DNA of 64,000 bases. It comes from a virus. Its lineage: Duplodnaviria > Caudoviricetes. How positions within the stretch are numbered: position 1 is the stretch's first letter; the number at the start of each line of letters is the position of its first letter. The notes beneath the pieces were generated by a model. The model worked only from the letters and a program-made list of their open reading frames with translations. It was not told where the DNA came from and did not search any database. Positions 1 to 64,000 of the stretch are shown piece after piece. Location of the stretch: IMG/VR virus record IMGVR_UViG_3300047469_000103, positions 32,001-96,000 of that record; one strand, given 5' to 3'. Made by a program: the position numbers and the translations under genes.

Positions 1-2
1 AC

Positions 3-1019
3 AGCATTATCGAGGGCCGTGGCACGCAACAATGGGATATTGCGTGTGTCACAAACCTGATTAAATTCTCGGTGCCGATGTTCCTGCAATTGAACGGTGA
101 AGGTTCTGCGTTCAATGCTTCGATGGTCACTGCGATGATGAATGCAATCGCCCCGTATTTGCTGGATTACAACGGCGCAGACAAGATCGGTGACGACGAC
201 AAAACCGAAGTCGCCAGTACGCAAATGGAATTCATTATGCAGGCGTTGCAAGTCGCCGGTAAAATGCTGGATAAACCTGTTGATTTCACAAAGCATATTG
301 ATTTCGAACCGGTTGATCTGAAAGCTGTGTCTGCCAAGTTTAAAAACCTTGCAGGCGGCGACCGCAACGGTGCCTATATGACTTTCTCCGGTGTGTTGTC
401 CGGTCTGGAAATCAACGGGCAGTCGATCAACATTGCACAAGAAATGGAATTGATTGTCGCGGAAGCGCCAGCCTCGTTCTATGCAATGCCGCGTGAAACA
501 CTGGCAAACCATCACCGGACGATCATTAAAGAACTCGCTAAAATGTCGTCGATGGATACGCTTCTGAAATCCGCAGAAAACATTCTCGATAATACGGAAA
601 TGGTTGAAACGGAAGACGAAGACAGCTACGTCAACGATAACAGCGACATGGGTGATGCTTACCCGGACGATGACGACTACGACGAACTGTTGGAAGCAGC
701 ACAAGATAAAGCCCGCGATAAAGTCGAACGTTTGAATCAAGCAACAGTGGAAACAAACACGAAATGTTTGCGTGCTTTGGAAATGCTGCAAATGCTTATC
801 GGTGAAGACGAAGAGGAAGATGAAGACGACGAAGACGAAGACGAAGATGGTGAAGTGAAATCGAAGCCGCTTGAATTCGGTTATCAGACTCCACAATTCA
901 CCCCGGAAATCTTTGAAGAATATTCGTCTGATATCCTTGAACTGCGTGAGCGGATTAAAGAAGCATTGGCACAACGCTCGGAAGAAGCGGAAGAATACCG
1001 TGACGCTGCCGGGTATTAA
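3..1019 (+). CDS. 5'-truncated acidic hypothetical protein (possible scaffold/head-associated)
   Basis: Frame is open from position 3, upstream of the track start at 72; long D/E runs such as EDEEEDEDDEDEDEDGE. Confidence 0.8.
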   Translation, partial: SIIEGRGTQQWDIACVTNLIKFSVPMFLQLNGEGSAFNASMVTAMMNAIAPYLLDYNGADKIGDDDKTEVASTQMEFIMQALQVAGKMLDKPVDFTKHIDFEPVDLKAVSAKFKNLAGGDRNGAYMTFSGVLSGLEINGQSINIAQEMELIVAEAPASFYAMPRETLANHHRTIIKELAKMSSMDTLLKSAENILDNTEMVETEDEDSYVNDNSDMGDAYPDDDDYDELLEAAQDKARDKVERLNQATVETNTKCLRALEMLQMLIGEDEEEDEDDEDEDEDGEVKSKPLEFGYQTPQFTPEIFEEYSSDILELRERIKEALAQRSEEAEEYRDAAGY

Positions 1020-1022
1020 TAA

Positions 1023-1041
1023 GTAATTTAAAGGTATGACT
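1023..1041 (+). promoter_or_regulatory. putative late-promoter motif GTAATTTAAAGGTATGACT
   Basis: 18/19 identical to the intergenic motif at 11137; core recurs at other gene starts. Confidence 0.5.
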
Positions 1042-1072
1042 AAGCCGGGTGCTGTTTGCCCGGCTTTCTTTT
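1042..1072 (+). terminator. intrinsic terminator-like hairpin
   Basis: AAGCCGGG...CCCGGCTT followed by TCTTTT. Confidence 0.65.
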
Positions 1073-1093
1073 GCCGAATTATGGATAATTATT

Positions 1094-3808
1094 ATGATTC
1101 CTGTGCAGGTTTCCGAAGAGTTTGGGTTTTTGGGCGTTGCAGCGGTATCCCTCCGCTCGACTTTGAAATACCGCCGTAACTGGAATAAAAATGGGCCGAC
1201 CGTTAAACTGCTGCGCAAATTAATGCCGCGTGGTTCGAAAGGTTATCGCGTTTATATGCCAATCGGTGTCAGCCAGAATATGCGCAACGTGATTGTTCCG
1301 TTGCCGGTTCGTTTGGCTGTGAAACAAGCAGGCTTTCGGATTACCGATTACCTCGCCAAGAAGTGCGTAAAAATCTCCGATAAAGAACAGAAAAACGAAT
1401 TCAATATCGGTAAGGTTATCGCGAAAGACCCGGTTGCAAAGGCCGCTTTCGACAATGATCCACAATTGCAAAACAGTTCCACTGCCGAATTCCAATTGGT
1501 TGTTTCGTGCCACCCTTACGACATTATCGGTATGAGTACCGGTCGTAGTTGGGACAACGAAAGCTGCATGCGTCTGCGTGACTACCGACCTGATTCAAAT
1601 GATGGTTCGAATAATCATTATTTGGAAGTCGATATTGCAGAAGGCACATTGGTTGCTTATGCCATTCGTGCGTCTGATACCAACATCGAAAAACCGCTGG
1701 GCCGCTGCCTGTTGAAACCGTTCGTGAGTGAAACCGGCGGTGACGATATTCTGTATCGCCGTGAAACAAAGATTTACGGCAATCCGGTTCCGGGTATGCC
1801 AGAAACACTTAACCGTTTTCTGCGCAAATTAAACGCGGATATTCCAGCGGGCCAATACAAGTTGCACAAAGGTTTGTATAACGACGGCATTCAATACCGT
1901 CACAATCGTGAAGAGTCGGAAGGCGAACGCGATACCGACCAGATTGACTGGACTGTTGTTGACGACGAAGCAACGCTGAAAGAAAAGCCGCATTTGTTTG
2001 CATCGTTGGTCGCTCATTTCCTGAAGAACTACAAAGCCGGTTTGACTGACATTCGTCATTTCATTTCCGTGCTGTTTCACGCATCGAATATGGTGCCTGC
2101 TAAATATCTGCGCCAAGCTGCACGACTGCTTTGCACTGACGATATTGCAAAAGGTTTTATGCAGTTTGTTACTGAAGGCGACGAAGACCAGAACACCATT
2201 CTGGCTGGTTACTATTTGCGTAACCCGGAATTCCGCCGCCTGTGTGCGCAGCATATTCCAGAAGGCGTGGACGCTGCCTATTCCCGCGTGCTGAGTTTCG
2301 TTAGTCCGAAATTCGATGCTGCAATTCTGAAAGGTATTCCAAACAATGTGGATGCTCACATTCTTTCGGCGTATCAAATTCTGACTGGCATGATGCAACT
2401 GAGTCCGAAGAGCATTGAATCGCGACCAGACCTGCACCGAATTATTTATCTGTTCGCCCGTCTGGCCCGTGACGCTTCGATTTTCGATATGCGTGCGTAT
2501 CAGGAACCAGCGCATCAAATTCTGGCAACATCTACTGTCAACAAAGAAGAAATTCCGTTGGTAGAAGTTGTTAAAGTTGCCGAGTTTTTGGTCGGTGAAC
2601 CTGACACGATGCTGATGGCCGCAACGTGGATGCTGGAATACATGAAGACCGGCGATTTTAAACGCGCCGAAGTCGTTGCCGCGTATATCTCTCCGCACGG
2701 TTTTGAAGACCTGTTGAAAGAACGGAAATTGCGTCGTCGTTTCTTGGGCGGTAAAGGCATTCCAGAAAGCACAATGAAACAAATCAACATTGCTGTTTGT
2801 GCATTGCTGGATAATAACCAAGACGAAGACACGGCAACCACTCGTGATTTGCTCGCGCACATTGCGAAGACGCCATTCAACGCCGTTAACGTCAGTTCCT
2901 ATAACCGTTTGGTAAATGCTCACCCTGAGACTTTCCCGAATGTTTACTACACTGATGCCAACACGATGGATCGTTACACAATTAACGAAATGGTTTACTA
3001 CGTGCCGTCGTATGAAGTCAGTATTAACATTCGTGATGGCGAGCCACTTCCGGCACCGGTAAACGAATGGCAAGCGCGCACGTGGGAAATTGCAGGCACG
3101 TTAATGCACGTTAGCGCCCTCGCGACAAAGAGCGCACAGGAAGCTTTGCCTGTGTCGGAAACCGTGATGGAAATTCTTGAAAAAGAAGGCGGCGATATTC
3201 CACAACTGGCGCGTATGGAAATCGACATTAAAAAGCATCCGCGACTGTTCAACGGAAACACGGTCAAGTACATGATGCCGTTTGATTTTATCGGCAACGA
3301 TAACGGCGAAGCATTCATGGAACGCAGCACACGCGGCGACATTGATAACTTTGTAAAAATCATGGAAACCGTTTTCGAGAACGCCGGTAAAATGGGCATT
3401 TACATGCCGTACACCGACCCGAACTATACCCGCGTGCCTAGCGACGTGATGTTTATTACGGTGGTTAGTAATGTTGCTAAAAACGAAACCCCGGACAAGG
3501 CACAAGCGCTGTTGAATTCGTGCCTTAAATACATTCGAACATATCAGGCGTTTATCGACACACTGCCAGCCATCGGCCCCGGCTTTGTAGATCGTTGGGT
3601 TGAAAAACTCTCGATGTATTCTGCAAAAGAAGTGAACGATTGGAGTATCCACATTGCAGGCTTCCAAAAGAAAATGTTGGACGATCCTAAAACGCTGATT
3701 GCCGGTATCAAACTGCTGACGTATATGTGCAGTATGAAAGGCGGGAATAAAGGATGGCAACTCGACATTTCCGATGTGCCTGCTGATTGGCAAATGAACG
3801 ACGACTAA
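1094..3808 (+). CDS. large hypothetical protein (904 aa), probable virion-internal protein
   Basis: Long ORF; start moved to ATG 1094 downstream of the terminator; N-terminal motif HPYDIIGMSTGRSWDNESCM. Confidence 0.8.
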   Translation: MIPVQVSEEFGFLGVAAVSLRSTLKYRRNWNKNGPTVKLLRKLMPRGSKGYRVYMPIGVSQNMRNVIVPLPVRLAVKQAGFRITDYLAKKCVKISDKEQKNEFNIGKVIAKDPVAKAAFDNDPQLQNSSTAEFQLVVSCHPYDIIGMSTGRSWDNESCMRLRDYRPDSNDGSNNHYLEVDIAEGTLVAYAIRASDTNIEKPLGRCLLKPFVSETGGDDILYRRETKIYGNPVPGMPETLNRFLRKLNADIPAGQYKLHKGLYNDGIQYRHNREESEGERDTDQIDWTVVDDEATLKEKPHLFASLVAHFLKNYKAGLTDIRHFISVLFHASNMVPAKYLRQAARLLCTDDIAKGFMQFVTEGDEDQNTILAGYYLRNPEFRRLCAQHIPEGVDAAYSRVLSFVSPKFDAAILKGIPNNVDAHILSAYQILTGMMQLSPKSIESRPDLHRIIYLFARLARDASIFDMRAYQEPAHQILATSTVNKEEIPLVEVVKVAEFLVGEPDTMLMAATWMLEYMKTGDFKRAEVVAAYISPHGFEDLLKERKLRRRFLGGKGIPESTMKQINIAVCALLDNNQDEDTATTRDLLAHIAKTPFNAVNVSSYNRLVNAHPETFPNVYYTDANTMDRYTINEMVYYVPSYEVSINIRDGEPLPAPVNEWQARTWEIAGTLMHVSALATKSAQEALPVSETVMEILEKEGGDIPQLARMEIDIKKHPRLFNGNTVKYMMPFDFIGNDNGEAFMERSTRGDIDNFVKIMETVFENAGKMGIYMPYTDPNYTRVPSDVMFITVVSNVAKNETPDKAQALLNSCLKYIRTYQAFIDTLPAIGPGFVDRWVEKLSMYSAKEVNDWSIHIAGFQKKMLDDPKTLIAGIKLLTYMCSMKGGNKGWQLDISDVPADWQMNDD

Positions 3809-3821
3809 TCGGTGACAATAA

Positions 3822-4046
3822 GTGAAAATAATTCTGTCGTTGGCTAAATCGGGAAGTCCCGACCGTTGGGACGCCTTGCCCTATATCAGTTTCGACAACG
3901 CGAAAGAAGGCAAGCGCCTGACAGCTAAAGGCAAAAAAGGTAAAAAGAAAGGGCGTAAAAAGAAAGCTGATGGCCTTCTCGATACGCCCCTTAAAGGTGC
4001 GGAAACCGTTATCTCAAACGTACCCGACCGCGTTAGATTTTCTTGA
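3822..4046 (+). CDS. small Lys-rich protein
   Basis: GTG start; MKIILSLAK N-terminus; KGKKGKKKGRKKK tract. Confidence 0.7.
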   Translation: MKIILSLAKSGSPDRWDALPYISFDNAKEGKRLTAKGKKGKKKGRKKKADGLLDTPLKGAETVISNVPDRVRFS

Positions 4047-4053
4047 GGTTCAC

Positions 4054-4314
4054 ATGGCAAAACTGTCGATTAATCTACAGGGCAGAGCGGCACGTGGAAC
4101 AGACAGCACGGAACACGGCGGCACGCGCCTTTCCACATGGGAAGACGACGATAAACTGGCCGGGAACCTGCCGAAATCCAAAGTGAAAACTTTGCTCAAA
4201 AACCAGAAGAACGTACAAAACCAAAGCGCTGTTATGCCTCACGATTACGTGGACAAAATGCACATTTCGAAATCGAATTGGCTGAGTCGGCATGAACAGA
4301 GTACGCCGCGATGA
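4054..4314 (+). CDS. small basic hypothetical protein
   Basis: GAGG RBS before ATG 4054 (track start 3970 overlaps the previous gene); ATGA overlap with the next gene. Confidence 0.75.
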   Translation: MAKLSINLQGRAARGTDSTEHGGTRLSTWEDDDKLAGNLPKSKVKTLLKNQKNVQNQSAVMPHDYVDKMHISKSNWLSRHEQSTPR

Positions 4315-4973
4315 AAATACGAATTAACCTTGATGTGTTCAAGGACTTACCGACTGACGTGCGCAAGCTTAGCAATTCGCAAGGTGCTGAATTCGGTGAC
4401 GTATTGGCCGACCTTGCAAAGCGTGGTTTACATCGCCACGGAAAAGCTCGCGACCATTTTGAAGTGGAAGAAGACGAACGCGATGCCGCTGTTTATCCAG
4501 ACGATGGATTTAATGGTGACGCATTCGACGTTGTGTATTCACGCCGCGACGAAGAACAATCAACGGCCTGCAATTTCTGCTTGTCGATTGCAGGTTTTGA
4601 AAAGCCACGCGTAAAAGGAATTGGTGAAGACGGTTTCCGCGCAATTCTCAATGAAGAGCGCGCACGCCGGGGCTTAGAGGCATTTGCTGCTGATAAAGTA
4701 CCGCCACCATCGAAAGCCGAACACGCAAAACACCGGGCGAAAGTGGACAACAGCGCACAGATTAAAAAAGCTCAAGATAACAAGATGAAAAAGCAGGCCA
4801 GTCTTCAGGCTATGCAGACGCGTCTTCGCAAAATGAGCAAGCGTCCAACCAATCCCGAACAAGCGAAAGTGTGGGCGGATCGCCGTCAAGCTTTGATGGA
4901 TAAAATCAAGGAACAACGCGACTCTATTCGGTTCACTGATTCGCGCATTGCGAAAATGAGGTCAACCGAATGA
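4311..4973 (+). CDS. hypothetical protein with basic coiled-coil C-terminus
   Basis: ORF coupled by 4-nt overlaps on both sides. Confidence 0.8.
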   Translation: MKIRINLDVFKDLPTDVRKLSNSQGAEFGDVLADLAKRGLHRHGKARDHFEVEEDERDAAVYPDDGFNGDAFDVVYSRRDEEQSTACNFCLSIAGFEKPRVKGIGEDGFRAILNEERARRGLEAFAADKVPPPSKAEHAKHRAKVDNSAQIKKAQDNKMKKQASLQAMQTRLRKMSKRPTNPEQAKVWADRRQALMDKIKEQRDSIRFTDSRIAKMRSTE

Positions 4974-5350
4974 ATATTGCTATCAGGATTTCGCCGTCGG
5001 GTTTGGAATACAGCACGTTGTCGAACCTTGGCAATATGCTGAAAGAATTCATGCCCGATTGGGACGTGACGTATGCGTCGTGCATGGTGCCTTACGAATT
5101 GCGTAGTTTCTTTTTGGAAGGCCGCACATTTGTACGCGCCACGTACACAATGAAAAAGTACGACAAAGCGCTTTTCATTCACGTGGATTTCAAGACTCCA
5201 ATTGAAATCTATATCATTCATCAAATAGGTTTGGAAAATATTGCTCGGCGCGTCTACACCATTGATCGCTCCGACAGCCTTGCGTTGTTCCGCATAATTA
5301 CTTCCGAACTGGAGAACACTATCAATGGCGACTTCAAGAACATCGAGTAA
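4970..5350 (+). CDS. hypothetical protein
   Basis: ORF coupled to the upstream gene. Confidence 0.7.
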   Translation: MNIAIRISPSGLEYSTLSNLGNMLKEFMPDWDVTYASCMVPYELRSFFLEGRTFVRATYTMKKYDKALFIHVDFKTPIEIYIIHQIGLENIARRVYTIDRSDSLALFRIITSELENTINGDFKNIE

Positions 5351-5798
5351 ACCGAGAAAGCCTCGGAAAACAAAACCGAAATCTGCAATCAAGAAAACGG
5401 TCAAGAAGTCGGGCGCCAAGAAAGCTAAAGTGAGTCCGGTAGCATCGCGGGCACGCAAGCTTGGCTTGGAAAGTATGGGTTATGGTCGATGGGGAAAGAT
5501 GGGGCGAATTACGCACCGGACTGTCGGCGGTAAATTGGAAGCTGTGAAAGACAGCAAACTGAATCGGGTTAAAACCCGTGAAGGGAAGGCGAAAGCCACA
5601 AGCATTCTGTCGAAAATGGCGAACGAACATACGCAGAAACTTGTGAAAATTCGTATGGCTATTAAGAAAGCAGAAGGCCGAGGTGATGACGATAAAGTCA
5701 AGCAACTCAAGCAGATGCTGGAACGTAGCCAGAAAGAAATGCAGAAAGCAAAAGAGCGTTTGGTTGCACTCAATGCTCGCAAGAAAAAAGCAGCATAA
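5325..5798 (+). CDS. highly basic histone-like/DNA-condensing protein
   Basis: K/R-rich termini (KPRKPRKTKPKSAIKKTVKK) around a central LGLESMGYGRWG domain; followed by a terminator. Confidence 0.75.
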   Translation: MATSRTSSKPRKPRKTKPKSAIKKTVKKSGAKKAKVSPVASRARKLGLESMGYGRWGKMGRITHRTVGGKLEAVKDSKLNRVKTREGKAKATSILSKMANEHTQKLVKIRMAIKKAEGRGDDDKVKQLKQMLERSQKEMQKAKERLVALNARKKKAA

Positions 5799-5845
5799 AA
5801 AAAAGGCCCATTTCCGTAATTGGATTTGGGCCTTTTTTCGTTTCA
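5797..5845. terminator. bidirectional terminator, copy 1 of a conserved element
   Basis: A8-GGCCCA-TT-TCC-GTAATT-GGA-TT-TGGGCC-T6 between convergent genes. Confidence 0.85.
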
Positions 5846-6121
5846 TACACCCGGACGCCAAGCATCCAGATTAATGTGTCGCTCGTATCCGCGATAACCA
5901 TCACGCGCATGCACGTAGACATGGGCCACCAACAACGTCAGCGGGAAATTGTGTTCGCCCGTAATAAACGTGTGGCGCTTCCAGTCAACGAAACGGTCAA
6001 TTTCAAACATGCGATCAAATACAAATTGTTCGCCGCGAAATGTAACCGTCTCGTTTGCCAACATGCGCAGGAAATCATCACGAAAAGAACCGTCAGGATT
6101 TACCACAGTCAGCAGGCGCAT
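5843..6121 (-). CDS. hypothetical protein
   Basis: Start MRLLTVV overlaps the DHFR stop (TAATG). Confidence 0.65.
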   Translation of the reverse strand: MRLLTVVNPDGSFRDDFLRMLANETVTFRGEQFVFDRMFEIDRFVDWKRHTFITGEHNFPLTLLVAHVYVHARDGYRGYERHINLDAWRPGV

Positions 6122-6684
6122 TAGAAATTCACCGCACAACCGAAATCAATTGCAGGGCCATTCGGCGGCGTCTGTAAACTGGTGTCGATGTAGAACTGAC
6201 GCACGCGATAGGTCATGCTTTCTTCGACAACTTCCGAATGGAAAGAATAACGTTCCAAAAATGCGTGAACATCGTCGGACATAAACGTGTCGCACGGGCC
6301 GGTATAGGTGTTCGTTTTCAGCGTGGTGACGCGGGCGATATCCAGATACGGCAGAACGCTTTCGATCAGTGCTGCGCCACCGATTACCGACATGAATTGG
6401 TAGCCTTTGCTTTCTGCCAAATCAATTGCCATGTCGAAATCACTCACGAAATAAACGTCTTCAAATTTCCAATCTTGAGGACGTGTAGTCATGACGATAT
6501 TCAGACGACCGGGCAACGGTTTACAATCCAGCGATTCAAAAGTGCGTGCGCCCATAACAACCGCAGTGCCGCGTGTGGATCGCTTAAACCCTGCAAGCTC
6601 GCCGGGAACGTGCCACGCCATCTTGCCATTCAGACCAATACCACGGTCAACGTTTTCCGCCCAAATTGCTCCGATTCTTACCAT
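6121..6684 (-). CDS. folA: dihydrofolate reductase
   Basis: AENVDRGIGLNGKMAWHVPGELAGFK, VMGARTFES, KPLPGRLNIV and VIGGAALI motifs. Confidence 0.95.
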   Translation of the reverse strand: MVRIGAIWAENVDRGIGLNGKMAWHVPGELAGFKRSTRGTAVVMGARTFESLDCKPLPGRLNIVMTTRPQDWKFEDVYFVSDFDMAIDLAESKGYQFMSVIGGAALIESVLPYLDIARVTTLKTNTYTGPCDTFMSDDVHAFLERYSFHSEVVEESMTYRVRQFYIDTSLQTPPNGPAIDFGCAVNF

Positions 6685-6974
6685 AGCAGCGACACGTCCA
6701 TATTTGCAGTGAGGTAGGTTTTTGCAATGCGCTCGTGCTGAATGTTTACGTGAACAGTTCCGCGCACATAATGCGGCGGCACGTGCTTCGGTTCGATGAA
6801 ACTGTCACCGAAATGTTTACGCAATTTCTTCATGATTTCAGGATTACCGAACAACGTCACGCGCAACGTCTTGTCTTCGATTGCGGCCTGAATCATTTGT
6901 GCGCCGGGGAGCCGCTGCTTCTGGTGCTTGTGCAGCGCGTTAATGTCGAGACTTGCGGCGTTATCTGATTCCAT
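6678..6974 (-). CDS. hypothetical protein
   Basis: ORF overlapping both neighbours in the operon. Confidence 0.7.
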   Translation of the reverse strand: MESDNAASLDINALHKHQKQRLPGAQMIQAAIEDKTLRVTLFGNPEIMKKLRKHFGDSFIEPKHVPPHYVRGTVHVNIQHERIAKTYLTANMDVSLLW

Positions 6975-7233
6975 TTGCTTCCCAAAATCCTGATTGTTTT
7001 TTGAAGGTGTCGGGCACGTCGGCTTCGACTTCGAAATGCAGCGGGCCTTTCTCTTTCATCATGGTGATATAAGAATCGAAAGAACCGATTTTCTTGTTAT
7101 CGCCCGGACGGCAAACCTGTACGATTTGTTCTTCGTCGCATTCCGGCAATTTCAGGCCGAGGTCGTGAAACCATGCGATATGGCCGATGGAAAGTGCGGT
7201 GCCGGTTGCGTCATTGACTGCGTAAACTTTCAT
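6961..7233 (-). CDS. hypothetical protein
   Basis: Start MKVYAV coupled to the upstream stop (TAATG). Confidence 0.7.
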   Translation of the reverse strand: MKVYAVNDATGTALSIGHIAWFHDLGLKLPECDEEQIVQVCRPGDNKKIGSFDSYITMMKEKGPLHFEVEADVPDTFKKQSGFWEANGIR

Positions 7234-7553
7234 TATTCCAATTCCTTCAATGCGTCGAGTGCTACCCGATTCAGGTAAGAACAAAGCATGATGTTGTGAG
7301 TGCGTCCGCGTGACCGGGTATTTTCTGTAATCACCGGTACGCCATTAAACCAGCCGAGAAAATGCAGGATCGTGCGATCATCTGGCGTAAACATTGCGTG
7401 CTTTACAATTTGTGGCAATAGCACGTGGTCAGCCGGAACCAGCATGACTGAATAAGTTCCCCGGCCACACTCTTCGATTACGTGCTGCGAGGGGAATTTA
7501 AACACGTGCATATAAGCCAGCGTGTTGTCGTAGATTTTATCGAGCAGCGTCAT
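7233..7553 (-). CDS. small protein with capsid A-domain-like motif
   Basis: VMLVP...FLGWFNGVPVITEN; weak paralogue of the 7808 and 8526 ORFs. Confidence 0.6.
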   Translation of the reverse strand: MTLLDKIYDNTLAYMHVFKFPSQHVIEECGRGTYSVMLVPADHVLLPQIVKHAMFTPDDRTILHFLGWFNGVPVITENTRSRGRTHNIMLCSYLNRVALDALKELE

Positions 7554-7807
7554 TCTTGTGCATCCACGTCGATTACTTTGCCACCCTCATAAGTCATAAG
7601 CAGGCGCGGTTGTTTGGTACGGAAAAGCGTTCCATTAATCGTGAACTCTTTTTGTCGCAACAGGCTTTCTTTCTGCGCCAGCATGAACATGCCTTTCGGC
7701 CAGATATTCAGGTAGAGGATTTCTGCCTCGTAGGATTCGGGCAAATCAACTTCCTTCGGGTTGAAGATATAGTTCGTTAAAAACTTACTTGGTTTGCCCG
7801 TTCCCAT
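7550..7807 (-). CDS. hypothetical protein
   Basis: Tightly packed ORF in the operon. Confidence 0.7.
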   Translation of the reverse strand: MGTGKPSKFLTNYIFNPKEVDLPESYEAEILYLNIWPKGMFMLAQKESLLRQKEFTINGTLFRTKQPRLLMTYEGGKVIDVDAQE

Positions 7808-8533
7808 TTATGCGCTCACTTTTTCCAGTTCAAGATAGATCAGGCTGTTTTTGTCGCGCAGACCTTCCACCAAAAACGCATCGGTATAAACCGGCACGCC
7901 TCGGTAAAGTCCGTGGTGGCCGTCCAACTGCGAAGCCGGATCGTGATTAACCACGTATTCGTTTTCACGCGTGGTCACAATCCACAGATAGAACGCCGCC
8001 CAATAACGCGCAGGCATCGACAGGGATTTAACCTGAGTTTCACGCGTGTTGTGTTTGTACCATGCGCCCAAGAAATCCAACTCATTGAATTCTGGAATGT
8101 CGATTTCCGCGCCGATACCTTCGCTGCGATTCACGCGGAAATAAGGACAGCGGCTGTGTTCCAGTTCGCGCATGTACTCGCCATCCATTTGTGCAAAATG
8201 AATAAGCGTATTTTCTGGATAGCTTTTATCCGGGTGTGCGTAAACGTCGGAGAAAACCATTGCACTGCCGACCTTGCCGACCACGCCGCCTTTCATGTTG
8301 CCTTCAGTCATTGGCAACGCTGTGAAAAACCCGATTTTTGAACTCGCATGGGCCAGACCGTTTTCCATCAACCAAATCCAGTATTTACGAGGGACAACCA
8401 CGTATGCACTTACAGCCGCATCAAGCAGGAATTCTTCAATTGCTGTTTTCGGGTGCATCAACGGGTTAGAAACCCGGCCATCACGAGGCACGTCCCAATA
8501 GTTAAAACGTTCCTGCAAAGATTTCTCAGACAT
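7808..8533 (-). CDS. protein with two tandem capsid A-domain-like repeats
   Basis: YVVVPRKYW...GGVVGKVGSAMVFSD and LSMPARYW...GHHGLYRGVPVYTDAFL. Confidence 0.7.
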   Translation of the reverse strand: MSEKSLQERFNYWDVPRDGRVSNPLMHPKTAIEEFLLDAAVSAYVVVPRKYWIWLMENGLAHASSKIGFFTALPMTEGNMKGGVVGKVGSAMVFSDVYAHPDKSYPENTLIHFAQMDGEYMRELEHSRCPYFRVNRSEGIGAEIDIPEFNELDFLGAWYKHNTRETQVKSLSMPARYWAAFYLWIVTTRENEYVVNHDPASQLDGHHGLYRGVPVYTDAFLVEGLRDKNSLIYLELEKVSA

Positions 8534-8981
8534 GTTCAACCTCACGCGAACCTACGAAAATAATCGAATTCTTGAATGCAACATCGTCCGTGCGCAACGC
8601 CCGATACAGGAAAGCGTCCGTGTAGATTTGACAGCCGCAAATGTCGCCCAAATCCCCGTGTAATACTTTCTGGTAATTGGTAATCGGGTTGAGGTGTTCC
8701 ATCAATGCAGGATTGCCGATAATGTCGGCCCATGCACTATCGCGCAGCAGCATATATTTTGTGTTTTTACACAGATGCAAAAACTGCTCTACGTCGTCGT
8801 GAATGATGTTTTCACCGACCGGGATACCAATCAACAAAGCGTCGTCTTTACGCTTCATGAATTCGTTTGCAGCAATTTGCTCTGCGTCGGTGTCGATGGG
8901 AACGGAACGGCGCAGTTCTTCCGCCTGTCGATTCAAACGCATGTTGCGACCGGCGATTGTTTCTTCTGTTGTTTGATCCAT
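8526..8981 (-). CDS. protein with one capsid A-domain-like repeat
   Basis: YMLLRDSAWADIIG...HGDLGDICGCQIYTDAFL; shares YTDAFL and KNS(L/I)I with the 7808 ORF. Confidence 0.7.
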   Translation of the reverse strand: MDQTTEETIAGRNMRLNRQAEELRRSVPIDTDAEQIAANEFMKRKDDALLIGIPVGENIIHDDVEQFLHLCKNTKYMLLRDSAWADIIGNPALMEHLNPITNYQKVLHGDLGDICGCQIYTDAFLYRALRTDDVAFKNSIIFVGSREVEHV

Positions 8982-9512
8982 TTATTCCACCAAAGGGGTA
9001 AGAGGTTCCAGTGTATTCAGAAGCTTCGAAACTGGTTCGCTTATTTCATTCGGCGCAACTGGAATGTCTTCGTCTGCGCCCATTTCCCGCACAAACAATT
9101 CCATCGAAAACCAAACCGTCATGTAATAATCTTTGTCGTCTTTCCATTCGTCACCATCGCGAATGTGACGGTGCGCATCGTCGTGAACTTCTTTCCACTC
9201 GTACAGATAGCGCCCGGTTGCACCACCTGCAAACAATTTGTCGAGCATTGCGCTCATTGTTTTCTGCATGTGGTAGGCTTTCGGAATGTTCGCAGTCAGC
9301 AACTTTTTATCGAAGTTAATGAACGCAGAAAACTCCGGCATTACGTTGTCGTAAAACTGCACAATCCAACCGTCTTGTTCAAGCATTTCCTGCCATGCCC
9401 AAATGTCGTTGGTGAATTCGCCCGCATCGCCTTTAGCCTGCCAACGCTTTTTGAATTCTTCCTGCCACACACGATTTGCAGCTTCGGTAAAATCTACGAT
9501 ATTCGATTTCAT
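8982..9512 (-). CDS. hypothetical protein
   Basis: ORF abutting its neighbours. Confidence 0.75.
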   Translation of the reverse strand: MKSNIVDFTEAANRVWQEEFKKRWQAKGDAGEFTNDIWAWQEMLEQDGWIVQFYDNVMPEFSAFINFDKKLLTANIPKAYHMQKTMSAMLDKLFAGGATGRYLYEWKEVHDDAHRHIRDGDEWKDDKDYYMTVWFSMELFVREMGADEDIPVAPNEISEPVSKLLNTLEPLTPLVE

Positions 9513-9518
9513 AACGCC

Positions 9519-9899
9519 TCAGTGTTTGGTCATTGGAACAGTTGTGAAAACTTTCATCACCAGCGGTTGCGGAAAACCCGTGGCTGACTTCGGCGTCATG
9601 ACTTGACCGTCAACAAACGCCCCGCAGATATCCCCCATCGGAGTATTGCCAATGAAAAAACAATCTGTTCGGGCGTCTTCCATCTGGCCATAATCCCACA
9701 AATCAATCTGGAACCGCCGACCGTATCGCGCTGAAATTTCCTCTGCCTTTTCGTAAATGTTTGCCTGTGTGCATTGCAGCAATTCCAAGCGCACCGCATT
9801 CATTGTGTTCACATCACGAAAACGATTACCGATAACCAGCGTCAGGCCCAATGCCAAATCTGCAACGGAAAGCTGTGTAGGAAATTCCATTTTATTCAC
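9519..9899 (-). CDS. hypothetical protein
   Basis: GTGA/ATGA-type overlap with thyA. Confidence 0.7.
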   Translation of the reverse strand: MNKMEFPTQLSVADLALGLTLVIGNRFRDVNTMNAVRLELLQCTQANIYEKAEEISARYGRRFQIDLWDYGQMEDARTDCFFIGNTPMGDICGAFVDGQVMTPKSATGFPQPLVMKVFTTVPMTKH

Positions 9900-11119
9900 T
9901 TCGCGATAGGTACGTTTTTCTGAGCGTCATGGCTTTCGTAACCGACAAGGGAGAAATCCCCAACGGTGAAATCCAGAATCGACGACTGTTCAAGCGATTT
10001 GATTTGCAGCTTCGGTGCTTTGTGGATCACTGGACGGTTCATGATTTCAGCAACGAAACCCTGTTCCAAATGGTTCATGTAAATGTGCGCATCGCCAACT
10101 GTGTGATGCAGGAAACGAGCGCGCAGGCCGTGAGCTTTTGCGTACATTTCGGTAATCAGTGCGTACTGTGCGACGTTGAACGGAACGCCCAACAGGAAAT
10201 CCGCGCTGCGTTGATAGAGTTTGCAATCGAGGAATTGCAGACCGTTTTCGTCACGCTTTTGCGACACGTACCATTGCGCCATTGTGTGGCAAGGTGGCAG
10301 ACTCATTTCGTCAAGCTGCGCAACGTTCCAGCCGGTCAGAATAATGCGGCGAGAATCCGAACGGTTTTTGATGGCTTTTTCAACGTCCATCACTTGGTCA
10401 ATTTCACGCTTAATTACAACGTGTGTTTTTCGCGGGCTGTCCTGTATACGATCATCGTATTCAAAGTAATCAACAACGTCGAAGCCTCGGTCTGCATACG
10501 CTTTCCAGTTCGCTATCCAATCTTTGATATCGACGATGCGAACGTCTTCCCATGCCCGCCATTGTTTGCCATAAATCGGCCCCAGCGCACCGTCAATCAA
10601 TTCCTCTTCTTTAATGCCCCAGTTATTCAGCTTGGCGTTAAAGGCGTCTTCATATTCGGTCGAAGACAAACCTTTGATTGCGCGCAGTTCTTCACGGAAC
10701 GCGTCGAAAGATTCCTTTTGTTTTTCCGTCAGCAAACCGAGGCGTTCCTCCACGCACAGTTCGCGATAGATTTCGGTGCCGGGAATTACGTTCTGATCCC
10801 AAATGCGCACACCTTTTTCTTTCAACGTTTTCAAATCGCATTTGCCTTGCAGCATCCAATCAATCGTTTCGACTTTCATGGTTTGGAATGCGAGACGTTT
10901 CAACGATGTGGCCGGATACGCACGGCGCAAATCAATCTTGTGGCCGATATCACCGAACGCCGACATGGTACGAACGCCAGTACGGTCGGTGCGTTCCTCG
11001 CCTTCACTCAGGATGTAACGAATGTTATCTTTGTACTGAAAATCGAATTCGTTTTCCGCGTATGCAACCTCTTCAACCTCATTCGGTGATTCACCTTCAG
11101 TACGGAAATAATCGTTCAT
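9896..11119 (-). CDS. thyA: thymidylate synthase with two insertions
   Basis: DRTGVRT, LGPIYGKQWR, SRRIILTGWN, LPPCH, YQRSADFLLGVPFN and GDAHIY motifs. Confidence 0.97.
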   Translation of the reverse strand: MNDYFRTEGESPNEVEEVAYAENEFDFQYKDNIRYILSEGEERTDRTGVRTMSAFGDIGHKIDLRRAYPATSLKRLAFQTMKVETIDWMLQGKCDLKTLKEKGVRIWDQNVIPGTEIYRELCVEERLGLLTEKQKESFDAFREELRAIKGLSSTEYEDAFNAKLNNWGIKEEELIDGALGPIYGKQWRAWEDVRIVDIKDWIANWKAYADRGFDVVDYFEYDDRIQDSPRKTHVVIKREIDQVMDVEKAIKNRSDSRRIILTGWNVAQLDEMSLPPCHTMAQWYVSQKRDENGLQFLDCKLYQRSADFLLGVPFNVAQYALITEMYAKAHGLRARFLHHTVGDAHIYMNHLEQGFVAEIMNRPVIHKAPKLQIKSLEQSSILDFTVGDFSLVGYESHDAQKNVPIAK

Positions 11120-11136
11120 TTAAACCTCTGTGCAGG

Positions 11137-11155
11137 GTAATTTAATGGTATGACT
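11137..11155 (+). promoter_or_regulatory. putative late-promoter motif GTAATTTAATGGTATGACT
   Basis: Lies at the divergent junction upstream of the baseplate operon; near-identical to 1023. Confidence 0.55.
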
Positions 11156-11189
11156 TACACACCTTATTTACAGTATTGGAGAGCGTATC

Positions 11190-11483
11190 ATGGGCCAACC
11201 AAACATCCGGCTTAGCGTAGACCAAACCACCGGCCACGGCTGCTGGCCTCCTACTTTGCCTGTTGTTGCTTCAATGAATGTTTTCTGTAACGGAAAAGCA
11301 GAAGTGCGCGTAGGCGATTCCTACATGACGCACTGTTGCCCATCGAAAGGTTGTCACAGCGGCAAAGCATTAACCGGTGCAGTAAAAACATTTACCAATA
11401 AACGATTGGTTCATACGGCTGGCGGTTCCATTGATTGTGGCGACTTTGCCAGCAACGGTTCGCCAAACGTTTTTTCGGGGTGA
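11190..11483 (+). CDS. PAAR-like spike tip protein (T4 gp5.4-like)
   Basis: TGHGCWPP, NVFCNGK...RVGD...HCC, IDCGDFASNGSPNVF. Confidence 0.88.
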   Translation: MGQPNIRLSVDQTTGHGCWPPTLPVVASMNVFCNGKAEVRVGDSYMTHCCPSKGCHSGKALTGAVKTFTNKRLVHTAGGSIDCGDFASNGSPNVFSG

Positions 11484-11486
11484 TTC

Positions 11487-11876
11487 ATGGCAGAAGTAAA
11501 AACATACACGTATTCCGATATCAGTTTGTACGCGGGCATTACCCAAAACGCTCTGGTATTTGACGAAGACAGCATTAACCAAAACATTCTGCTGATTCTC
11601 ATGACGCCTATTCGGTCGGCGTGGTTTAACCCGACTATTGGTTGCATGGTCATGGAATATCTGTTCGATCCTTTGGATGCTTTTACTGCACAGAAAATCC
11701 GTAGCGAGATTATGAATGTGTTGCCTCGTAACCTCGAAACGCGTGTGCAGATTACCGGCGTCGATGTGATTCCCGATTTCGATAACCAAAACTATTACAT
11801 CAGCATTCAATACAACGTTCCAAGTATGGATGCGAGTAAAATTGTCTTTAACTTCAACTTGGCGCGCGTACAATGA
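11487..11876 (+). CDS. baseplate wedge protein (gp25/GPW-like)
   Basis: SINQNILLILMTPIRSAWFNPTIGC...LFDP...ETRVQI pattern; position next to PAAR. Confidence 0.88.
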   Translation: MAEVKTYTYSDISLYAGITQNALVFDEDSINQNILLILMTPIRSAWFNPTIGCMVMEYLFDPLDAFTAQKIRSEIMNVLPRNLETRVQITGVDVIPDFDNQNYYISIQYNVPSMDASKIVFNFNLARVQ

Positions 11877-13333
11877 CAACTGATCGTGACACTTTCCCGA
11901 TTGCAATTACGGATATTGACGAAGCTGCTCAATATTTTGCAGAAAAACTCAGAGAGGAAGGCACGTGGGATGACATGTTGCCGACCAACGTTGGCGCTTT
12001 TATTCAACGTATTTATGCGGGTATGGCTGTCGGCCACCAGCACAGCATTTTGATGACTGCCCGAAATGCTTATTTGAATACCGCAAAACGTGACAGTGCA
12101 ATCTTTGCAATTACGCGTGACCTCGGGGTTTATGTCGAGCGCCGTAGTAGCGCAGGCACCACTGCACTAATGACAAACGCGTATCCAAATACCATGTTTG
12201 TTACACCGTATTCGCAGCACCGTGTCGGCAATGTGAAGTTCTACAACCCGACACAATACTACGTCATTTCCGGCATGACTCAATCGGTCGAATTGCTGCA
12301 AGGTGAAGTGCGTACAAAAGAATTCGATTTGGATGCAATTCTGAATCTGTCACTGTACGAATTCCTTTTGGAAGAACCGGGCTTTAACGTAACGCGTGAC
12401 CTGTTGGTTTATACCACCGACAAAAACACTGGCAACGTAACCAATTGGACAGCCGCTGAAAACGGAATGTTCGAATATGCCGCCGATGATCGCGTGTTCT
12501 TCCACAGCACCACTGCAAGCGGTGACGCATCGCTGACATTTGGTGATGGTGAATACGGCGCGCAATTGCCGAAGAAAAGCACGCTGACAATTCGTTATAT
12601 TTATTCTGAAGGCAGTAAGCACAACGCAATGCTGCCGGGTGTGAAAACTGTCTACAACGATTTCCCGATGGTTGCCGGTGAAACTACCGAAACAACTACG
12701 GGCGGCGCTGATCCAAAAGACGCGACCTACTATCGCCGTTATGCGCCGATTGCTTATCGGTCGAAAAAGAAGAAGATTTCCAAGGAAGATATTGAAGGCG
12801 CAATTCGTGGTTATCCGGGCGTAGCTGATTGCGTGGTTCTCGGTCAACGGGATATCGCACCAGAAGATAAAACGTGGATGAACACAATGCGCGTTTGTAT
12901 TTTGCCGCTGAATACCGATACATGGGGCGGTGCAAATCCAAACCCTAAATCGGCAAGCTGGCAGAACTTCCTGACGTGGTTGGAACCGCAATTACATGAC
13001 CGTCTGGAAACTCAGACATGGAACGCCACAAAAGTATTTGTGTCTGTTCACGTAAACATCGCGATTTTCGAGTGGGCAGCAGACCGCGCAACGATTATTC
13101 GGAATACGATCAACGAAAACATTCTGAAGCTTTTCCAGAAACGTGCAGGCATTCTTAAACGCCGCGTTTCCAAGTCGGACATTGAAAAAGCTTGCCGGAT
13201 TGATGGCGTCGATTATATCGAAGTTATTTCTCCATCAGAACGTTCTGTCGTGCTGGACGATCCTACTTCCTATTGCGTTCTGGCTGAAGCGCCGCTGATT
13301 GATATGGTTATTTCGGAGCGTGTCGATGAATAA
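11873..13333 (+). CDS. baseplate wedge protein (gp6/baseplate J-like)
   Basis: AYLNTAKRDSA, LTFGDGEYG, LTIRYIYSEG, GGADP motifs. Confidence 0.85.
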   Translation: MTTDRDTFPIAITDIDEAAQYFAEKLREEGTWDDMLPTNVGAFIQRIYAGMAVGHQHSILMTARNAYLNTAKRDSAIFAITRDLGVYVERRSSAGTTALMTNAYPNTMFVTPYSQHRVGNVKFYNPTQYYVISGMTQSVELLQGEVRTKEFDLDAILNLSLYEFLLEEPGFNVTRDLLVYTTDKNTGNVTNWTAAENGMFEYAADDRVFFHSTTASGDASLTFGDGEYGAQLPKKSTLTIRYIYSEGSKHNAMLPGVKTVYNDFPMVAGETTETTTGGADPKDATYYRRYAPIAYRSKKKKISKEDIEGAIRGYPGVADCVVLGQRDIAPEDKTWMNTMRVCILPLNTDTWGGANPNPKSASWQNFLTWLEPQLHDRLETQTWNATKVFVSVHVNIAIFEWAADRATIIRNTINENILKLFQKRAGILKRRVSKSDIEKACRIDGVDYIEVISPSERSVVLDDPTSYCVLAEAPLIDMVISERVDE

Positions 13334-16300
13334 GATTGACTTTAGCGAATTGGACGTAGAGTTCATTCGCCAAGAACCTTTGTGGGGCAGTTTCCTTGAT
13401 GCCCTGCAAGAATTCTACACCGATCAAGTGCGGAATCCGTTGCAACAATTGCGAGAAATTCGCGACCTGAAAGCAACGACAAGTCTGGTTTTTATTAAGC
13501 AGGCTTTGAGCGATATGGGCATCACGATTCCGCCTGATATGATCGTGAATCCTGAGCGCCTTTATAATTCCGTTTACATGATCCCATTGCTGCACCGGGT
13601 AACTGGATTGGAAAGCGCTTATCGGGCAATCTCCTACATCCTCGGTCGGCGCGTTCGTGTGTATGATTTGTACACGGAAGATTACGTTTCTTTTTACGAA
13701 GAACCTTATGGCGCTCTGCGGATTGATGGCGGCACGTGGTACAAAGCCACGCACATTAATCTGGAAATGCAAAAGGTCGGTTCCGATTCGAATATCCATT
13801 TGCCTTCAGGCACAACGCTGAAAGATCGTTTTCTTTCGGCGTTTTTTACGTTGGCCCCGATTAACATTGTAATTGACCAGTTCTTTTTCAGCATTGAAGT
13901 TGAGAACCGCGAAGACTTCTGTATTCAGGGCGTTGTTTATCGGCAGCCTGTACGCCGTCTGATTTGCGATGTGGATTACAGTCTGGATACCGCCGTATTT
14001 GCCATTGAAGGGCCGGACGAAGTTGAAAACGGTAGCCTTGCTGATTATCGCCTCATGGCAAATCATCAGGAATTCGTTTCGACCGAATGGTCAAGCAGCG
14101 ATAACGCCCACGTACAAATCAAAGACGGCCACGTTTCTTTTAGCGGCTTTGAGCAGGATTCGCTCGTTACATTGACTGCGGTAATTCGCGGACAAACAGT
14201 TACGAAAAACGTCACTGTTAAAATGGGCATGATCGACGTGCGCATGCTGGAAATCATTGGGCCGGATACCATTCTGTCCACGACTTCCGGTGACTATTAC
14301 GTGGTCGCCTATCACAGTGAAGGCAGCACCGAAATTAATGCGGATATTAAAGTCGTAAGTCCGTATGCGTATTTCAGCGGCAATACTCTGCACGGGCGCA
14401 ATCTGCTGGGCGATCAAACCGTGGGCATTACCGTTTCGATTAAAATCGGCGGGATTAAATACAGCGCATCGAAATTGGTGAAGCTGAAATACGTTGATCC
14501 AAACGTTTATTTGGTCGGCCTGAATATCAGCGGTGAAGATCGTTTGAAGGAAGGCAGCGCACACCAGTTTTATTCCACTGCTTTCTTTTCCGATGGCAGC
14601 AGCACCGATGTTTTGTCGTTGTGGGATGCCACTTCGCCAGCCGTAGTGATCGACAATGGTTTGGCTTCGACCACATTGGTTAACGGCGAAACAGCAGTGC
14701 AATTAAGTGCGCAATATGGTTTCCGAAATCAGGTAATCACCGCTGTGCATGATGTGGTTGTTTATCCGGCATTCCTTACGCTGGCATCATTGACAATCAT
14801 GGGGCCGACACAAGTTGAAGAACTGGTAAAAGCCACATATTCCTGTCTCGCTGTAATGTCCGATGGCTCTTCCACAATCGTGACGCCTAAATGGTTCACG
14901 ACTGAATTCAGCATTTCTGAAAACGGTGTGTTGGATACCGGCATTGTGAAAGATATGCTGGACGTGGAAATTCGTGCGACCTATAACGGCATTACGCAAA
15001 AGCTGAATATTACCGTTGCGCGTCCGGCTGTTGCATTGCAATCGCTGTTGGTACAGGGCCAAGGCAGTATCCGCGAAGGTTCCATTAATTCGTACATGGC
15101 CTATGCGCAATATTCAAACGGAAATGTTCTGCCAATTAAACCTGAATGGAGTCTCGCGCAGGAATACGACTGGGCGACATTCGTTGATGGGGAATTGTTG
15201 GTTGAATCGCCACAAGAAAGCACCGTTGCAGTTAAAGCGACCTACGCATTAAACGGCGCCACTTATGTGCAGACAAAAACCGTTGTTTGTATTTCCGCTT
15301 CGAATAACATCACTGGCCTGCTGATTACCGGGGCCAATGAAGTCGATGCTTTGGAACGGATTATTTTGACTGCAACCGCGACCTATGAAGACGGTAGTTT
15401 CCAAACCGTGCATCCGCAGTGGGAAGTTTATACAGAAGACAGTAATGCGACTTTTGTTGCTGCTGACATTGCAGGTTATGGCGTTGTTACCGGGCGAAAT
15501 GTTGACGAAGACATGCGGGTAATTGTGCGCGCTACCTACTTTCAGGAAACCGCCGAATATCCAATCACTGTGCGTTACGTTGCGCAGAAAGGCCCGGACG
15601 TTCCCGTTAGTTCGCGCATCATTGGTAATCCGGTTATTTATTCCACGCAAGTTGCATCCTTTGCCCAAGCAATTCTTTTCAAACAATGCACGTCTGAATT
15701 GCTGGTGTCTTCTGATTGGACTGTCGATAACCCGAATATTGTTGTCGATGAAAACGGCTTTGTTACCTGCAAACTGAATGCCGATATGACATTCACAATC
15801 TCGGCCACGTGGTCGTGCGGCGGTTACACGGTTGTTGATTCATTAGTGGTTACGGTTATTCCTGTTGATGCGCTTTATATCGGCCTTGGAATTACCGGTA
15901 ATGACGTAATTTCCATCGGCGTTAAAGAAGCATACGCAGCGGAAGCCTACACCGATGAAACTGGAATCATTGTTGGTAAAGGCGTCCCGGTAAACGCTGA
16001 ATGGACTGTGCTTTCTGATAGTCTGAATATTCAGGTATTTCCATCTGGGCAATTGCGTTTAACCGGCGCCGTGGTTAATCAAACAATCACCCTTGCTGCG
16101 CGATACGCTTTCGAAAACACCGCAGTAGAAGGCACGACAACAATTCGTGTACTTGGCAGCGGCCCGATTTACTGCACCGGCAATGCACTCGACGTAAACA
16201 TTTCCACGCTGTTTTCCAAAGGCATTATGATTATTGAGGAAGCATTCCGCGATGATTTTACCGGATATGGATTCATGCTTGTGCCTACTGTGTTTGGTAC

Positions 16301-16475
16301 TGTGCATTTCTTCGATGTAGAAACCGGCGTTGAAGGTGGATGGGTTGGCGTTGATGGTTCTCCGACTCCAACAATTCACAAAGAAATGCAAGGCGGTATC
16401 GAAGTAAGCTGGTACGTCTACCGAACTATCGGCCATGATATGGGGCAAAAATCCTACAGGATTACTTATTCATGA
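13326..16475 (+). CDS. baseplate wedge (gp7/tail-I-like N-terminus) with about eight Ig-like repeats
   Basis: Start MNKIDF overlaps the gp6 stop; repeats beginning I-x-G-P/x-D-x-V and containing W-S/T. Confidence 0.75.
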   Translation: MNKIDFSELDVEFIRQEPLWGSFLDALQEFYTDQVRNPLQQLREIRDLKATTSLVFIKQALSDMGITIPPDMIVNPERLYNSVYMIPLLHRVTGLESAYRAISYILGRRVRVYDLYTEDYVSFYEEPYGALRIDGGTWYKATHINLEMQKVGSDSNIHLPSGTTLKDRFLSAFFTLAPINIVIDQFFFSIEVENREDFCIQGVVYRQPVRRLICDVDYSLDTAVFAIEGPDEVENGSLADYRLMANHQEFVSTEWSSSDNAHVQIKDGHVSFSGFEQDSLVTLTAVIRGQTVTKNVTVKMGMIDVRMLEIIGPDTILSTTSGDYYVVAYHSEGSTEINADIKVVSPYAYFSGNTLHGRNLLGDQTVGITVSIKIGGIKYSASKLVKLKYVDPNVYLVGLNISGEDRLKEGSAHQFYSTAFFSDGSSTDVLSLWDATSPAVVIDNGLASTTLVNGETAVQLSAQYGFRNQVITAVHDVVVYPAFLTLASLTIMGPTQVEELVKATYSCLAVMSDGSSTIVTPKWFTTEFSISENGVLDTGIVKDMLDVEIRATYNGITQKLNITVARPAVALQSLLVQGQGSIREGSINSYMAYAQYSNGNVLPIKPEWSLAQEYDWATFVDGELLVESPQESTVAVKATYALNGATYVQTKTVVCISASNNITGLLITGANEVDALERIILTATATYEDGSFQTVHPQWEVYTEDSNATFVAADIAGYGVVTGRNVDEDMRVIVRATYFQETAEYPITVRYVAQKGPDVPVSSRIIGNPVIYSTQVASFAQAILFKQCTSELLVSSDWTVDNPNIVVDENGFVTCKLNADMTFTISATWSCGGYTVVDSLVVTVIPVDALYIGLGITGNDVISIGVKEAYAAEAYTDETGIIVGKGVPVNAEWTVLSDSLNIQVFPSGQLRLTGAVVNQTITLAARYAFENTAVEGTTTIRVLGSGPIYCTGNALDVNISTLFSKGIMIIEEAFRDDFTGYGFMLVPTVFGTVHFFDVETGVEGGWVGVDGSPTPTIHKEMQGGIEVSWYVYRTIGHDMGQKSYRITYS

Positions 16476-17983
16476 TTGCAATCACACCAAATCTACGGTT
16501 CGTAAAACCGCTGACTAAATATACGGAAAAACGCATTCGTATGTTCGGGCGCCAGCGGTTCGCGGACACGTATACAAAAAGCGGATCGAATCAAAAGGTT
16601 ATTGTTCTGCCGTGGATTCCCGACAGCGCAGATAACCTAGAGATTTATCTGGATAGCGTGCGGCTGATCGACAATTATTCGGTCAGTGGTGCAACCGTTA
16701 CATTGAACACCGCAATGAATGGGCGACTGGAATTCATTTCCGATAAAGTCTTCCCTGATATGGCCGAGAAATGGTTGGAATTGCCGATTAATAATCTGCT
16801 GCATTCCGACGATACGGCAAACACTGCATACGGTACGGATCGACGCGAAGGCCCGCAAGTTGCCACGCACGCCAAACCGCTTTGCATTACTCAAGGGGCG
16901 ATTGGTTTCTGTCGTCCCGGCCCTGACAATGACACGCTGCTTTATTGTTCGTATTACGGAATGTTCGGGCGCGATTCTGTGACGTTTGCAATTAAAACGG
17001 ACATGGGACAACTCAGCGATTATCGTTGCATTGACATTCGTGTTCGTGACCCGAATTACATTCCCGAGATTCGTTTGTGTGCAGTGTCTGCTGTAGCCAA
17101 ACCGATTAAAGCGAATAACGCGGTTGTCGATATCGTTCCGAATGGCAATTACCAGATTTACGGGGCGATTAGTACCGGCCAAGGAATCCAATTACCGAAC
17201 AAACTCACTGACGATGAATTGACTGAATATCATTTCATTGTGCAGGGTAAAGATGAAAACGGTGATTGGTTTGAATTGACCGAATACTTTGACCCGGATG
17301 AATACACGCTAACGGTGCCGACGAATAACGAGGATTTCGCAATCAGTTATGTGGGTACATCGGAACTGTTTGGATTCGATAATGCGGTTCGCATTTCGCT
17401 GACTGCCAAAAAGAATACACAAACACCGTTGACCATTAAACTGCGTGCGAATAATCGCGATTTGTTTACCTGCAATATATTCAGTTCGGGCGTGCATGAT
17501 ACCCAAGACCTTGTGCGTTCGGTTGTGCCGGGTTACACAATGGTATTGAATCGCAATCCTGACGGTCTGACATTCCCACCTGATCCAGATAACAATCCAG
17601 AAATTGATGATGATTTCAGCCTCTGGCAATTGCGGGGTGAATGGATTTCCGGTTCGGGCGTAGAACTTACGACTGAATACACGACGCCGTATTTCGAAAC
17701 CCGAAATGTCCAAGCGGTAATCAACGCAGCGGTTTCCGTTCCGTTTGCTTTGTATGATCCAATAACGCAACTCTTTCAGGAAACTGAATGGGATGTTTCG
17801 ATCAATATTAATGGCAGCTTTAAAACCGTTGAAGGCGGCGAAAGCGTAGTGACAGTTGATCCTGATTCGGAAATTCAATTGACTGCACCGGGCTTCTTCT
17901 GGTCGTCGCCTAGCGAATATTCTCCGATGTATAAAGGTGATGGAACTATGTTCTATTATCGTAATCATTGGCGTATTTTGTAA
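16472..17983 (+). CDS. virion structural protein (baseplate region)
   Basis: Coupled ORF; N-terminal repeat type shared with the 18283 ORF. Confidence 0.7.
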   Translation: MIAITPNLRFVKPLTKYTEKRIRMFGRQRFADTYTKSGSNQKVIVLPWIPDSADNLEIYLDSVRLIDNYSVSGATVTLNTAMNGRLEFISDKVFPDMAEKWLELPINNLLHSDDTANTAYGTDRREGPQVATHAKPLCITQGAIGFCRPGPDNDTLLYCSYYGMFGRDSVTFAIKTDMGQLSDYRCIDIRVRDPNYIPEIRLCAVSAVAKPIKANNAVVDIVPNGNYQIYGAISTGQGIQLPNKLTDDELTEYHFIVQGKDENGDWFELTEYFDPDEYTLTVPTNNEDFAISYVGTSELFGFDNAVRISLTAKKNTQTPLTIKLRANNRDLFTCNIFSSGVHDTQDLVRSVVPGYTMVLNRNPDGLTFPPDPDNNPEIDDDFSLWQLRGEWISGSGVELTTEYTTPYFETRNVQAVINAAVSVPFALYDPITQLFQETEWDVSININGSFKTVEGGESVVTVDPDSEIQLTAPGFFWSSPSEYSPMYKGDGTMFYYRNHWRIL

Positions 17984-17988
17984 TTTAA
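17980..17988 (+). promoter_or_regulatory. putative late-promoter motif, followed by a GCAA-loop hairpin
   Basis: GTAATTTAACGGTAATGAC, then CGGCATCT-GCAA-AGGTGCCG. Confidence 0.45.
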
Positions 17989-18042
17989 CGGTAATGACAA
18001 CGGCATCTGCAAAGGTGCCGCTTTACTATTTGAGAGGGAATC

Positions 18043-18270
18043 ATGCGCGAAATCGTCAATCCATTCAATGTGAAAGAAAAAGCAAAGCCGGAATTGGCGA
18101 CCGCATCCGCTGAAAAGTCGGAACAGGAAATTGCTACGGCTTCGGCTCTTTCAAACGTCAATCCTTCCATGTGTCCGAAATGCGGTGGCAAGATGGGTAC
18201 TGCATTTCTCTACAATCGCAAGCCGGTTTATTACTGCGATGTAGATCGTGTGACGCACCCGCAGGCATAA
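18043..18270 (+). CDS. small zinc-ribbon protein
   Basis: CPKC...YCDVDRVTHP; GAGGG RBS. Confidence 0.75.
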   Translation: MREIVNPFNVKEKAKPELATASAEKSEQEIATASALSNVNPSMCPKCGGKMGTAFLYNRKPVYYCDVDRVTHPQA

Positions 18271-18282
18271 GGGAAATAAAAA

Positions 18283-20583
18283 ATGGTTGATAAACTGGTA
18301 TTACTCGACGCCGGGGAATCTGCACTCAATAATGCGAGTGCTGGCGGTATCCTGATTAATCCGGCATCTTTTAAAATGGGCGACTCGGCACTGTATGCTT
18401 CCAGCACGCAGCACACCGATATCGTGGGCAATTTTGTTTGCGGCGGCGAATTTCATCACGTAGAAACTTTGAGCGCTCGTGTTGCTCGGTTTGTGCTGAC
18501 GATTGATACCCGTTTGCTAACCGTTCCAACAGTTGCGAAAGAAGTAGTTGTTTTCTTCGAAGGTGGCGTGGCTTTTGGTCGTGCTGTATTCGCAGAACCG
18601 TTTATTTTGAACCCGGATGAACCTACCCGTTTGAGCGTTGTTCTCGCGACCTCGCGTGCGGATTTGTCCACGATTAATGTGACCGTCGGGGAATACGATA
18701 CAATTCCTTCGACTGCATTTCTGTACCGTTTGCCGAATCCGGCTAACTCGGAATTCAATGCTGTTTCTGTTCTGAATGGCAAACGAAATCCAGATGGCAC
18801 AAATAGCCCTGTACTCGCCATGCGATACGGGGCTGGTTCGTTTTCATGGGGCTTCAGCGACCACATGCGCGTCTTTTCTGGCGTACCTGTGTCGGCTACA
18901 AGCACCTCTTTTAAAATCAGTTCTTCTGTTGTTTTTGCAGCGGACGAACAGGTAATTGTTCACGTAATTGCTGGCAGCGGCGAAGGTAAAACCCGGCGTT
19001 ATCGCTGGAACGCTGGCGCTCAGGAATTCCGCGATGTTGATTCGCAAGCAATTCCAAATCTGGCAGCTTGCACAATTGCTATTTGGAAAATGCAAACCGG
19101 TGCAAGCGGCGGTAATGGATCGAACGGTATTCCCGGCACCGATGGCATTCCCGGCGATTGGGTTTTAACTCCCGGTAATGATGGCACTGGTGTTTGGCAA
19201 CCGCCGAAACCTGCAAGCCGGATTATTTCCACTTTGTATACGTCGCCGTCGAAGCTGGATATCAACGCGATTAACTACATGGGAACCGGCGACGAAGCAC
19301 GTTATTCGACTGGTGAATTAGTCGCTGAAAACGCGAACTATATTTACCCGGCTCTCGGTCTGGCAACTCAGCACCGTTCGGCTTTCCAGTTGAATGCTTC
19401 GGAAATTGAATTCGCTGAAAACATTCCGTCGAGTGTTGGTATTGACCTACGGGTTTTCACGAAGTCGCCTAGCACCGGTACACGCGTTAAAGTAATCACG
19501 CTGGAATTTGATGCGGACGGCGAAACGGTTGAATACGATTTGGGTACGGATGTTGAAAGCGCATCGCATGTATTTGCGTTTGTTTCTTCTACCCTGCAAC
19601 CGATCACAACCTACAGCATCGACGTAGTGACGAAAAAGCTGCGATTTATTGGCCCGGTTGAAGCTGGTCTGCCGATTGAATTGCGCCTGATTACTTACGT
19701 TTCGGAAACCGCATACAGCACGCGCATTGTTACCAAAACTTATACCACTAGCGGCGACACTTTCTTCCTGAAATTGCCGGTCGCGCCTCAAGCAATTGAG
19801 CAGGTATTTGTTTCGCAGTCTGGTGCGCACGTTCACCAGAAAAACTATTCGATGATCGAAGACGCTTTGGTATTCACTTCCTCGCTGGAAGAGGAAATCG
19901 AAGTCGAAGTAATGATCTTTGAAAACGTACAATCGCAAGGTAGTGAACAAACCGGATTAAATGGTTTGGTTGTTGACGGTTATGTCACTCACAAAAACCT
20001 TGTGCTGCTGCGTCACGGTGCAAACCCGGTTGAATTGCCAATCCCTGCCCCGCGCATTTCCGTAGGTACTGGTTTGTCGATTGATACCAGTTCGGGTATT
20101 GCTGCAATTTCGATTGACGAAGACGCTTTCCCGTTGCAGAAAACATTCCAGAAATGGAGTATTGACCAGACACAACCGAAAAGCTCAAACATGCTGATTA
20201 CTCAGCGCGTGGATTTGACGAAGCCTGCATTCTATCTGGTGACAGTGGATTTCAGCGCCAAACTCGGCCCCGGTTACGTGAGCTTGGAAGGTCAGGAAAA
20301 TATCGAATATGTTGTTGGTATTCGAAGCAGCCAATCTACCGAACCGGATTTCGGTCGGGCAATTCGCGGCACTGGTACAGCGGGCGTTATTTCCAATCCT
20401 CAAGCAATTGGCGGCATGGCTTACGCAAACGCCAGCATGACGCAAACGTTTGAACTTGATCCGGCGAACCACGTATCCGGGTATGTGGAATTGGTTGCAA
20501 AAATGCGTGTGAACAATGCCAACACTTCGCAGTTTGAAGTGACACTGAATATCAACTTTAACGCAGTTGAAATTCCAAAATGA
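18283..20583 (+). CDS. tail-fibre attachment/baseplate protein
   Basis: Tail-collar-fibre-like N-terminus (GESALNNASAGGILINPASFKMGD); three internal beta repeats. Confidence 0.7.
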   Translation: MVDKLVLLDAGESALNNASAGGILINPASFKMGDSALYASSTQHTDIVGNFVCGGEFHHVETLSARVARFVLTIDTRLLTVPTVAKEVVVFFEGGVAFGRAVFAEPFILNPDEPTRLSVVLATSRADLSTINVTVGEYDTIPSTAFLYRLPNPANSEFNAVSVLNGKRNPDGTNSPVLAMRYGAGSFSWGFSDHMRVFSGVPVSATSTSFKISSSVVFAADEQVIVHVIAGSGEGKTRRYRWNAGAQEFRDVDSQAIPNLAACTIAIWKMQTGASGGNGSNGIPGTDGIPGDWVLTPGNDGTGVWQPPKPASRIISTLYTSPSKLDINAINYMGTGDEARYSTGELVAENANYIYPALGLATQHRSAFQLNASEIEFAENIPSSVGIDLRVFTKSPSTGTRVKVITLEFDADGETVEYDLGTDVESASHVFAFVSSTLQPITTYSIDVVTKKLRFIGPVEAGLPIELRLITYVSETAYSTRIVTKTYTTSGDTFFLKLPVAPQAIEQVFVSQSGAHVHQKNYSMIEDALVFTSSLEEEIEVEVMIFENVQSQGSEQTGLNGLVVDGYVTHKNLVLLRHGANPVELPIPAPRISVGTGLSIDTSSGIAAISIDEDAFPLQKTFQKWSIDQTQPKSSNMLITQRVDLTKPAFYLVTVDFSAKLGPGYVSLEGQENIEYVVGIRSSQSTEPDFGRAIRGTGTAGVISNPQAIGGMAYANASMTQTFELDPANHVSGYVELVAKMRVNNANTSQFEVTLNINFNAVEIPK

Positions 20584-21002
20584 GTTTTTGGTATGTGGAT
20601 GGTGTGGGACTGCGTGAGGGTGAGCGATGCGACAATGCTTATCCAATTACCGCCACACAATATTCCTACTGGAAAGAGCATTGCGAGTTGTTGAATATCA
20701 AGGTGGTAGACGGAAACGTTATTGCCACCATTGATATCGTGGCTTATCGGCGTATGGCGCTTTCACGAATTGAAAACGTGAATTATATCGTTGTCGAAAA
20801 CAAGAAATACTTCGACGACGAACTGCCTTACATTAGCCCGAATTACTTTCTGCGATCCGGTGGCACGTGTACGCTCACACAAGAACGTATGATTAAACTG
20901 GTCACAGAAAGAAATCGACAATTCACGCTCCGAAGAAGTGGAATCCAAACTGCAAAAACACCCGAAGAGATTGATGGGTATCTGATATGTCCAACGACCT
21001 GA
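20580..21002 (+). CDS. tail-fibre assembly-like protein
   Basis: Small ORF after a fibre gene; AKTPEEIDG C-terminus typical of Tfa/DUF4376-like proteins. Confidence 0.5.
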   Translation: MSFWYVDGVGLREGERCDNAYPITATQYSYWKEHCELLNIKVVDGNVIATIDIVAYRRMALSRIENVNYIVVENKKYFDDELPYISPNYFLRSGGTCTLTQERMIKLVTERNRQFTLRRSGIQTAKTPEEIDGYLICPTT

Positions 21003-21784
21003 CGATTGCGGTGCTAGACAACAAATCAGTATCGGTGCCAATTGGCGTAACCGTACTGACGAACAGAAAAAGAAATAACTCGTTAAAAGTGCAAAATGTA
21101 ATGACCGGTGTGGCTGTCGAAGCACCCGGCATTGGCCTGATTGAAGCGCCCGGTTACGATGGTGAACAGGCGTACCGAAACAACAGCGACGAAGTTTATT
21201 TCGATACTCCAATTGATCGAAAATCGTTGCAGATTGCCGAAGTGAGTTTTGACGATAAAAAAGGCATTCTCACATTCATTCGTAAAAACGGGCAAATGGT
21301 TTCCAGCACTTCTTTTCTGCGCCAAATTGATTTTGGTGTCGGCCCTCCCGGCCCGCGTGGCGATCCCGGTAAACATGGGAGAACTGGTGAAGCCGGAAAA
21401 GATGGAAAAGATGGGGAAACAGGTTGTGCAGGCCCGAACGGAAATGATGGGCGAAATGGCCCGGTAGGCGATCAAGGTTTAGAAGGTGACGTAGGCGCAG
21501 ACGGATACGTTGGCCCATTAGGCCCGACTGGCCCGCGTGGCGACCGTGGCCCTACAGGCGTTCCCGGTTTCGAAGGTAAGCGCGGATTGTGTGGTTTTTC
21601 TTGCCCCACAACTTCACGCGGCCCATGCGGCCCTGTCGGAAACACAATGAATAAAAACGTTGCGACCGGTGATTATCCAACCAACCTTGATTTGATTTGG
21701 GCGGGCGCAGAAGATTGTGTATGTCCTATTTATCCGAACGCATTTACGAACACTCCGGTTCCGAATCCGGTCACGTACAGCTAA
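20987..21784 (+). CDS. collagen-like fibre protein 1
   Basis: 29 uninterrupted Gly-X-Y triplets. Confidence 0.85.
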   Translation: MSNDLTIAVLDNKSVSVPIGVTVLTNRKRNNSLKVQNVMTGVAVEAPGIGLIEAPGYDGEQAYRNNSDEVYFDTPIDRKSLQIAEVSFDDKKGILTFIRKNGQMVSSTSFLRQIDFGVGPPGPRGDPGKHGRTGEAGKDGKDGETGCAGPNGNDGRNGPVGDQGLEGDVGADGYVGPLGPTGPRGDRGPTGVPGFEGKRGLCGFSCPTTSRGPCGPVGNTMNKNVATGDYPTNLDLIWAGAEDCVCPIYPNAFTNTPVPNPVTYS

Positions 21785-21792
21785 GGTGATTT

Positions 21793-24291
21793 ATGAAAGA
21801 TTGCAGTACGTTACCGATTATTGCGGGGCCAAATGTCGAACCATCGAAAATCGTTGCGCAGTGTGGTAAGTGGATTACGCTGTGCGGTAAAGGTCGGCAT
21901 AAAATTTCGTATTTCCTCGGTACGATTCAAGGCCCGGTGACAATCTGGTTTATGCGGGAAAGTCTTGAGGACGAAATCTACATCCACCAATTCGACGAAG
22001 TAATTGCAGCCGCTCCGTTGAAAGTAAAAAGCGGTTCGTTTTCTTTTGATTTCGCACCGTATGATCTTAAACCGGGAAATGACGAAATTGTTCTTTATCA
22101 CGAAGGCAATACCGTTGGCTCCCGCGTGCATATTCGTTTGGACTGTATCGAAGACCCGTGCTTGCCTGCAACTGTTGTGCAGCCGGGGCTTACCGAAACG
22201 TCGATTCTTTGCGGCAAGTATTGGCACCAATCCGGCTACGTGAAAAAGAACACAATTGTGCTAGGTGATAAACCCGGCACCGTTACCTGTCAATGGAGTG
22301 TGGTCGGCACTGCGCAGGTTATTTTTTATCAGGATAAAACCGTACTGCAAACGATCACTTCTGATCGCGAAGGTGTGTTTACTTTTGAGTACGATCCTGA
22401 GTTGGGCGAAGTCTACGCAAAGACACAGGGAACCGGCGCAGTGGATTACATTTTCACTTGCCCGTATAAAGATATCCCGGTTGAAATTCCAACGTATGAA
22501 TTCGTGTGCGGTGCGACAACCGATTACACGTTTAATGCTCCACAATTAACCGAATTGAAATTGCCGGTAGTGATTGGCACCATCGACATTACCTGCACAA
22601 TTGTGGCGACTGCAAACATTGTGTTCATGCAAAACCAAGTGCCGTTTTATGTTTTGAGCGGTCACGATGGCACAGTGAATTTCTCCTACGATTACAACCC
22701 GGATAAAGGCAAAGTAACCATCGACGCGACTGGCTATGGTCAAGTTTCGTTGCGTGCAAAATGCCCATATGTTGCACCCGATCCAATCCCGATTGATATC
22801 GACGCGGAATGTGGTTTGACCGTAGAGACTTACGCCGGTTACAGCAATATCACAATGGACATGAACGGAATTAGCGGGGATACAATTCTCGACTTTATTC
22901 TGACTGGCACCACGATCAAAATCATTCATGGACAGGAAGAAATCATTACGGATTCCGGTTCGTACACGATGGTCTATGACAAAACCGTTCCCCTGATTAT
23001 TCAGGCACGCGGTAATGATTTCCAAATGCGGGTTTCGTGTCCAATTCGTAAACCAGTTACAGGCACAATTGATTGCGGCGTAATTCGCAGCTTTGATTCA
23101 CTGTCGAATATCACTGTGCGTTACGGATCGACTGCCGGGAATAGCACCATCACAACTTCGCAAGACGTGAGCGTTTATCGCGACAACGTTTTGATGGGTT
23201 TTGGTCGGAATGTCACATTCTTTTATCCGGGCACTGGCGTTGTTTTGGTTAAGTGCGATGTGCTGGATGAATACCTGACAATTGACGCAACATGCCCAGC
23301 GGCAAAATCAATTGCGTGCGGCAATACACTGCAAAACTTTAATGCGGGCGATATCGTCACTGTGAACTTCGCAACCCCGTTAATTCGTGGGCATGTGAAT
23401 GTGCATATCGAAATCACAGGCAACGTGAATGCGGTTTTCCGTCTAGGTAATACCGACGTGCATACGTCAACAATTACCGAAACGTTTAACCAAATCATGA
23501 ACACTTCCGCAGGGCTGAAAATCGTTACGACAGGAAGCGGCCAGTTTAGAGTTTACGTGGAATGTGCGGTGCCGATTTACATTGTCAGCGTTGTTCCAAT
23601 GACGCAGAAAGTGAATTGCGCGCCCGGTGAAACAGCAAATGGAATTCCCGGTGGAAATACTTTCGTGACTGCATCGTGGACAATTACCACGTGGTCGGAT
23701 GGCAACGTAGTTACTTCCACAAAAACATACGATGGAGTGTGCAAATTGCCGACTGACGCACCTATTCAGCCTGCCCGTTGGGGCGTTGCAATGTTTGCAA
23801 ACCGTTTGTTTACAGGCGGGCCAATTGCATCGGAAATAACCAGTGAAGAAGCAATGTATGGCGTGCAAGCAAATACGTCGCCAAGCGGGCGCCCATATAC
23901 ACATTGGGCAAACGTGCAGGACTTCTGCGACAAAGTAATGACGCACACATTTACGCCGACCAGCATTGATGATTCGGGGCAATTCGAACCGACAATTGCA
24001 GTGGATGATTTCGTTTATTTGATGTGGGATAAACGCGCTGGCGCTGAAACATATATCGTCAATATGGGTAACAGCTTCAACGTTACTTTCGACGGTGCTT
24101 TGTGGCGAAATGATTTGCTCGGAAACTATGAAGGTCTGCCGGGTTATGACGCAAACTTGCCTATTTATCTGACTGTGCAGTATGACAACGGCACCGGTCT
24201 GCGTGACTGGGTTATCGTGCGGCAAGAAACCACAACGCTTGCTGAAGTCAGTCCGCGTAAAGATAAATACTCTGTTAAATATTTGGTATGA
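21793..24291 (+). CDS. Cys-repeat virion fibre protein
   Basis: Tandem ~95-aa repeats bracketed by CG...CP. Confidence 0.75.
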   Translation: MKDCSTLPIIAGPNVEPSKIVAQCGKWITLCGKGRHKISYFLGTIQGPVTIWFMRESLEDEIYIHQFDEVIAAAPLKVKSGSFSFDFAPYDLKPGNDEIVLYHEGNTVGSRVHIRLDCIEDPCLPATVVQPGLTETSILCGKYWHQSGYVKKNTIVLGDKPGTVTCQWSVVGTAQVIFYQDKTVLQTITSDREGVFTFEYDPELGEVYAKTQGTGAVDYIFTCPYKDIPVEIPTYEFVCGATTDYTFNAPQLTELKLPVVIGTIDITCTIVATANIVFMQNQVPFYVLSGHDGTVNFSYDYNPDKGKVTIDATGYGQVSLRAKCPYVAPDPIPIDIDAECGLTVETYAGYSNITMDMNGISGDTILDFILTGTTIKIIHGQEEIITDSGSYTMVYDKTVPLIIQARGNDFQMRVSCPIRKPVTGTIDCGVIRSFDSLSNITVRYGSTAGNSTITTSQDVSVYRDNVLMGFGRNVTFFYPGTGVVLVKCDVLDEYLTIDATCPAAKSIACGNTLQNFNAGDIVTVNFATPLIRGHVNVHIEITGNVNAVFRLGNTDVHTSTITETFNQIMNTSAGLKIVTTGSGQFRVYVECAVPIYIVSVVPMTQKVNCAPGETANGIPGGNTFVTASWTITTWSDGNVVTSTKTYDGVCKLPTDAPIQPARWGVAMFANRLFTGGPIASEITSEEAMYGVQANTSPSGRPYTHWANVQDFCDKVMTHTFTPTSIDDSGQFEPTIAVDDFVYLMWDKRAGAETYIVNMGNSFNVTFDGALWRNDLLGNYEGLPGYDANLPIYLTVQYDNGTGLRDWVIVRQETTTLAEVSPRKDKYSVKYLV

Positions 24292-24299
24292 GGTGATGT

Positions 24300-24929
24300 A
24301 TGCCAGTCACTAAACTACCGTCGTTTATGATTCGTGCTTTGGGTGAAAAAGATTCGAGCGTTTTGGAAGTTAAAAACGAACGTCTCTCGGCCACCGCGCC
24401 AACAGATACCGAAGTGTCTGAAGTTTCGTCGATGCTTTATGACCAAACTCAGGGCGTATTAACAATTCGGTTTTTTAATGGCAACGAAATTCGTGCGACG
24501 GGATTTCCAACCGCTGCAAAAATTCCAGCAGGCCCAACAGGCCCACAAGGTTTGGCGGGAATAGATGGAAAAAACGGAACTGATGGCGCCGCTGGTGCAA
24601 TGGGTTCTGCCGGTTGTGCAGGGCCACAAGGCGCAATTGGTCAAACAGGGCCAAAAGGTGAAACCGGTCGTACTGGTGTGCAAGGCCCAATAGGCCCAAC
24701 CGGGCCACAGGGGCCAGTCGGATTACAAGGCCCAATCGGGCCAACGGGGCCACAGGGGCCAGAAGGCCCACAAGGGCCACGCGGCGATCAAGGCCCACAA
24801 GGAAAACCGGGGCCAAAAGGGCCAGAAGGTTACATGAATATTATTGTTTCCACGACCGAACCAAAAGAAGCAGATAGAGTTGACGGTTTGTTGTGGGTAA
24901 ATCCTGCTGCCGATTATTCGTGCGCGTAA
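24300..24929 (+). CDS. collagen-like fibre protein 2
   Basis: 34 Gly-X-Y triplets. Confidence 0.88.
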
Positions 24930-24945
24930 TTAAAGGAGAATTGAA

Positions 24946-25470
24946 ATGGCTGGTGGTGAATTAACACGCTTGCCGGTAACGATGCTTCGCGCACGTGGCA
25001 AAACCGGTGCATCATTAAAAAACACGGGAACATCTGTTCAAGTTTCTGAAACGAACGATCAAGCATCGCCGTTTTTGAACGCCGGACATTTGGATCAATT
25101 GACTGGTATTCTTCAGCTTTCAAATAGTGACGGAACTTACATTAGTATTGACGGGTTTTTTACCGCGAATTCTATTGTGCAAGGTCAAGCGGGGCCACGT
25201 GGATTAAATGGGCAAGATGGTCGCGATGGTTCTGATGGTCGCGATGGTGAACAAGGCCCGACAGGTTGCCAAGGCCCAGCGGGGCCGCGTGGTGATACAG
25301 GGCCAGAAGGCCCACGGGGGCCACAAGGTATTCAAGGCCCAGCAGGCCCAACCGGTGCGCCGGGGCCACGAGGCGATGACGGTTTTGTACAAATCTTTAT
25401 CCAATCGGAAGACCCAAGCGCAATGGAAGGTTCTGTAGTTAAACCCGGTGCAATGTGGGTTAAACCATAA
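24946..25470 (+). CDS. collagen-like fibre protein 3
   Basis: 23 Gly-X-Y triplets. Confidence 0.88.
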
Positions 25471-25488
25471 ACGCAAAAAGAACACGAT

Positions 25489-25522
25489 AAAAGGGGACTT
25501 AATTGTTCCCTTTTTTCGTTTT
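25489..25522 (+). terminator. intrinsic terminator with TTAATT loop
   Basis: AAAAGGGGAC-TTAATT-GTTCCCTTTTTT. Confidence 0.75.
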
Positions 25523-25525
25523 AGC

Positions 25526-25534
25526 GTAATTTAA
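25526..25534 (+). promoter_or_regulatory. putative late-promoter motif GTAATTTAA
   Basis: Between the terminator and the RBS of the 25567 ORF. Confidence 0.5.
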
Positions 25535-25566
25535 ACGTATCGGTAAACATTAGGTCTGGAGCGACT

Positions 25567-28500
25567 ATGAGCGATCTGGTTATTCAATCACCGGGCGGGG
25601 CGTGGTTGAACATTTGCGGAAGTGAATGGAAAGTATTACAGGACGATGGCAAATGGTACGCAATTGATCCGTTAAACGATTTGCGCGTGCGTCATGGTTC
25701 GAATGATTATTGGATGGTTATTGACTGCGACACAGGCGCAGCATATTGCCCACCAGAAGACATTGCAGAATGTTGGTCTGGACGCACAGGGAATTTTGAT
25801 TCCTCCGAATTTAAAGCCGGTGGCCCAACAGGTTATTTGGTTTGCGATTGCGATGGAAACAATTGCAAAACATATACAGGTCACGGCCCGAACTACAACA
25901 TTGAAGCAGGCCGCTTTGCAATCACTGCTCCGAAAATGGATAACAGTGTTGCCTATCCTTTGCCTGCAACTATTTTCGGACACGAAGCCGAAATAACCGA
26001 AACATTGCTTTTTGTTGGTGATCGTTCTGGTCACGTTTCTGTTTCTCTTCTGGAACTCGACACGCAGGTTCGTGTGCGTATTTACCACGGCTGCGAATTG
26101 CTCGGTGATTCGGACGAAAGCGGTACGGAATTCAACGTGTTCTTTAACGCTGAACCTCCTGAAATGACCGAACTGGATTGCGGCGTACAAAAACCAGTTA
26201 ATAACTTTCTGACAATGCGCGTTGATGCTCCTACAGGTTCGCGCTGGCGTGTAAAGGTTGGCGCTGCAAACGTAACGCAAACAACCAATTACACAAAACC
26301 TGCTCCGTGCTTCGGTACATTCGGCCCGCATTTGCCGTGCTTTATTGACGACGAACAACGGGTAATTCCGGGCGAAGCAGTTTATGAAGTTTTGCACACG
26401 CTGCCCGAACCGGGACGCGTCGATCTTGACCTAACCGTTAATGGCGCAGAGCCTGTAACCTTTTCCGTCTTTTACAATGGCGGATTAATCGCGACGACAA
26501 CCACTACAAACAGTGGCGGAAATCAACGCGTAGCAACCACGCTTTCGTTTAACTTCACCCCAGTTGGTGGCGACGATTTCATTGTGGTTCGTTATTCGGC
26601 ACCGCGTCAATTCAACAGTTGGTTTTATTCGATTTATTGCCCGAACAGAAAAGGTTCGCGCATTAATCCAATGTTCTGTACGCCGGTTCCTGATCCGGTT
26701 CCGTATGACGTGCTTTGTTTGCCACTGAATACCAGCCTCGATCCGATTTATGCAATCGTCGGGAAAGGCGCACCGGTCAACGATATGTATTACGATTATT
26801 CGGGCAAACCGCTCGGGGATATCGTGGTCGAATTCTTCGCAACGGATGCAATTCAATTCCTGTTTTATCAAGGGAATTATCCGAACGAAACTCTGTTGAG
26901 TGGCACCAGTTCTTTAGTCGGTGGTCACAATCGTTTTTACTTCCGATTTAATCCTGCACTCGGCACAACAATTCACGTGCGCACCGTTGGCCCGTGCTGC
27001 CCTGATTGGGCTTACACAATGTCTTGCCCGGTTCCGCCGCCGATTCTCGATATTTACGACGGCGAAGTAACGCGTCTGCGAAAAGGCCAAGTGAATTATC
27101 TGTGTTTCAATGTCGAACTGAGAAACAAAACGCCAAAACGCGTAACGTTTAACTGGACGACTGCACCGATTACCGCGCTGGTTTCTACAGACGGCACGTG
27201 TACGATTACCGAAAACGTTCCAGATTCTCCATATTGCAATATCACGGCAACCGGTGGTGTGCAAACTGCTGGGTATTCCAACGATACGAATATCGGCTAC
27301 CCACAAGCGCAGCGAATTAGTTCGACATTGCACAGTCCGAACTGCGCGCAAGGTGGTCAGTATTACGTTATGGAAACTGAAATTCAGCTTCCTTACGACG
27401 GCACGTATATTTTTGTAGGCACAGCGGATGACACGTTGGTGGCTTACGTTGACTGCGTGAAAGTATTCGAGAAATATTCGGATTGGGGCATTCCACAAAG
27501 CGGAAACTTTAATGCAAGAGCCGGATGGCAAACACTCAGCCTCGTTTACCAGAACGTTCCAAACTGCACACCGGGTTGGGCGAAGTTTGTTATTCTGAAT
27601 AATTCGGGCGTTGTTATTCACGCATCGAATGCTGCCGCGTATGTGTGGCGTTCTAAAGCCGGTGCAATTTCCATTGATCCGCCACCTGTGCCGCTGGTTT
27701 ACGGCGCCGATTACAATCAGGTTAGCGGTTCGGGTGTAATTGAAGCGTGTAATAAATCTACGCAAATTTGTGTTCCGATTTGCGGTACAGATTTGATGGG
27801 GCCAGACGTTACTTTCTCCGTGCAACTTTCCGAAATTGTTAACGCGGAAATCGGTGACTTGTATGCGATTGGCACAATTAAAAACTCCAACCATTACGTG
27901 TGCGATCAGAACACTAACGTTGCCGTTTACGATGCAGGTCTTGACCCGTATGTGAACCGTGACGCGCACCGCATGTACGTGAATAAATATTCAGGAAATA
28001 GCGGTGCATCTTATGTTATGGATGCGACGATTAATATTCCGGCATCTGGTTTGTACACGTTCTATTTCTTCGGGACGGACGCCGCAAACCTGTACATGGA
28101 TTGCAACCTGATTGCACAAAGCGGAAATGCTGCTGTTAAAGTTCGTGCGCCGATGAATGCTGGCCCACGGAAATTTTACATCAATTACTGGACTGCCCAA
28201 ACTGCCGGTAAGCGCGTGGGTTGTGCCGCACTGGCAATTGTCGATTCGTTAAATCGCGTTGTTTACGCAAGCCGTGCAGAACATTGGCGCGGTCGAATTG
28301 TTTCTGCGGGTTCACCTCCATTCTGCGATCAATTTCCGAAGACGTGTAACATTGCTGCACAGGCGGGCGTAGGTAACTATCCTCCGCATAACGATGGGCG
28401 CGTGGGTTACGGTTCGATTTCCATGTATTCGTCGTTGCACGCACCAGCATGCGCGCCGGGAAATACGTTCTTCACACTTGAACGCAAACTGACTTTCCCT

Positions 28501-29166
28501 GTTTCTGGAACGTACACATTCCGAGGAATTGCGGACGACACGTTGGATATTTACATCGACTGTAATCACGTTTTTTCCAGTATCTTGCAACAAGGCCCGG
28601 TAAACGGTGCAGTGAATGTGAGCGCAGGAGAACACACGGTAACTGTCGTTTATAAAAACGTGCCGAATTGTACGCCGGGTTATGTGCAGTTCGCATTCAT
28701 TAAACCTGACGGAAATGTTTTCTACGCGTCGAATCCTGACGGGTGGATTTCTGCGGCTGGCAGTTTGAGTAATCAACCGGTTGCTCTGTACGAGACGTGG
28801 TACAACGGTCAATTGTGTTTGCACATTTCGCCTTCGATTGGCAGTGGCGGCCCCAACTACAATTGGTGGTCTGCTGAAATGGATTGGGGCGTGCCAAGCG
28901 ACGGTGTGTATTACGTTGTAGGCGGCGCGGACGACCAGTTAGGTTTGTACATCGGGTGCGAAAGTAAACCAATTAATGGTACGCCTTTTTATCTCGATGG
29001 CGGCATGACTAAAATGCACATCCGCTGCTATAACCTTAAATCGAAAAACCCAAACTATTGCTATTTCAGTATTTACAACGCAACTACCGGCGCGTTGGTG
29101 TACCACTCTAACCGCGTTGACTGGCGAGCAAAATGGGCTGACCTCGACTTCTCAGGACTGGCATAA
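25567..29166 (+). CDS. Cys-rich adhesin-like fibre with four PA14-like domains and a split Calx-beta domain
   Basis: GTYIFVGTADD, GLYTFYFFGTD, GTYTFRGIADD, GVYYVVGGADD repeats; ADYNQVSGSG Calx-beta motif. Confidence 0.75.
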   Translation: MSDLVIQSPGGAWLNICGSEWKVLQDDGKWYAIDPLNDLRVRHGSNDYWMVIDCDTGAAYCPPEDIAECWSGRTGNFDSSEFKAGGPTGYLVCDCDGNNCKTYTGHGPNYNIEAGRFAITAPKMDNSVAYPLPATIFGHEAEITETLLFVGDRSGHVSVSLLELDTQVRVRIYHGCELLGDSDESGTEFNVFFNAEPPEMTELDCGVQKPVNNFLTMRVDAPTGSRWRVKVGAANVTQTTNYTKPAPCFGTFGPHLPCFIDDEQRVIPGEAVYEVLHTLPEPGRVDLDLTVNGAEPVTFSVFYNGGLIATTTTTNSGGNQRVATTLSFNFTPVGGDDFIVVRYSAPRQFNSWFYSIYCPNRKGSRINPMFCTPVPDPVPYDVLCLPLNTSLDPIYAIVGKGAPVNDMYYDYSGKPLGDIVVEFFATDAIQFLFYQGNYPNETLLSGTSSLVGGHNRFYFRFNPALGTTIHVRTVGPCCPDWAYTMSCPVPPPILDIYDGEVTRLRKGQVNYLCFNVELRNKTPKRVTFNWTTAPITALVSTDGTCTITENVPDSPYCNITATGGVQTAGYSNDTNIGYPQAQRISSTLHSPNCAQGGQYYVMETEIQLPYDGTYIFVGTADDTLVAYVDCVKVFEKYSDWGIPQSGNFNARAGWQTLSLVYQNVPNCTPGWAKFVILNNSGVVIHASNAAAYVWRSKAGAISIDPPPVPLVYGADYNQVSGSGVIEACNKSTQICVPICGTDLMGPDVTFSVQLSEIVNAEIGDLYAIGTIKNSNHYVCDQNTNVAVYDAGLDPYVNRDAHRMYVNKYSGNSGASYVMDATINIPASGLYTFYFFGTDAANLYMDCNLIAQSGNAAVKVRAPMNAGPRKFYINYWTAQTAGKRVGCAALAIVDSLNRVVYASRAEHWRGRIVSAGSPPFCDQFPKTCNIAAQAGVGNYPPHNDGRVGYGSISMYSSLHAPACAPGNTFFTLERKLTFPVSGTYTFRGIADDTLDIYIDCNHVFSSILQQGPVNGAVNVSAGEHTVTVVYKNVPNCTPGYVQFAFIKPDGNVFYASNPDGWISAAGSLSNQPVALYETWYNGQLCLHISPSIGSGGPNYNWWSAEMDWGVPSDGVYYVVGGADDQLGLYIGCESKPINGTPFYLDGGMTKMHIRCYNLKSKNPNYCYFSIYNATTGALVYHSNRVDWRAKWADLDFSGLA

Positions 29167-29169
29167 ACT

Positions 29170-29334
29170 ATGTCGCGAAAACTTTATGTTCGCGCCTCTT
29201 CCACTTCGCCCTTTATCGTGAATTTCGATAAGGGCGGGTGGACTGTTTATAAAAACGGACAGGCGATTAAAATGCTCCCATCCAACACGAAAATGTGGGA
29301 TGCGGATAAAAAAGAATGGGTATTTGTTAAGTAG
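29170..29334 (+). CDS. 54-aa protein missing from the ORF track, similar to the N-terminus of the 25567 ORF
   Basis: MSRKLYVRASSTSPFIVNFDKGGWTVYKNGQAIKMLPSNTKMWDADKKEWVFVK fills the gap between flanking genes. Confidence 0.7.
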   Translation: MSRKLYVRASSTSPFIVNFDKGGWTVYKNGQAIKMLPSNTKMWDADKKEWVFVK

Positions 29335-29343
29335 GTAATTCTT

Positions 29344-31383
29344 ATGGCTGGCACGCTGACAAGACTTCCCGCTTCGATGCTCTCCACGCGCAATTCTACA
29401 ACCGGCGATGTGTTGAAAAACACTGGCGATCAATTCGCACCGAGTTCGGATGATGTTGCACCGTCGAGTGGCGTAAAAGAAGCGCTTTTTGATAAAGAAA
29501 CTGGCACGCTGACAATTACAAACGTGGATGACACGACGATTATTGTTAACGGTTTACCGACTGCAAATAATATCGGTGTTGGTGCGACTGGCCCAACTGG
29601 CCCGCAAGGAAATACCGGTACAAATGGTCGAAACGGAAAAGATGGTAGAAATGGTGTTCAAGGTTGTATCGGCCCAAAAGGTGACGTTGGCCCTGCTGGC
29701 CCTGCTGGTGGTTATGGTGGTATTGGCCCCCGTGGCCCGGTAGGCCCAACTGGCCCGCAAGGCTCACAAGGTTTGCCCGGTGAAAAAGGCGATATTGGCC
29801 CAACCGGCCCACAAGGAAATCCCGGCCCTTCTGGTGGTGTTGGTTCTGGTGGTGCAACTGGCCCGCAAGGCCCAATCGGATTAACTGGCGCAACTGGCCC
29901 GCAAGGTGAAAAAGGCGAAATTGGCCCGCAAGGAATTGTCGGCCCAACAGGCCCGCAAGGCGGTAGCGGTTCCGATGGTTTGCAAGGCCCGGCTGGCCCC
30001 GCTGGCCCAATGGGTGTAGGTGTTCCCGGCCCCGCTGGTGTTTCTTCACTTTTCGTAAATGATTCGTGGACAAATACTGACAACCGCGTCGGTCGTTATC
30101 ACACGTTGGAAGCAGATGATAAATCTGTTGAAATTGTCGGTCGTTTTAAATCTTCGACTGCCGTACAAAACGTGACGATTACGCTGGAATATAACGGTGC
30201 TGCTGCGCGCCGTGTTGTGCCGATGATTAGTTTCAACACTTTCGGTTCTGCACTGATTGCCGGTGCGTCTTATACAATCACGGCAAACCCAACTGTAGAC
30301 GGCGATACAACTTGCTCGTTTACGTTTGCAGCAAGTCAGCCTTTTGCATCGCTTGATTTTAACTTCTGCGTGAAATTGGCAACGACTTCGCCAACGCCTG
30401 ACATGTCGATTTTCGATACGGCTCTGGATATTCCGCGTCCGGGTGCGGCTTACACTGCAACCCTGAATTTCCCTGTGCATTTGTCGATTGATTCCGAAGA
30501 AAACATTTTGGTCGATTGGGAAACTGTTTCGGATAACGCAATCGGTTCCGGTATTCCAGTTCCGACAACGCTGCCTCTTTTCCAAAGTTGGTATCGCACA
30601 GCAGGCCCGGATTATTTCACGCCTTCTGACGCAGTGCCACCGGGTAACGAAGCTGCCACGTTGGTATTCGATAACAGCCGAATTGAAGTCACGCTGAATA
30701 GTTCGAATTATATTCAGATGCTTTCGCCAATCGGCTTCCTGAAATACACATTGCAATGCCGTGTAGGTTCAGCAAACTCGGATGACGATCAAATCGGTTT
30801 GGTGGTTGCGTCCGTTCGTCAAGATGGGATTAACCATTCCATTTATGCCGTGCGAAATCAAGGCGGTGCTGGTGGTGTCGATGTTGCCACGCGTAAAAAC
30901 TTCATGATTACTTACGTGCGAAATAACACAGTAGTCAAGAATTTGGGCGCGGTGGACATTGGCGCATCTGTAAATACATGGGGCGGTAAAACGTCCGTGA
31001 TGAAAGTTGTGCGTGACGCAGATTCGATTCAATGTTTCGCATCTGATTTCAACTCGCCAACTTTGAACGCCACACCGTTAACCGTTAACTTGGCCTCCGA
31101 TCCTGATTTGGCAGTCTTCCGTGACTCGTGCAAATTCGGTTTCTTCGCACAATCCCAAGCTGGTTCTTATTGGGAAAATATCACGTTTGATTTTGGCGTG
31201 GCTGATTACATTTCTGCATCGGGCACATTGGAAATTCCAGCGGGCACAACTGATATCACAATTCCGGTTGTGATTAAAGGAACTGACGTTGCGAATCCGC
31301 CAGCAAAGACTGTGAGCGTGCGTTTGTCGAATCCACGGAATGCCAAACTCGGCGCTGTTGCTGTCGGAGTCGGGACGTTCTGA
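29344..31383 (+). CDS. collagen-like fibre protein 4 with Calx-beta and lectin-like head
   Basis: 48 Gly-X-Y triplets; ADYISASGTLEIPAG Calx-beta motif; NSDDDQIGLV thrombospondin-C-like motif. Confidence 0.82.
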   Translation: MAGTLTRLPASMLSTRNSTTGDVLKNTGDQFAPSSDDVAPSSGVKEALFDKETGTLTITNVDDTTIIVNGLPTANNIGVGATGPTGPQGNTGTNGRNGKDGRNGVQGCIGPKGDVGPAGPAGGYGGIGPRGPVGPTGPQGSQGLPGEKGDIGPTGPQGNPGPSGGVGSGGATGPQGPIGLTGATGPQGEKGEIGPQGIVGPTGPQGGSGSDGLQGPAGPAGPMGVGVPGPAGVSSLFVNDSWTNTDNRVGRYHTLEADDKSVEIVGRFKSSTAVQNVTITLEYNGAAARRVVPMISFNTFGSALIAGASYTITANPTVDGDTTCSFTFAASQPFASLDFNFCVKLATTSPTPDMSIFDTALDIPRPGAAYTATLNFPVHLSIDSEENILVDWETVSDNAIGSGIPVPTTLPLFQSWYRTAGPDYFTPSDAVPPGNEAATLVFDNSRIEVTLNSSNYIQMLSPIGFLKYTLQCRVGSANSDDDQIGLVVASVRQDGINHSIYAVRNQGGAGGVDVATRKNFMITYVRNNTVVKNLGAVDIGASVNTWGGKTSVMKVVRDADSIQCFASDFNSPTLNATPLTVNLASDPDLAVFRDSCKFGFFAQSQAGSYWENITFDFGVADYISASGTLEIPAGTTDITIPVVIKGTDVANPPAKTVSVRLSNPRNAKLGAVAVGVGTF

Positions 31384-31388
31384 TAACC

Positions 31389-31422
31389 AAAGGAGGCTGC
31401 GTTTTTACGTGGCCTCTTTTTT
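31389..31422 (+). terminator. intrinsic terminator
   Basis: GAGGC-T-GCGT...ACGT-G-GCCTC followed by T-run abutting the next RBS. Confidence 0.65.
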
Positions 31423-31431
31423 GGAGTTTTT

Positions 31432-34400
31432 ATGGCAACATACGTTAAGTTAAGCGGCACGGCGATGGCCTTGAATACCTATCCATCAGAAGGTTCGATT
31501 GCGAACCTCACGGATGGTAACAAGACAACGCTTTGGCACAGCTACGACGCGAACGAAAGTGCAAACAATACCTTCATGGGTATGACGTTTTCGACCGGAC
31601 AAATTCCTCGCAAAATTGAAATTGATTTTGCACGCTGGGGTTCCAAAATTGTAATCGGTTATGCGCCTGCAAAGCCGGGAGCATGGTCGGGTTTTACGGT
31701 TGTTCGTACCATTGACACAAACGCGCAGCCGCTCGATGATGCGGGTGTTGCGTGGGGTGGCGACCGTTTAGGTAAAAGAACAAACACAATTCTTTTAAAC
31801 AATTCCGTGGCCGCGAAGTGCTGGGGTATTTGCAGCACTGACAATTTGTATGGCCCGCTTTCTGACACCAACGCCGGTAATAACACGCGACTAACTGTTT
31901 ATGAAGTTGCGATGTATTCGGATAGTCAATTCACCGCGCCTTCGCAACCACTCGCATCGACTACGCCCCTTACCGGTACAGCTTTTTGCGATAAAAATAC
32001 TTGGTGGTCTTCAAACAACCCCGGCTATGCACCGTCAAAAATGATCGACGGCGTGCTGGATGGTTTGCGCTGGATTGGTGCTGCACTCGATGTAACCGCA
32101 TCGCTGCAAAACTTTGCGGGTATTAAATTCACCGGCCTTCAAGATATTGTTGATGTGCAGGTGCATATCGCATCGTGGGGTAAAAGTTTTAAAATTGGTA
32201 CATGGGCAAACGGCACTGATCCTGCTGGCGCCTCGTTTACAAAAGCGCAAATTATTCCGCTGAAATCCTACGACTCGACCGTGCATACGGACGACGACGG
32301 TCTGGCAATCGGCATTGAAAAATGGTTGCGTTTTTCTGTACCAACGAATCAAATTCCCGGCGTTCTTTTTTATTGCGATGATAACAGCGCTAACCCGCTG
32401 TCGAACAACGCAGGGGCAGCCAACTCAAACGAAAGTCTTAACGAAATAAAGATTTTCGGTAAAGTTGTAACTGTTTCGGATGGCATTAACCCGAAGCCGC
32501 CTACGTCAGTTCCGACTGTACCGTACACCGCTGCACCGCCCATAGGTTGGACAAAAACCGCGTTTTCTACAGCAGGCAATTTCACGTTTACTCCGGCTGC
32601 TGATACGACAATGCTTTTGGCCGTTGCAATGGGTGCTGGTTCGGGCGGTCGCGTATTTACAAACCTCGACGGTTCTCCGACATTAAATAACACTACGCTT
32701 TTTGGTGGCGATACAATTCTCACCGGGCCAAATGGTGTTCTGTTAAATGCCGGTGGTGGTAAAGGTCAAGTCGCGGGTTTGGCAAATGCAAAACCTTCGG
32801 ATATTTTCGAAAACTGGTGGCGCTACATTGACCACGGCTCGACTGTCGGCACATTAAGTTCTGCGGGAATTGCTACATCAGCAGCAGGCCGTGCCGCTCC
32901 ATTTGGCTCTACTGCTCCGCCGTCTTTCACGTTGGCGATTGCACAAACGAACAATCCGTTAACTGCGCTAACCACAAACTTTAACAACAACAACGCGGTT
33001 CCAATTACGCCGTCTGTTTCCACGAATTTTTCGCGAAATGCTTCTTACGGGTGGACAAGTACAAACACTGATCCAAACTCGAAAGCAATCCTGACGTTCA
33101 ACTTCAAAGGTTATATCGGTCAGCGTATTACTTTCAGTGCTTACAAATACAGTACGGAATCGACAACGTTTATTCTGTATTTGAATGGCGTGGCAGTCTA
33201 CAACGTCAACGGTGGCGGCAGCGGCCCTTACGATATGCCGGTAACATTAACGGCGGAAGGCGATCAAGTATTTACGTTTGAATTTACGCGCAGTGCAGGC
33301 TTGCCTTCGGTTCAAGGATTTGTCGGCATTTACCGAATTGCCTTGGACAACATCGGTTACGCTCCGACACTCGGCGGCGCAACTGGTCGCGCACAATCTG
33401 CGTTTCTTCCAGTTCTTCCAGTTTCTTTCACCGTTGGTAAAGGTGGTATTGGTCAACCCGGTGGGCAGAACGTAACGGCTGCGCAAAATGGTACAGGCGG
33501 TTCCGGTGCAGCAGCAGGCGGTAATGGTGGTGACGGTTTTGTTTACTTTTACGAATACAAAGGGAACGTGTTATTCGAAAAACCAAACGAACCTCTTACG
33601 TTCGCGAAAGTAAACGTTTCGACTGCGGAATTGCCGGGTTTGTATCGCTCAGATTATAAAGGGCGAGCGGTGCTTTCTCCGGGGTTCGATACCTTCATTC
33701 ACAATCTGCGACCACGCACGAAAAACGTACTTGTTTTAATGGTCGGCGCTGGTGGTGTGGTTGGTCTTGCTGCTGACCATCCATTTTCACAACAACCGCC
33801 AACAACCGTAAAACACGATATTAATACGTGGATAACCACAAGCGGTCAAAGTGGCGGGCAGTACGCAAACACCGGTAAAAGTTTAGGTGGTGTTTATACT
33901 TCACCTACCGATACTCTGTACGCCAAGAATGGTGATAGCAGCGGCTACAGTTACGACGATACTGCGCTATCTTCGTTTTTCGACGGCTCAGGTAATGGTG
34001 CGCGATCTTATGCGTACAATTACGGTGGTGGTGCTGGCGCGCTAATTCTGTTTTCGCTAAGCGTCGATCCGACCGATGATCGTTCGCTTGAACTGCAAAT
34101 TGCAAACGTATATGGTTCCAACACGCCACAACCCGGTGCTGTGACTATTTTCGAAACCGAAACGGATTTCGGCCCGTATATTTCGCAGCTTGTGGAATCG
34201 CTGCTGATTAAAAACAGCTACGGCGACACGTCCATTACGCAATCGGCACAACAGGTTCTGTTGAAAAACGGTTTGATTGGCAGCAACACTTCGCAAACTA
34301 CGGAAATGTTGTTGGTAAAAGAAAGCGATGTGAACGATCTGCAAGTTTCCTACATGAACGTCGCGTTCCTGTACGAAGCCACCGATCCGAATACCGCAGT

Positions 34401-36132
34401 CTCGCAAACCGCCGAACAAGTTCTGCTTAAATCGGGCATAGAAAATACGCTCGTTACGCAAATGCCAGAAATGGTATTTATGAAGTCTGACAAACTTCCG
34501 ATTCGTTTCACGCAAGCAGCAGAAATGCTCTTTGTTGCGGAACTGCCATCGGTGCTTTGGTTGAACTTCGGCACGTTGGAATATCCGGTTAAAAACCAGT
34601 TGTACACTTCCAGCACGGGCCGCGCAACATCGGTAAAACCCGGCGCTTATATTCAGTTGGAAGGGAATTTTGCACCGGGCACCACGATGTTCCGCAATGG
34701 TGTTGATGTTGGTTTGAGTACGCCGATTGCAAACAACGATCAAATCTATGTTTACGGTGGCGTGACGAATTACTATCAGACATTTATTAACGCTTATGTC
34801 TACTACACGACCAACGGGGAAATCACGCGGGAGCAAGCCGGTACGTGGAAAGTATTGCAGCCGATTTTGACTGCGGTTAAACCACGCAGCTATGCGGCTT
34901 ACACAGCGTTTTCTTGGCTGCGACACACGCACGGATTTGCAACGTCGAGTCTGATTCCACAAGCGGTTAAAGCAAATAGCATTTACGGTGCCTTCGTAGA
35001 TTATCTGGCGCAGAAAGTTAGCTACGCTGCATCGAGTCTGACTTCCGAGTTTGTTAAAGCGGCTGTCTCGACATTCGAAAGCTACACTGAAGCATTGATG
35101 CAAAAGGCGAATAGCCGGATTGCTGAAGTAACACTGGTGCCGGAATTCACGAAAAACAATTCGTTAATTGCTGAAGTCACTGTCGATTGGGAAGCGGTAA
35201 AAACCAAAGACGCTTACGTGACTGTTGGTTATGACGACGCGCCAAAAGCGCACATTGTTTACACCGATGTTGTTGGCTATTCCGAAACAAAAGCAGGCTA
35301 TGGGACTTACATTGTTTCTGATGCGGGTTTCGATTTGATTCAAACGGGTGATGGTTTCTACATCATTCAAGAATCGGATATTGCGAAGGCTGGCTATGCG
35401 GATTACATTATCGAAGAATCAGACATTGCAAAAGCTGGCTACGGAAAAGTCGATCAGATATTCGAACACTTTTATCGCGATCATGCGTATTTCTCCGAAG
35501 TTGTTTACACTGCCATTTCTAGTTCGGGCGCAACGGGTGTATTCCCGATGGGTTGGTTTGGAACCATTGCCTATTCGGTTCTGACTAGCACGAATTATCA
35601 AATCGGTGTGACAATTGGCACGGGCCATTGGTTAATGCCAACGGGTGATGCGTTGTATGCGAAAGCTGGTTTCGGTTTTGCAAATATGCCGCTTCCAGAC
35701 AAAGCAATTGCGCACAGTGAATTGTACGGCGTAGGCGTTGAAAAACATGGCGCTCACGACAACGGGTATTTCAGCACTTACGGAATCACTCATAAAATCG
35801 GTATTGCAACATTCCAAAGCGGTACAGCTTATTCCGGCGTTCATTCGGATACGGCTTCTGCTTCGAATACACCGATTAAAACAATTCACAAATCTTCAAC
35901 CGCTTCTTTGACGCCTTACCGTTATGCGCAATCTGCAAACGGACGTGGGGCAGCATCGCTGTATATGGGTTTCGATACGAAACAAGACGCTCTGGATTTC
36001 ACGCAGAACTTCTACGGCGTAACGACAATTGCCATGTATAACGGTTTTGTTTACAACCTCGAAATAGATAAATCTTTTGTTTGTGAGATTTATTACAACG
36101 GCCCGGTTTCTGGTCTGATTCAAGGTGGTTAA
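31432..36132 (+). CDS. long tail fibre/adhesin with two discoidin-like and Gly-rich domains
   Basis: IANLTDGNKTTLWHS and APSKMIDG F5/8C-like starts; GGNGGDGFV Gly-rich motif; Q(T/S)AEQVLLK repeats. Confidence 0.7.
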   Translation: MATYVKLSGTAMALNTYPSEGSIANLTDGNKTTLWHSYDANESANNTFMGMTFSTGQIPRKIEIDFARWGSKIVIGYAPAKPGAWSGFTVVRTIDTNAQPLDDAGVAWGGDRLGKRTNTILLNNSVAAKCWGICSTDNLYGPLSDTNAGNNTRLTVYEVAMYSDSQFTAPSQPLASTTPLTGTAFCDKNTWWSSNNPGYAPSKMIDGVLDGLRWIGAALDVTASLQNFAGIKFTGLQDIVDVQVHIASWGKSFKIGTWANGTDPAGASFTKAQIIPLKSYDSTVHTDDDGLAIGIEKWLRFSVPTNQIPGVLFYCDDNSANPLSNNAGAANSNESLNEIKIFGKVVTVSDGINPKPPTSVPTVPYTAAPPIGWTKTAFSTAGNFTFTPAADTTMLLAVAMGAGSGGRVFTNLDGSPTLNNTTLFGGDTILTGPNGVLLNAGGGKGQVAGLANAKPSDIFENWWRYIDHGSTVGTLSSAGIATSAAGRAAPFGSTAPPSFTLAIAQTNNPLTALTTNFNNNNAVPITPSVSTNFSRNASYGWTSTNTDPNSKAILTFNFKGYIGQRITFSAYKYSTESTTFILYLNGVAVYNVNGGGSGPYDMPVTLTAEGDQVFTFEFTRSAGLPSVQGFVGIYRIALDNIGYAPTLGGATGRAQSAFLPVLPVSFTVGKGGIGQPGGQNVTAAQNGTGGSGAAAGGNGGDGFVYFYEYKGNVLFEKPNEPLTFAKVNVSTAELPGLYRSDYKGRAVLSPGFDTFIHNLRPRTKNVLVLMVGAGGVVGLAADHPFSQQPPTTVKHDINTWITTSGQSGGQYANTGKSLGGVYTSPTDTLYAKNGDSSGYSYDDTALSSFFDGSGNGARSYAYNYGGGAGALILFSLSVDPTDDRSLELQIANVYGSNTPQPGAVTIFETETDFGPYISQLVESLLIKNSYGDTSITQSAQQVLLKNGLIGSNTSQTTEMLLVKESDVNDLQVSYMNVAFLYEATDPNTAVSQTAEQVLLKSGIENTLVTQMPEMVFMKSDKLPIRFTQAAEMLFVAELPSVLWLNFGTLEYPVKNQLYTSSTGRATSVKPGAYIQLEGNFAPGTTMFRNGVDVGLSTPIANNDQIYVYGGVTNYYQTFINAYVYYTTNGEITREQAGTWKVLQPILTAVKPRSYAAYTAFSWLRHTHGFATSSLIPQAVKANSIYGAFVDYLAQKVSYAASSLTSEFVKAAVSTFESYTEALMQKANSRIAEVTLVPEFTKNNSLIAEVTVDWEAVKTKDAYVTVGYDDAPKAHIVYTDVVGYSETKAGYGTYIVSDAGFDLIQTGDGFYIIQESDIAKAGYADYIIEESDIAKAGYGKVDQIFEHFYRDHAYFSEVVYTAISSSGATGVFPMGWFGTIAYSVLTSTNYQIGVTIGTGHWLMPTGDALYAKAGFGFANMPLPDKAIAHSELYGVGVEKHGAHDNGYFSTYGITHKIGIATFQSGTAYSGVHSDTASASNTPIKTIHKSSTASLTPYRYAQSANGRGAASLYMGFDTKQDALDFTQNFYGVTTIAMYNGFVYNLEIDKSFVCEIYYNGPVSGLIQGG

Positions 36133-36137
36133 TTTAA
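36130..36137 (+). promoter_or_regulatory. putative late-promoter motif TAATTTAA
   Basis: Overlaps the stop codon, upstream of the 36160 ORF. Confidence 0.35.
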
Positions 36138-36159
36138 TAGAAACGTTGGAGATTCTCAC

Positions 36160-36585
36160 ATGGCACTTGTACCAATCAAAAAGCTAAGTGAGGTCGGCAA
36201 CCGAGTAAGAAAGAGTTTTCAATTGAAGACTCTTTTACTCGCTCCAAACGCATCTGAATCTTTTGTGATTGATTGCGGCGCGTCCGCAATCGTCCAAAGA
36301 CTCAAGGTCGATAAACCGTGCGTAGTGGAAGTGTTCGGTGTAGAGGATCACAACGCGATTGATGATCCTTCGCCGTACAAGTTTGTCGCCGTCACTGGAC
36401 ACCTAATGGACGATGGTTCCACGACTTTACGGGACGGAACTGTTTTAAAAACGCGGCAATATTCGATTTTCGTTAATCTCGAAACTCCGAATCGTCCGCA
36501 AATGTACGGCAAGATTACCAACACAGGCCCGACTGCCGTTGCAATCACAATTGATTTACTTTACCTGACCGTCGAGGATGTTTAA
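36160..36585 (+). CDS. virion structural protein
   Basis: GGAG RBS; beta-rich; in the structural operon. Confidence 0.75.
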   Translation: MALVPIKKLSEVGNRVRKSFQLKTLLLAPNASESFVIDCGASAIVQRLKVDKPCVVEVFGVEDHNAIDDPSPYKFVAVTGHLMDDGSTTLRDGTVLKTRQYSIFVNLETPNRPQMYGKITNTGPTAVAITIDLLYLTVEDV

Positions 36586-36587
36586 CT

Positions 36588-37781
36588 ATGGGTATCGCAA
36601 TTCGTAAAGAGGGATTTATCACGGCAGGCACCGTGTCTCTCGCAATTATCACCGACATGTTGGCGAATGGTTTTAAAGCCATTTATCCAGTTGATGCTGG
36701 TGGCGTTTTTGTTCCGCCAACTGGCCCTGATGCAGAAAAATTCCACGTAACTTTGGAAGCAGGCCCGACTGTCGATCCACTTAACCCGCTGATTCCCGGC
36801 GCAACTCCAAACCAACCTTGGCGCGTGAATTTCACCGTCACCGATAATGCCACTTTGGGTATTTTCGTTGGCAGTTCTGCCGCGCTGAAAAATGACGGTT
36901 CTTTGCCGTACACTTCCGACAACGTAAAAACTACCAACAGCCAAGGCGAAACGATTAACACTCGTTTGGTCGGCGCTCGCGGTATTGTTGGTGCGGACTA
37001 CACCCCGCCACGCGGCGCACAGTCGTCGTCGGTTACTGTCGATAAAGAATTCTTTGTTGATGAAACCAAATTCGCGCCACACTGGAACAATCCAACCGAA
37101 GGTTTTGTTAACCGTCGTAATAAAGTTTGGCTGGATATTCAATCGACCACTCCGAAGGGCAGCAGCAACGTAGCGGCTGAAATCATTCCCGCCTACCCAA
37201 CTGATCCGAAAAAAGACGTATCGAATACCTACCCGCTTTCGTACTACCTCGCAATTACTCCACGCGGTTTCTTCCTGTCCGTTTGGCAGGGTAGCATTAC
37301 CAACATGGGCGGCACGGATTTCTCGTGGGTTCTGGTTCAACGTCCTGTGCAGCGTGATACCGGCGCCGTTGTTATTGACGGTAAAGCTCCGGTTTTCTGC
37401 GTGAACAGCGTAGGTAATCAAATCAACCGTTTCGTAGTTCGTGAAGCTGACGTTTCCGATGCCTCCGCAATTATCCTTGCAACTGAGGATAGCAAAGACG
37501 GCACCGCAATTATCAACGGTAAAAAACAAATCGGTGTTTCTGAAAATAACCAGTACATCGTAAACTATCCGTCGCGCCTGAATACTCCGCGTTACGCATA
37601 CACTTACGAACTGGACATGATCGGTTACGCTTCGGCCACCGTGATTTCTGGTACTACCGAAGTTCCACAAACTCTGTACGGCGAACCAACCGAACGGAAA
37701 TACCTCGGTATGCACTCCAACCTCCCGGCAAACAACGGCATGCGTATTGTTGCGCTGACCAAAGGCGGCGGCATCGCGTAA
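36588..37781 (+). CDS. virion structural protein, paralogue A (candidate hair/filament subunit)
   Basis: Clear paralogue of the 37795 ORF (PSRLNTPRYAYTYELDMIGY). Confidence 0.8.
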   Translation: MGIAIRKEGFITAGTVSLAIITDMLANGFKAIYPVDAGGVFVPPTGPDAEKFHVTLEAGPTVDPLNPLIPGATPNQPWRVNFTVTDNATLGIFVGSSAALKNDGSLPYTSDNVKTTNSQGETINTRLVGARGIVGADYTPPRGAQSSSVTVDKEFFVDETKFAPHWNNPTEGFVNRRNKVWLDIQSTTPKGSSNVAAEIIPAYPTDPKKDVSNTYPLSYYLAITPRGFFLSVWQGSITNMGGTDFSWVLVQRPVQRDTGAVVIDGKAPVFCVNSVGNQINRFVVREADVSDASAIILATEDSKDGTAIINGKKQIGVSENNQYIVNYPSRLNTPRYAYTYELDMIGYASATVISGTTEVPQTLYGEPTERKYLGMHSNLPANNGMRIVALTKGGGIA

Positions 37782-37794
37782 GGGGATTAAAAAA

Positions 37795-38835
37795 ATGGCA
37801 GTTTCTGGTTTTTATGTTCGTCGCAGCGGTTATACCCACGTTGGCGAATTGATGTTGGCTGTAATTGCCGACATGAGCGCGAACGGTTTTGCTGTTCGTT
37901 TTCCAGCCGCATGGGTTCCGCCAGTTGATCCGACTGGCCGTGCGAAATTCAAAGTAACTTTGGAAGCAAGCGAAACCGTTGATCCACTCAACGCCACCGC
38001 TTTGCAAAACAAACAACCTTGGCGCGTACAAATCGAAGTTTTCGACAAGCATACCGCTGGCGTAACTACTGGTTCGCAACAAGCTTTGCGCACTGATGGT
38101 TCCGCGTCGTATTCGATTAACGGCACCAAACTGAAAGGCCCGCAAGGCGCTGTCGGTGGCTACTACACCAAAGGCACTACGCTGGCTGATATCAGTCCTG
38201 ATCCAACCAAACCAGCGGAAGGTTTTATTAACCGAACTTCCCGTGTTGTTTTGGGCGCAATTGATTTGGCTGATTCTTTCCCAATGACTTATTCGCTTTC
38301 GATCACGCCTCGCGGTGTGGCCCTTTGCGTTTGGGAAGACTACGTTTCTGACAGCGGCGCTGCTGCAATTTCGTGGTTTGTTATTCAACGTCCGGTTGAT
38401 CGTACTACCGGCGCAGCAATCATTACCGGTAAAGCTCCGGTATTCTGCCTGAATGGCGTTAACAACGTTATTAACCGTTTTGTTGTGCGTGAGTCTGACG
38501 TACTCAAACCGTCTGACGCCGTTGACGCTACAAAAGACACGGATTACAACAACGCAATTATCAACGGAATTGAACAAGTAGCAATTTCCGAAGGTAATCG
38601 TTACGTTGTGGCTTTCCCTTCGCGTCTGAATACCACACGTTACGCCTATACCTACGAACTCGACATGCTGGGTTACACCAGTGCCGACGTGGTATCGGAA
38701 AACACGGATGTTCCGCTGACTGTTTACAACGAGGGAACTCCGCGTAAATACGTTTCGCTTCTGGCGAACGGTGCGAATAACACCGGCATGCGAATTGTGT
38801 CAATTAAGGAAGGCGGCGGTATTTCGCTGACCTAA
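37795..38835 (+). CDS. virion structural protein, paralogue B
   Basis: PSRLNTTRYAYTYELDMLGY; full-length similarity to the 36588 ORF. Confidence 0.8.
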   Translation: MAVSGFYVRRSGYTHVGELMLAVIADMSANGFAVRFPAAWVPPVDPTGRAKFKVTLEASETVDPLNATALQNKQPWRVQIEVFDKHTAGVTTGSQQALRTDGSASYSINGTKLKGPQGAVGGYYTKGTTLADISPDPTKPAEGFINRTSRVVLGAIDLADSFPMTYSLSITPRGVALCVWEDYVSDSGAAAISWFVIQRPVDRTTGAAIITGKAPVFCLNGVNNVINRFVVRESDVLKPSDAVDATKDTDYNNAIINGIEQVAISEGNRYVVAFPSRLNTTRYAYTYELDMLGYTSADVVSENTDVPLTVYNEGTPRKYVSLLANGANNTGMRIVSIKEGGGISLT

Positions 38836-38857
38836 TTGGGAAATCATTTTCCCTGTG

Positions 38858-38887
38858 AAGGGGAGAATTAATTTTCTCCCCTTTTTT
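38858..38887 (+). terminator. intrinsic terminator with TTAATT loop
   Basis: AAGGGGAGAA-TTAATT-TTCTCCCCTT-TTTT, preceded by a GGGAAA-TCAT-TTTCCC hairpin. Confidence 0.8.
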
Positions 38888-38906
38888 GTTTCTGGAGATT
38901 ATTTCT

Positions 38907-39968
38907 ATGTCCTTGCTTCAACACGATGGCTTCGACCACTACGGCACAACCACATTGAACGGCGGCGCTTCTGTTGCGTCCCTGATGTGGGTTTCTGGCG
39001 GTTATGTTTTGCCGACTGCTTCCATGTCGCCTGCTACGGCTTATGGTAAAAATGCTGGTTCTTTGGGCGTCGGTTTGAACGCCAGCACCACTGATCTTAT
39101 TTGGATCAAAAAAGCAATTCGTCCTGAGTCGAATAATACCGGCGCACCTTATACGCCGACAAAGCGTTTGGTTCTCGGTGCAGCAATTCGTTTCCCCCTC
39201 GCGTTGGCTGGTCAAATCAACTTTATGCGCATGGGCGGCATTAACATTAACATCGGCACCGACTGGTTTATTTATGTCGATGGCGTGCAGACTTCGTACC
39301 AGTGTGAATTAAACATCTGGAACTTTGTCGAAATGCGTTTCGATTTGGAAGCCAACAAATTCCAGTTGTACATGACTGAAACTCTGGTCATGGAAAAAGC
39401 CATTACAAACCCAACATTCGACTTCTATGAAGTTCGTGCGCAGGCTGTTTCCGGTTCCGGTTCTGGCGTTCTGGTTAACTGCGACGATTTGTATTTGCTC
39501 GATGGCGCTGGCACTTACAACAACGAACGAATTGGTAAATGCAACACGCTGACTCGTTTCCCAACTGCCGACGACACAAAAGGCATGACGCCGGATACAG
39601 GCACCGCAAACTTCAGCCGGGTAAACCAAGCTGTGCCGGATGGTGACTCTTCCTACGTTTATGCAAACGTTGCGGGCGCTACGGATTTGTACACCAACAC
39701 AACCGCAATTGTTACGGTCGATGACGCTGCAATTCGTGCAATTACAATTGCGCCAAACGTGCGGATGTTGGAACCGGATTCGCTGTCGGTTACTGCCGTC
39801 GTAAAAGTCGGTACTTCGGAAGCTGTTGGTTATCGCATGAAATTGAAAGCGGCAACTTACACTTCGGAAAAACACATCTTTGAAGTGAGTCCGGCGACCA
39901 GCCTTCCGTGGACTCCGACCGAAGCGCAAAACGTGAAATTTGGCCAACGTATTTTGGCTAAACCTTAA
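38907..39968 (+). CDS. virion structural protein (lectin-like beta-sandwich)
   Basis: GGAG RBS before MSLLQHDGFDHY; DDLYLLDG motif. Confidence 0.75.
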   Translation: MSLLQHDGFDHYGTTTLNGGASVASLMWVSGGYVLPTASMSPATAYGKNAGSLGVGLNASTTDLIWIKKAIRPESNNTGAPYTPTKRLVLGAAIRFPLALAGQINFMRMGGININIGTDWFIYVDGVQTSYQCELNIWNFVEMRFDLEANKFQLYMTETLVMEKAITNPTFDFYEVRAQAVSGSGSGVLVNCDDLYLLDGAGTYNNERIGKCNTLTRFPTADDTKGMTPDTGTANFSRVNQAVPDGDSSYVYANVAGATDLYTNTTAIVTVDDAAIRAITIAPNVRMLEPDSLSVTAVVKVGTSEAVGYRMKLKAATYTSEKHIFEVSPATSLPWTPTEAQNVKFGQRILAKP

Positions 39969-39981
39969 AAGGTAGACCAAA

Positions 39982-41295
39982 ATGGCTTTGATTTATGCAG
40001 ATGATTTTGGTGGCATCGGATTGCAGAACGTAGGGGGCGGCGGGATATTCGCCTCCTTTAACACTGATGCAACTACGATGCTTGCCATCCAACGTTTGGT
40101 GAACGGTTACGGTTTTGATTTGCCTGCTTATCAAAACCTTGGCGGCAACTCGTGGATGAATACCGTCAACTACGACTTGAATAAAAAAGCGCTGCTTATC
40201 AACATGTACCAGCAGGCGTCATACACCTTTTCTCCGGGTGCGATTGGTTTGCAGCGCACGTTTAATTACAGTGGCGATACGGTGCGGTTTGGTTTCCTTG
40301 CCGCATTGTCCACGCTGTATATGCCGCGTGGCCCGTTCGTAACATTCGAAGATTTGTACACGGTCGGCGTAGATTTCACGACCGGTAATTACATGCTTAA
40401 TGATGTAGTTACTTCCACACCTGCACAACTCGGAATTGATACGCCGATGTATCACGAAGTCGTTTTCACTCCGACTACGATGGAATTGTGGATCAGTAAA
40501 ACGAAAATCGCAGAAGTTTCTCGGTCGGCTATTCCGGTTCGTAGAATTCGGTTCGGGCAAGCGGGCACTTCTACGCTCAACCTGTTCGGCCTTACTCTTT
40601 ACAACTTAATTGTTGTGGATAATACCGGAACGTTTAAAGGCCCAATCGGTCGCATGGGTGTAAAAACTTATCAGGCGACAGCACAGGGCACGATTCAATC
40701 TGCCAACGTTCCGTCGAACTACACCGCCCTGCAAATAATCAACAAAATTGCAGACGGTAAAGACGTGGAAACCGGCAGTTATATTCTCGGTGTGTTGGCG
40801 TCTCCGAATGGTTACGTGACGAACGCGTTTACATCGACGTACAACGGAAGACTTCCACTAGCCGCATGTGTGAGCATTCAAGCGCGACGAAAAAGTCCGG
40901 CTGCTGATGGTTTGGCTCCATACCCGTACATTAAAATTGGTGCAACAAAAGTTAGCGCTACGCCTCAACCGGTATCGTCTTTGTGGAATGTTTTCTGCAC
41001 AGAAATTCCAATGGTTCCGTCGCAAACATTCACGGCTTTTGAATTCGGTTACGATCAAGATTTCCTCGACGTTGAACGTGTGTTTATTTCTAATCGTGAC
41101 GGCGTTGCAATCTACGGAAATCAGTCTGTCACACCGGCGATTAGCGGGCCTGCTTTCTTGAACAAAGTCCCAACGCTCGGACAGACCAACATTGCCAACA
41201 CAACCGTTAACGCATACGTGACCGACTACTCGAAATCTACGCTGCAAATCGGCCTGACTTCGGTGGAAAATATCACGTATAGACAGGAACAATAA
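39982..41295 (+). CDS. virion structural protein, distant paralogue of the 38907 ORF
   Basis: MALIYADDF start and YNLIVVDNTG...GRMGVKT match the 38907 layout. Confidence 0.7.
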   Translation: MALIYADDFGGIGLQNVGGGGIFASFNTDATTMLAIQRLVNGYGFDLPAYQNLGGNSWMNTVNYDLNKKALLINMYQQASYTFSPGAIGLQRTFNYSGDTVRFGFLAALSTLYMPRGPFVTFEDLYTVGVDFTTGNYMLNDVVTSTPAQLGIDTPMYHEVVFTPTTMELWISKTKIAEVSRSAIPVRRIRFGQAGTSTLNLFGLTLYNLIVVDNTGTFKGPIGRMGVKTYQATAQGTIQSANVPSNYTALQIINKIADGKDVETGSYILGVLASPNGYVTNAFTSTYNGRLPLAACVSIQARRKSPAADGLAPYPYIKIGATKVSATPQPVSSLWNVFCTEIPMVPSQTFTAFEFGYDQDFLDVERVFISNRDGVAIYGNQSVTPAISGPAFLNKVPTLGQTNIANTTVNAYVTDYSKSTLQIGLTSVENITYRQEQ

Positions 41296-41297
41296 TT

Positions 41298-42653
41298 ATG
41301 GCTTTTGTGACAGTTGATAACCCTAGCGGGATTCTGCATCACGGCGCGCATATGGGATGGTGCGCTATTTCTGATACGCGACTAGCAATCGCAACCGTTA
41401 CCACTGATTTAAAAGTTTTGGTGCAGGAAATAAACTTTGCAGGCGGTAACGCAAACCTCGGCCTTGCAACATTTGTGGCTGCGATCCCCGGCACGCCAAC
41501 AAACAAAACGATATTTCGCCCGAAAGTTTATAGCATTGGCACCGACGCCATTATGGTTATGGTGCCTACAGCTTTTGCTACTGTGTCAGTGCGTTGCGCT
41601 CTCGGTAATTCTAGAATCGTACCGAACCAAACAGGCTTGGGGCCGATGCCGTCGTTTTACAGCGTGTTTATTATGACGCGAAATGCGGATGGCACGTACA
41701 CAAGTAAATCCACAGCATCTTTGGATTTTACGTCAACGCCCGGTGGGCTTAACAGCTACCATCAATCGTACCCCGGCACGGCGTTCGAACTTGTTTCGGC
41801 AACACCGACACAACTTGTTTTGATGCGACCGATGCAGTTGGTTAACATTGCCAACGAAGGCAATACTTTTCCTTACGTGCAAGAATACACAATTACACTA
41901 GCGAATAACGTTATCCAATCCGCTGTTAAAGCGGAACGGGGAGGTGCGACAGCCCTTGCGTCACGGAACACGACTCCTTACGATATACGTTATAAAAAAT
42001 TGCCAGATAAATCGAAAGTTCTGGTTGTGTCAGGGGGACAGGTTTACGCTGGCCCGATGGCAGACTCACCTGCCATTTATCGTAGAATATCGTATGACTT
42101 GCTCGGTGCGTTTCCGACAATCTCGATTTCTGCACAATACCCGAACGCTATACTGTACATTTCTCCGAACGCGTTTTTGCCAATTGATGCCGTGTCAAAG
42201 CACTTCATTATCGGCGGTAACGTGAACGGCGCAAACACTGCAATCAACACAACGTCGCAACAATCGACAAATTCGATTTTTTATAATCCGCTTGATACTG
42301 CGTGGATTACACCGACGACTTTATGTGTTGCGGGTTGCCCAACGGGACAGGGAATTACCGATACTGTTCTGCAACAAACTGGCCCATTCTTCGATCACGA
42401 TATGAGCGCGTCTGTAAACCAGTCGAACAACTTAGGCCCGTGGCCTTTGTTTTTGTCGATGCGGGAAATCGGCGCAGCCGGTCAATACGTTGGCGTTTTC
42501 GATCCAATTCAGACGCCGTACTATTACAATCCGGGGATGATGTGCGACAACGTTATTCATCGAATTGACGACACGCATTTTGCAATGATTGGCGTATTCA
42601 AAGCGGACATTAACGCCGCGCCTAAAATCGGGGTTATCACGGTGAACGTATGA
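41298..42653 (+). CDS. virion structural protein (beta-rich)
   Basis: Long ORF in the structural operon. Confidence 0.7.
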   Translation: MAFVTVDNPSGILHHGAHMGWCAISDTRLAIATVTTDLKVLVQEINFAGGNANLGLATFVAAIPGTPTNKTIFRPKVYSIGTDAIMVMVPTAFATVSVRCALGNSRIVPNQTGLGPMPSFYSVFIMTRNADGTYTSKSTASLDFTSTPGGLNSYHQSYPGTAFELVSATPTQLVLMRPMQLVNIANEGNTFPYVQEYTITLANNVIQSAVKAERGGATALASRNTTPYDIRYKKLPDKSKVLVVSGGQVYAGPMADSPAIYRRISYDLLGAFPTISISAQYPNAILYISPNAFLPIDAVSKHFIIGGNVNGANTAINTTSQQSTNSIFYNPLDTAWITPTTLCVAGCPTGQGITDTVLQQTGPFFDHDMSASVNQSNNLGPWPLFLSMREIGAAGQYVGVFDPIQTPYYYNPGMMCDNVIHRIDDTHFAMIGVFKADINAAPKIGVITVNV

Positions 42654-45349
42654 ATCTTTTGAACACGATTGCCCTGCCGAATCAGCATGTCGCGCACGGT
42701 CAAGATTATATTGCGGTTTATGCTGACGGTGTGGTGTCAACGTACCGAAAGAATCGCATTGATAACACAGTTGATTTGCAGCCGGTAACTTATGATGTTG
42801 CCGGTGTGCTGTCTCTTCGCATGAGTCAGAACGGACAAATCATTGCGGTACAAACTGCAACCCAAACAATTCGTTTACAAAATGGCACGCAAACCCCATT
42901 CAACAACATCGGTCGATTTGATATTGCCAACACTGGGCATTTGATTATTGTCGATGCTGTGAATGGTGCAGTGCAGGTAATTACCAACTCGACTACGAAT
43001 CTCGCAACTACCGTCACTGACGACGACCGCGTGGTTTGTGGCCGACAAGGTTACATGGTTTACAACACGGCGCGGACTCTGCTCGGTGCGAAATTCGCTG
43101 ACGTAACTTTTACCAACACACCGGCTGCAAAAGAAATCGTTCATTGCCTGCACGTGAAAGACGATAAATATGCAATCTTTTACAAAGACGGCACCGCAAC
43201 TTATGACGGCATTACGCGTACAGTTGCTGGCCCGAACGCGGGTTTCCGTGAAGCTGGTTCGCATCTGTTGTCTACGGATTACAAACAGGATTTCTACACG
43301 TCGCGATTTAACCCGCTGTCGGATGCGAAATCTTTGCGCACATTTAAATGGCTGTTTCCGCCCCTCGCCTCTGCTGCACAATGGGCTGCCTTGAAATTGA
43401 TGGCTACCGGTAACGCAATTACTACCGGGTTTGATTCGAAAAACGCATTGGCAGTTGTTAACAGCGGTGGTATGACGGTTGTGCCGGATGCTCCTTTCGG
43501 GGGCAACGGTAATTCGTTGAATTTCGATGGCAGCACTTCACTTCTGCAAACTGCTGACAGTGCAAATATTCAATTAGGCGGCGCGGATTTCACAATTGAA
43601 CTCTTTGTTAAAATCGCTTCCGGCGCCACGGGTGTTATTACCGTGCTTAACAAAGGCGGAGGTCTAAACGTTTCGTGGTCTAGTTTTATTCTTCAGGCAA
43701 TTACTGCAACAAAATCGTTTTGTTTTGCTGCGTCTACTTCCAATACGAAATACGAAGTCGGTAGTACGGACGGCGTAGGAGCGTGGGGCAGTTTTGAATA
43801 CGACACGTGGACGCATATTGCAATCACGCGAAAAGTAAACGTGTGGCGCTGTTTCCAAGACGGTAAACTGCAAGCGAAATATAACGTCGCGGGTTCGGTG
43901 TTTGCGAATAGCGGACGCGGACTTTCAATCGGCCACAGTCGGCAGAACGATTTTAATAGTGGCACTGTGTATGGTCGTCTGCAAGGGCGACTGCACGCAC
44001 TGGCAATTCACAATTACGCAAAATACACGTCTAATTTCGTGGTCGATACGATTCCATTGGCGCTTGATACTCGCGTGCCACCGGCCACACTTTCGGCGCT
44101 CACATGGATGCAAATGAGCTTTGCTGGCGGCACAGCTTTAGAAGAAGTGAGCGGCACCGTTATGCCACTTGCTGCAACTGCGTCTATCACAAATAATAAA
44201 CTGGTAAATACCGATGCGACCGTAACTGTAATGGATAAACTGACACCGGTTTATTTCAACGCAGTGGAAGATTTTAGTATCGAAGGCTGGTTTAATTTCA
44301 GCAGCGTCGATCCTGCTTTTGCCGCTACAATTTTGTGTGTCGATGCCAGCAACGGTGATGCAGACAGATCGTTCAACTTGAACGTTTATCCAACGGGAAA
44401 CACAGCAGGTTTTATTCTGTCTGCGAATGGAACCACTGGCGGATATTCGCTTAATGGCACCTATGCTTTCCAAGCAAATACTGACCATCATTTGGCTGCG
44501 TGCCGTGTAGGCGGTGTGCTTACCATTTATCTGGATGGTGTGTCTATTTATGCTGGTGCAAATAACACGGCCAGTTTTAAATCCACACAATTCCTGAATG
44601 TTCGTCGTGGTGCAATCGGTAAGCGCTGGGGATTACGGGTTGTGCGCGGTGCGTCTGCGTACAGTGCAGCGTTTACGCCGCCTGTTTCGTTGCCGCCTTT
44701 GTTGGCAAACAATTACGCGCCTGCTGTGCAATCCGACGTTATTTTTCAAACGTGTTTCCGTGGCAATAGCCTGAATGACGAAGTGACAAGTTCGCCACTC
44801 ACTTTATCGGGCGCGGGTATTACCGCTGCTGAAGGCCGCTTGAAAATATCGCAAACCGGTTCAACGTCGCGCTTCGAAAAATTCATTCCGTATTTCGGTG
44901 CGGGCGATTACACAATCGAAGTTTTGCTGCGCGTAGTCAGCACAGCAGCCAACGAAAACTGCATCATGGGGCAGTACGTTAACCCCGGCCAAAACAATAG
45001 CTGGTTGATGTGGTACAGCGCGGGAATGGGTTTTATTTTCTATTCCAATTCCACGGCTGGCGGATTGGTTGGGTTGACTGCTACAAAAACACTTCCGGTT
45101 AATACCGATGTGCATTTGGTAATCGAAAAGTACAATAACGTGCTGACGATTTACATGGATGGTGTCGCGTGCGGTACGGTTGCAAATACGCAGCCTCTAT
45201 CGGATAACAGTGCAACCATTCCAGTACGAAATTGGTGGGGCGATAACTCCATGAGCAACAACATGTTGATTAAATACATTCGCATTGCAAAACGCGCAAT
45301 GTATCAGGGTGCAGTAACTACCAAAGCCGTGTTGCCGCGCATTGTGTGA
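42650..45349 (+). CDS. fibre protein with three LamG/concanavalin-A-like domains
   Basis: SLNFDG...DFTIELFV, DFSIEGWF and DYTIEVLL repeats, each with a later H(I/L)A/V motif. Confidence 0.8.
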   Translation: MNLLNTIALPNQHVAHGQDYIAVYADGVVSTYRKNRIDNTVDLQPVTYDVAGVLSLRMSQNGQIIAVQTATQTIRLQNGTQTPFNNIGRFDIANTGHLIIVDAVNGAVQVITNSTTNLATTVTDDDRVVCGRQGYMVYNTARTLLGAKFADVTFTNTPAAKEIVHCLHVKDDKYAIFYKDGTATYDGITRTVAGPNAGFREAGSHLLSTDYKQDFYTSRFNPLSDAKSLRTFKWLFPPLASAAQWAALKLMATGNAITTGFDSKNALAVVNSGGMTVVPDAPFGGNGNSLNFDGSTSLLQTADSANIQLGGADFTIELFVKIASGATGVITVLNKGGGLNVSWSSFILQAITATKSFCFAASTSNTKYEVGSTDGVGAWGSFEYDTWTHIAITRKVNVWRCFQDGKLQAKYNVAGSVFANSGRGLSIGHSRQNDFNSGTVYGRLQGRLHALAIHNYAKYTSNFVVDTIPLALDTRVPPATLSALTWMQMSFAGGTALEEVSGTVMPLAATASITNNKLVNTDATVTVMDKLTPVYFNAVEDFSIEGWFNFSSVDPAFAATILCVDASNGDADRSFNLNVYPTGNTAGFILSANGTTGGYSLNGTYAFQANTDHHLAACRVGGVLTIYLDGVSIYAGANNTASFKSTQFLNVRRGAIGKRWGLRVVRGASAYSAAFTPPVSLPPLLANNYAPAVQSDVIFQTCFRGNSLNDEVTSSPLTLSGAGITAAEGRLKISQTGSTSRFEKFIPYFGAGDYTIEVLLRVVSTAANENCIMGQYVNPGQNNSWLMWYSAGMGFIFYSNSTAGGLVGLTATKTLPVNTDVHLVIEKYNNVLTIYMDGVACGTVANTQPLSDNSATIPVRNWWGDNSMSNNMLIKYIRIAKRAMYQGAVTTKAVLPRIV

Positions 45350-45380
45350 TGGCACCGGGTTTACCAATGATGGCACATTG
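45347..45380. promoter_or_regulatory. tandem TGATGGCAC direct repeat, putative AmrZ-type operator
   Basis: Copies at 45347 and 45368, 21 bp apart; resembles the recalled AmrZ consensus. Confidence 0.4.
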
Positions 45381-45395
45381 ATATTGCAGGGAATT

Positions 45396-45424
45396 AAGGG
45401 GCGTTCATTCGCCCCTTTTTCTTT
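45396..45424 (+). terminator. intrinsic terminator with TTCATT loop
   Basis: AAGGGGCG-TTCATT-CGCCCCTT-TTTCTTT. Confidence 0.75.
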
Positions 45425-45439
45425 AATGGAGACGGTTAA

Positions 45440-46192
45440 ATGCGAGCGATATTATTTACCATAATTTATATGTATAGCTTGTCAGTTTCGGCTGCCGATT
45501 TGTTCGTTCAATCCCGTGCTGTTACGGATTTGTACGGGGATGTTTACCTGCATAAATTGAATGCGCAAAACGTGATTTATCTGGAAAGACAAGCGAGACA
45601 GGCGGACGTGACTCACTCGGTTGGCGTGTATGCGAAAGCGCACGATTACACCAACATAACTCTGCTTGGACAATACCACTCAATTAACGCCACTCGGCAT
45701 GTCCCAATCCTGACGCAATTCACGTTACCGGAATTCATGAAAGATAAACCGGTTTACGTTTTGTCAGGTAAGACAAAAATGGAAGAAGAAAGAAAAGCGG
45801 TCATTGCGAAGACTGTGAAAATCTCGAAAGAATACGAAGTTACTTCGGATTACAATCTGAGAAAAGCACTTGTCGATTTGCGAGGTCAGCCTGATGGCTT
45901 CGTGATTATCAATGTATTCTCCGTCAAGGATAACTGGGGAGAAAAACGCTCTTATATGTCGATTGAAGAAGTCGTGACGACATACAAAACAGGTCACGTT
46001 GATGTTGGCATATGTTATCCCGGTTTCAAAACCGCTTTAGCAATTGGCCCGACCATTGATGATGTTGATTTAGTTTTAAAAGGTGAGAGTTCAAAAAGCC
46101 TGTGTGCGTCTCTTGAGCGGTTGCGTCGAATGGGTCGTGTCGAACTATACTCGCAGTCGTCAGGGAAATTTTATCGTGTTAAGCCAGACTAA
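45440..46192 (+). CDS. secreted/periplasmic protein, possibly substrate-binding-like sensor fold
   Basis: Signal peptide ending SVSA; alternating alpha/beta pattern; fold assignment weak. Confidence 0.6.
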   Translation: MRAILFTIIYMYSLSVSAADLFVQSRAVTDLYGDVYLHKLNAQNVIYLERQARQADVTHSVGVYAKAHDYTNITLLGQYHSINATRHVPILTQFTLPEFMKDKPVYVLSGKTKMEEERKAVIAKTVKISKEYEVTSDYNLRKALVDLRGQPDGFVIINVFSVKDNWGEKRSYMSIEEVVTTYKTGHVDVGICYPGFKTALAIGPTIDDVDLVLKGESSKSLCASLERLRRMGRVELYSQSSGKFYRVKPD

Positions 46193-46457
46193 GATTAGCC
46201 GAGTATTATTACTCATTTTGTTCTTGGGTGTTTGCTACGCGTTTTATATTAGCGGCGCGACTTCCCATGAACCTGATCCCGTTGTACGTGAATCGTATGA
46301 ATGTGTATCAAGGATGTGCAGTGAACTTCCGGGGGCGGGAACCGCTTGCATTATACAAAAACCTAGAATAACAAAAATCGTCGTCAGTGATGAAGACGGG
46401 GCGAAAACTGTACGTTTTACACCAACCAATGATAGGTGCGCCAATGGGAGCGATTGA
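46176..46457 (+). CDS. small membrane-anchored protein with four periplasmic Cys
   Basis: GTG 46176 after a GGGA RBS; TM VLLLILFLGVCYAFYI. Confidence 0.6.
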   Translation: MLSQTKISRVLLLILFLGVCYAFYISGATSHEPDPVVRESYECVSRMCSELPGAGTACIIQKPRITKIVVSDEDGAKTVRFTPTNDRCANGSD

Positions 46458-46929
46458 CCTTCTTTACTCAAGTCCGATCCCGGTTATATTGGCAATGGGC
46501 CTTAACGCGTTCTTAATGGCGGGTTATTGGTTCTTCGTCTTTCCGATGATGGACGAGTTAAAGGCGTTGCGAAAGCGCAGCGCAGAATTCGATGCAAACT
46601 ATTTACAAAGTGCTGATGCTATTAAACAAATGAGCCAGATTCTCGAAGAAATTCGCGAAGCTGTTGAACGCCCCGTCAGCAATCAGGATGTTAACGCCGT
46701 CGTGGCGGTCTGCGAAAACATCATGGTGTCTATCAACGATATCCGTGTAAATCTTGGCAAAGATAATCCGCGTGAACGTGCAGAGCTTTTGAATCAAGTC
46801 GATAACATCGAAAGAAATTCCGAACGCATTCTCCGCACAATCTCCGAAGTTAGTGAAAAGCAGAGCCAAGTGACGGGTCTTATTCTCGGGATTAACATGC
46901 AGCGCGGTACGCCGCCGCGAGGCGTTTGA
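46444..46929 (+). CDS. membrane protein with coiled-coil tail
   Basis: TM PVILAMGLNAFLMAGYWFFVF followed by heptad repeats. Confidence 0.7.
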   Translation: MGAIDLLYSSPIPVILAMGLNAFLMAGYWFFVFPMMDELKALRKRSAEFDANYLQSADAIKQMSQILEEIREAVERPVSNQDVNAVVAVCENIMVSINDIRVNLGKDNPRERAELLNQVDNIERNSERILRTISEVSEKQSQVTGLILGINMQRGTPPRGV

Positions 46930-46936
46930 GGTTCTC

Positions 46937-47728
46937 ATGGCATTCGTTCCTAACAATATTCGATTCCGTGCAGTGAGTGCTTGTTCACTTGAGCATTTCT
47001 ACAGCACAAAAGCATATATCCTCGACGTGGTTTTAATGGAGCGAAACCAGTTCAGCGAGACTGCGCGGGAAACCCTGCTACTGCTGTTCAATTCTTACAG
47101 TAGCTGGGCAACCCGCATCGAATATCTCTTTTTGAATAATCACGTGCTGACTCAAAAGGAGATTGAGGAAACTCTCGCAGAAGACGACAAGGTTCAATCG
47201 GAACATTTGGAAATTTTCGAATTGTACACCGATTTGTTCACGCCCCAGTTTATTGAAGCGTGGTACACCGTGAATGTCCATACGCGCAATGCGTTCCGGG
47301 CAATCATCCGCAGCACCGAAGGCCAATCGCACTTAGAAGCGTATCCGATCATAATGGCTGCCCTGAGTGCAAGTCTTCAAAATTGCATGTACGAATTGTA
47401 TGAAATTGATTGCTTGTTTGGTGGTGATTTTGTCCAAGACCAATGCTCCACCAATCGAAGCAATAGCAACCGTATGCTTTTGTATGTAGATAACTTCGCG
47501 CTCGATTATTATTTCCGCTCGGGAATTTTCATGTGCGAAGAACGGATTAAATACTACAACACAATTGCATGCCGTCGTCTTCCTACCCTCGTGAAAAATT
47601 ATTCCACCAGCAACGTTTCTTATTCTGGTGTGATCGAAGGGGATGAACCGCTGGCTACCCTTCTGAAGAGGTGTGCCGAACACGTCGATATTATTGATAT
47701 TGTTTTGCCCACTCCAGCTACTTGTTAA
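46937..47728 (+). CDS. hypothetical helical protein
   Basis: GAGG RBS; long ORF. Confidence 0.75.
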   Translation: MAFVPNNIRFRAVSACSLEHFYSTKAYILDVVLMERNQFSETARETLLLLFNSYSSWATRIEYLFLNNHVLTQKEIEETLAEDDKVQSEHLEIFELYTDLFTPQFIEAWYTVNVHTRNAFRAIIRSTEGQSHLEAYPIIMAALSASLQNCMYELYEIDCLFGGDFVQDQCSTNRSNSNRMLLYVDNFALDYYFRSGIFMCEERIKYYNTIACRRLPTLVKNYSTSNVSYSGVIEGDEPLATLLKRCAEHVDIIDIVLPTPATC

Positions 47729-47743
47729 AAGAGGATTTTCAGC

Positions 47744-50464
47744 ATGGCAGAAGTAAACGGCAACCTGTTGGTAAAAGGCCAACATTTGAATTTGAAACCA
47801 GAATCTCTGAGCGCTGATCCGCTCGTAGGTTCGTTGGGCACTGACGCCCGCCTGTGGTTTAACAACACTGAAAAAGCACTGAAACTTTTCGACGGCGATG
47901 CAATTATCGCTTTGGGTGCTGGCGGTGGTGAGGGTGGCGTTTCTGCTGGTGATGTAACTACCGCGATTAATACCGCGTTGGCAAACTATTACACCGAAGC
48001 AGAAACCGCCACTGCAATTGCTGATGCAGTCGCACCACTCGCAACAACTGCAAACGTAAACACTGCAATTGCAACCGCAGTTGATAACGCTTTGGCTGGT
48101 CTGGATTTCCAAGCCGATGTTCTCGGTTTTGATACCGACTTTGCTGGCGTTGCCGGTCGTTATATTTTCCTGACTGGTGCAGGCTGGACTAACACTGCTG
48201 CCGGTGCTGCTGGTGACATTGTTGAAGTAAGCGCGGGCGGTTTAATGACTGCACTTGTTTACGATGTTTCCGCAAAAGGGCCGGGCGCTCTGACGTGGAA
48301 TCGTGATACAGGTTCGTGGCTGCGTTGGGATGGCACAAGCTGGGCAGAATTCGGCGGCCTTTCCGGTTTTACCGCTGGTAATGGTTTGTCGCAAAGTGGC
48401 GATACTGTTTCCGTAAAACTCGACGGTGCTTCTTTGACTGTCGGTGTAAACGGTTTGAAAGTTGGCGATCTTTCCGCAACTTACGTTACGCCTGCTGCAC
48501 TGGGTACAACTGTTGACGATGCTGTTGCAGCCGCCGTTCCTGCTGCTGTTGCTGACGTTGTTACTTCTTCGGGTCTGGTAAATACTACAGGTCTGAATAA
48601 CGCAATCGACAACGCTTTGACTGGATTGGATTTCCAAGCGGATGTAATCGCAATGGAAACCAGTTTTAACTCTGCGTTCCCCGGTCGTTATATTTACACC
48701 GACGGTTTTACACTGACTGGCGGCGCTGCACTCGGCGTAGAAAATGGCGACATTGTTGATGTAAACGCTGGCGGTGCAATTACTGCAATCGCTTACGATG
48801 TTTCTGTCGCTGGCCCCGGTGCGTTGGCTTGGAACCGCGCAGGTGCTGCGTGGATGCGTTGGGACGGAATTGACTGGGCTGTTTTCGGCGGTCTGACTGG
48901 CGTAACTGCTGGTGACGGTATCGAAAAAGACGGCGATATTGTCAGCGTAAAAGCCGGTAACTCTTCGATCATTGTTGACGTTGCTGGCGTAAAAGTTGGT
49001 GATCTTTCTGCCACTTACGTTACTGTTGCTTCGCTCGGTTCGCAAATTGATACCGCTGTCGGTGATGCACTCACGACCGAATTGGCTCCGTATGCAAAAA
49101 CTGCGGATGTTGCTACCGATTTGGCAACTGCGCTGACTCCGTATGCAAAAAGTGCAGATGTTACTTCGGAAATTGCTACTGCCGTAACTGGTCTGGCAAC
49201 AACTGCAAACGTAAATACTGCAATTGATGCAGCTTTGGCCGGTCTGGATTTCCAAGCCGACGTTTTGGGTCGCGAAGCTGATTTCGCTGGCGTTGCCGGT
49301 CGCTACATTATCACCGATGGTTTTTCTGGCCTGACTGCCGTTGCAAGTAATACCAACGACATTATAACCGTTGATGCTACTGGTTTGGAAATTTCGGTTG
49401 ATTACGACGTTTCTGCACAAGGGCCGGGCGCGTTGGTTTGGAGCCGTGCCGCTGCAATGTGGCTGCGTTGGAACGGTACAAACTGGGCTGAATTCGGTGG
49501 CCTGTCTGGCGTTACTGCCGGTAATGGTATCGAAACAAATGGTGCAGAAGTTTCGGTAAAAGCTGGTAACTCTTCGATTATCGTCGATGGCACTGGTGTA
49601 AAAGTTGGTGATTTGTCGGCCACTTATGTGACTCCGGCTGCCCTGACTACCGCGTTGGATACTGCGCTTACCGGCGACATTTCCGATTTGGTAGAAACTG
49701 CAATTACCGACAATTTGGTTCCGTACAAAACCGCTGCACTGACAACTGTAGAAATCACAAACGCAATTGATGGCGCTCTCGCTGGTTTGGATTTCCAAGC
49801 TGACGTGCGCGGTCTGGATACCAACTACGGTGCAGGAAATCCGGGTCGTTATATCGCTACTCCCGGTACTGCCGGTTTGTCTAACGGTGCTGGCGCTGCT
49901 GTAAACGACATTGTTCTCATTGACGGTGCTGGTAACATTACCGAAATTGTTTACGATGTTTCTGCACAAGGCGCAGGCGCACTCGTTTGGAATACAGCGA
50001 CTTCCACGTGGTTGCGTTGGGACGGTTCGACTTGGGCCGAGTTCGGTGGTCTGCAAGGTTTCACTGCTGGTAACGGTATTGAAAAAACCGGTGATGTTGT
50101 CAGCGTAAAAGCTGCGAACGCCACAATTCTTGTGGATGCCAACGGTGTGCAAGTTGGTGATCTTTCCGCAACCTACGCAACACAGGGCGATTTGACTGCT
50201 GTTGCTGGCGTGGTTAACGACGTACAGGCGCAAGTCGGTGCATCGTTCTACGGTTTCAGTTCCGGTGCAACTTCTGCAACAACTCACACCGTTACGCACA
50301 ACCTGAATTATCAGTGGCCGATTGTGCAAGTGATTGATCCTGTCACCAACAAAGTTATCACTCCCGACAGCATCGAATTCACCAGCGCAAACGAATTGGT
50401 AATTACCCTTGCTGAAGCAGCTACTCTGCGCGCCTCGGTTAGCTGGTTGAATACCACTGCGTAA
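47744..50464 (+). CDS. repeat fibre protein (head/hair fibre candidate)
   Basis: Four GLDFQADV...WLRWDG...FGG...TAGNG...VKVGDLSATY repeats; C-terminal HTVTHNL domain. Confidence 0.8.
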   Translation: MAEVNGNLLVKGQHLNLKPESLSADPLVGSLGTDARLWFNNTEKALKLFDGDAIIALGAGGGEGGVSAGDVTTAINTALANYYTEAETATAIADAVAPLATTANVNTAIATAVDNALAGLDFQADVLGFDTDFAGVAGRYIFLTGAGWTNTAAGAAGDIVEVSAGGLMTALVYDVSAKGPGALTWNRDTGSWLRWDGTSWAEFGGLSGFTAGNGLSQSGDTVSVKLDGASLTVGVNGLKVGDLSATYVTPAALGTTVDDAVAAAVPAAVADVVTSSGLVNTTGLNNAIDNALTGLDFQADVIAMETSFNSAFPGRYIYTDGFTLTGGAALGVENGDIVDVNAGGAITAIAYDVSVAGPGALAWNRAGAAWMRWDGIDWAVFGGLTGVTAGDGIEKDGDIVSVKAGNSSIIVDVAGVKVGDLSATYVTVASLGSQIDTAVGDALTTELAPYAKTADVATDLATALTPYAKSADVTSEIATAVTGLATTANVNTAIDAALAGLDFQADVLGREADFAGVAGRYIITDGFSGLTAVASNTNDIITVDATGLEISVDYDVSAQGPGALVWSRAAAMWLRWNGTNWAEFGGLSGVTAGNGIETNGAEVSVKAGNSSIIVDGTGVKVGDLSATYVTPAALTTALDTALTGDISDLVETAITDNLVPYKTAALTTVEITNAIDGALAGLDFQADVRGLDTNYGAGNPGRYIATPGTAGLSNGAGAAVNDIVLIDGAGNITEIVYDVSAQGAGALVWNTATSTWLRWDGSTWAEFGGLQGFTAGNGIEKTGDVVSVKAANATILVDANGVQVGDLSATYATQGDLTAVAGVVNDVQAQVGASFYGFSSGATSATTHTVTHNLNYQWPIVQVIDPVTNKVITPDSIEFTSANELVITLAEAATLRASVSWLNTTA

Positions 50465-50483
50465 TATCACGCAATAAAAGGAC

Positions 50484-50507
50484 GGGGGCCATGTGCCCCC
50501 TTTCTTT
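50484..50507 (+). terminator. intrinsic terminator
   Basis: GGGGGC-CATGT-GCCCCC-TTTCTTT. Confidence 0.75.
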
Positions 50508-50526
50508 GGTTTAAAATGGGGGATTT

Positions 50527-50688
50527 ATGCTTGTACTAATTGATGCAAAACCAGTTACAGACAAAAAGACTGTACGGAAAATGCAACGCCTCACCAAACG
50601 CAAAATCATGAATCGTCAAGACAGCATCGACGACGAAGATGCAAAGGTAGGCCCGAACCGTGGCAATGAAGCCGTGTTCAACAAGTGA
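50527..50688 (+). CDS. 53-aa protein missing from the ORF track
   Basis: GGGGGA RBS; MLVLIDAKPVTDKKTVRKMQRLTKRKIMNRQDSIDDEDAKVGPNRGNEAVFNK. Confidence 0.6.
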   Translation: MLVLIDAKPVTDKKTVRKMQRLTKRKIMNRQDSIDDEDAKVGPNRGNEAVFNK

Positions 50689-50695
50689 GATAAAC

Positions 50696-50965
50696 GTGGA
50701 AACAATTAAAAAGTGGGGCATGTGGATTGTTGGCGCGTGCGTTTTTCTTCTGAGTATCATTGCGGTACTCGGGCGCCAGAAAGAAGAGCCGAAAGCTGAT
50801 TCCGGTAATGCAAAAGTTACTGAGCAAGAAGTGGAAAAGGCCAAAGAACAACACGACGAAATTGTCGAGTCACAAAAGGCAGCCGTCGATAAAGTCAACA
50901 CACCTATTCCGCCGAGCAACGCTGCGGACATTGACGCAGCAATCGAGGAATGGAAAAACACGTGA
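50696..50965 (+). CDS. i-spanin-like inner-membrane protein
   Basis: N-terminal TM (WGMWIVGACVFLLSIIAVLG) plus helical periplasmic region; next to the holin. Confidence 0.6.
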   Translation: METIKKWGMWIVGACVFLLSIIAVLGRQKEEPKADSGNAKVTEQEVEKAKEQHDEIVESQKAAVDKVNTPIPPSNAADIDAAIEEWKNT

Positions 50966-50973
50966 GATAAGTC

Positions 50974-51471
50974 ATGGAATTTTTCGTTAAAGCGATTGAG
51001 AAAGTAATCGAAGTACCACTCGAAGACGCGTTCGGGTTTTTCTTTTGCACCCTTTGCGGTGTGATCGTAAGTTGGATTTTCAAGTGCCGTCGTGAAGGCA
51101 TCAAACTGTCGTCGTACTGGATGGAAAACATCGGAAGTTCGCTGGGTGTTTTCGGTGCGGCTTTCGCAACTTTCATTATCACAATCATTACCGAACCGGG
51201 CGTGGGGAAAATCACCTATCTCGCAATTGGTATGGCTGCGGATTCCATGTTGAATAAACCGCCGTTGCCTGCTGCGATAAAGGTTGCGCTCGACAAAATC
51301 GAGGCGGTACAAAATGCGTCTGATCTTGCTAATCCTGATCCTACTGCTGCCAGCGTGCGCGCAACAAATGAGCAATCAGCCGCCTGCGCCCATGCAGTTG
51401 AACAAATTGGAAAAAACTACACTGTCGGCGTCCCTACCGGACAAACCAATTCCGAAAGCGGTAACGGTTGA
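50974..51471 (+). CDS. holin-like membrane protein
   Basis: Two to three hydrophobic segments; lysis-cassette context. Confidence 0.6.
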   Translation: MEFFVKAIEKVIEVPLEDAFGFFFCTLCGVIVSWIFKCRREGIKLSSYWMENIGSSLGVFGAAFATFIITIITEPGVGKITYLAIGMAADSMLNKPPLPAAIKVALDKIEAVQNASDLANPDPTAASVRATNEQSAACAHAVEQIGKNYTVGVPTGQTNSESGNG

Positions 51472-51760
51472 CGGTGAAAAGATGGCCGCGTTTTCGTTGT
51501 CAGAAATGAATCAATTAAACGATTACGCGAAGCAGGCGAAGGCCAACACGGAAGGCTTGAACCTGCTTGTTGTTGCGCATAACCAGACAATTGCACAAAA
51601 TAATTTGATGGTAGATATTGCGAAACAACAGGAAGCGCGAGCAAATGACAACTACGCGCTTTATGTGAGGGAATTCAACGCCCACGAACAGGATAAAACT
51701 TGGTGGGCTGTTGAAAAGATATTTTGGCAAGCGCTAGCCATCATCGGCATGGCGCTCTAG
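51314..51760 (+). CDS. spanin-like lipoprotein with hydrophobic C-terminus
   Basis: GAGG RBS; MRLILLILILLLPAC lipobox-like signal; coiled coil; WWAVEKIFWQALAIIGMAL tail. Confidence 0.7.
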   Translation: MRLILLILILLLPACAQQMSNQPPAPMQLNKLEKTTLSASLPDKPIPKAVTVDGEKMAAFSLSEMNQLNDYAKQAKANTEGLNLLVVAHNQTIAQNNLMVDIAKQQEARANDNYALYVREFNAHEQDKTWWAVEKIFWQALAIIGMAL

Positions 51761-51766
51761 GGGGAT

Positions 51767-52213
51767 GTGATGCGAATTAGCAATAGTTTTACCGATGCAG
51801 ATGTGAGCTTCGATCTGATCGCGATCAAAAACAAAATCAATAACACTGCACCGCGTTCGGCTCTGCTGAACGCTGAAGTGTTGGCGGAAAACATTCTTGA
51901 ACCGCTGAAAGAAAAGTTCGATTTTCGTGTAGTCAGTTGGTATCGCAGCGCCGTGCTTGAGCGCGAGTATTGCAAAGGTTCTTTTCACGAATGGACGCGC
52001 GCACAAGGCGTAGCATTCAACGACCGTAACTGGTACGAATACCTCAAGGAAAAGCAACACGTTCTCGGTTGTGCCGTGGCGATTGTAGGTTCCGATAATT
52101 CCGCAATTTTCGAATGGTTGCAAACGCAGACCTTCGACATTTTGCAGATGCGTGACGGATACATTCATGTGTCCTACGTCAAAGATGCAAACCGCATGCT
52201 CGTACTGAGCTAA
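51767..52213 (+). CDS. peptidase M15A-like protein (endolysin family), degenerate Zn site
   Basis: ILEPLKEKF..VVSWYRS, QHVLGCAV(A)I and YIHVSY motifs. Confidence 0.8.
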   Translation: MMRISNSFTDADVSFDLIAIKNKINNTAPRSALLNAEVLAENILEPLKEKFDFRVVSWYRSAVLEREYCKGSFHEWTRAQGVAFNDRNWYEYLKEKQHVLGCAVAIVGSDNSAIFEWLQTQTFDILQMRDGYIHVSYVKDANRMLVLS

Positions 52214-52222
52214 TTCCGAAGC

Positions 52223-52270
52223 AAAAAAAGCCCCGTTTCCGTAATTGGATTCGGGGCTTTTTTCGTTTCA
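52223..52270. terminator. bidirectional terminator, copy 2 of a conserved element
   Basis: A7-GCCCCG-TT-TCC-GTAATT-GGA-TT-CGGGGC-T6 between convergent genes. Confidence 0.85.
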
Positions 52271-52543
52271 GTCGTCGGAATCTAAATCCTCTTCGACTGG
52301 TGGAGCATCGTCGGTTTCAAACCAAGTTTTCTTGCCGGTGAACCAGCAATTCATTGGTACGTGTACGCGACAAAACAAGTGGCCGGAAAATTCGCTGAAT
52401 GGTCGGCTTCCCATTTCGCCCATGTAGCCGACGAATTGCAAATCACCGTAAACTTCTACCAGCGTTGGACGCGCTTTACTGTCGGGCAAGTTGATGAAAA
52501 AGAATCCATCACGTTTTACCTTATCGAAAGGGATTACATTCAT
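52268..52543 (-). CDS. YW-family small protein
   Basis: Start MNVIPF coupled by ATGA; DGFFFI...PTLVEV. Confidence 0.7.
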   Translation of the reverse strand: MNVIPFDKVKRDGFFFINLPDSKARPTLVEVYGDLQFVGYMGEMGSRPFSEFSGHLFCRVHVPMNCWFTGKKTWFETDDAPPVEEDLDSDD

Positions 52544-53124
52544 GACCACTTCGCCGTCAGTTCTGTGTCCAATTCTTTCCAGTCCATTCCACGCGCTTGC
52601 AGAACAGATTGAATATTGTCGTTGCAACCTTTGTCCTGATTGCACGCCAGCATAACGTATTTCGAATTACCGGCGACGATGCTTTCAAAAACATTCAGCG
52701 CCAAAGTATCTTCGACAATGCGACCATTCACATTCATGAATTGATCGACTTTTGGCATCTTGCTATCCGTCATGACCGGGCGCAGAATCGCACGCATAAC
52801 GTGTTGCATGATTTTGTCCATGTTCCCGGCCATCATCAAATCAACATCCGGCCCGTAGATAAACGACGGGTAGAAATTAACTGGCAATGTGGAATCAATT
52901 TTGGTGATGTGTGGCGCGATGTTTACGAATTCGTTATTCGACTGGTACACACCGTTAATGCCTTCGAACGCGTTGCCTAAGTTGCCATGCACGCGAGCGA
53001 ATTTCTCGCCGTTGCAAATGTGCGTATACCGGATTTTACTGTCCACGGTATACGACGGAAACAATTGCAACATTCCGTCTTCTAACACGCGATTCATTTG
53101 TGATTCAGAGAGCAGCAACGCCAT
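52540..53124 (-). CDS. hypothetical protein
   Basis: ORF in the operon. Confidence 0.75.
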   Translation of the reverse strand: MALLLSESQMNRVLEDGMLQLFPSYTVDSKIRYTHICNGEKFARVHGNLGNAFEGINGVYQSNNEFVNIAPHITKIDSTLPVNFYPSFIYGPDVDLMMAGNMDKIMQHVMRAILRPVMTDSKMPKVDQFMNVNGRIVEDTLALNVFESIVAGNSKYVMLACNQDKGCNDNIQSVLQARGMDWKELDTELTAKWS

Positions 53125-53359
53125 TGGTAAGCCTCACACTGAAACGTTCCAACCCTAAACTATCAGCGAAGCATTTTGCTGTATCAAGCTGACGGGTTGT
53201 GTATGGATAATTATCGAGCCGACGCAGGAAGTACACAGTTCCATTCTCGTGCATAAGCTCAATGGTATATTCGTTGTCGTCTTTTGATTGACGCACCGCT
53301 GTCATGCTAAGCAGATTTTTCCGAAGCTTTTGCGCTTCTTGTTTTGTAATCGAAAGCAT
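53105..53359 (-). CDS. hypothetical protein
   Basis: Start MLSITK after a GGA RBS. Confidence 0.6.
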   Translation of the reverse strand: MLSITKQEAQKLRKNLLSMTAVRQSKDDNEYTIELMHENGTVYFLRRLDNYPYTTRQLDTAKCFADSLGLERFSVRLTNGVAAL

Positions 53360-53425
53360 TTTGTAACATCCGTTTATGTGCGCCCGCCATCGACACACGC
53401 AGGTCTGAAACCCATGATTGATAAA

Positions 53426-53458
53426 AGAGTGTGCAGGATTACACACTCTCTTAAATTA
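53426..53458 (-). promoter_or_regulatory. TAATTTAA motif directly followed by a hairpin (weak terminator)
   Basis: Minus strand CTAATTTAAG-AGAGTGTG-TAATCCTG-CACACTCT-TTT. Confidence 0.45.
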
Positions 53459-53461
53459 GCA

Positions 53462-53767
53462 CTAACGAGAGTATGGGTGCCGTGATCGGGCCTCAGACTT
53501 TTTCTTTTTGATAACGTTTCGAACCACAGCCTTATCGCCGGGGAAGAAATCAATTGCAGTCGGCTCTTCAATTTCCATGAACAGAAAATCTTTCATTTGA
53601 TTGATCGGTCGAACCTGATCGGTGCCAAGAAATTGCACGTGAATCATCGGCATTTCCCCAGCCGGTAAATACGTGCGAATTTGTGTCGGCTCTGTCGGAG
53701 TATCCTTTTCGATAATCCAGTAAGATGTGTTCGGGCTTGTTTCCATCCACGACTTCGGCGTCTTCAT
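53462..53767 (-). CDS. YW-family small protein
   Basis: NTSYWII...FLFMEIEEP. Confidence 0.75.
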   Translation of the reverse strand: MKTPKSWMETSPNTSYWIIEKDTPTEPTQIRTYLPAGEMPMIHVQFLGTDQVRPINQMKDFLFMEIEEPTAIDFFPGDKAVVRNVIKKKKSEARSRHPYSR

Positions 53768-53793
53768 GGAAAGTCCTTTTTGGTCAGTAGGGT

Positions 53794-54087
53794 TTATTCT
53801 TCTTCGTCACGCGCTTGCAGCAACTCAGGGAATTGCTTTTCTTCTGCGTGGTCTTTCCACACTTGAATATCAATGTGTGGGATTTCGATAAACATGCAGT
53901 CGTCGAACAGTTCGGCGCTATCGCCGTGTTCGTTTTCTTCCAACTGGATTTGCATTTCGCCCGGTCGGCTGTTGTACAGATACGTCTTGCAAACGCGGTG
54001 CTGATCGACAGGAAGAATGACCAAACTTTTCGGGAAAATCCAATAGTGTTTATCGGCTTCCAGTTCGTGCGCTTCTAGAATTTTCAT
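53794..54087 (-). CDS. YW-family small protein
   Basis: GAGGTG RBS; ADKHYWIF...MFIEIP. Confidence 0.75.
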   Translation of the reverse strand: MKILEAHELEADKHYWIFPKSLVILPVDQHRVCKTYLYNSRPGEMQIQLEENEHGDSAELFDDCMFIEIPHIDIQVWKDHAEEKQFPELLQARDEEE

Positions 54088-54094
54088 GTTCACC

Positions 54095-54382
54095 TCAGAA
54101 GTGAAGTTTCGATGGTGTGTCGTCAAAATCCGGTGCAGGTTCGATCCAACGTTTCGCTTTAATCAAATCGTATTGCATCGTTTCAGGCTTGACGATTTCG
54201 TACATGGAATAATCCGTCAAGCCGTCAATCTCACGAAAGATCGTCATGCGCCCGTCGATATTACGCAGCACCAAACGATCCCCGCGTAAAACACATTCAA
54301 CCAATTGCATGCCGGTGCCATCATTGCGAAAAAGCCAATAATGTTTATCCCGTTCTGCATCGGTAGGCATTAACAAAATCAT
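54095..54382 (-). CDS. YW-family small protein
   Basis: RDKHYWLF...QLVEC...MYEIVKP. Confidence 0.75.
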   Translation of the reverse strand: MILLMPTDAERDKHYWLFRNDGTGMQLVECVLRGDRLVLRNIDGRMTIFREIDGLTDYSMYEIVKPETMQYDLIKAKRWIEPAPDFDDTPSKLHF

Positions 54383-55050
54383 TCGTCGTCACCACGTCCG
54401 TAACGAGGCAGCATAATTCCGTCCTCTACATCAGCGCCCATGATGAATTTGTAAAACGCAGCAGACGGCGGCACACCGAGGCGAATGTAATGGGCGAGTC
54501 CGTCAGGCCATTTCCAGCCCTTGTATTCGAATTCGGAACAACCCAAATTTTCATTCGTCAAACGGCAGTAACTGTAACCGCGATACTTGACTTCTTTTGC
54601 AAGGTCTTCAGTGTCCACGAGTTTTTCGATGAATGCTTGCACGTTGAAACCCGCAATTTCCATCGGCACCGGCCACGGACAATCAGCGTCTTGCATGTTC
54701 GAATAATGCCGAACGTTTGCACCGGGCAATTCGTCTTTCGGCGGAATCACTTCGAAGCGGCGCCAGTAGCCTTCGATACGAAACGGGAACTTACTGTGTT
54801 GATTTACAGTATGGAATTTATGGAACGCGGCGTGTGCAATCTGATCCAGAATTCCACGACTGATTTTCGGTGCGTCGTCAATGCGGATGAAAATTTGCGT
54901 TTGATATTCGCTTGTGGACTGGTCGTTACTGTTGCCCGTAAACATCAGGGTAGTGCCGCTGATTTCCACCATGCACGGCTCTGCATCATTCACATCGCTG
55001 TACATCCAGTAATAGCCGTTAGTCAAACGATCCCACGTGAAAACGTTCAT
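54379..55050 (-). CDS. YW-family domain fused to a YRGYSYCR/WPDGLAHY domain
   Basis: NGYYWMY...PCMVEI...IFIRIDDAP N-terminus. Confidence 0.75.
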   Translation of the reverse strand: MNVFTWDRLTNGYYWMYSDVNDAEPCMVEISGTTLMFTGNSNDQSTSEYQTQIFIRIDDAPKISRGILDQIAHAAFHKFHTVNQHSKFPFRIEGYWRRFEVIPPKDELPGANVRHYSNMQDADCPWPVPMEIAGFNVQAFIEKLVDTEDLAKEVKYRGYSYCRLTNENLGCSEFEYKGWKWPDGLAHYIRLGVPPSAAFYKFIMGADVEDGIMLPRYGRGDDE

Positions 55051-55052
55051 GA

Positions 55053-55478
55053 TTATTCCTCGAAGTAGAGCAAGTCTTTTGGCACACGCGGCGCTTCGGC
55101 AACCGGGTAAAAGACGTGAGTATTTTCACGGAAACGAATTAACTCAGGATCGTTCATGGCGATGCACGTGTAAATCGTTTCGTCTTTGGTGTTGCGCACG
55201 ACAATTTCAATAATGTCGCGCTCCGTGGCGTCCGCCCGGTCAATCATCCAGTACATAATGCCGACTTCCAGATTGCGCCAGTCAGTAATAAATTCTGGTT
55301 CTTTCGGTTCTGGAAAATCAGCCCAGTATGGATACGCCTGCGGAATACTGGTAACGTGATCTACACTAACCGCCGTCCAATGCTTTTTGTTGATTTCGTA
55401 AGCCAAGACATTATGAACTGCCTTGTCACGCTCAGGCGGATTAACGCGGGTGGTGTATACTTCCAATTCCAACTTCAT
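55053..55478 (-). CDS. DUF551-like domain fused to a YW-family domain
   Basis: YPYWADFPEP, then VGIMYWMI...IIEI...VFYPVAEAP. Confidence 0.7.
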   Translation of the reverse strand: MKLELEVYTTRVNPPERDKAVHNVLAYEINKKHWTAVSVDHVTSIPQAYPYWADFPEPKEPEFITDWRNLEVGIMYWMIDRADATERDIIEIVVRNTKDETIYTCIAMNDPELIRFRENTHVFYPVAEAPRVPKDLLYFEE

Positions 55479-55804
55479 AGCTGGCCCTTAATAAGTTTCA
55501 TGACCGTTAGGCCGTGGCACTGTTTCGGAAAGCAATGACAAAGTAATCGAATTGATTCCCCTGCACTGTAGCGTTTCCGTAGCGCGTGAATTCGTTTAGC
55601 GAAGGGGCCGTTTTTCAACATTCGCGCCTTCGCCAGTTTCTCGTATTTCGCACAGACTTCCGCACGTGTGCCGTCTTTCCCAATATGATATTTGTTTCCA
55701 AAAATCGTATCGCGATTAATCAGCACATCGACATAGCCAAGCATCGGGCCGTCACTAACGCGGCCTAACGTGACCGAACCTGTGCGTGCAAACATGCCCG
55801 CCAT
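55475..55804 (-). CDS. DUF4326-family protein
   Basis: INRDTIFGNKYHIGKDGTRAEV...LLCHCFPKQCHG. Confidence 0.85.
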   Translation of the reverse strand: MAGMFARTGSVTLGRVSDGPMLGYVDVLINRDTIFGNKYHIGKDGTRAEVCAKYEKLAKARMLKNGPFAKRIHALRKRYSAGESIRLLCHCFPKQCHGLTVMKLIKGQL

Positions 55805-56493
55805 TATGCTGTGAAAAATTCAACAAATGTACGGCGTTCGGTTTCAAACATGTTTTCATAGAACGGCAGTGTCGGCATTGGCTCTGCGTGTTTGTAGATT
55901 GCCAGCCTGCGCACAAATGTGGTGGTCAAACGATTCTGCATCAACGCTTGCAACACTTCGTCTTCGGAAATCAGCTTGTTATTAACGACTTCGAAAACGT
56001 AAATGTCTTTCGCAACTTTCCAGTCACCGAACCAGTTTTCCAGATTGTCTACCCATCCGCTTTCATGCGTACCGAAAGTAATGCCGACTTGCTGGCGATT
56101 ATTCGTTTCGATATCTGCCAGAATGATTTGCGTACCCGGCAGACGAATGTGTATGTGAGGCAACTGGTCATCGCTCACCGGGAAATATTCAACCGGCATG
56201 CGGATTTTTTCTTTGATGTAGGCCATCACGCTAGTGAGTTTGTCTTCCGCTGCTTCGTATTCAATCAGCGACAAAACATGCGCTTCTTTTACGCGCTCGA
56301 AATAGGCGTCGAAGGTTTCGATTTCGTCAGGGAATGTGAAGGCGCCGGGAGTGCCGATGTACAGCGCGTTATCCGGGTAAAGTTGTACGTTCATTTCACG
56401 CTTATCAAACGCAATCGTGTTGTCTTTCGGGCAAACTTCAGATTTCGTTTGCATCAGATTTTCGACGTTAACGATAAACTCTTCGCGATTCAT
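55804..56493 (-). CDS. hypothetical protein
   Basis: GGAG RBS; MNREEF start coupled by ATGA. Confidence 0.75.
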   Translation of the reverse strand: MNREEFIVNVENLMQTKSEVCPKDNTIAFDKREMNVQLYPDNALYIGTPGAFTFPDEIETFDAYFERVKEAHVLSLIEYEAAEDKLTSVMAYIKEKIRMPVEYFPVSDDQLPHIHIRLPGTQIILADIETNNRQQVGITFGTHESGWVDNLENWFGDWKVAKDIYVFEVVNNKLISEDEVLQALMQNRLTTTFVRRLAIYKHAEPMPTLPFYENMFETERRTFVEFFTA

Positions 56494-57164
56494 GCTGGTT
56501 CTCCACACGGGAATTTCGGACTGTACACGTGACCACGTTTCGGATGGCGTTCGGTTCCGTCGCTAATAAAATAGGCGCCGGGTGTACGGAAAATTTCAAT
56601 ACCGTGACGGGAACCATCGCGCATAATTCGCACAATATCTTTCATTTCACCTTCTGGTAAATCAGCCAGTCGGGTGATGGTTTTCGTGCCGCGTTCCGGG
56701 TGCGCAAACTGCACACCAGTACGGCGAATTTCAAACAGGCGCGGGCCACCGTTGTACAGGTAGCATTCGATAACCGGATTCGGCATATCGAGCAATTCAA
56801 CGTATTGCACGTAGGCTTCACGAACCTGTTCAATCATGAATTTGTGCGTGCGCAAAATCTCGCACGTCTTTTTGTGCCAAAGGATTTGGCGACGAATCAT
56901 AAACGCTAGCGTGTCATATACCCGGCTGTAGTCACCACTAATGGGCCACAGTTCCATCTTTGCACCGGGCGCATTATATTTCACTGTGCGAATTACACCG
57001 GCTTTTTCCGGGGCGTAAATCCCATCATCCAGCATCAGCACCAGCGAACCGCGTGCGTTTACAATGTACTCGCTTCCGAGGTGTTCTTCTCCGTGAGTGT
57101 TTTCACGGAATTGCGAAGCGCCCATCATCTGCAAGCATACGACTTTGAAATGATCTTGATTCAT
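56490..57164 (-). CDS. hypothetical protein
   Basis: ORF in the operon. Confidence 0.75.
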   Translation of the reverse strand: MNQDHFKVVCLQMMGASQFRENTHGEEHLGSEYIVNARGSLVLMLDDGIYAPEKAGVIRTVKYNAPGAKMELWPISGDYSRVYDTLAFMIRRQILWHKKTCEILRTHKFMIEQVREAYVQYVELLDMPNPVIECYLYNGGPRLFEIRRTGVQFAHPERGTKTITRLADLPEGEMKDIVRIMRDGSRHGIEIFRTPGAYFISDGTERHPKRGHVYSPKFPCGEPA

Positions 57165-57186
57165 GCCAAATCCTTTGTGTAGGTCT

Positions 57187-57672
57187 TTACTTTTTCTTTT
57201 TCACAATCGAGCCGATAGTCGATTTCTTCAACTTCGGCAATTCTTTAATTGCGTCCAACAACTTGTGATGCTCGCGGCTCAGCTTGTCACGAGCTTCCGG
57301 CAGCGTAAACCATTTACGTTTGCGCAGCTTCTTTTCGTCCCAATGATCCAGCGCAACATGGAACTGCATCGCGTACATCTTTACGATTTGTTTCATGCCG
57401 TCTTTCTTGTATTCAAACGTACCGATTTTCTTTGTAACGGTGCCGGTGATACCTGCCTCTTCGAAGCATTCTTTTGCCGCGTTAGCGCGTGCGTCCAAAT
57501 GCTTTTCCTGCCCGCCTTTGGTGAAACCCCACCATGCGCCTTTCTTCAGTTTTTTCACCAACAGAACTTGTCGCACGCCGTCAACGTCGCGGTATGGAAT
57601 ACAGCCAGACTGCAAGCGTACTTCTTTCGGCTTTTCTTTCTTCGATTTAGCAACAGCAATTTCAATATCCAC
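57187..57672 (-). CDS. Nudix hydrolase (DIPP/Ap6A-like subfamily)
   Basis: QSGCIPYR...QVLLV...WGFTKGGQE...AAKECFEEAGI; GTG start at 57672 with GAGG RBS (alternative ATG 57720). Confidence 0.88.
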   Translation of the reverse strand: MDIEIAVAKSKKEKPKEVRLQSGCIPYRDVDGVRQVLLVKKLKKGAWWGFTKGGQEKHLDARANAAKECFEEAGITGTVTKKIGTFEYKKDGMKQIVKMYAMQFHVALDHWDEKKLRKRKWFTLPEARDKLSREHHKLLDAIKELPKLKKSTIGSIVKKKK

Positions 57673-57721
57673 GGAAACCTCAACAGTATGTGAGTGTGGG
57701 AAAGGCGCTTCCCACTCCATT

Positions 57722-57730
57722 TTAAATTAC
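57722..57730 (-). promoter_or_regulatory. putative late-promoter motif GTAATTTAA upstream of the Nudix gene
   Basis: Exact 9-mer match on the minus strand in the intergenic gap. Confidence 0.5.
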
Positions 57731-57745
57731 CACTCACATACATAT

Positions 57746-58564
57746 TTACAGTTCTACGATCAGCACCTTATGCGTAACGTTTTCATTCATGAACGGGAAC
57801 AGTTGCGCCGCAAGGTCGGTGCCGTCTTCAACAGCCGTTGTTTTAAGCACAATTTCCGAATGTTGTACGCTGATTGCATTGCGCATGCGGCCAAAGAAAC
57901 GAGCGCCGTATTTTGCAGGAATAACCAACTGCATTTTGCTTTCGTCCATCACACCGTACACGCCGTTTTCGTCGTCGAGGTCACGCAAGAACCACGAGGC
58001 CAAAACGTCTTCGAATTGCTCTGGCGTTTTAACCATTCGCTCTTCGTAACGCATTGCTTCCATGTGCGGGAAAACCGATATCGCGCCCATTGCTGCAATG
58101 TGAAACTTTTTACGCGGTTCTTTTATCGGGCCGCAGTGCATGCAACTGAAACGGAAACCCGCAACCATGTTCGCGTCAACCTGTTCGGCATCCTTGATAT
58201 AGAAACGCAGGATGTGTTGGGTTTCGTCGATTTCGATTGTCGAGGTAAACGGTGCGTACTGGAAATACGCTTTGAACTTTTCCACTTCTTCGGCAGTGCG
58301 TGCGTGGAAGGATTGCATGTCCGCGTGCAGCCGATTTGCATGGATCATTACTTCTGCAAATTCCGGTTCTTCGTCTGCGCGATATTCGTCGATGTACGAA
58401 TCAATCCAGAAATAAGTTTCGCCAAACGTCAGCAGCAAACCATTCCACTCGTAAAACAATGCGTCGGGGCTTGGCCCTCTGCGCATCAGGCCGTCGTTTG
58501 GATCGCATGGAGTAGCGCCCATCAGTGCCAGAACTTCTAACGCTTTACTCAATGCTTCACTCAT
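57746..58564 (-). CDS. hypothetical protein
   Basis: Start MSEALSK overlaps the upstream stop. Confidence 0.75.
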   Translation of the reverse strand: MSEALSKALEVLALMGATPCDPNDGLMRRGPSPDALFYEWNGLLLTFGETYFWIDSYIDEYRADEEPEFAEVMIHANRLHADMQSFHARTAEEVEKFKAYFQYAPFTSTIEIDETQHILRFYIKDAEQVDANMVAGFRFSCMHCGPIKEPRKKFHIAAMGAISVFPHMEAMRYEERMVKTPEQFEDVLASWFLRDLDDENGVYGVMDESKMQLVIPAKYGARFFGRMRNAISVQHSEIVLKTTAVEDGTDLAAQLFPFMNENVTHKVLIVEL

Positions 58565-59453
58565 TGGAAATATCCAGTTTAGGGCGAGCTTTTTTCGCTT
58601 CGTATTCACGCGATGGTTTCTTTTCACGCGGTTTGAAAAACGGCAGCCGGTCGATGAATTTAATTGTCGAAAGCGTCACCTCGTAACTGTCGTCAGGAAT
58701 CAACGCATTCACAAGCTGACTATCCGATTTCCGATGTGTCATTACTTCGATAGTTTCGAGTTTATCCACGCCGTAGGTGAACATCCAATGCAACCACTGG
58801 CCCGGTTCGCCTAGCGTGCTGATTTGGTCATTACCCTGTGCAGGCATTTTCGGATCGAATGCTTTTTCTGCCCACGCAGCAACGTCGTTACCGTTTTCTA
58901 CCCATGCGAAAAATTCGTCTTCTTCGTCTTCAACATCGTCGTAAAGCAAATGATCGCCAGCCATGCGAACATAAAACTTATTGTGTTCGGCATCATATTG
59001 CAGACGGAACAGAACGTGTTCCCAACCGCGAAGCGTGAATGTCACCGTGCGATTCTGCGTTTTCGATGGCTTGTATTCCACTGGCACGCGGCGTTCGTCA
59101 CAGTACGCTTTGATTTCTTCACAGAGACGATTACGACGGGTTAAAAGCTTGTCGTTTTTCTCTGCTTCTTTCGCCGCGATATTGCGAATGTCGATTTCAG
59201 TTGTAGCAGAAGCCGGGATGTTTAGGATTTGCCGCGCAGCAAATTGATTACGCAGATTGACCGTGTACATTTTGCCGCTATCACCCTGCTTGGCAACAGC
59301 GCCACGCAGCGGACGATGTGGCAAATGATTCGCGGGAAGAAAACGCACGATAACGCCATTCAGACTGAAGGAACGGCTATCGCCATTATCGGTGAAACCA
59401 AACGTCAACAATTGCATCGACAGAACGTCGCGAAACTCTTGATTAATTCGCAC
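58557..59453 (-). CDS. hypothetical protein
   Basis: GTG 59453 after GGAG (alternative ATG 59417). Confidence 0.7.
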   Translation of the reverse strand: MRINQEFRDVLSMQLLTFGFTDNGDSRSFSLNGVIVRFLPANHLPHRPLRGAVAKQGDSGKMYTVNLRNQFAARQILNIPASATTEIDIRNIAAKEAEKNDKLLTRRNRLCEEIKAYCDERRVPVEYKPSKTQNRTVTFTLRGWEHVLFRLQYDAEHNKFYVRMAGDHLLYDDVEDEEDEFFAWVENGNDVAAWAEKAFDPKMPAQGNDQISTLGEPGQWLHWMFTYGVDKLETIEVMTHRKSDSQLVNALIPDDSYEVTLSTIKFIDRLPFFKPREKKPSREYEAKKARPKLDISNE

Positions 59454-59775
59454 GTTGGAATTTCTCCGTAATGGTGTAGGACATGCCGCGTTCGCAGCGC
59501 GCAAAAGCTTCTTCGTCTTTCTTGCCACGGGATTTAATGCCGAGCGATTCAGACTCGCCGTGACAGCGCACAATCAATTCGCCGCTGCCGCCTTTGTCGA
59601 GGTTGCAAAAACCTGCACCAACACATTCGATAAAACGGTGATCGGATTCCATCAGCGCACGCCAGCCACATTCCTTCATTTCTTTGTGGATCAGCACATA
59701 CGGAAACATGATTGGCAATTCGTGAGTGTTGCCGTGTTCGTCTTCCGATTTCAAAACAACGTATTTCATCAACAT
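59443..59775 (-). CDS. CHGxSESL-family small protein
   Basis: MKYVV...FP...H...VGAGF...CHGESESLGIKSRG..DE. Confidence 0.75.
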   Translation of the reverse strand: MLMKYVVLKSEDEHGNTHELPIMFPYVLIHKEMKECGWRALMESDHRFIECVGAGFCNLDKGGSGELIVRCHGESESLGIKSRGKKDEEAFARCERGMSYTITEKFQRAN

Positions 59776-59776
59776 G

Positions 59777-60103
59777 TTATTGTCCTGTTGTGTCGGTGAA
59801 AATAACCGCGCTGTCGATATTCTTGATCCAGACTTCAGCCAAGCGAATATGTTCGCCTTGATCGTCCCGATGCGACAGGTACTCGCGGTATTGACGCAGA
59901 CGCCGCTCAGCACGCATTTTCAAATAGGCGCGGGCTTCAGCTTCGGTGTCAAAACAAACGGTGGTGTAATCTTCGTCATCGTCATCGTCGGAATCAACTT
60001 CGAAGTTTTCCCACACCGTAGAAAATACTTGTGGGTAATATTTGCCACCCGCCAGCATGAGGCGATACGGCAGAATGTTTTCGTTAAAATCAGACGCGTT
60101 CAT
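59777..60103 (-). CDS. hypothetical protein
   Basis: ORF abutting its neighbours. Confidence 0.7.
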   Translation of the reverse strand: MNASDFNENILPYRLMLAGGKYYPQVFSTVWENFEVDSDDDDDEDYTTVCFDTEAEARAYLKMRAERRLRQYREYLSHRDDQGEHIRLAEVWIKNIDSAVIFTDTTGQ

Positions 60104-60415
60104 TTATACGCTTCCTTTGAGTGTGCTGTAGAAATATTGGTTAGAACGCTTGATGATTTCTTCGTCAATTGCGCCCCGGCTATCCAGCTTCAGCGATTCC
60201 GAACGCCCGTGGCAATACGGCTTCCCGTCGAGGCCAATGTCTACAAAACCAGCCGAAACAATTTCGTCCATTTGTATGTGCGTATGGCGACGGAACCGGG
60301 CGAAGTCTGCATGAACAATAATGCCGGGGAACAGGAAAGCGATAGCATGGCGTTCATCCGTCACGCTACCATTCTCGCGTTTATCACCTTCAAAAATAAC
60401 GTACTTGAATTGCAC
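60104..60415 (-). CDS. CHGxSESL-family small protein
   Basis: GGAGG RBS and GTG; FKYVI...FP...H...VSAGF...CHGRSESLKLDSRG..DE. Confidence 0.75.
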   Translation of the reverse strand: MQFKYVIFEGDKRENGSVTDERHAIAFLFPGIIVHADFARFRRHTHIQMDEIVSAGFVDIGLDGKPYCHGRSESLKLDSRGAIDEEIIKRSNQYFYSTLKGSV

Positions 60416-60417
60416 GC

Positions 60418-61773
60418 TTAATCCTCCAGCGGGCCGTCGTGGTAGCCGACAATTTTCATGTGTTCGTAAGTGCTGGTCACAAGGTACGAATCCCACTGAA
60501 TGCGGTCGTCGAAACCATACGATTCGCTGGTGATATTTGCAGCGATCATTTCGCGGTCGATTTCTTCCGGGTCGAGCAAATCGTAACGCTTCAGAATTTC
60601 CCGTGCATGTGCAGCGACAGCTTCTTTCGTCGCGTCAATTGTCACTACAGTTTCCAGTGCTTTCGACAGGCTACCGCGTTGCTCACGGAATTTCATTTTG
60701 CGCGGTGCTTTTGAGAGTTCGCGCTTCGGATAAGTGACGATCATATCCACGAGTTTTTCAATGTGCCCGACCACATTCCCGTCCAGCGGAACCAGATGGA
60801 AATTGCCGCTGCTACCGCTTTGGCTATCCGGGCTTTTCACGAACCAGATGATTTCGTTTTCGTAGAAAGCAATCGAGAAATAATTGTCTGTCTCGGGATT
60901 AACCGCAGGCCAGAAAATACCCGGCACGCCTTCGTGATCCAGCATCGGACGCGCCGCACGAATTTCGTCAATGCGTGGACTGAGTTTCATCAGGCTCAGG
61001 AAAGTTTCGGCGGTTGACAGGTACGCTTTAACTGGTGCGTCTTCACCGTTACCGCCCCAATCAAATTCCAGTTTGTCGTATTCGCCAAAAGCGATTTCAA
61101 CCAAACCGAAACGGGTTTCGTAAGCAGTGAAAATTGCGCGTTCTTTTGCATGCTCTTCGTTCAACACGGCCACCTGTTCGTCGGTGTATTGCGGATCGAG
61201 GCATTCTGCGTCACCGGCTTCCCACTCAGAAGTTTCGTCTTCCATGCTGCCTTGCGGTTCGCCGGTTTCTTTTTCGAATTCTTCAATCTGCGCTTTGGTC
61301 GGATGCGGTACGCCAGCAATAACCATGAAACCACAGCACGGACAATGGTACATGCCGATTGGCGCACCGGTTAACATTTCTGGATGTTCGTAGCATTCGC
61401 CTTCGACGTTCATGTAAATGCGATAAACAAATAACCGCATTTTGTCGTCGCCCAGCGTGCGCATGCTGACGTGATATTTCTCAGGATCGAGATTCAGTTC
61501 ATGAGTCCACGCGCCGATTACTTTCATGCAATCGTCAGCGGTAGCATCACCATTCAATTTGAAAACACACATCAGGGTCGATGGTGCGAAGTCGTCGCCC
61601 TGTACAAAGAAAAACGAACCTTTGTCGTAACGGCACGGAACCAGATTCGCCGGACAGAACATTCGGTCAAGCGTAACGTCCACCGAAGAGCCGTTGAATT
61701 CTGGAAACTTCACGTCGAGAAATTCATCGCGGAAAGTGCCGGGAAAAAGCAGTGTGATTTCTTTGCTGTTCAT
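60418..61773 (-). CDS. mosaic multidomain hypothetical protein with a CxxC module
   Basis: AGGTG RBS; GAPIGMYHCPCCGFMVIAGVPHP; acidic linker; MKFREQRGSL C-terminal module. Confidence 0.75.
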   Translation of the reverse strand: MNSKEITLLFPGTFRDEFLDVKFPEFNGSSVDVTLDRMFCPANLVPCRYDKGSFFFVQGDDFAPSTLMCVFKLNGDATADDCMKVIGAWTHELNLDPEKYHVSMRTLGDDKMRLFVYRIYMNVEGECYEHPEMLTGAPIGMYHCPCCGFMVIAGVPHPTKAQIEEFEKETGEPQGSMEDETSEWEAGDAECLDPQYTDEQVAVLNEEHAKERAIFTAYETRFGLVEIAFGEYDKLEFDWGGNGEDAPVKAYLSTAETFLSLMKLSPRIDEIRAARPMLDHEGVPGIFWPAVNPETDNYFSIAFYENEIIWFVKSPDSQSGSSGNFHLVPLDGNVVGHIEKLVDMIVTYPKRELSKAPRKMKFREQRGSLSKALETVVTIDATKEAVAAHAREILKRYDLLDPEEIDREMIAANITSESYGFDDRIQWDSYLVTSTYEHMKIVGYHDGPLED

Positions 61774-61782
61774 GCTTGTCAC

Positions 61783-62133
61783 CTACAGAGGGATTACACG
61801 AAAAAGGAAATTGCATGCGCGGATTACCAGCGCTGCGCAAATGGAATCTAAAACGAGTTGGTACGGCTCGCATGGATCGTCGTAAATATCCGGCAACGAA
61901 TAATCGCCGTCGTAGTTCGGTTCCAAATACAGCAAGCCTTCCATGCGATTGCGCGGGCTATCCGTCACACATTCATCAGGACGCACGCCGTACAGATTCA
62001 TCAACTGGCGCGCACCGATGTAATGAACCTGACCATCGAATTTGCTAATTACTTCACCCGGACAAATCAGGAAATGTTTTCCGTGATCGGACAGGTACAC
62101 GCAATCTTTACCGAGTGTGGTTTTGTAGTTCAC
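61783..62133 (-). CDS. hypothetical protein
   Basis: GTG start overlapping the Arc-gene stop (GTGA). Confidence 0.6.
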
Positions 62134-62726
62134 AGCGGCTTCAATTCCTTGATGTTCACTTGCGTGTTTTTGTAGCCTTCGTTGCCCTTCAGTCCACGCG
62201 TCAATTCGGCATAAACTTCGCCGTCGTTTTGCACAGTGTAGCGAACCAGAATCCACGCCATTTCACTGAAGCGCACCGGGTCGCCTACGTGTGGGACAAA
62301 CGTCTGCACCTGAAAGAATTCGGTAGGCTTCATTTCAGCCGCCAGACTTTCGAACTGTGCAATCAACGTAGAGAAATCGGTTTTGTTTTCCAACAGCGCC
62401 TCAATTTCTTTTTTCAGCTTCTCGCCGTCAACGCTGTCTTCCAGTTCAACCGCACTCATGAACCACTGACCAGAACGCAAAAGCTTTTTCAGCATTGTTT
62501 CCAGTTCTTTGCAGCGCTGTGCAGCTTTCACGCCATCCACCAGCGTGTTCATGCTTGGAGCATGCCCGGTTTCTTTGTGAGCGGCCAAGCACATTTCGAT
62601 CCACGCTACCATCTGACTGTTCATGCTGCGATGTTGCGTATCAGCAATTTCCTTCACATGATCGCGCATGCCTTCCAGAAGGCGGATAACGAATTTGTCG
62701 GCGGTGCGGCTGCTGTAGGTTTTCAT
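62130..62726 (-). CDS. Arc/ribbon-helix-helix regulator, AmrZ(AlgZ)-like N-terminus with novel C-terminus
   Basis: [42 protein letters not shown]; AGGA RBS. Confidence 0.9.
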
Positions 62727-62770
62727 AAACATCCTAAATATAAATAGTGAATCGCGCAGGAAAGCGGAAC

Positions 62771-63343
62771 TTACTTGCAGAGGTCTTTGTAGCTGACGAT
62801 GGCTGTGTTCTTGCCGCCGTCCATAAAGAAAGTGTAGCTGTCTGCCTTCGGTAAAAACTTACGGAATTTCTCGCCATTCGCAACGAATTCTTTCCGCGTC
62901 TCTTTACCGGTTTCTGTCAGCAGAACTGTCATGGCGTTGCCGTCGATATCGAGTCGGGTTTCTTCGTCGATTTCACTGGCTGGTGTCATGTAGATTTTGT
63001 AACCGAGAACAGTCATGTAACGGTAGCTGTAATTCCGCGTACCGGTCATGGTGCGCTCGCCAACTTTGAAAACACAATTCGAAGTATGCGAACCGTATTT
63101 GTCGTAATCGGTGATGTAATCTTTCCAGAAGAAGTATCCGTACAGTGCAACCATACCCAACAACGAACCGACGACAGCAACTGCAATCGCCCAAAACTGA
63201 ATCCGTTTAGCGAGACGCCGACGTTTCTCAAATTTAGCTGAATCTTCACGATCATTTTTCAAAATCGTTTCCAACTCAGCGTCCAACACTTCGTTAAGTG
63301 CGTGGTCGAGTTCTGCGGCGTTTGGCTGTTGTGGCAAAGTCAT
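62771..63343 (-). CDS. single-pass membrane protein
   Basis: RRRLAKR followed by [28 protein letters not shown]. Confidence 0.75.
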
Positions 63344-63352
63344 GATAATCCC

Positions 63353-63850
63353 TTATTTGTATTTGGCTTGGAAGTAAGCAATTTTCTCGGCATGTTTTTC
63401 AGCGAGCGCTTCGTCTTTGGTGCTGACGATATCTTGCGAGAAAAACACAGTTTCTGTGCAGATGAATGTTTGCCGGTGTGGCTTGCCGTCTGAGAACAAA
63501 AGTTTCAGACAGAGCCGTGTGTAATTAACCAGCATTTTGTAATCCGAAACCACGTACACGTTCGCATCGGTGTGCGGAATGTGATCGAGTAGAATGCACT
63601 TGCTTGTGCCTTCCACGTAGAAGAGTGGGCGCGGCTGCTCAGTAAAAAGATTCTGAGTCAGCCAACGCTGTTTCAAAACCATTATCTTGTTGCGAATTTT
63701 CGAAATGTATTCGACCAATTCCTTATCGCGATCCAGCCCCGCACCTTTGTAGATGCGTTCAAGCGTTTCGTGTGTCTTATACATACGGCCCTGCTGTCTT
63801 GCTAACAGGTCGTGAAGTTCCGGTGCCGTCAACTTAGCTAATGGTTTCAT
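63353..63850 (-). CDS. hypothetical protein
   Basis: ORF with GGGA RBS. Confidence 0.7.
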   Translation of the reverse strand: MKPLAKLTAPELHDLLARQQGRMYKTHETLERIYKGAGLDRDKELVEYISKIRNKIMVLKQRWLTQNLFTEQPRPLFYVEGTSKCILLDHIPHTDANVYVVSDYKMLVNYTRLCLKLLFSDGKPHRQTFICTETVFFSQDIVSTKDEALAEKHAEKIAYFQAKYK

Positions 63851-63855
63851 TGTCC

Positions 63856-63999
63856 CTAAACCTTGCGCCCTAATGTGGTCGTATCTGTGTCGTCAGTAAT
63901 GTACTGATACCCGCCCTTATTGTAGAGCGGTGCAACACGGTTCTTTTTCTTTTGAATTTCAACCTGTGCAGCGGCTTCGCGTTCTTCATAACCTTCGAT
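63856..63999 (-). CDS. 5'-truncated conserved phage hypothetical protein
   Basis: ...KKKNRVAPLYNKGGYQYITDD...GRKV, a motif recalled from T4-like hypotheticals (unverified). Confidence 0.65.
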   Translation of the reverse strand: MEGYEEREAAAQVEIQKKKNRVAPLYNKGGYQYITDDTDTTTLGRKV

Positions 64000-64000
64000 T

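Follow-up and report, generated by a model that had tools for sequence, protein, structure and literature searches.

The window, by which we mean the whole stretch of 64,000 nucleotides analysed here, derives from a Lu11/HRDY3-like jumbo phage and carries a tightly packed minus-strand operon that runs from a thymidylate synthase gene to a dihydrofolate reductase gene (Table 1). Between these two genes, P0002 and P0001 encode one and two copies, respectively, of a unit resembling the A (axial) domain of the MCP (major capsid protein), and P0003 encodes a candidate further copy. The original prediction had placed the unit genes between folA and thyA and antisense to virion genes, and this arrangement holds: the unit genes lie on the minus strand, and the plus-strand baseplate genes (PAAR-, gp25- and gp6-like; 11190-13333) are divergent from their operon. 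The four strings quoted from the units were likewise all found in the translations. The array had been thought to span the entire interval 7233-8981, which in fact includes P0004, a conserved gene without similarity to the unit family or to MCP (hhalign 0.1-0.2%) that has orthologues in HRDY3 and in a 280-kb contig. Synteny of the operon extends to Lu11, to HRDY3 and to this 280-kb contig, which brings it to four phages, and thyA holds the same position in Lu11, HRDY3 and L017. The two-unit gene is kept in all four of the thyA-folA operons seen (orthologues of P0001: Lu11 gp225, HRDY3 XDJ15055 and P0031), and at the position of P0002 both Lu11 and HRDY3 have unrelated genes. Searched by megablast against isolated phages, the operon gave no match. 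Start and stop codons overlap between operon genes, as at P0003, whose start overlaps the stop of the gene upstream (ATGA). P0001 more likely begins at ATG 8533: GAGG lies 7 nt upstream of this start, the overlap with the P0002 stop is 8 nt, and the resulting 241-aa form is on record. Upstream of thyA lies the promoter-like motif CTCCAATACTGTAAATA; the identical 17-mer occurs upstream of Lu11 thyA, where it overlaps a feature annotated ‘putative middle/late promoter’, and its 10-mer core has one further exact copy in the window (57743-57752, minus strand).

Table 1. Genes, units and promoter-like motif of the thyA-folA operon, in the order of transcription.
Feature	Position (nt)	Strand	Description
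Promoter-like motif CTCCAATACTGTAAATA	11165..11181	-	upstream of thyA
thyA, thymidylate synthase, 407 aa	9896..11119	-	first operon gene; Pfam PF00303 Thymidylat_synt, E 1.2e-76
P0002, 151 aa	8526..8981	-	lineage-specific N-terminal helix, then one A-domain-like unit
P0002 unit	8532-8894	-	residues ~30-150; MCP-aligning core = residues 77-149, nt 8535-8753
P0001, two diverged units	7808..8545	-	245 aa from GTG 8545; 241 aa from ATG 8533
P0001 unit 1	8195-8440	-	residues ~36-117; unit HMM and hhalign
P0001 unit 2	7820-8164	-	residues ~128-242; unit HMM and hhalign
P0004, 85 aa	7550..7807	-	conserved operon gene between unit genes; not a unit
P0003, 106 aa	7233..7553	-	probable shortened unit, strongly diverged, at residues ~27-91 (nt 7281-7475)
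folA, dihydrofolate reductase, 187 aa	6121..6684	-	last operon gene; Pfam PF00186 DHFR_1, E 1.6e-30

The relationship of the units to the capsid protein was assessed with the MCPs of Lu11, HRDY3 and Y3, which stood in for the window phage's own MCP. A unit family alignment (A1), composed of P0002 and of the Lu11 gp106 and Y3 gp016 types, matched the MCP alignment at 99% (hhalign, E 1.7e-17), with residues 77-149 of P0002 aligned to MCP residues 245-314. The two halves of the P0001 family matched the unit family at 96.3% (N-half, E 1.7e-9) and 97.9% (C-half, E 5.4e-13), and five other operon genes, used as negative controls, all gave values of 3.8% or less. P0002 by itself matches Lu11 gp106 in tblastn (37% identity, E 4e-13) along with the MCPs of Y3-like and PaBG-group phages, the Lu11 MCP in BLASTP (38% over 47 aa, E 2e-5) and the MCP profile phrog_2522 (E 7.7e-4, at positions 209-259 of its 318). 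This profile is covered in full by the true MCPs of Lu11, HRDY3 and Y3 (positions 2-317, E ~1e-120), and Lu11 gp106 matches it at positions ~197-268 only. The Lu11 MCP in turn has a relative of solved structure in the phage G capsid protein 6WKK (E 5.5e-7), and the PaBG MCP (gp80) has been matched to HK97 at 99.9% by HHpred (PMC7412058). Scored with the unit HMM, P0002 reaches E 1e-45, unit 2 of P0001 reaches E 6e-7 and unit 1 reaches E 0.015, with orthologues of the latter down to 2e-7; two domains were detected in 6/6 members of the P0001 family. The C-terminal parts of P0002 and P0001 match one another in BLASTP (E 3e-5), and naturally occurring tandem proteins align with P0001 across its two halves. 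The unit emerges as a domain of ~110 aa, present singly or in tandem in 21 representative homologues, with the motif W...D-P-x-T...G-x-L-G-x-x-x-G...T-D-x-F followed by a final strand, and with a conserved feature of its own, the Cys in a G-C-x-x-Y-T-D motif. Pfam assigned no family to the small operon proteins or to the members of the unit alignment, and the unit profile, run against PDB sequences, retrieved only a non-significant match (E 1.3). A scan of viral contigs retrieved only two close relatives, and a metagenome scan with the P0001 alignment retrieved none.

The predicted structures of P0002 (AF2, pLDDT 90.5) and P0001 (AF2, pLDDT 88.8, pTM 0.77, with a repeated secondary-structure pattern) both have HK97-type capsids as their best fold matches, and no other fold scored more strongly. 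Foldseek of the P0002 model against BFVD retrieved Lu11 gp106 (E 1.4e-14) as well as the MCP of Motura (E 6e-4), the best nine VIA-align matches of the P0001 model are all HK97-fold shell proteins (Z 4.3-5.7, residues ~121-245), and the ESM Atlas neighbours all belong to capsid families. The matches to solved structures are weak (Z <= 5.7, Foldseek E >= 0.12): Foldseek against the PDB gave nothing at E <= 0.001 with either model, and the AlphaFold DB clusters yielded nothing significant and no cellular family. Pelota/eRF1 domain 3 and L7Ae-type folds reach Z 3.5-4.3 with each of the two models, values close to or lower than those of the capsid matches, and no Pfam or PDB sequence match was found.

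The earlier claim of A-domain-like proteins that lack the remainder of the HK97 fold is therefore upheld in both of its parts, by the hhalign alignment together with predicted structures that are most like HK97-type shell proteins, and by the extent of the matches. The outcome named with that claim as refuting it, predicted structures unrelated to the HK97 A-domain, did not arise. All matches of the unit proteins (106-245 aa) fall at MCP residues ~245-314, which is the A-domain segment only, and no match was found to the MCP outside residues 245-314, that is, to the N-arm, E-loop and P-domain region. The helices ahead of the unit core might nevertheless be counterparts of the spine helix of the P-domain. 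Therefore, the unit proteins are not capsid proteins and should be unable to build a shell. P0001 and P0002 are predicted to be soluble paralogues built only of the A-domain core of this group's HK97-fold MCP, and the window proteins very likely form a family derived from the MCP A-domain. There is very little chance that the similarity is an artefact, whether a chance likeness of motifs or the decaying remnants of a duplicated capsid gene. The borderline similarity of P0003 would allow such a reading, as would the solved-structure fold matches, all of which lie below the usual levels of significance; however, the profile E-values of 1e-9 to 1e-17 with negative controls, the intact frames, the dN/dS of 0.08-0.21, the orthologues in several phages and the 21 representative homologues all speak against it, and for P0001 and P0002 it is effectively refuted. 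The notion that P0002 and P0001 together represent one split or frameshifted capsid paralogue was also rejected, as the C-terminus of P0002 aligns to the C-terminus of P0001 and not to its start; both genes are intact in relatives.

P0003 is the most weakly connected of these proteins. Its alignment with the C-terminal unit of P0001 reached 49% (hhalign, E 1.7e-4, 62 collinear columns) and that with the unit family only 10% (E 3e-3), and the ESM Atlas returned no usable match. Foldseek with the P0002 model retrieved a 110-aa Lu11 protein (probability 0.92, E 0.045), which we infer from accession order and length to be gp224, the positional orthologue of P0003. P0003 probably represents a fourth unit. 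The original description of four ~70-aa units in three genes hence stands firmly for three of them and less so for the fourth, at 7233, and the units are larger than was described, at ~100-120 aa.

The unit genes are conserved, translationally coupled and under purifying selection, with dN/dS of 0.08-0.21 across them (P0002, 0.08-0.16; P0003, 0.12-0.15). Compared with a near-identical relative, P0002 and P0001 have diverged and the flanking genes are identical. Positive selection on the unit genes was rejected, given the low dN/dS and an increase in dS as well; because of this increase, the local divergence looks like recombination. The two-unit protein is only ~30% identical across the phages that retain it as an operon core gene, its gene has evolved no faster than the neighbouring small genes or folA, and its family has a conserved N-terminal motif of its own (F-N-x-x-D-x-P-R-D-G). 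A maximum-likelihood tree of the units (78 columns) had a resolution too poor to date or order the duplications. In Lu11-like phages, members of the Lu11 gp106 type adjoin a gene of the connector family (phrog_17327) and a scaffold-like gene whose product is rich in lysine and looks coiled-coil. Gp016 of Erwinia phage Y3 lies among replication genes and near a macro-domain gene, and another single-unit relative is found ~4.5 kb from a Tad2-like gene in a non-structural region. Some members of the family are unlinked to thyA or folA. Comparison at the sequence level revealed no gp106-type protein in HRDY3 or PaBG and, in PaBG, no unit protein of any kind.

The capsid protein is among the most widely sensed of phage components. 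A 2026 preprint shows that sensors of three Avs families, Avs7/8/10, bind the MCP A-domain on exactly the face that forms capsomers (bioRxiv 10.64898/2026.01.04.697583), which makes the idea of a capsid-derived decoy concrete without demonstrating it. The units would retain the part of the capsid protein that forms the centre of the penton or hexon once assembled, and in the unassembled monomer this same part of the A-domain would be what host sensors grip. Because they keep the sensor-gripped part, the units may act as mimics of the unassembled capsid monomer. As decoys, they would soak up sensors that recognise the A-domain; as a shield, they would cover the A-domain face on newly made capsid monomers up to the point of assembly. 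It is possible that the unit proteins protect the phage from capsid-sensing immunity in one of these two ways, and we favour this function over one in modulating capsid assembly, although we hold it tentatively. The wider proposal, that Lu11-group jumbo phages use diversified, non-assembling A-domain copies to titrate Avs7/8/10-like and other capsid-triggered sensors or to cap new monomers, seems more doubtful still. The patchy, accessory-like distribution of the family, its non-structural neighbourhoods and the small, acidic nature of its proteins (P0002 has a pI of 4.9) are hints that lean towards a decoy or shield, and the divergence of P0002 and P0001 between identical flanking genes leans the same way. 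The absence of a positive-selection signal in dN/dS counts against it, and the conserved two-unit core gene, with its rate of evolution no higher than that of its neighbours, suits a housekeeping role as well as an arms race. Furthermore, binding by a mimic might switch a STAND sensor on rather than block it, and no demonstrated capsid-fragment decoy in any phage was found in the literature searched.

The surroundings of the gp106 type, beside connector-like and scaffold-like genes, point to morphogenesis and against a decoy or shield. They would suit units that act as modulators or chaperones of capsid assembly and that bind the MCP of their own phage at its A-domain face, in the manner of an adjacent subunit. 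Such proteins could keep monomers soluble, time the formation of capsomers or help to set a very large triangulation number, and would then be displaced and not incorporated. The homology of the units to the oligomerisation domain of MCP agrees with this function, as do the retention of the two-unit gene in every thyA-folA operon seen and the upstream motif, which corresponds to the middle/late promoter annotation of Lu11 and would co-express the units with head genes. Nevertheless, the units are encoded in a nucleotide-metabolism operon and not in the head module, and a core factor of assembly should be present throughout the group, whereas the gp106 type is undetected in HRDY3 and PaBG and the Y3 type sits among replication genes. 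We also know of no MCP-derived assembly factor, and a role in assembly seems rather unlikely to us. The connector-like neighbour of the gp106 type is compatible, too, with minor components of the virion or prohead that would occupy capsomer centres, the portal vertex or the prohead core through A-domain-like contacts. Jumbo phages have many minor head proteins, and the PaBG virion includes several small, functionally uncharacterised proteins (PMC7412058, Table 1). PaBG is, however, the only member of the group with a virion proteome, in which gp80 is given as the MCP, and is the very phage in which no unit protein is detectable by sequence; the three window proteins are without an MKIxIxxA-type N-terminal leader, and the unit operon is non-structural, and we regard incorporation into the virion as improbable.

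The conserved linkage to thyA and folA raises a further explanation, in which the A-domain core, as a stable alpha/beta scaffold, would have been exapted for a new task without contact to capsid or sensor, for example to organise a thymidylate synthase/DHFR nucleotide-synthesis complex or to bind nucleic acids. In its favour, identity between the units and the MCP core is no more than ~30-38%, and the units have conserved features of their own, the G-C-x-x-Y-T-D Cys and, in the two-unit family, the F-N-x-x-D-x-P-R-D-G motif; with P0002, the scores of Pelota/eRF1 domain 3 and of L7Ae-type folds are also about level with those of the capsids. Against it stand the family members that are unlinked to thyA or folA, and Pfam revealed no enzymatic or nucleic-acid-binding motif, which leaves exaptation an unlikely account of the family.

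A soluble family made only of the A-domain is an obvious candidate for a counter-measure against capsid sensing or for an assembly regulator of a new type, and either function would be an undescribed reuse of the HK97 fold. If the decoy or shield that we favour proves to be true, it would be the first instance of a virus that turns pieces of its own coat protein into a decoy or shield against immunity. Pseudomonas putida phage Lu11, which is in culture, carries members of the family (gp106, gp224 and gp225), and the function of the family is therefore directly testable. The analysis also corrects a database label: the RefSeq name of Lu11 gp106, ‘major head protein’, is misleading because Lu11 gp065 is the real MCP, and gp106 is not a major head protein.

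The closest known system is the MCP of the PaBG/Lu11/Y3 group itself (phrog_2522; Lu11 gp065, PaBG gp80; related to phage G gp27, PDB 6WKK), with which the units have in common the core sequence and predicted topology of the A-domain. Over ~70 columns, both run from a strand with the conserved Trp through a helix and the motifs D-P-x-T, G-x-L-G-x-x-x-G and T-D-x-F to a final strand. The group MCP is ~365 aa long, compared with 106-245 aa for the unit proteins, core identity is only ~30-38%, and unlike the MCP the units are encoded outside the head module and can stand in tandem in one protein. Lu11 gp106 (YP_006382636) is the closest relative of P0002 in an isolated phage and contains two tandem units of the same domain. 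It adjoins a connector-family gene and is not part of the thyA-folA operon, whereas P0002 consists of one unit and an extra N-terminal helix. The T4 vertex protein gp24 is a paralogue of the MCP gp23, a duplicated capsid gene kept for a specialised role, and its structure (1YUE) is among the weak fold matches; however, gp24 has the whole HK97 fold and is a subunit of the shell, whereas the window proteins have the A-domain core only. The satellite proteins TcaP, Sid and CpmA/B act on capsid assembly, and Ocr is an anti-defence protein of the mimic type. TcaP, for instance, is a small protein that acts on the assembly of capsid protein (PMC10002752). All of these are small, soluble, non-shell proteins that are proposed to bind or imitate a major phage component, as are the units, but none is known to derive from a capsid protein, as the units very likely do. 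Lastly, encapsulins, whose fold matches belong to the strongest obtained (Z 5.1-5.2), are derivatives of the HK97 fold used outside the virion; unlike the units, they retain the complete fold and assemble into shells.

The minus-strand operon between thyA and folA encodes P0002, a protein that matches Lu11 gp106 (tblastn, 37% identity over 120 aa, E 4e-13) and, more weakly, annotated major capsid or head genes of Y3-like Erwinia and Dickeya phages, of phage NCTB and of others; PHROG 2522, 'major head protein', was also touched by P0002. RefSeq gives the name 'major head protein' to both Lu11 gp106 (287 aa; locus L002:2908-3771) and Lu11 gp065 (364 aa; locus L028:2957-4051). In a comparison of the profile with whole phage records, Lu11 gp065, the HRDY3 major capsid protein (MCP) and Y3 gp139 matched phrog_2522 end to end (E ~1e-120), and Lu11 gp106 matched it only at positions ~197-268, twice. 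Because this match is partial and double, gp106 is a tandem of a piece of the capsid protein, with two A-domain-like units, and not a capsid protein; judged by sequence, it is mislabelled in RefSeq through partial similarity, the full-length MCP profile match being that of gp065 only. An exhaustive phmmer search with P0002 returned 21 representative homologues, either single-domain (112-170 aa) or tandem (236-387 aa), and an alignment of the unit family, A1, was built from such homologues. A1 matched an alignment of three MCPs at 99% (hhalign, E 1.7e-17), with residues 77-149 of P0002 paired with residues 245-314 of the Lu11 MCP, and these two proteins aligned directly by BLASTP at 38% identity (47 aa, E 2e-5). 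Over its residues 73-358 the Lu11 MCP is in turn related to a solved HK97-fold structure, the phage G capsid protein (6WKK; E 5.5e-7). The MCP segment matched by P0002 is the strand-helix ... G-x-x-G ... strand region, which we take to be the A-domain core from where it falls in the 6WKK alignment and from the boundaries of the HK97 domains. In earlier work (PMC7412058), HHpred matched the PaBG orthologue of this MCP to the capsid proteins of HK97, T5 and PA6 at 99.9%.

The AF2 models of P0002 (pLDDT 90.5) and P0001 (pLDDT 88.8, pTM 0.77) contain the order helix-strand-helix-(strand)-helix-strand-strand-strand once and twice, respectively. Among viral models (BFVD), the P0002 model matched Lu11 gp106 (E 1.4e-14), the Achromobacter phage Motura MCP (probability 1.0, E 6e-4) and a number of small, uncharacterised proteins encoded by Y3, PaBG and uncultured phages. 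Neither model had an individually significant match among solved structures; the top Foldseek match of both was the lambda capsid protein. A non-Foldseek search of 48,161 chains with the P0001 model placed HK97-fold shell proteins in all of the top nine positions (Z 4.3-5.7), each covering residues ~121-245, and for the P0002 model capsids tie with Pelota/eRF1 domain 3 (Z ~4). The ESM Atlas neighbours of P0002 were capsid families by both methods, and the AlphaFold DB clusters gave no cellular family. The fold evidence, weak alone, is consistent with the strong sequence evidence. The A-domain-likeness originally proposed is supported by the profile-profile match to the MCP and by best fold matches that are capsids, though weak against solved structures.

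The original prediction counted four related units in three genes. For P0002 and both halves of P0001 this relatedness was borne out by phmmer, HMM and profile-profile comparisons. The N-terminal half of the P0001 family matched the unit family at 96.3% (E 1.7e-9) and the C-terminal half at 97.9% (E 5.4e-13), with no match from five other operon genes used as comparators; the unit HMM found two domains in all six P0001-family members, and natural tandem proteins align motif by motif to both halves. P0031, the positional orthologue of P0001 on a 280-kb contig, was matched directly over two stretches in the P0002 phmmer search. The putative fourth unit, P0003, aligned with the C-unit of P0001 at 49% (hhalign, E 1.7e-4, 62 collinear columns) and with A1 at 10%. 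The P0002 model matched a 110-aa Lu11 protein in BFVD (probability 0.92), taken from its accession order and length to be gp224, the P0003 orthologue, and P0003 is probably a shortened unit. In all two-unit family members an invariant F-N-x-x-D-x-P-R-D-G (P0001 residues 14-23) stands ahead of the first unit; the MCP and the other unit proteins contain nothing corresponding to it, and it may serve as a binding motif of its own. An artefact was considered and excluded for P0001 and P0002.

Eight small minus-strand genes lie between thyA and folA, four of them inside the interval 7233-8981, and the peptide strings originally cited were all found in the translations of the interval genes.

Genes of the minus-strand thyA-folA string (window positions)
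Feature	Position	Strand	Description
thyA	9896-11119	minus	start of the gene string
P0002	8526-8981	minus	151 aa
P0001	7808-8545	minus	245 aa from GTG, or 241 aa from ATG 8533
P0004	7550-7807	minus	85 aa
P0003	7233-7553	minus	106 aa
folA	6121-6684	minus	end of the gene string

P0002 starts immediately after the stop of the preceding gene, the ATG of P0001, preceded by GAGG, overlaps the stop of P0002 by 8 nt, and P0003 starts in an ATGA overlap; this packing fits translational coupling. Divergent plus-strand baseplate genes (PAAR-, gp25- and gp6-like) begin at 11190. A 17-nt motif, CTCCAATACTGTAAATA (11165-11181, minus strand), lies upstream of thyA. The identical sequence precedes thyA in Lu11 and overlaps an annotated 'putative middle/late promoter' there; the 10-nt core of the motif, ACTGTAAATA, has exactly one further copy in the window (57743-57752, minus strand). 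The thymidylate synthase has 407 aa, of which residues 28-401 cover a Pfam model of 266 positions, so that it contains >100 residues of insertions; the Lu11 and HRDY3 orthologues are of comparable length. Elsewhere in the window, two adjoining plus-strand genes (36588-37781 and 37795-38835) both match phrog_12249, a tail sheath family (E 1e-119 and 1e-114), and are thus sheath paralogues in tandem.

No near-identical isolate phage was found for the window; protein searches and synteny assign it to the PaBG-Lu11-Y3 jumbo-phage group (PMC7412058), and within this to the Lu11/HRDY3 branch. The baseplate / thyA ... folA arrangement recurs in Pseudomonas phage Lu11 (gp229 to gp221), phage HRDY3, the 280-kb metagenomic contig and two IMG/VR contigs 80-97% identical to the window. 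Members of the unit family are found in at least three types of genomic setting. The thyA-folA operon always carries the two-unit gp225 type; the gp106 type, which is tandem in Lu11 and in the family member P0015 but single in the members P0016 and P0019, immediately follows a connector-family gene (phrog_17327), with no such gene at sequence level in HRDY3 or PaBG; and Y3 gp016 and the members on the P0021 and P0025 contigs stand amid replication and metabolic genes. One such member, a single-unit protein, is encoded among a series of small genes on a 69-kb phage contig (L018:2795-3475 and 8001-8357), with a Tad2-like gene (PF11195) 4.5 kb upstream. The slot of P0002 is variable (compared with L003:4109-5001 and L001:5546-5989), being taken in Lu11 by the P-loop protein gp227 and the unrelated 151-aa protein gp226, in HRDY3 by a P-loop protein, and in the 280-kb contig by a 243-aa gene whose C-terminus resembles gp226.

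Against two close contigs, dN/dS was 0.08-0.21 for P0001, P0002 and P0003. Against the 97%-identical IMG/VR relative L010, P0002 and P0001 (7808-8981) have diverged (dS 0.13-0.18), and the flanking genes (9519-9899, 8982-9512 and 7550-7807) show 100% protein identity; this mosaic divergence suggests recombination in a patch spanning both unit genes rather than positive selection. The two-unit protein is ~29-34% identical to its counterparts in Lu11, HRDY3 and the 280-kb contig, a level like that of the small neighbours and folA and far under that of the baseplate genes.

The units were also predicted to lack the rest of the HK97 fold, in agreement with our comparisons, in which no part of the unit proteins matches the MCP regions building the rest of the shell. 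The domain retained would be the one forming penton and hexon centres, and the most economical activity would be to bind other proteins by imitating a capsid subunit that has not assembled. A role as immune decoy, as first suggested, or as shield is the favoured but tentative reading: the family has a patchy distribution and a variable copy number, most of its neighbourhoods are non-structural, and P0002 is small and acidic. In addition, recent work shows that the defence proteins Avs7, Avs8 and Avs10 grip the A-domain on the face that forms pentons and hexons (bioRxiv 10.64898/2026.01.04.697583). The gp106 type adjoins morphogenesis-like genes and the two-unit gene is strictly conserved, which point to modulation of capsid assembly, a role we consider doubtful. 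Exaptation to an unrelated role tied to TS/DHFR is unlikely, and a place among minor virion or prohead components more unlikely still.

The literature searched, including a 2026 review of phage counter-defence, describes no capsid-fragment decoy, and we found in it no paper on such an A-domain-only family; the finding would become far more interesting were a mimic function demonstrated. Since the full fold is absent, the unit proteins do not belong to the MCP family in a functional sense; they are a derived domain family, a derivative of the HK97 fold whose nearest named relative is Lu11 gp106.

What the first reader, a model, noticed from the sequence alone, without database searches (positions are those of the whole stretch)
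62130..62726. Phage-encoded AmrZ mimic with a new C-terminal domain
Seen: [19 protein letters not shown]...HRSMNS. Established: Pseudomonas AmrZ reads [19 protein letters not shown]...HRSMNS, contacts DNA via the K-x-V-x-R ribbon (conserved here) and regulates alginate, Psl, flagella, type IV pili and c-di-GMP. The remaining ~150 aa are unrelated to AmrZ. Inference: it binds AmrZ sites or heterodimerises with AmrZ to reprogram surface receptors or biofilm (superinfection exclusion), and points to a Pseudomonas host.
Basis: partly seen in the sequence, partly recalled or inferred. Interest (0 to 1): 0.7.

Follow-up and report, generated by a model that had tools for sequence, protein, structure and literature searches.

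The report
Jumbo-phage AmrZ-like regulator, three modules
A giant, probably Pseudomonas-infecting, phage encodes a DNA-binding protein whose head closely copies the host biofilm and motility regulator AmrZ; phages carrying such copies are already published, and the new feature here is an extra uncharacterised module between the head and a small barrel-shaped tail domain.

Summary
A real gene lies on the minus strand at 62130-62732 (200 aa, or 198 aa from the better-placed ATG at 62726). Its first 50 residues are an Arc-type ribbon-helix-helix domain. The only solved relative is AmrZ (3QOQ), at 28/47 identical residues, and all nine published AmrZ DNA-contact and positioning residues are kept. 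The rest of the protein is unrelated to AmrZ's tail.

"Phage AmrZ mimic" is an already published kind:
- Borges et al. 2019 showed that phage homologs (PaBG, phi3, JBD68) repress CRISPR-Cas expression, and that 5 of 6 tested mobile homologs complement an amrZ deletion.
- Gp53 of PhiPA1019 (2026) binds the fleQ, pslA, amrZ and ftsZ promoters.

The C-terminal part is only half new. Its last ~58 residues form an SH3/Tudor/KOW-like barrel that is also present in the PaBG and Gp53-type proteins. Residues ~64-117 are an uncharacterised helix-loop-helix module, which also occurs alone in small phage proteins.

The gene is a syntenic, vertically inherited member of an HRDY3/Lu11-like jumbo-phage clade, not a recent capture from the host. 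Binding to host AmrZ sites, heterodimerisation with AmrZ and superinfection exclusion all remain untested. This scan already reached the same reading for related proteins on other DNA.

Verdict: a new variant of a known kind, of modest interest.

The parts
62130..62732 (-). Whole gene including the stop codon (62130-62132). It encodes 200 aa from the first ATG; the likely true start is the second ATG at 62726, giving 198 aa.
   Evidence: ORF list and translation. An AGGA lies 5 nt upstream of the second ATG (sequence). Homologs begin MK(K/T)YSS.
62583..62723 (-). [quoted passage not shown]
   Evidence: Pfam PF03869, E 3.3e-12. AmrZ 3QOQ, E 9e-13, 28/47 identical. Foldseek's top hits are 3QOQ chains.
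62682..62696 (-). DNA-reading beta-strand K13-F-V15-I-R17, equivalent to AmrZ K18/V20/R22
   Evidence: Alignment. Contact residues taken from PMC3325190. Residue check across the family.
62382..62543 (-). Middle helix-loop-helix module, residues ~64-117. Conserved core residues are L84, G88, W90, S93, A94, E96, G103 and E109. It has no Pfam or PHROG family.
   Evidence: Exhaustive search. Stand-alone small proteins P0039-P0046 carry the same module. No family match. Conservation. Model helices 61-86 and 103-115.
62133..62306 (-). C-terminal SH3/Tudor/KOW-like small beta-barrel, residues ~143-200, with the motif F-x-P-x-x-G-x-P-V ... L-x-P-L
   Evidence: AF2 pLDDT ~84-89. VIA-align: Z 8.3 to the ERCC6-L2 Tudor domain, 7.1 to a NusG KOW domain, 6.3 to CarD. 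Profile match to the Gp53-type barrel: probability 90%, E 1.6e-6.
61783..62134 (-). Downstream gene of about 116 aa (phrog_7644, function unknown). Its GTG start overlaps the regulator's stop codon (GTGA), so the two are probably co-translated in one operon.
   Evidence: Sequence; PHROG hit; a homolog sits in the same position in L003.
60418..61782 (-). Conserved downstream neighbour of 454 aa, function unknown. It follows the regulator gene in all four related loci examined.
   Evidence: tblastn synteny check, 32-53% identity in L001, L003, L004 and L006. PHROGs of unknown function.
62771..63343 (-). Conserved upstream neighbour of 190 aa, function unknown, with one hydrophobic segment
   Evidence: ORF list. 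Homologs upstream of the regulator in L001, L003, L004 and L006, directly adjacent in L003 and L006. No Pfam or PHROG match.

Best explanation
The gene encodes a transcription factor of the published class of mobile (phage-borne) AmrZ homologs.

Shown:
- It has an Arc-type ribbon-helix-helix head that is 60-64% identical to chromosomal AmrZ.
- The head keeps the three base-reading residues (K13, V15, R17 = AmrZ K18, V20, R22).
- It also keeps the N-terminal arm (Y6, S8, R9) and the positioning residues (E20, R23, N38).

Inferred:
- Like AmrZ, it forms an intertwined dimer whose two-stranded sheet enters the major groove and reads GGC half-sites.
- During infection it occupies host AmrZ-type operators and changes host transcription. 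Experimentally tested relatives do this at CRISPR-Cas genes and at the fleQ, psl, amrZ and ftsZ promoters.
- The two non-AmrZ modules (a helix-loop-helix module and a small SH3/Tudor-like barrel) take the place of AmrZ's tetramerisation tail. They most likely supply higher-order assembly or contact with a partner. This is a guess from position and fold only.

The gene is an old, syntenic component of an HRDY3/Lu11-like jumbo-phage clade and sits in an operon of small genes of unknown function.
For: - Head: Pfam Arc above the cut-off. AmrZ is the only solved relative, E 9e-13, and Foldseek's top hits are 3QOQ chains. Identity is 28/47 to a chromosomal AmrZ ortholog.
- Contact residues: all nine AmrZ contact or positioning residues listed in PMC3325190 are identical in this protein. 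Eight of the nine are kept in almost all 14 family members; the ninth, E25, is mostly D.
- Precedent 1: 5 of 6 mobile AmrZ homologs complemented an amrZ deletion, and the PaBG, phi3 and JBD68 homologs lowered Csy (CRISPR) expression (bioRxiv 10.1101/673095).
- Precedent 2: Gp53 of PhiPA1019 binds the fleQ, pslA, amrZ and ftsZ promoters. Its essential residues R15, R21, M35 and N36 correspond to R17, R23, M37 and N38 here, which are invariant in the family.
- Same architecture as tested relatives: the PaBG homolog and the Gp53-type SM1 protein align over their full length, barrel included (E 2e-19). The barrel of this family matches the Gp53-type barrel (hhalign probability 90%, E 1.6e-6). Both models give the same top fold hits.
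- Host-directed rather than phage-directed: the amrZ1-type core GGC-N5-GCC is not enriched in the window (13 found, 13.5 expected) and is absent from the 52-64 kb block that holds the gene. No operator-like repeats were found there.
- Real, inherited gene: full-length homologs lie on contigs of 175-320 kb with the same gene order.
Against: - No experiment exists for this protein or its close family, and its binding sites are unknown.
- AmrZ sites share little consensus (PMC3325190), so the motif scan is a weak test. It also covers only about a fifth of a ~300 kb genome.
- Deep conservation as a syntenic gene fits a core phage function, such as regulation of the phage's own genes, as well as it fits a host-takeover accessory.
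- The second helix carries a family-specific signature (A-W-x-E-M-C instead of A-R-L-E-Q-S). The head is therefore not a plain copy, and its specificity or partners may differ.
No Gp53 sequence could be obtained.
- The profile used for the Gp53-type barrel has only three sequences, one of which (P0015) was itself found with this protein as the query.
Confidence: 0.55

Rival explanations
1. The protein regulates the phage's own genes, as P22 Arc and Mnt do: for example it shuts off an early operon or represses itself. On this view the likeness to AmrZ reflects common ancestry of Pseudomonas-associated Arc domains, not targeting of the host regulon.
For: - The classical role of phage Arc-family proteins (established knowledge; also summarised in PMC13650114).
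- The gene is a syntenic, vertically inherited member of a deep jumbo-phage clade, 35-47% identical between members and similar in divergence to its neighbours.
- It lies inside a tightly packed operon with overlapping start and stop codons.
- Sigma-70-like promoters are depleted around it, 2 found against 9.8 expected, which suggests phage-specific transcription signals.
Against: - No enrichment of GGC-N5-GCC in the window, and none in the 52-64 kb block.
- No repeated operator-like motif in that block.
- The 38-nt gap upstream of the gene leaves no room for an autoregulated promoter.
- Strict retention of all nine AmrZ contact residues, including the N-terminal arm, is most simply explained by a target set defined by the host.
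- The two roles are not mutually exclusive.
Confidence: 0.27
2. The protein acts as a dominant-negative partner. Its head forms mixed dimers with host AmrZ, or its tail disrupts AmrZ tetramers. AmrZ is thereby inactivated or retargeted, without the phage protein acting on DNA by itself.
For: - The intertwined dimer domain is 60-64% identical to AmrZ.
- The AmrZ tail, which is needed for tetramerisation and function (Xu et al. 2016, cited in PMC13650114), is replaced by other modules.
Against: - A pure poison would not need to keep every DNA-contact residue.
- Tested relatives work without host AmrZ; 5 of 6 complement an amrZ deletion.
- Purified Gp53 binds DNA on its own.
- The helix-B residues that pack the dimer core carry a conserved family-specific signature, which argues for self-pairing.
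Confidence: 0.1
3. The protein is a ribbon-helix-helix centromere-binding partition protein (ParG/omega-like) or a type II antitoxin, not a transcription factor that acts on host genes.
For: - Some PHROGs that match the head are labelled 'partition protein ATPase' (phrog_2685, phrog_795).
- There is a weak Pfam ParD_like hit (E 0.015, 15.7 bits).
Against: - The ParD_like score is below its cut-off of 23.
- The PHROG label looks like a carried-over misannotation of Arc-domain proteins; those matches cover only residues 3-86 of this protein.
- None of the eight flanking genes examined matches a ParA-type ATPase, a toxin or any other Pfam family.
- No iterated centromere-like repeats were found nearby.
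Confidence: 0.03

Closest known systems
AmrZ (AlgZ, PA3385) of Pseudomonas aeruginosa, structure 3QOQ, and its chromosomal orthologs
   Same: - An Arc-type ribbon-helix-helix head, 28/47 identical.
- The same base-reading K-x-V-x-R strand, N-terminal arm Y-S-S-R, and positioning residues E, R and N.
   Different: - AmrZ is 106-109 aa, with a short helical tetramerisation tail. This protein is 198-200 aa, and residues 55-200 are unrelated to that tail.
- Helix B carries a different conserved signature.
- The gene is encoded by a phage, not the chromosome, so it is not an AmrZ ortholog.
Mobile AmrZ homologs of Pseudomonas phages and plasmids (Borges et al., bioRxiv 10.1101/673095), especially the homolog from jumbo phage PaBG (PaBG_00302)
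   Same: - A phage-borne AmrZ-like head with conserved DNA-contact residues.
- PaBG is also a jumbo myovirus.
- The PaBG protein also ends in the W/F-x-P-x-x-G ... R-P barrel.
   Different: - The PaBG protein is 138 aa, with only a ~20-residue linker and no middle module.
- Head identity to this protein is only 22/44.
- The direct profile match of the PaBG barrel to this family is weak (E 0.013, partial). The link runs through the Gp53-type proteins.
- CRISPR-Cas repression has been shown for PaBG, phi3 and JBD68, not for this family.
Gp53 of Pseudomonas phage PhiPA1019 (PMC13650114), represented here by its inferred ortholog SM1_0115 of Samunavirus SM1
   Same: - A phage AmrZ-like head followed by an SH3-like barrel.
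- The residues essential for Gp53 (R15, R21, M35, N36) are invariant here as R17, R23, M37 and N38.
- The barrel profiles match with probability 90%.
   Different: - Gp53-type proteins are 126 aa and come from ~94 kb phages.
- They lack the middle module.
- Their N-terminal arm is less AmrZ-like (F-D-T-R instead of Y-S-S-R), and only 17/44 head positions are identical to this protein.
P22 Arc and Mnt repressors
   Same: - The same superfamily and the same beta-sheet mode of DNA reading.
- Mnt likewise joins a ribbon-helix-helix head to a separate C-terminal oligomerisation domain (established knowledge).
   Different: - Sequence similarity is at the level of the Pfam family only.
- Arc and Mnt act on phage operators in a temperate phage.
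- They have no Tudor-like barrel and no AmrZ-type arm.

Membership tests
Arc/MetJ ribbon-helix-helix superfamily (Pfam PF03869 Arc) | The sequence matches the family model above the curated cut-off | tested here: met
   46.5 bits against a cut-off of 20.4, E 3.3e-12, residues 8-48.
Arc/MetJ ribbon-helix-helix superfamily (Pfam PF03869 Arc) | A strand-helix-helix fold that forms an intertwined dimer | tested here: inconclusive
   The monomer model shows the two helices (22-33 and 37-55) but no strand, at pLDDT 65-72. Foldseek's top hits are AmrZ 3QOQ chains, with TM 0.68-0.73 normalised on the target but E only 0.02.
Mobile (phage/plasmid) AmrZ homologs, sensu Borges et al. | Carried by a mobile element of a Pseudomonas host | tested here: met
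   The phage nature is shown by the tail/baseplate gene block and by jumbo-phage relatives HRDY3 and Lu11. The Pseudomonas host is inferred only.
Mobile (phage/plasmid) AmrZ homologs, sensu Borges et al. | Conservation of the AmrZ DNA-contacting residues (K18, V20, R22, plus the arm and positioning residues) | tested here: met
   Y, S, R, K, V, R, E, R and N are all identical to the AmrZ orthologs (residue list from PMC3325190).
Mobile (phage/plasmid) AmrZ homologs, sensu Borges et al. | Activity in the AmrZ network: complementation of an amrZ deletion, or binding to AmrZ operators | not testable with these tools
   Needs EMSA or DAP-seq and a genetic complementation test.
AmrZ orthologs (chromosomal) | The C-terminal tetramerisation tail of AmrZ | tested here: not met
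   hhalign of residues 55-200 (family profile A4) against the tail of an AmrZ ortholog gives probability 0.6%. The phmmer alignment to 3QOQ ends at residue 50.
Gp53/PaBG-type head-plus-barrel phage regulators | A C-terminal small beta-barrel homologous to that of the Gp53-type and PaBG proteins | tested here: met
   - Profile against profile: probability 90%, E 1.6e-6, 58 columns.
- Single SM1 sequence: E 9e-4.
- In-register alignment with invariant P, G, L and P.
- The same top fold hits for both models.
- Caveats: the profile is small, and the second model's alignment included members of this family.
ParG/omega-type partition proteins | A partner ParA-type ATPase gene and a centromere repeat array nearby | tested here: not met
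   None of the eight flanking genes examined matches a ParA-type ATPase or any other Pfam family. No iterated repeats.
Type II antitoxins (ParD-like, PF11903) | A model score above the cut-off and an adjacent toxin gene | tested here: not met
   15.7 bits against a cut-off of 23. No toxin family among the neighbours.
EF-hand (for the middle module) | A significant profile match and acidic calcium ligands at loop positions 1, 3, 5 and 12 | tested here: not met
   The best PDB hit is calsensin, at a non-significant E of 0.075. In that alignment loop position 1 is hydrophobic and position 6 is W rather than G. Only the position-12 E is kept.

The most novel reading that the evidence does not exclude
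The two added modules may turn an AmrZ-type DNA-reading head into an adaptor or a switch. In one version, the Tudor/KOW-like barrel holds host RNA polymerase or another factor at AmrZ operators; the bacterial Tudor-like domains of CarD, Mfd and PcrA bind RNA polymerase in this way. In another version, the conserved helix-loop-helix module makes binding depend on a ligand or a phage partner; this module also circulates as a stand-alone small protein beside phage replication genes. Either version would be a new mechanism for hijacking host operators and would define a new phage protein module.
Probability: 0.12. Interest if true: 0.6.

Novelty: new variant of a known kind. Interest (0 to 1): 0.33.

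Why it matters
Phage copies of the host master regulator AmrZ are an established way for Pseudomonas phages to interfere with host transcription, covering CRISPR-Cas, motility, biofilm and cell-division genes. This locus adds three things:
- A whole clade of ~300 kb jumbo phages has kept such a copy as a fixed, syntenic gene. This argues that the function is important for these phages and not an occasional add-on.
- The small C-terminal barrel, which the published studies do not discuss, is a shared feature of the PaBG, Gp53-type and jumbo-phage proteins. It deserves a functional test.
- An uncharacterised ~55-residue module is inserted in this clade and also occurs alone in other phages.

None of this overturns current understanding. 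It refines an existing class and gives a host clue for an uncultured phage.

Tried and rejected
Oligomerisation of the added modules is therefore untested.
- No whole genome is held for the window. Only 64 kb of the ~300 kb phage could be scanned.
- Pfam and PHROGs found nothing for the middle module or the barrel.
- The ESM Atlas feature search gave no usable hit for the middle module. For the barrel it gave only sub-threshold viral hypothetical clusters, scoring 0.79-0.81.
- The profile of the middle module against PDB sequences gave only a non-significant EF-hand hit, and the calcium-ligand positions are not conserved. The EF-hand reading was rejected.
- The Noxifer protein's C-terminal region gave no profile match to the barrel, and the PaBG barrel gave only a weak partial match.
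- The word-index search for shorter proteins returned only three AmrZ orthologs. The pattern-based genome scan returned only six loci. Neither gives a real taxonomic census.
- The Gp53 sequence and its DAP-seq motif are not in the held text or supplements. The motif could not be scanned, and the equivalence of Gp53 with SM1_0115 rests on genome size and residue numbering.
- No tRNA genes in the window. GC is 47-49%; this neither supports nor excludes a Pseudomonas host, because jumbo phages often differ from their hosts in GC content.
- No second copy of any of the three modules exists in the window.

Full report
**1. The observation**

The minus strand carries an ORF at 62130..62732 that encodes 200 aa. 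The second in-frame ATG, at 62726, has an AGGA five bases upstream, whereas that AGGA abuts the first ATG (sequence).

Pfam Arc (PF03869) matches residues 8-48 at 46.5 bits, against a cut-off of 20.4. The only sequence relative among solved structures is AmrZ bound to its amrZ1 operator (3QOQ), at E 9e-13 with 28 of 47 residues identical. Residues 55-200 show no likeness to the tail of a chromosomal AmrZ ortholog (hhalign probability 0.6%).

**2. What carries the gene**

The window is part of a phage:
- Positions 1-51 kb hold a plus-strand block of baseplate, tail and tail-fibre genes.
- From ~52.3 kb to the end of the window there is a minus-strand block of small genes without known function. 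A bidirectional terminator-like hairpin at 52218-52269 separates the two blocks.
- The protein's cluster record lists a longest contig of 300,331 bp.
- A 1566-aa window protein is 37-38% identical to proteins of Pseudomonas jumbo phages HRDY3 and Lu11, and to nothing else in the phage collection.

No whole genome is held for the window.

**3. The family**

- **Membership.** A word-index search found full-length relatives of 198-222 aa, at 27-73% identity, on contigs of up to 320 kb. The annotated 'Arc-like DNA binding domain protein' of HRDY3 is among them.
- **Synteny.** In four related loci (HRDY3 and metagenomic contigs of 175, 280 and 320 kb), homologs of the upstream neighbours and of the conserved 454-aa downstream gene were found in the same order, where present. 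Their identities are similar to those of the regulator itself. The gene is therefore an old, vertically inherited component of this jumbo-phage clade and not a recent capture from a host.
- **Operon.** The 116-aa gene downstream starts with a GTG that overlaps the regulator's stop codon (GTGA). The gap upstream is only 38 nt. The gene thus sits inside an operon.

**4. Anatomy: three modules**

*(a) Residues 4-50, the AmrZ-type ribbon-helix-helix head.* The AmrZ-DNA structure paper (PMC3325190) describes these features:
- K18, V20 and R22 on the beta-strand read GGC half-sites.
- An N-terminal arm (Y11, S13, R14) becomes ordered on DNA.
- E25, R28 and N43 position these elements.

All nine residues are identical in this protein. 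Eight of them are kept in almost every one of the 14 family members; the ninth, E25, is mostly D. Head identity to chromosomal AmrZ orthologs is 28/44. Helix B carries a family-specific signature, A-W-x-E-M-C, in place of AmrZ's A-R-L-E-Q-S.

*(b) Residues ~64-117, a helix-loop-helix module.* Its conserved core is L84, G88, W90, S93, A94, E96, G103 and E109.
- An exhaustive HMMER search of 1.8 billion representative proteins with residues 52-200 gave only 16 hits. These were family members plus small proteins of 56-131 aa that consist largely of this module.
- Two of those small proteins lie next to phage primase-helicase genes.
- The module has no Pfam or PHROG family.
- Its profile gives only a non-significant EF-hand hit (calsensin, E 0.075), and the calcium-ligand positions are not conserved.
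- Some family members (P0012, P0013, P0045) lack the module and join the head directly to the barrel. It is therefore an insertion.

*(c) Residues ~143-200, a confidently modelled small beta-barrel* (pLDDT 84-89). It has the SH3/Tudor/KOW fold. The best structural match is Z 8.3 to the ERCC6-L2 Tudor domain over 53 residues at 1.9 A, followed by NdhS (7.7), a NusG KOW domain (7.1) and CarD (6.3). This establishes a fold class only, not a function.

**5. Comparison with published work**

Two papers in the library already describe phage AmrZ mimics.

*Borges et al. (bioRxiv 10.1101/673095):*
- They found AmrZ homologs on 14 Pseudomonas phages and plasmids, with 'perfect conservation' of the DNA-contact residues.
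- 5 of 6 tested homologs complemented an amrZ deletion.
- The homologs from jumbo phage PaBG, phi3 and JBD68 lowered expression of the type I-F CRISPR complex.

*PMC13650114 (October 2026):*
- The early protein Gp53 of the 94 kb phage PhiPA1019 is an AmrZ-like ribbon-helix-helix factor.
- It binds the fleQ, pslA, amrZ and ftsZ promoters.
- It represses motility, biofilm formation and cell division.
- It depends on R15, R21, M35 and N36.

The Arc protein of the 93 kb Samunavirus SM1 has exactly these residues at exactly these numbers. I take it as the Gp53 ortholog. This is an inference, because the Gp53 sequence itself is not held. The same four residues are invariant in the present family, as R17, R23, M37 and N38.

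**6. The C-terminal barrel is not unique to this protein**

- The SM1/Gp53-type protein and the PaBG homolog align over their whole length, including a C-terminal W-x-P-x-x-G ... R-P segment (35% identity, E 2e-19).
- A profile of this family's barrel matches the SM1 tail in register (E 9e-4).
- The same profile matches a three-sequence profile of Gp53-type tails at 90% probability (E 1.6e-6, 58 columns).
- A joint alignment has invariant P, G, L and P in the barrel.
- The AF2 model of the Gp53-type protein has the same strand order (pLDDT ~90) and returns the same top fold hits (6hq9, 2xhc, 6a7k).

Two caveats apply. The small profile includes an intermediate sequence that was found with this protein as the query. 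The second model's alignment contained members of this family.

The head-plus-barrel architecture is therefore shared with experimentally tested phage proteins, although neither paper discusses the barrel. What is particular to this clade is the inserted middle module.

**7. Mechanism and rivals**

*Most likely reading (0.55).* The protein dimerises through its head, reads AmrZ-type GGC half-sites, and acts on host AmrZ-regulon promoters during infection. The added modules provide assembly or partner contact in place of AmrZ's tetramerisation tail.

Evidence for a host-directed role:
- The complete retention of AmrZ's contact residues across a deeply diverged family.
- The two experimental precedents.
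- No excess of the amrZ1-type core GGC-N5-GCC in the window (13 found against 13.5 expected), and none in the 52-64 kb block.
- No operator-like repeats in that block.

The motif test is weak: AmrZ sites share little consensus, and only about a fifth of the genome was available.

*Main rival (0.27).* The protein regulates the phage's own genes, as P22 Arc and Mnt do. Its status as a conserved core gene fits this well, and the two roles are not exclusive.

*Dominant-negative pairing with AmrZ (0.10).* This is less likely. A poison would not need intact DNA-contact residues. Tested relatives function without host AmrZ. The dimer-core helix has its own conserved signature.

*Partition protein or antitoxin (0.03).* These readings rest on mislabelled PHROGs and a Pfam hit below the cut-off. 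No partner genes support them.

**8. Host**

- All phage hits to the head at 56% identity or more are Pseudomonas phages, and 48 of 64 hits overall are.
- The bacterial loci recovered are Pseudomonas, Halopseudomonas and Ectopseudomonas. That scan was pattern-limited.
- The nearest phage relatives infect Pseudomonas.
- GC content of 47-49% is uninformative.

A host in the Pseudomonas family is likely (about 0.7) but not shown.

**9. Earlier scan notes**

Earlier notes from this scan show that related proteins in other genomes were flagged and judged in the same way: a jumbo-phage AmrZ-like regulator with added domains, a variant of the known phage AmrZ mimics. My independent checks on this window agree with them.

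**10. Verdict**

This is a new architectural variant and a new clade-wide family within an already published kind, and its interest is modest.

Noticed in passing
window 62382-62543 (-); proteins P0039-P0046; loci L014 4001-4396 and L015 4001-4309: The ~55-residue middle module (core S-G-x-W-F-x-S-A-x-E-L ... V-D-G-E-E-L) also occurs as the main part of stand-alone proteins of 56-131 aa. Two of these lie next to phage primase-helicase (DUF5906) genes. The module is a phage protein module with no Pfam or PHROG family.
   Followed up: partly
loci L017 1174-1590 (PaBG_00302) and L007 1501-1881 (SM1_0115): The experimentally studied phage AmrZ homologs of the PaBG and Gp53 types both end in a small SH3-like barrel. 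The published papers do not discuss it. The two proteins align over their full length at 35% identity (E 2e-19).
   Followed up: yes
proteins P0012 and P0013 (locus L006 5001-5618): Two family members on ~280 kb contigs carry an extra N-terminal extension of ~60 residues before the head, which hits Pfam IF2_N (PF04760). Both lack the middle module.
   Followed up: no
window 52218-52269: A GC-rich hairpin flanked by an A-run and a T-run. It looks like a bidirectional terminator at the junction of the plus-strand structural block and the minus-strand block of small genes.
   Followed up: no
window 55000-64000: Sigma-70-like promoter matches are depleted: 2 found against 9.8 +/- 3.1 in shuffled sequence. 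This hints that the block is not transcribed from host-type promoters.
   Followed up: no
window 60418-61782 (-): This 454-aa protein of unknown function follows the regulator in all four related loci examined. It combines regions that match three different PHROGs of unknown function (34602, 29033, 8785) and contains a C-P-C-C motif. It may be a functional partner of the regulator.
   Followed up: partly
window 31432-36132 (+): A 1566-aa ORF whose only relatives in the phage collection are in Pseudomonas jumbo phages HRDY3 and Lu11, at 37-38% identity. It is a useful marker for this phage clade.
   Followed up: partly
window 29344-31383 (+): A 679-aa protein that matches many tail-fibre and collagen-like tail PHROGs. 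It is a likely receptor-binding fibre and so relevant to identifying the host.
   Followed up: no
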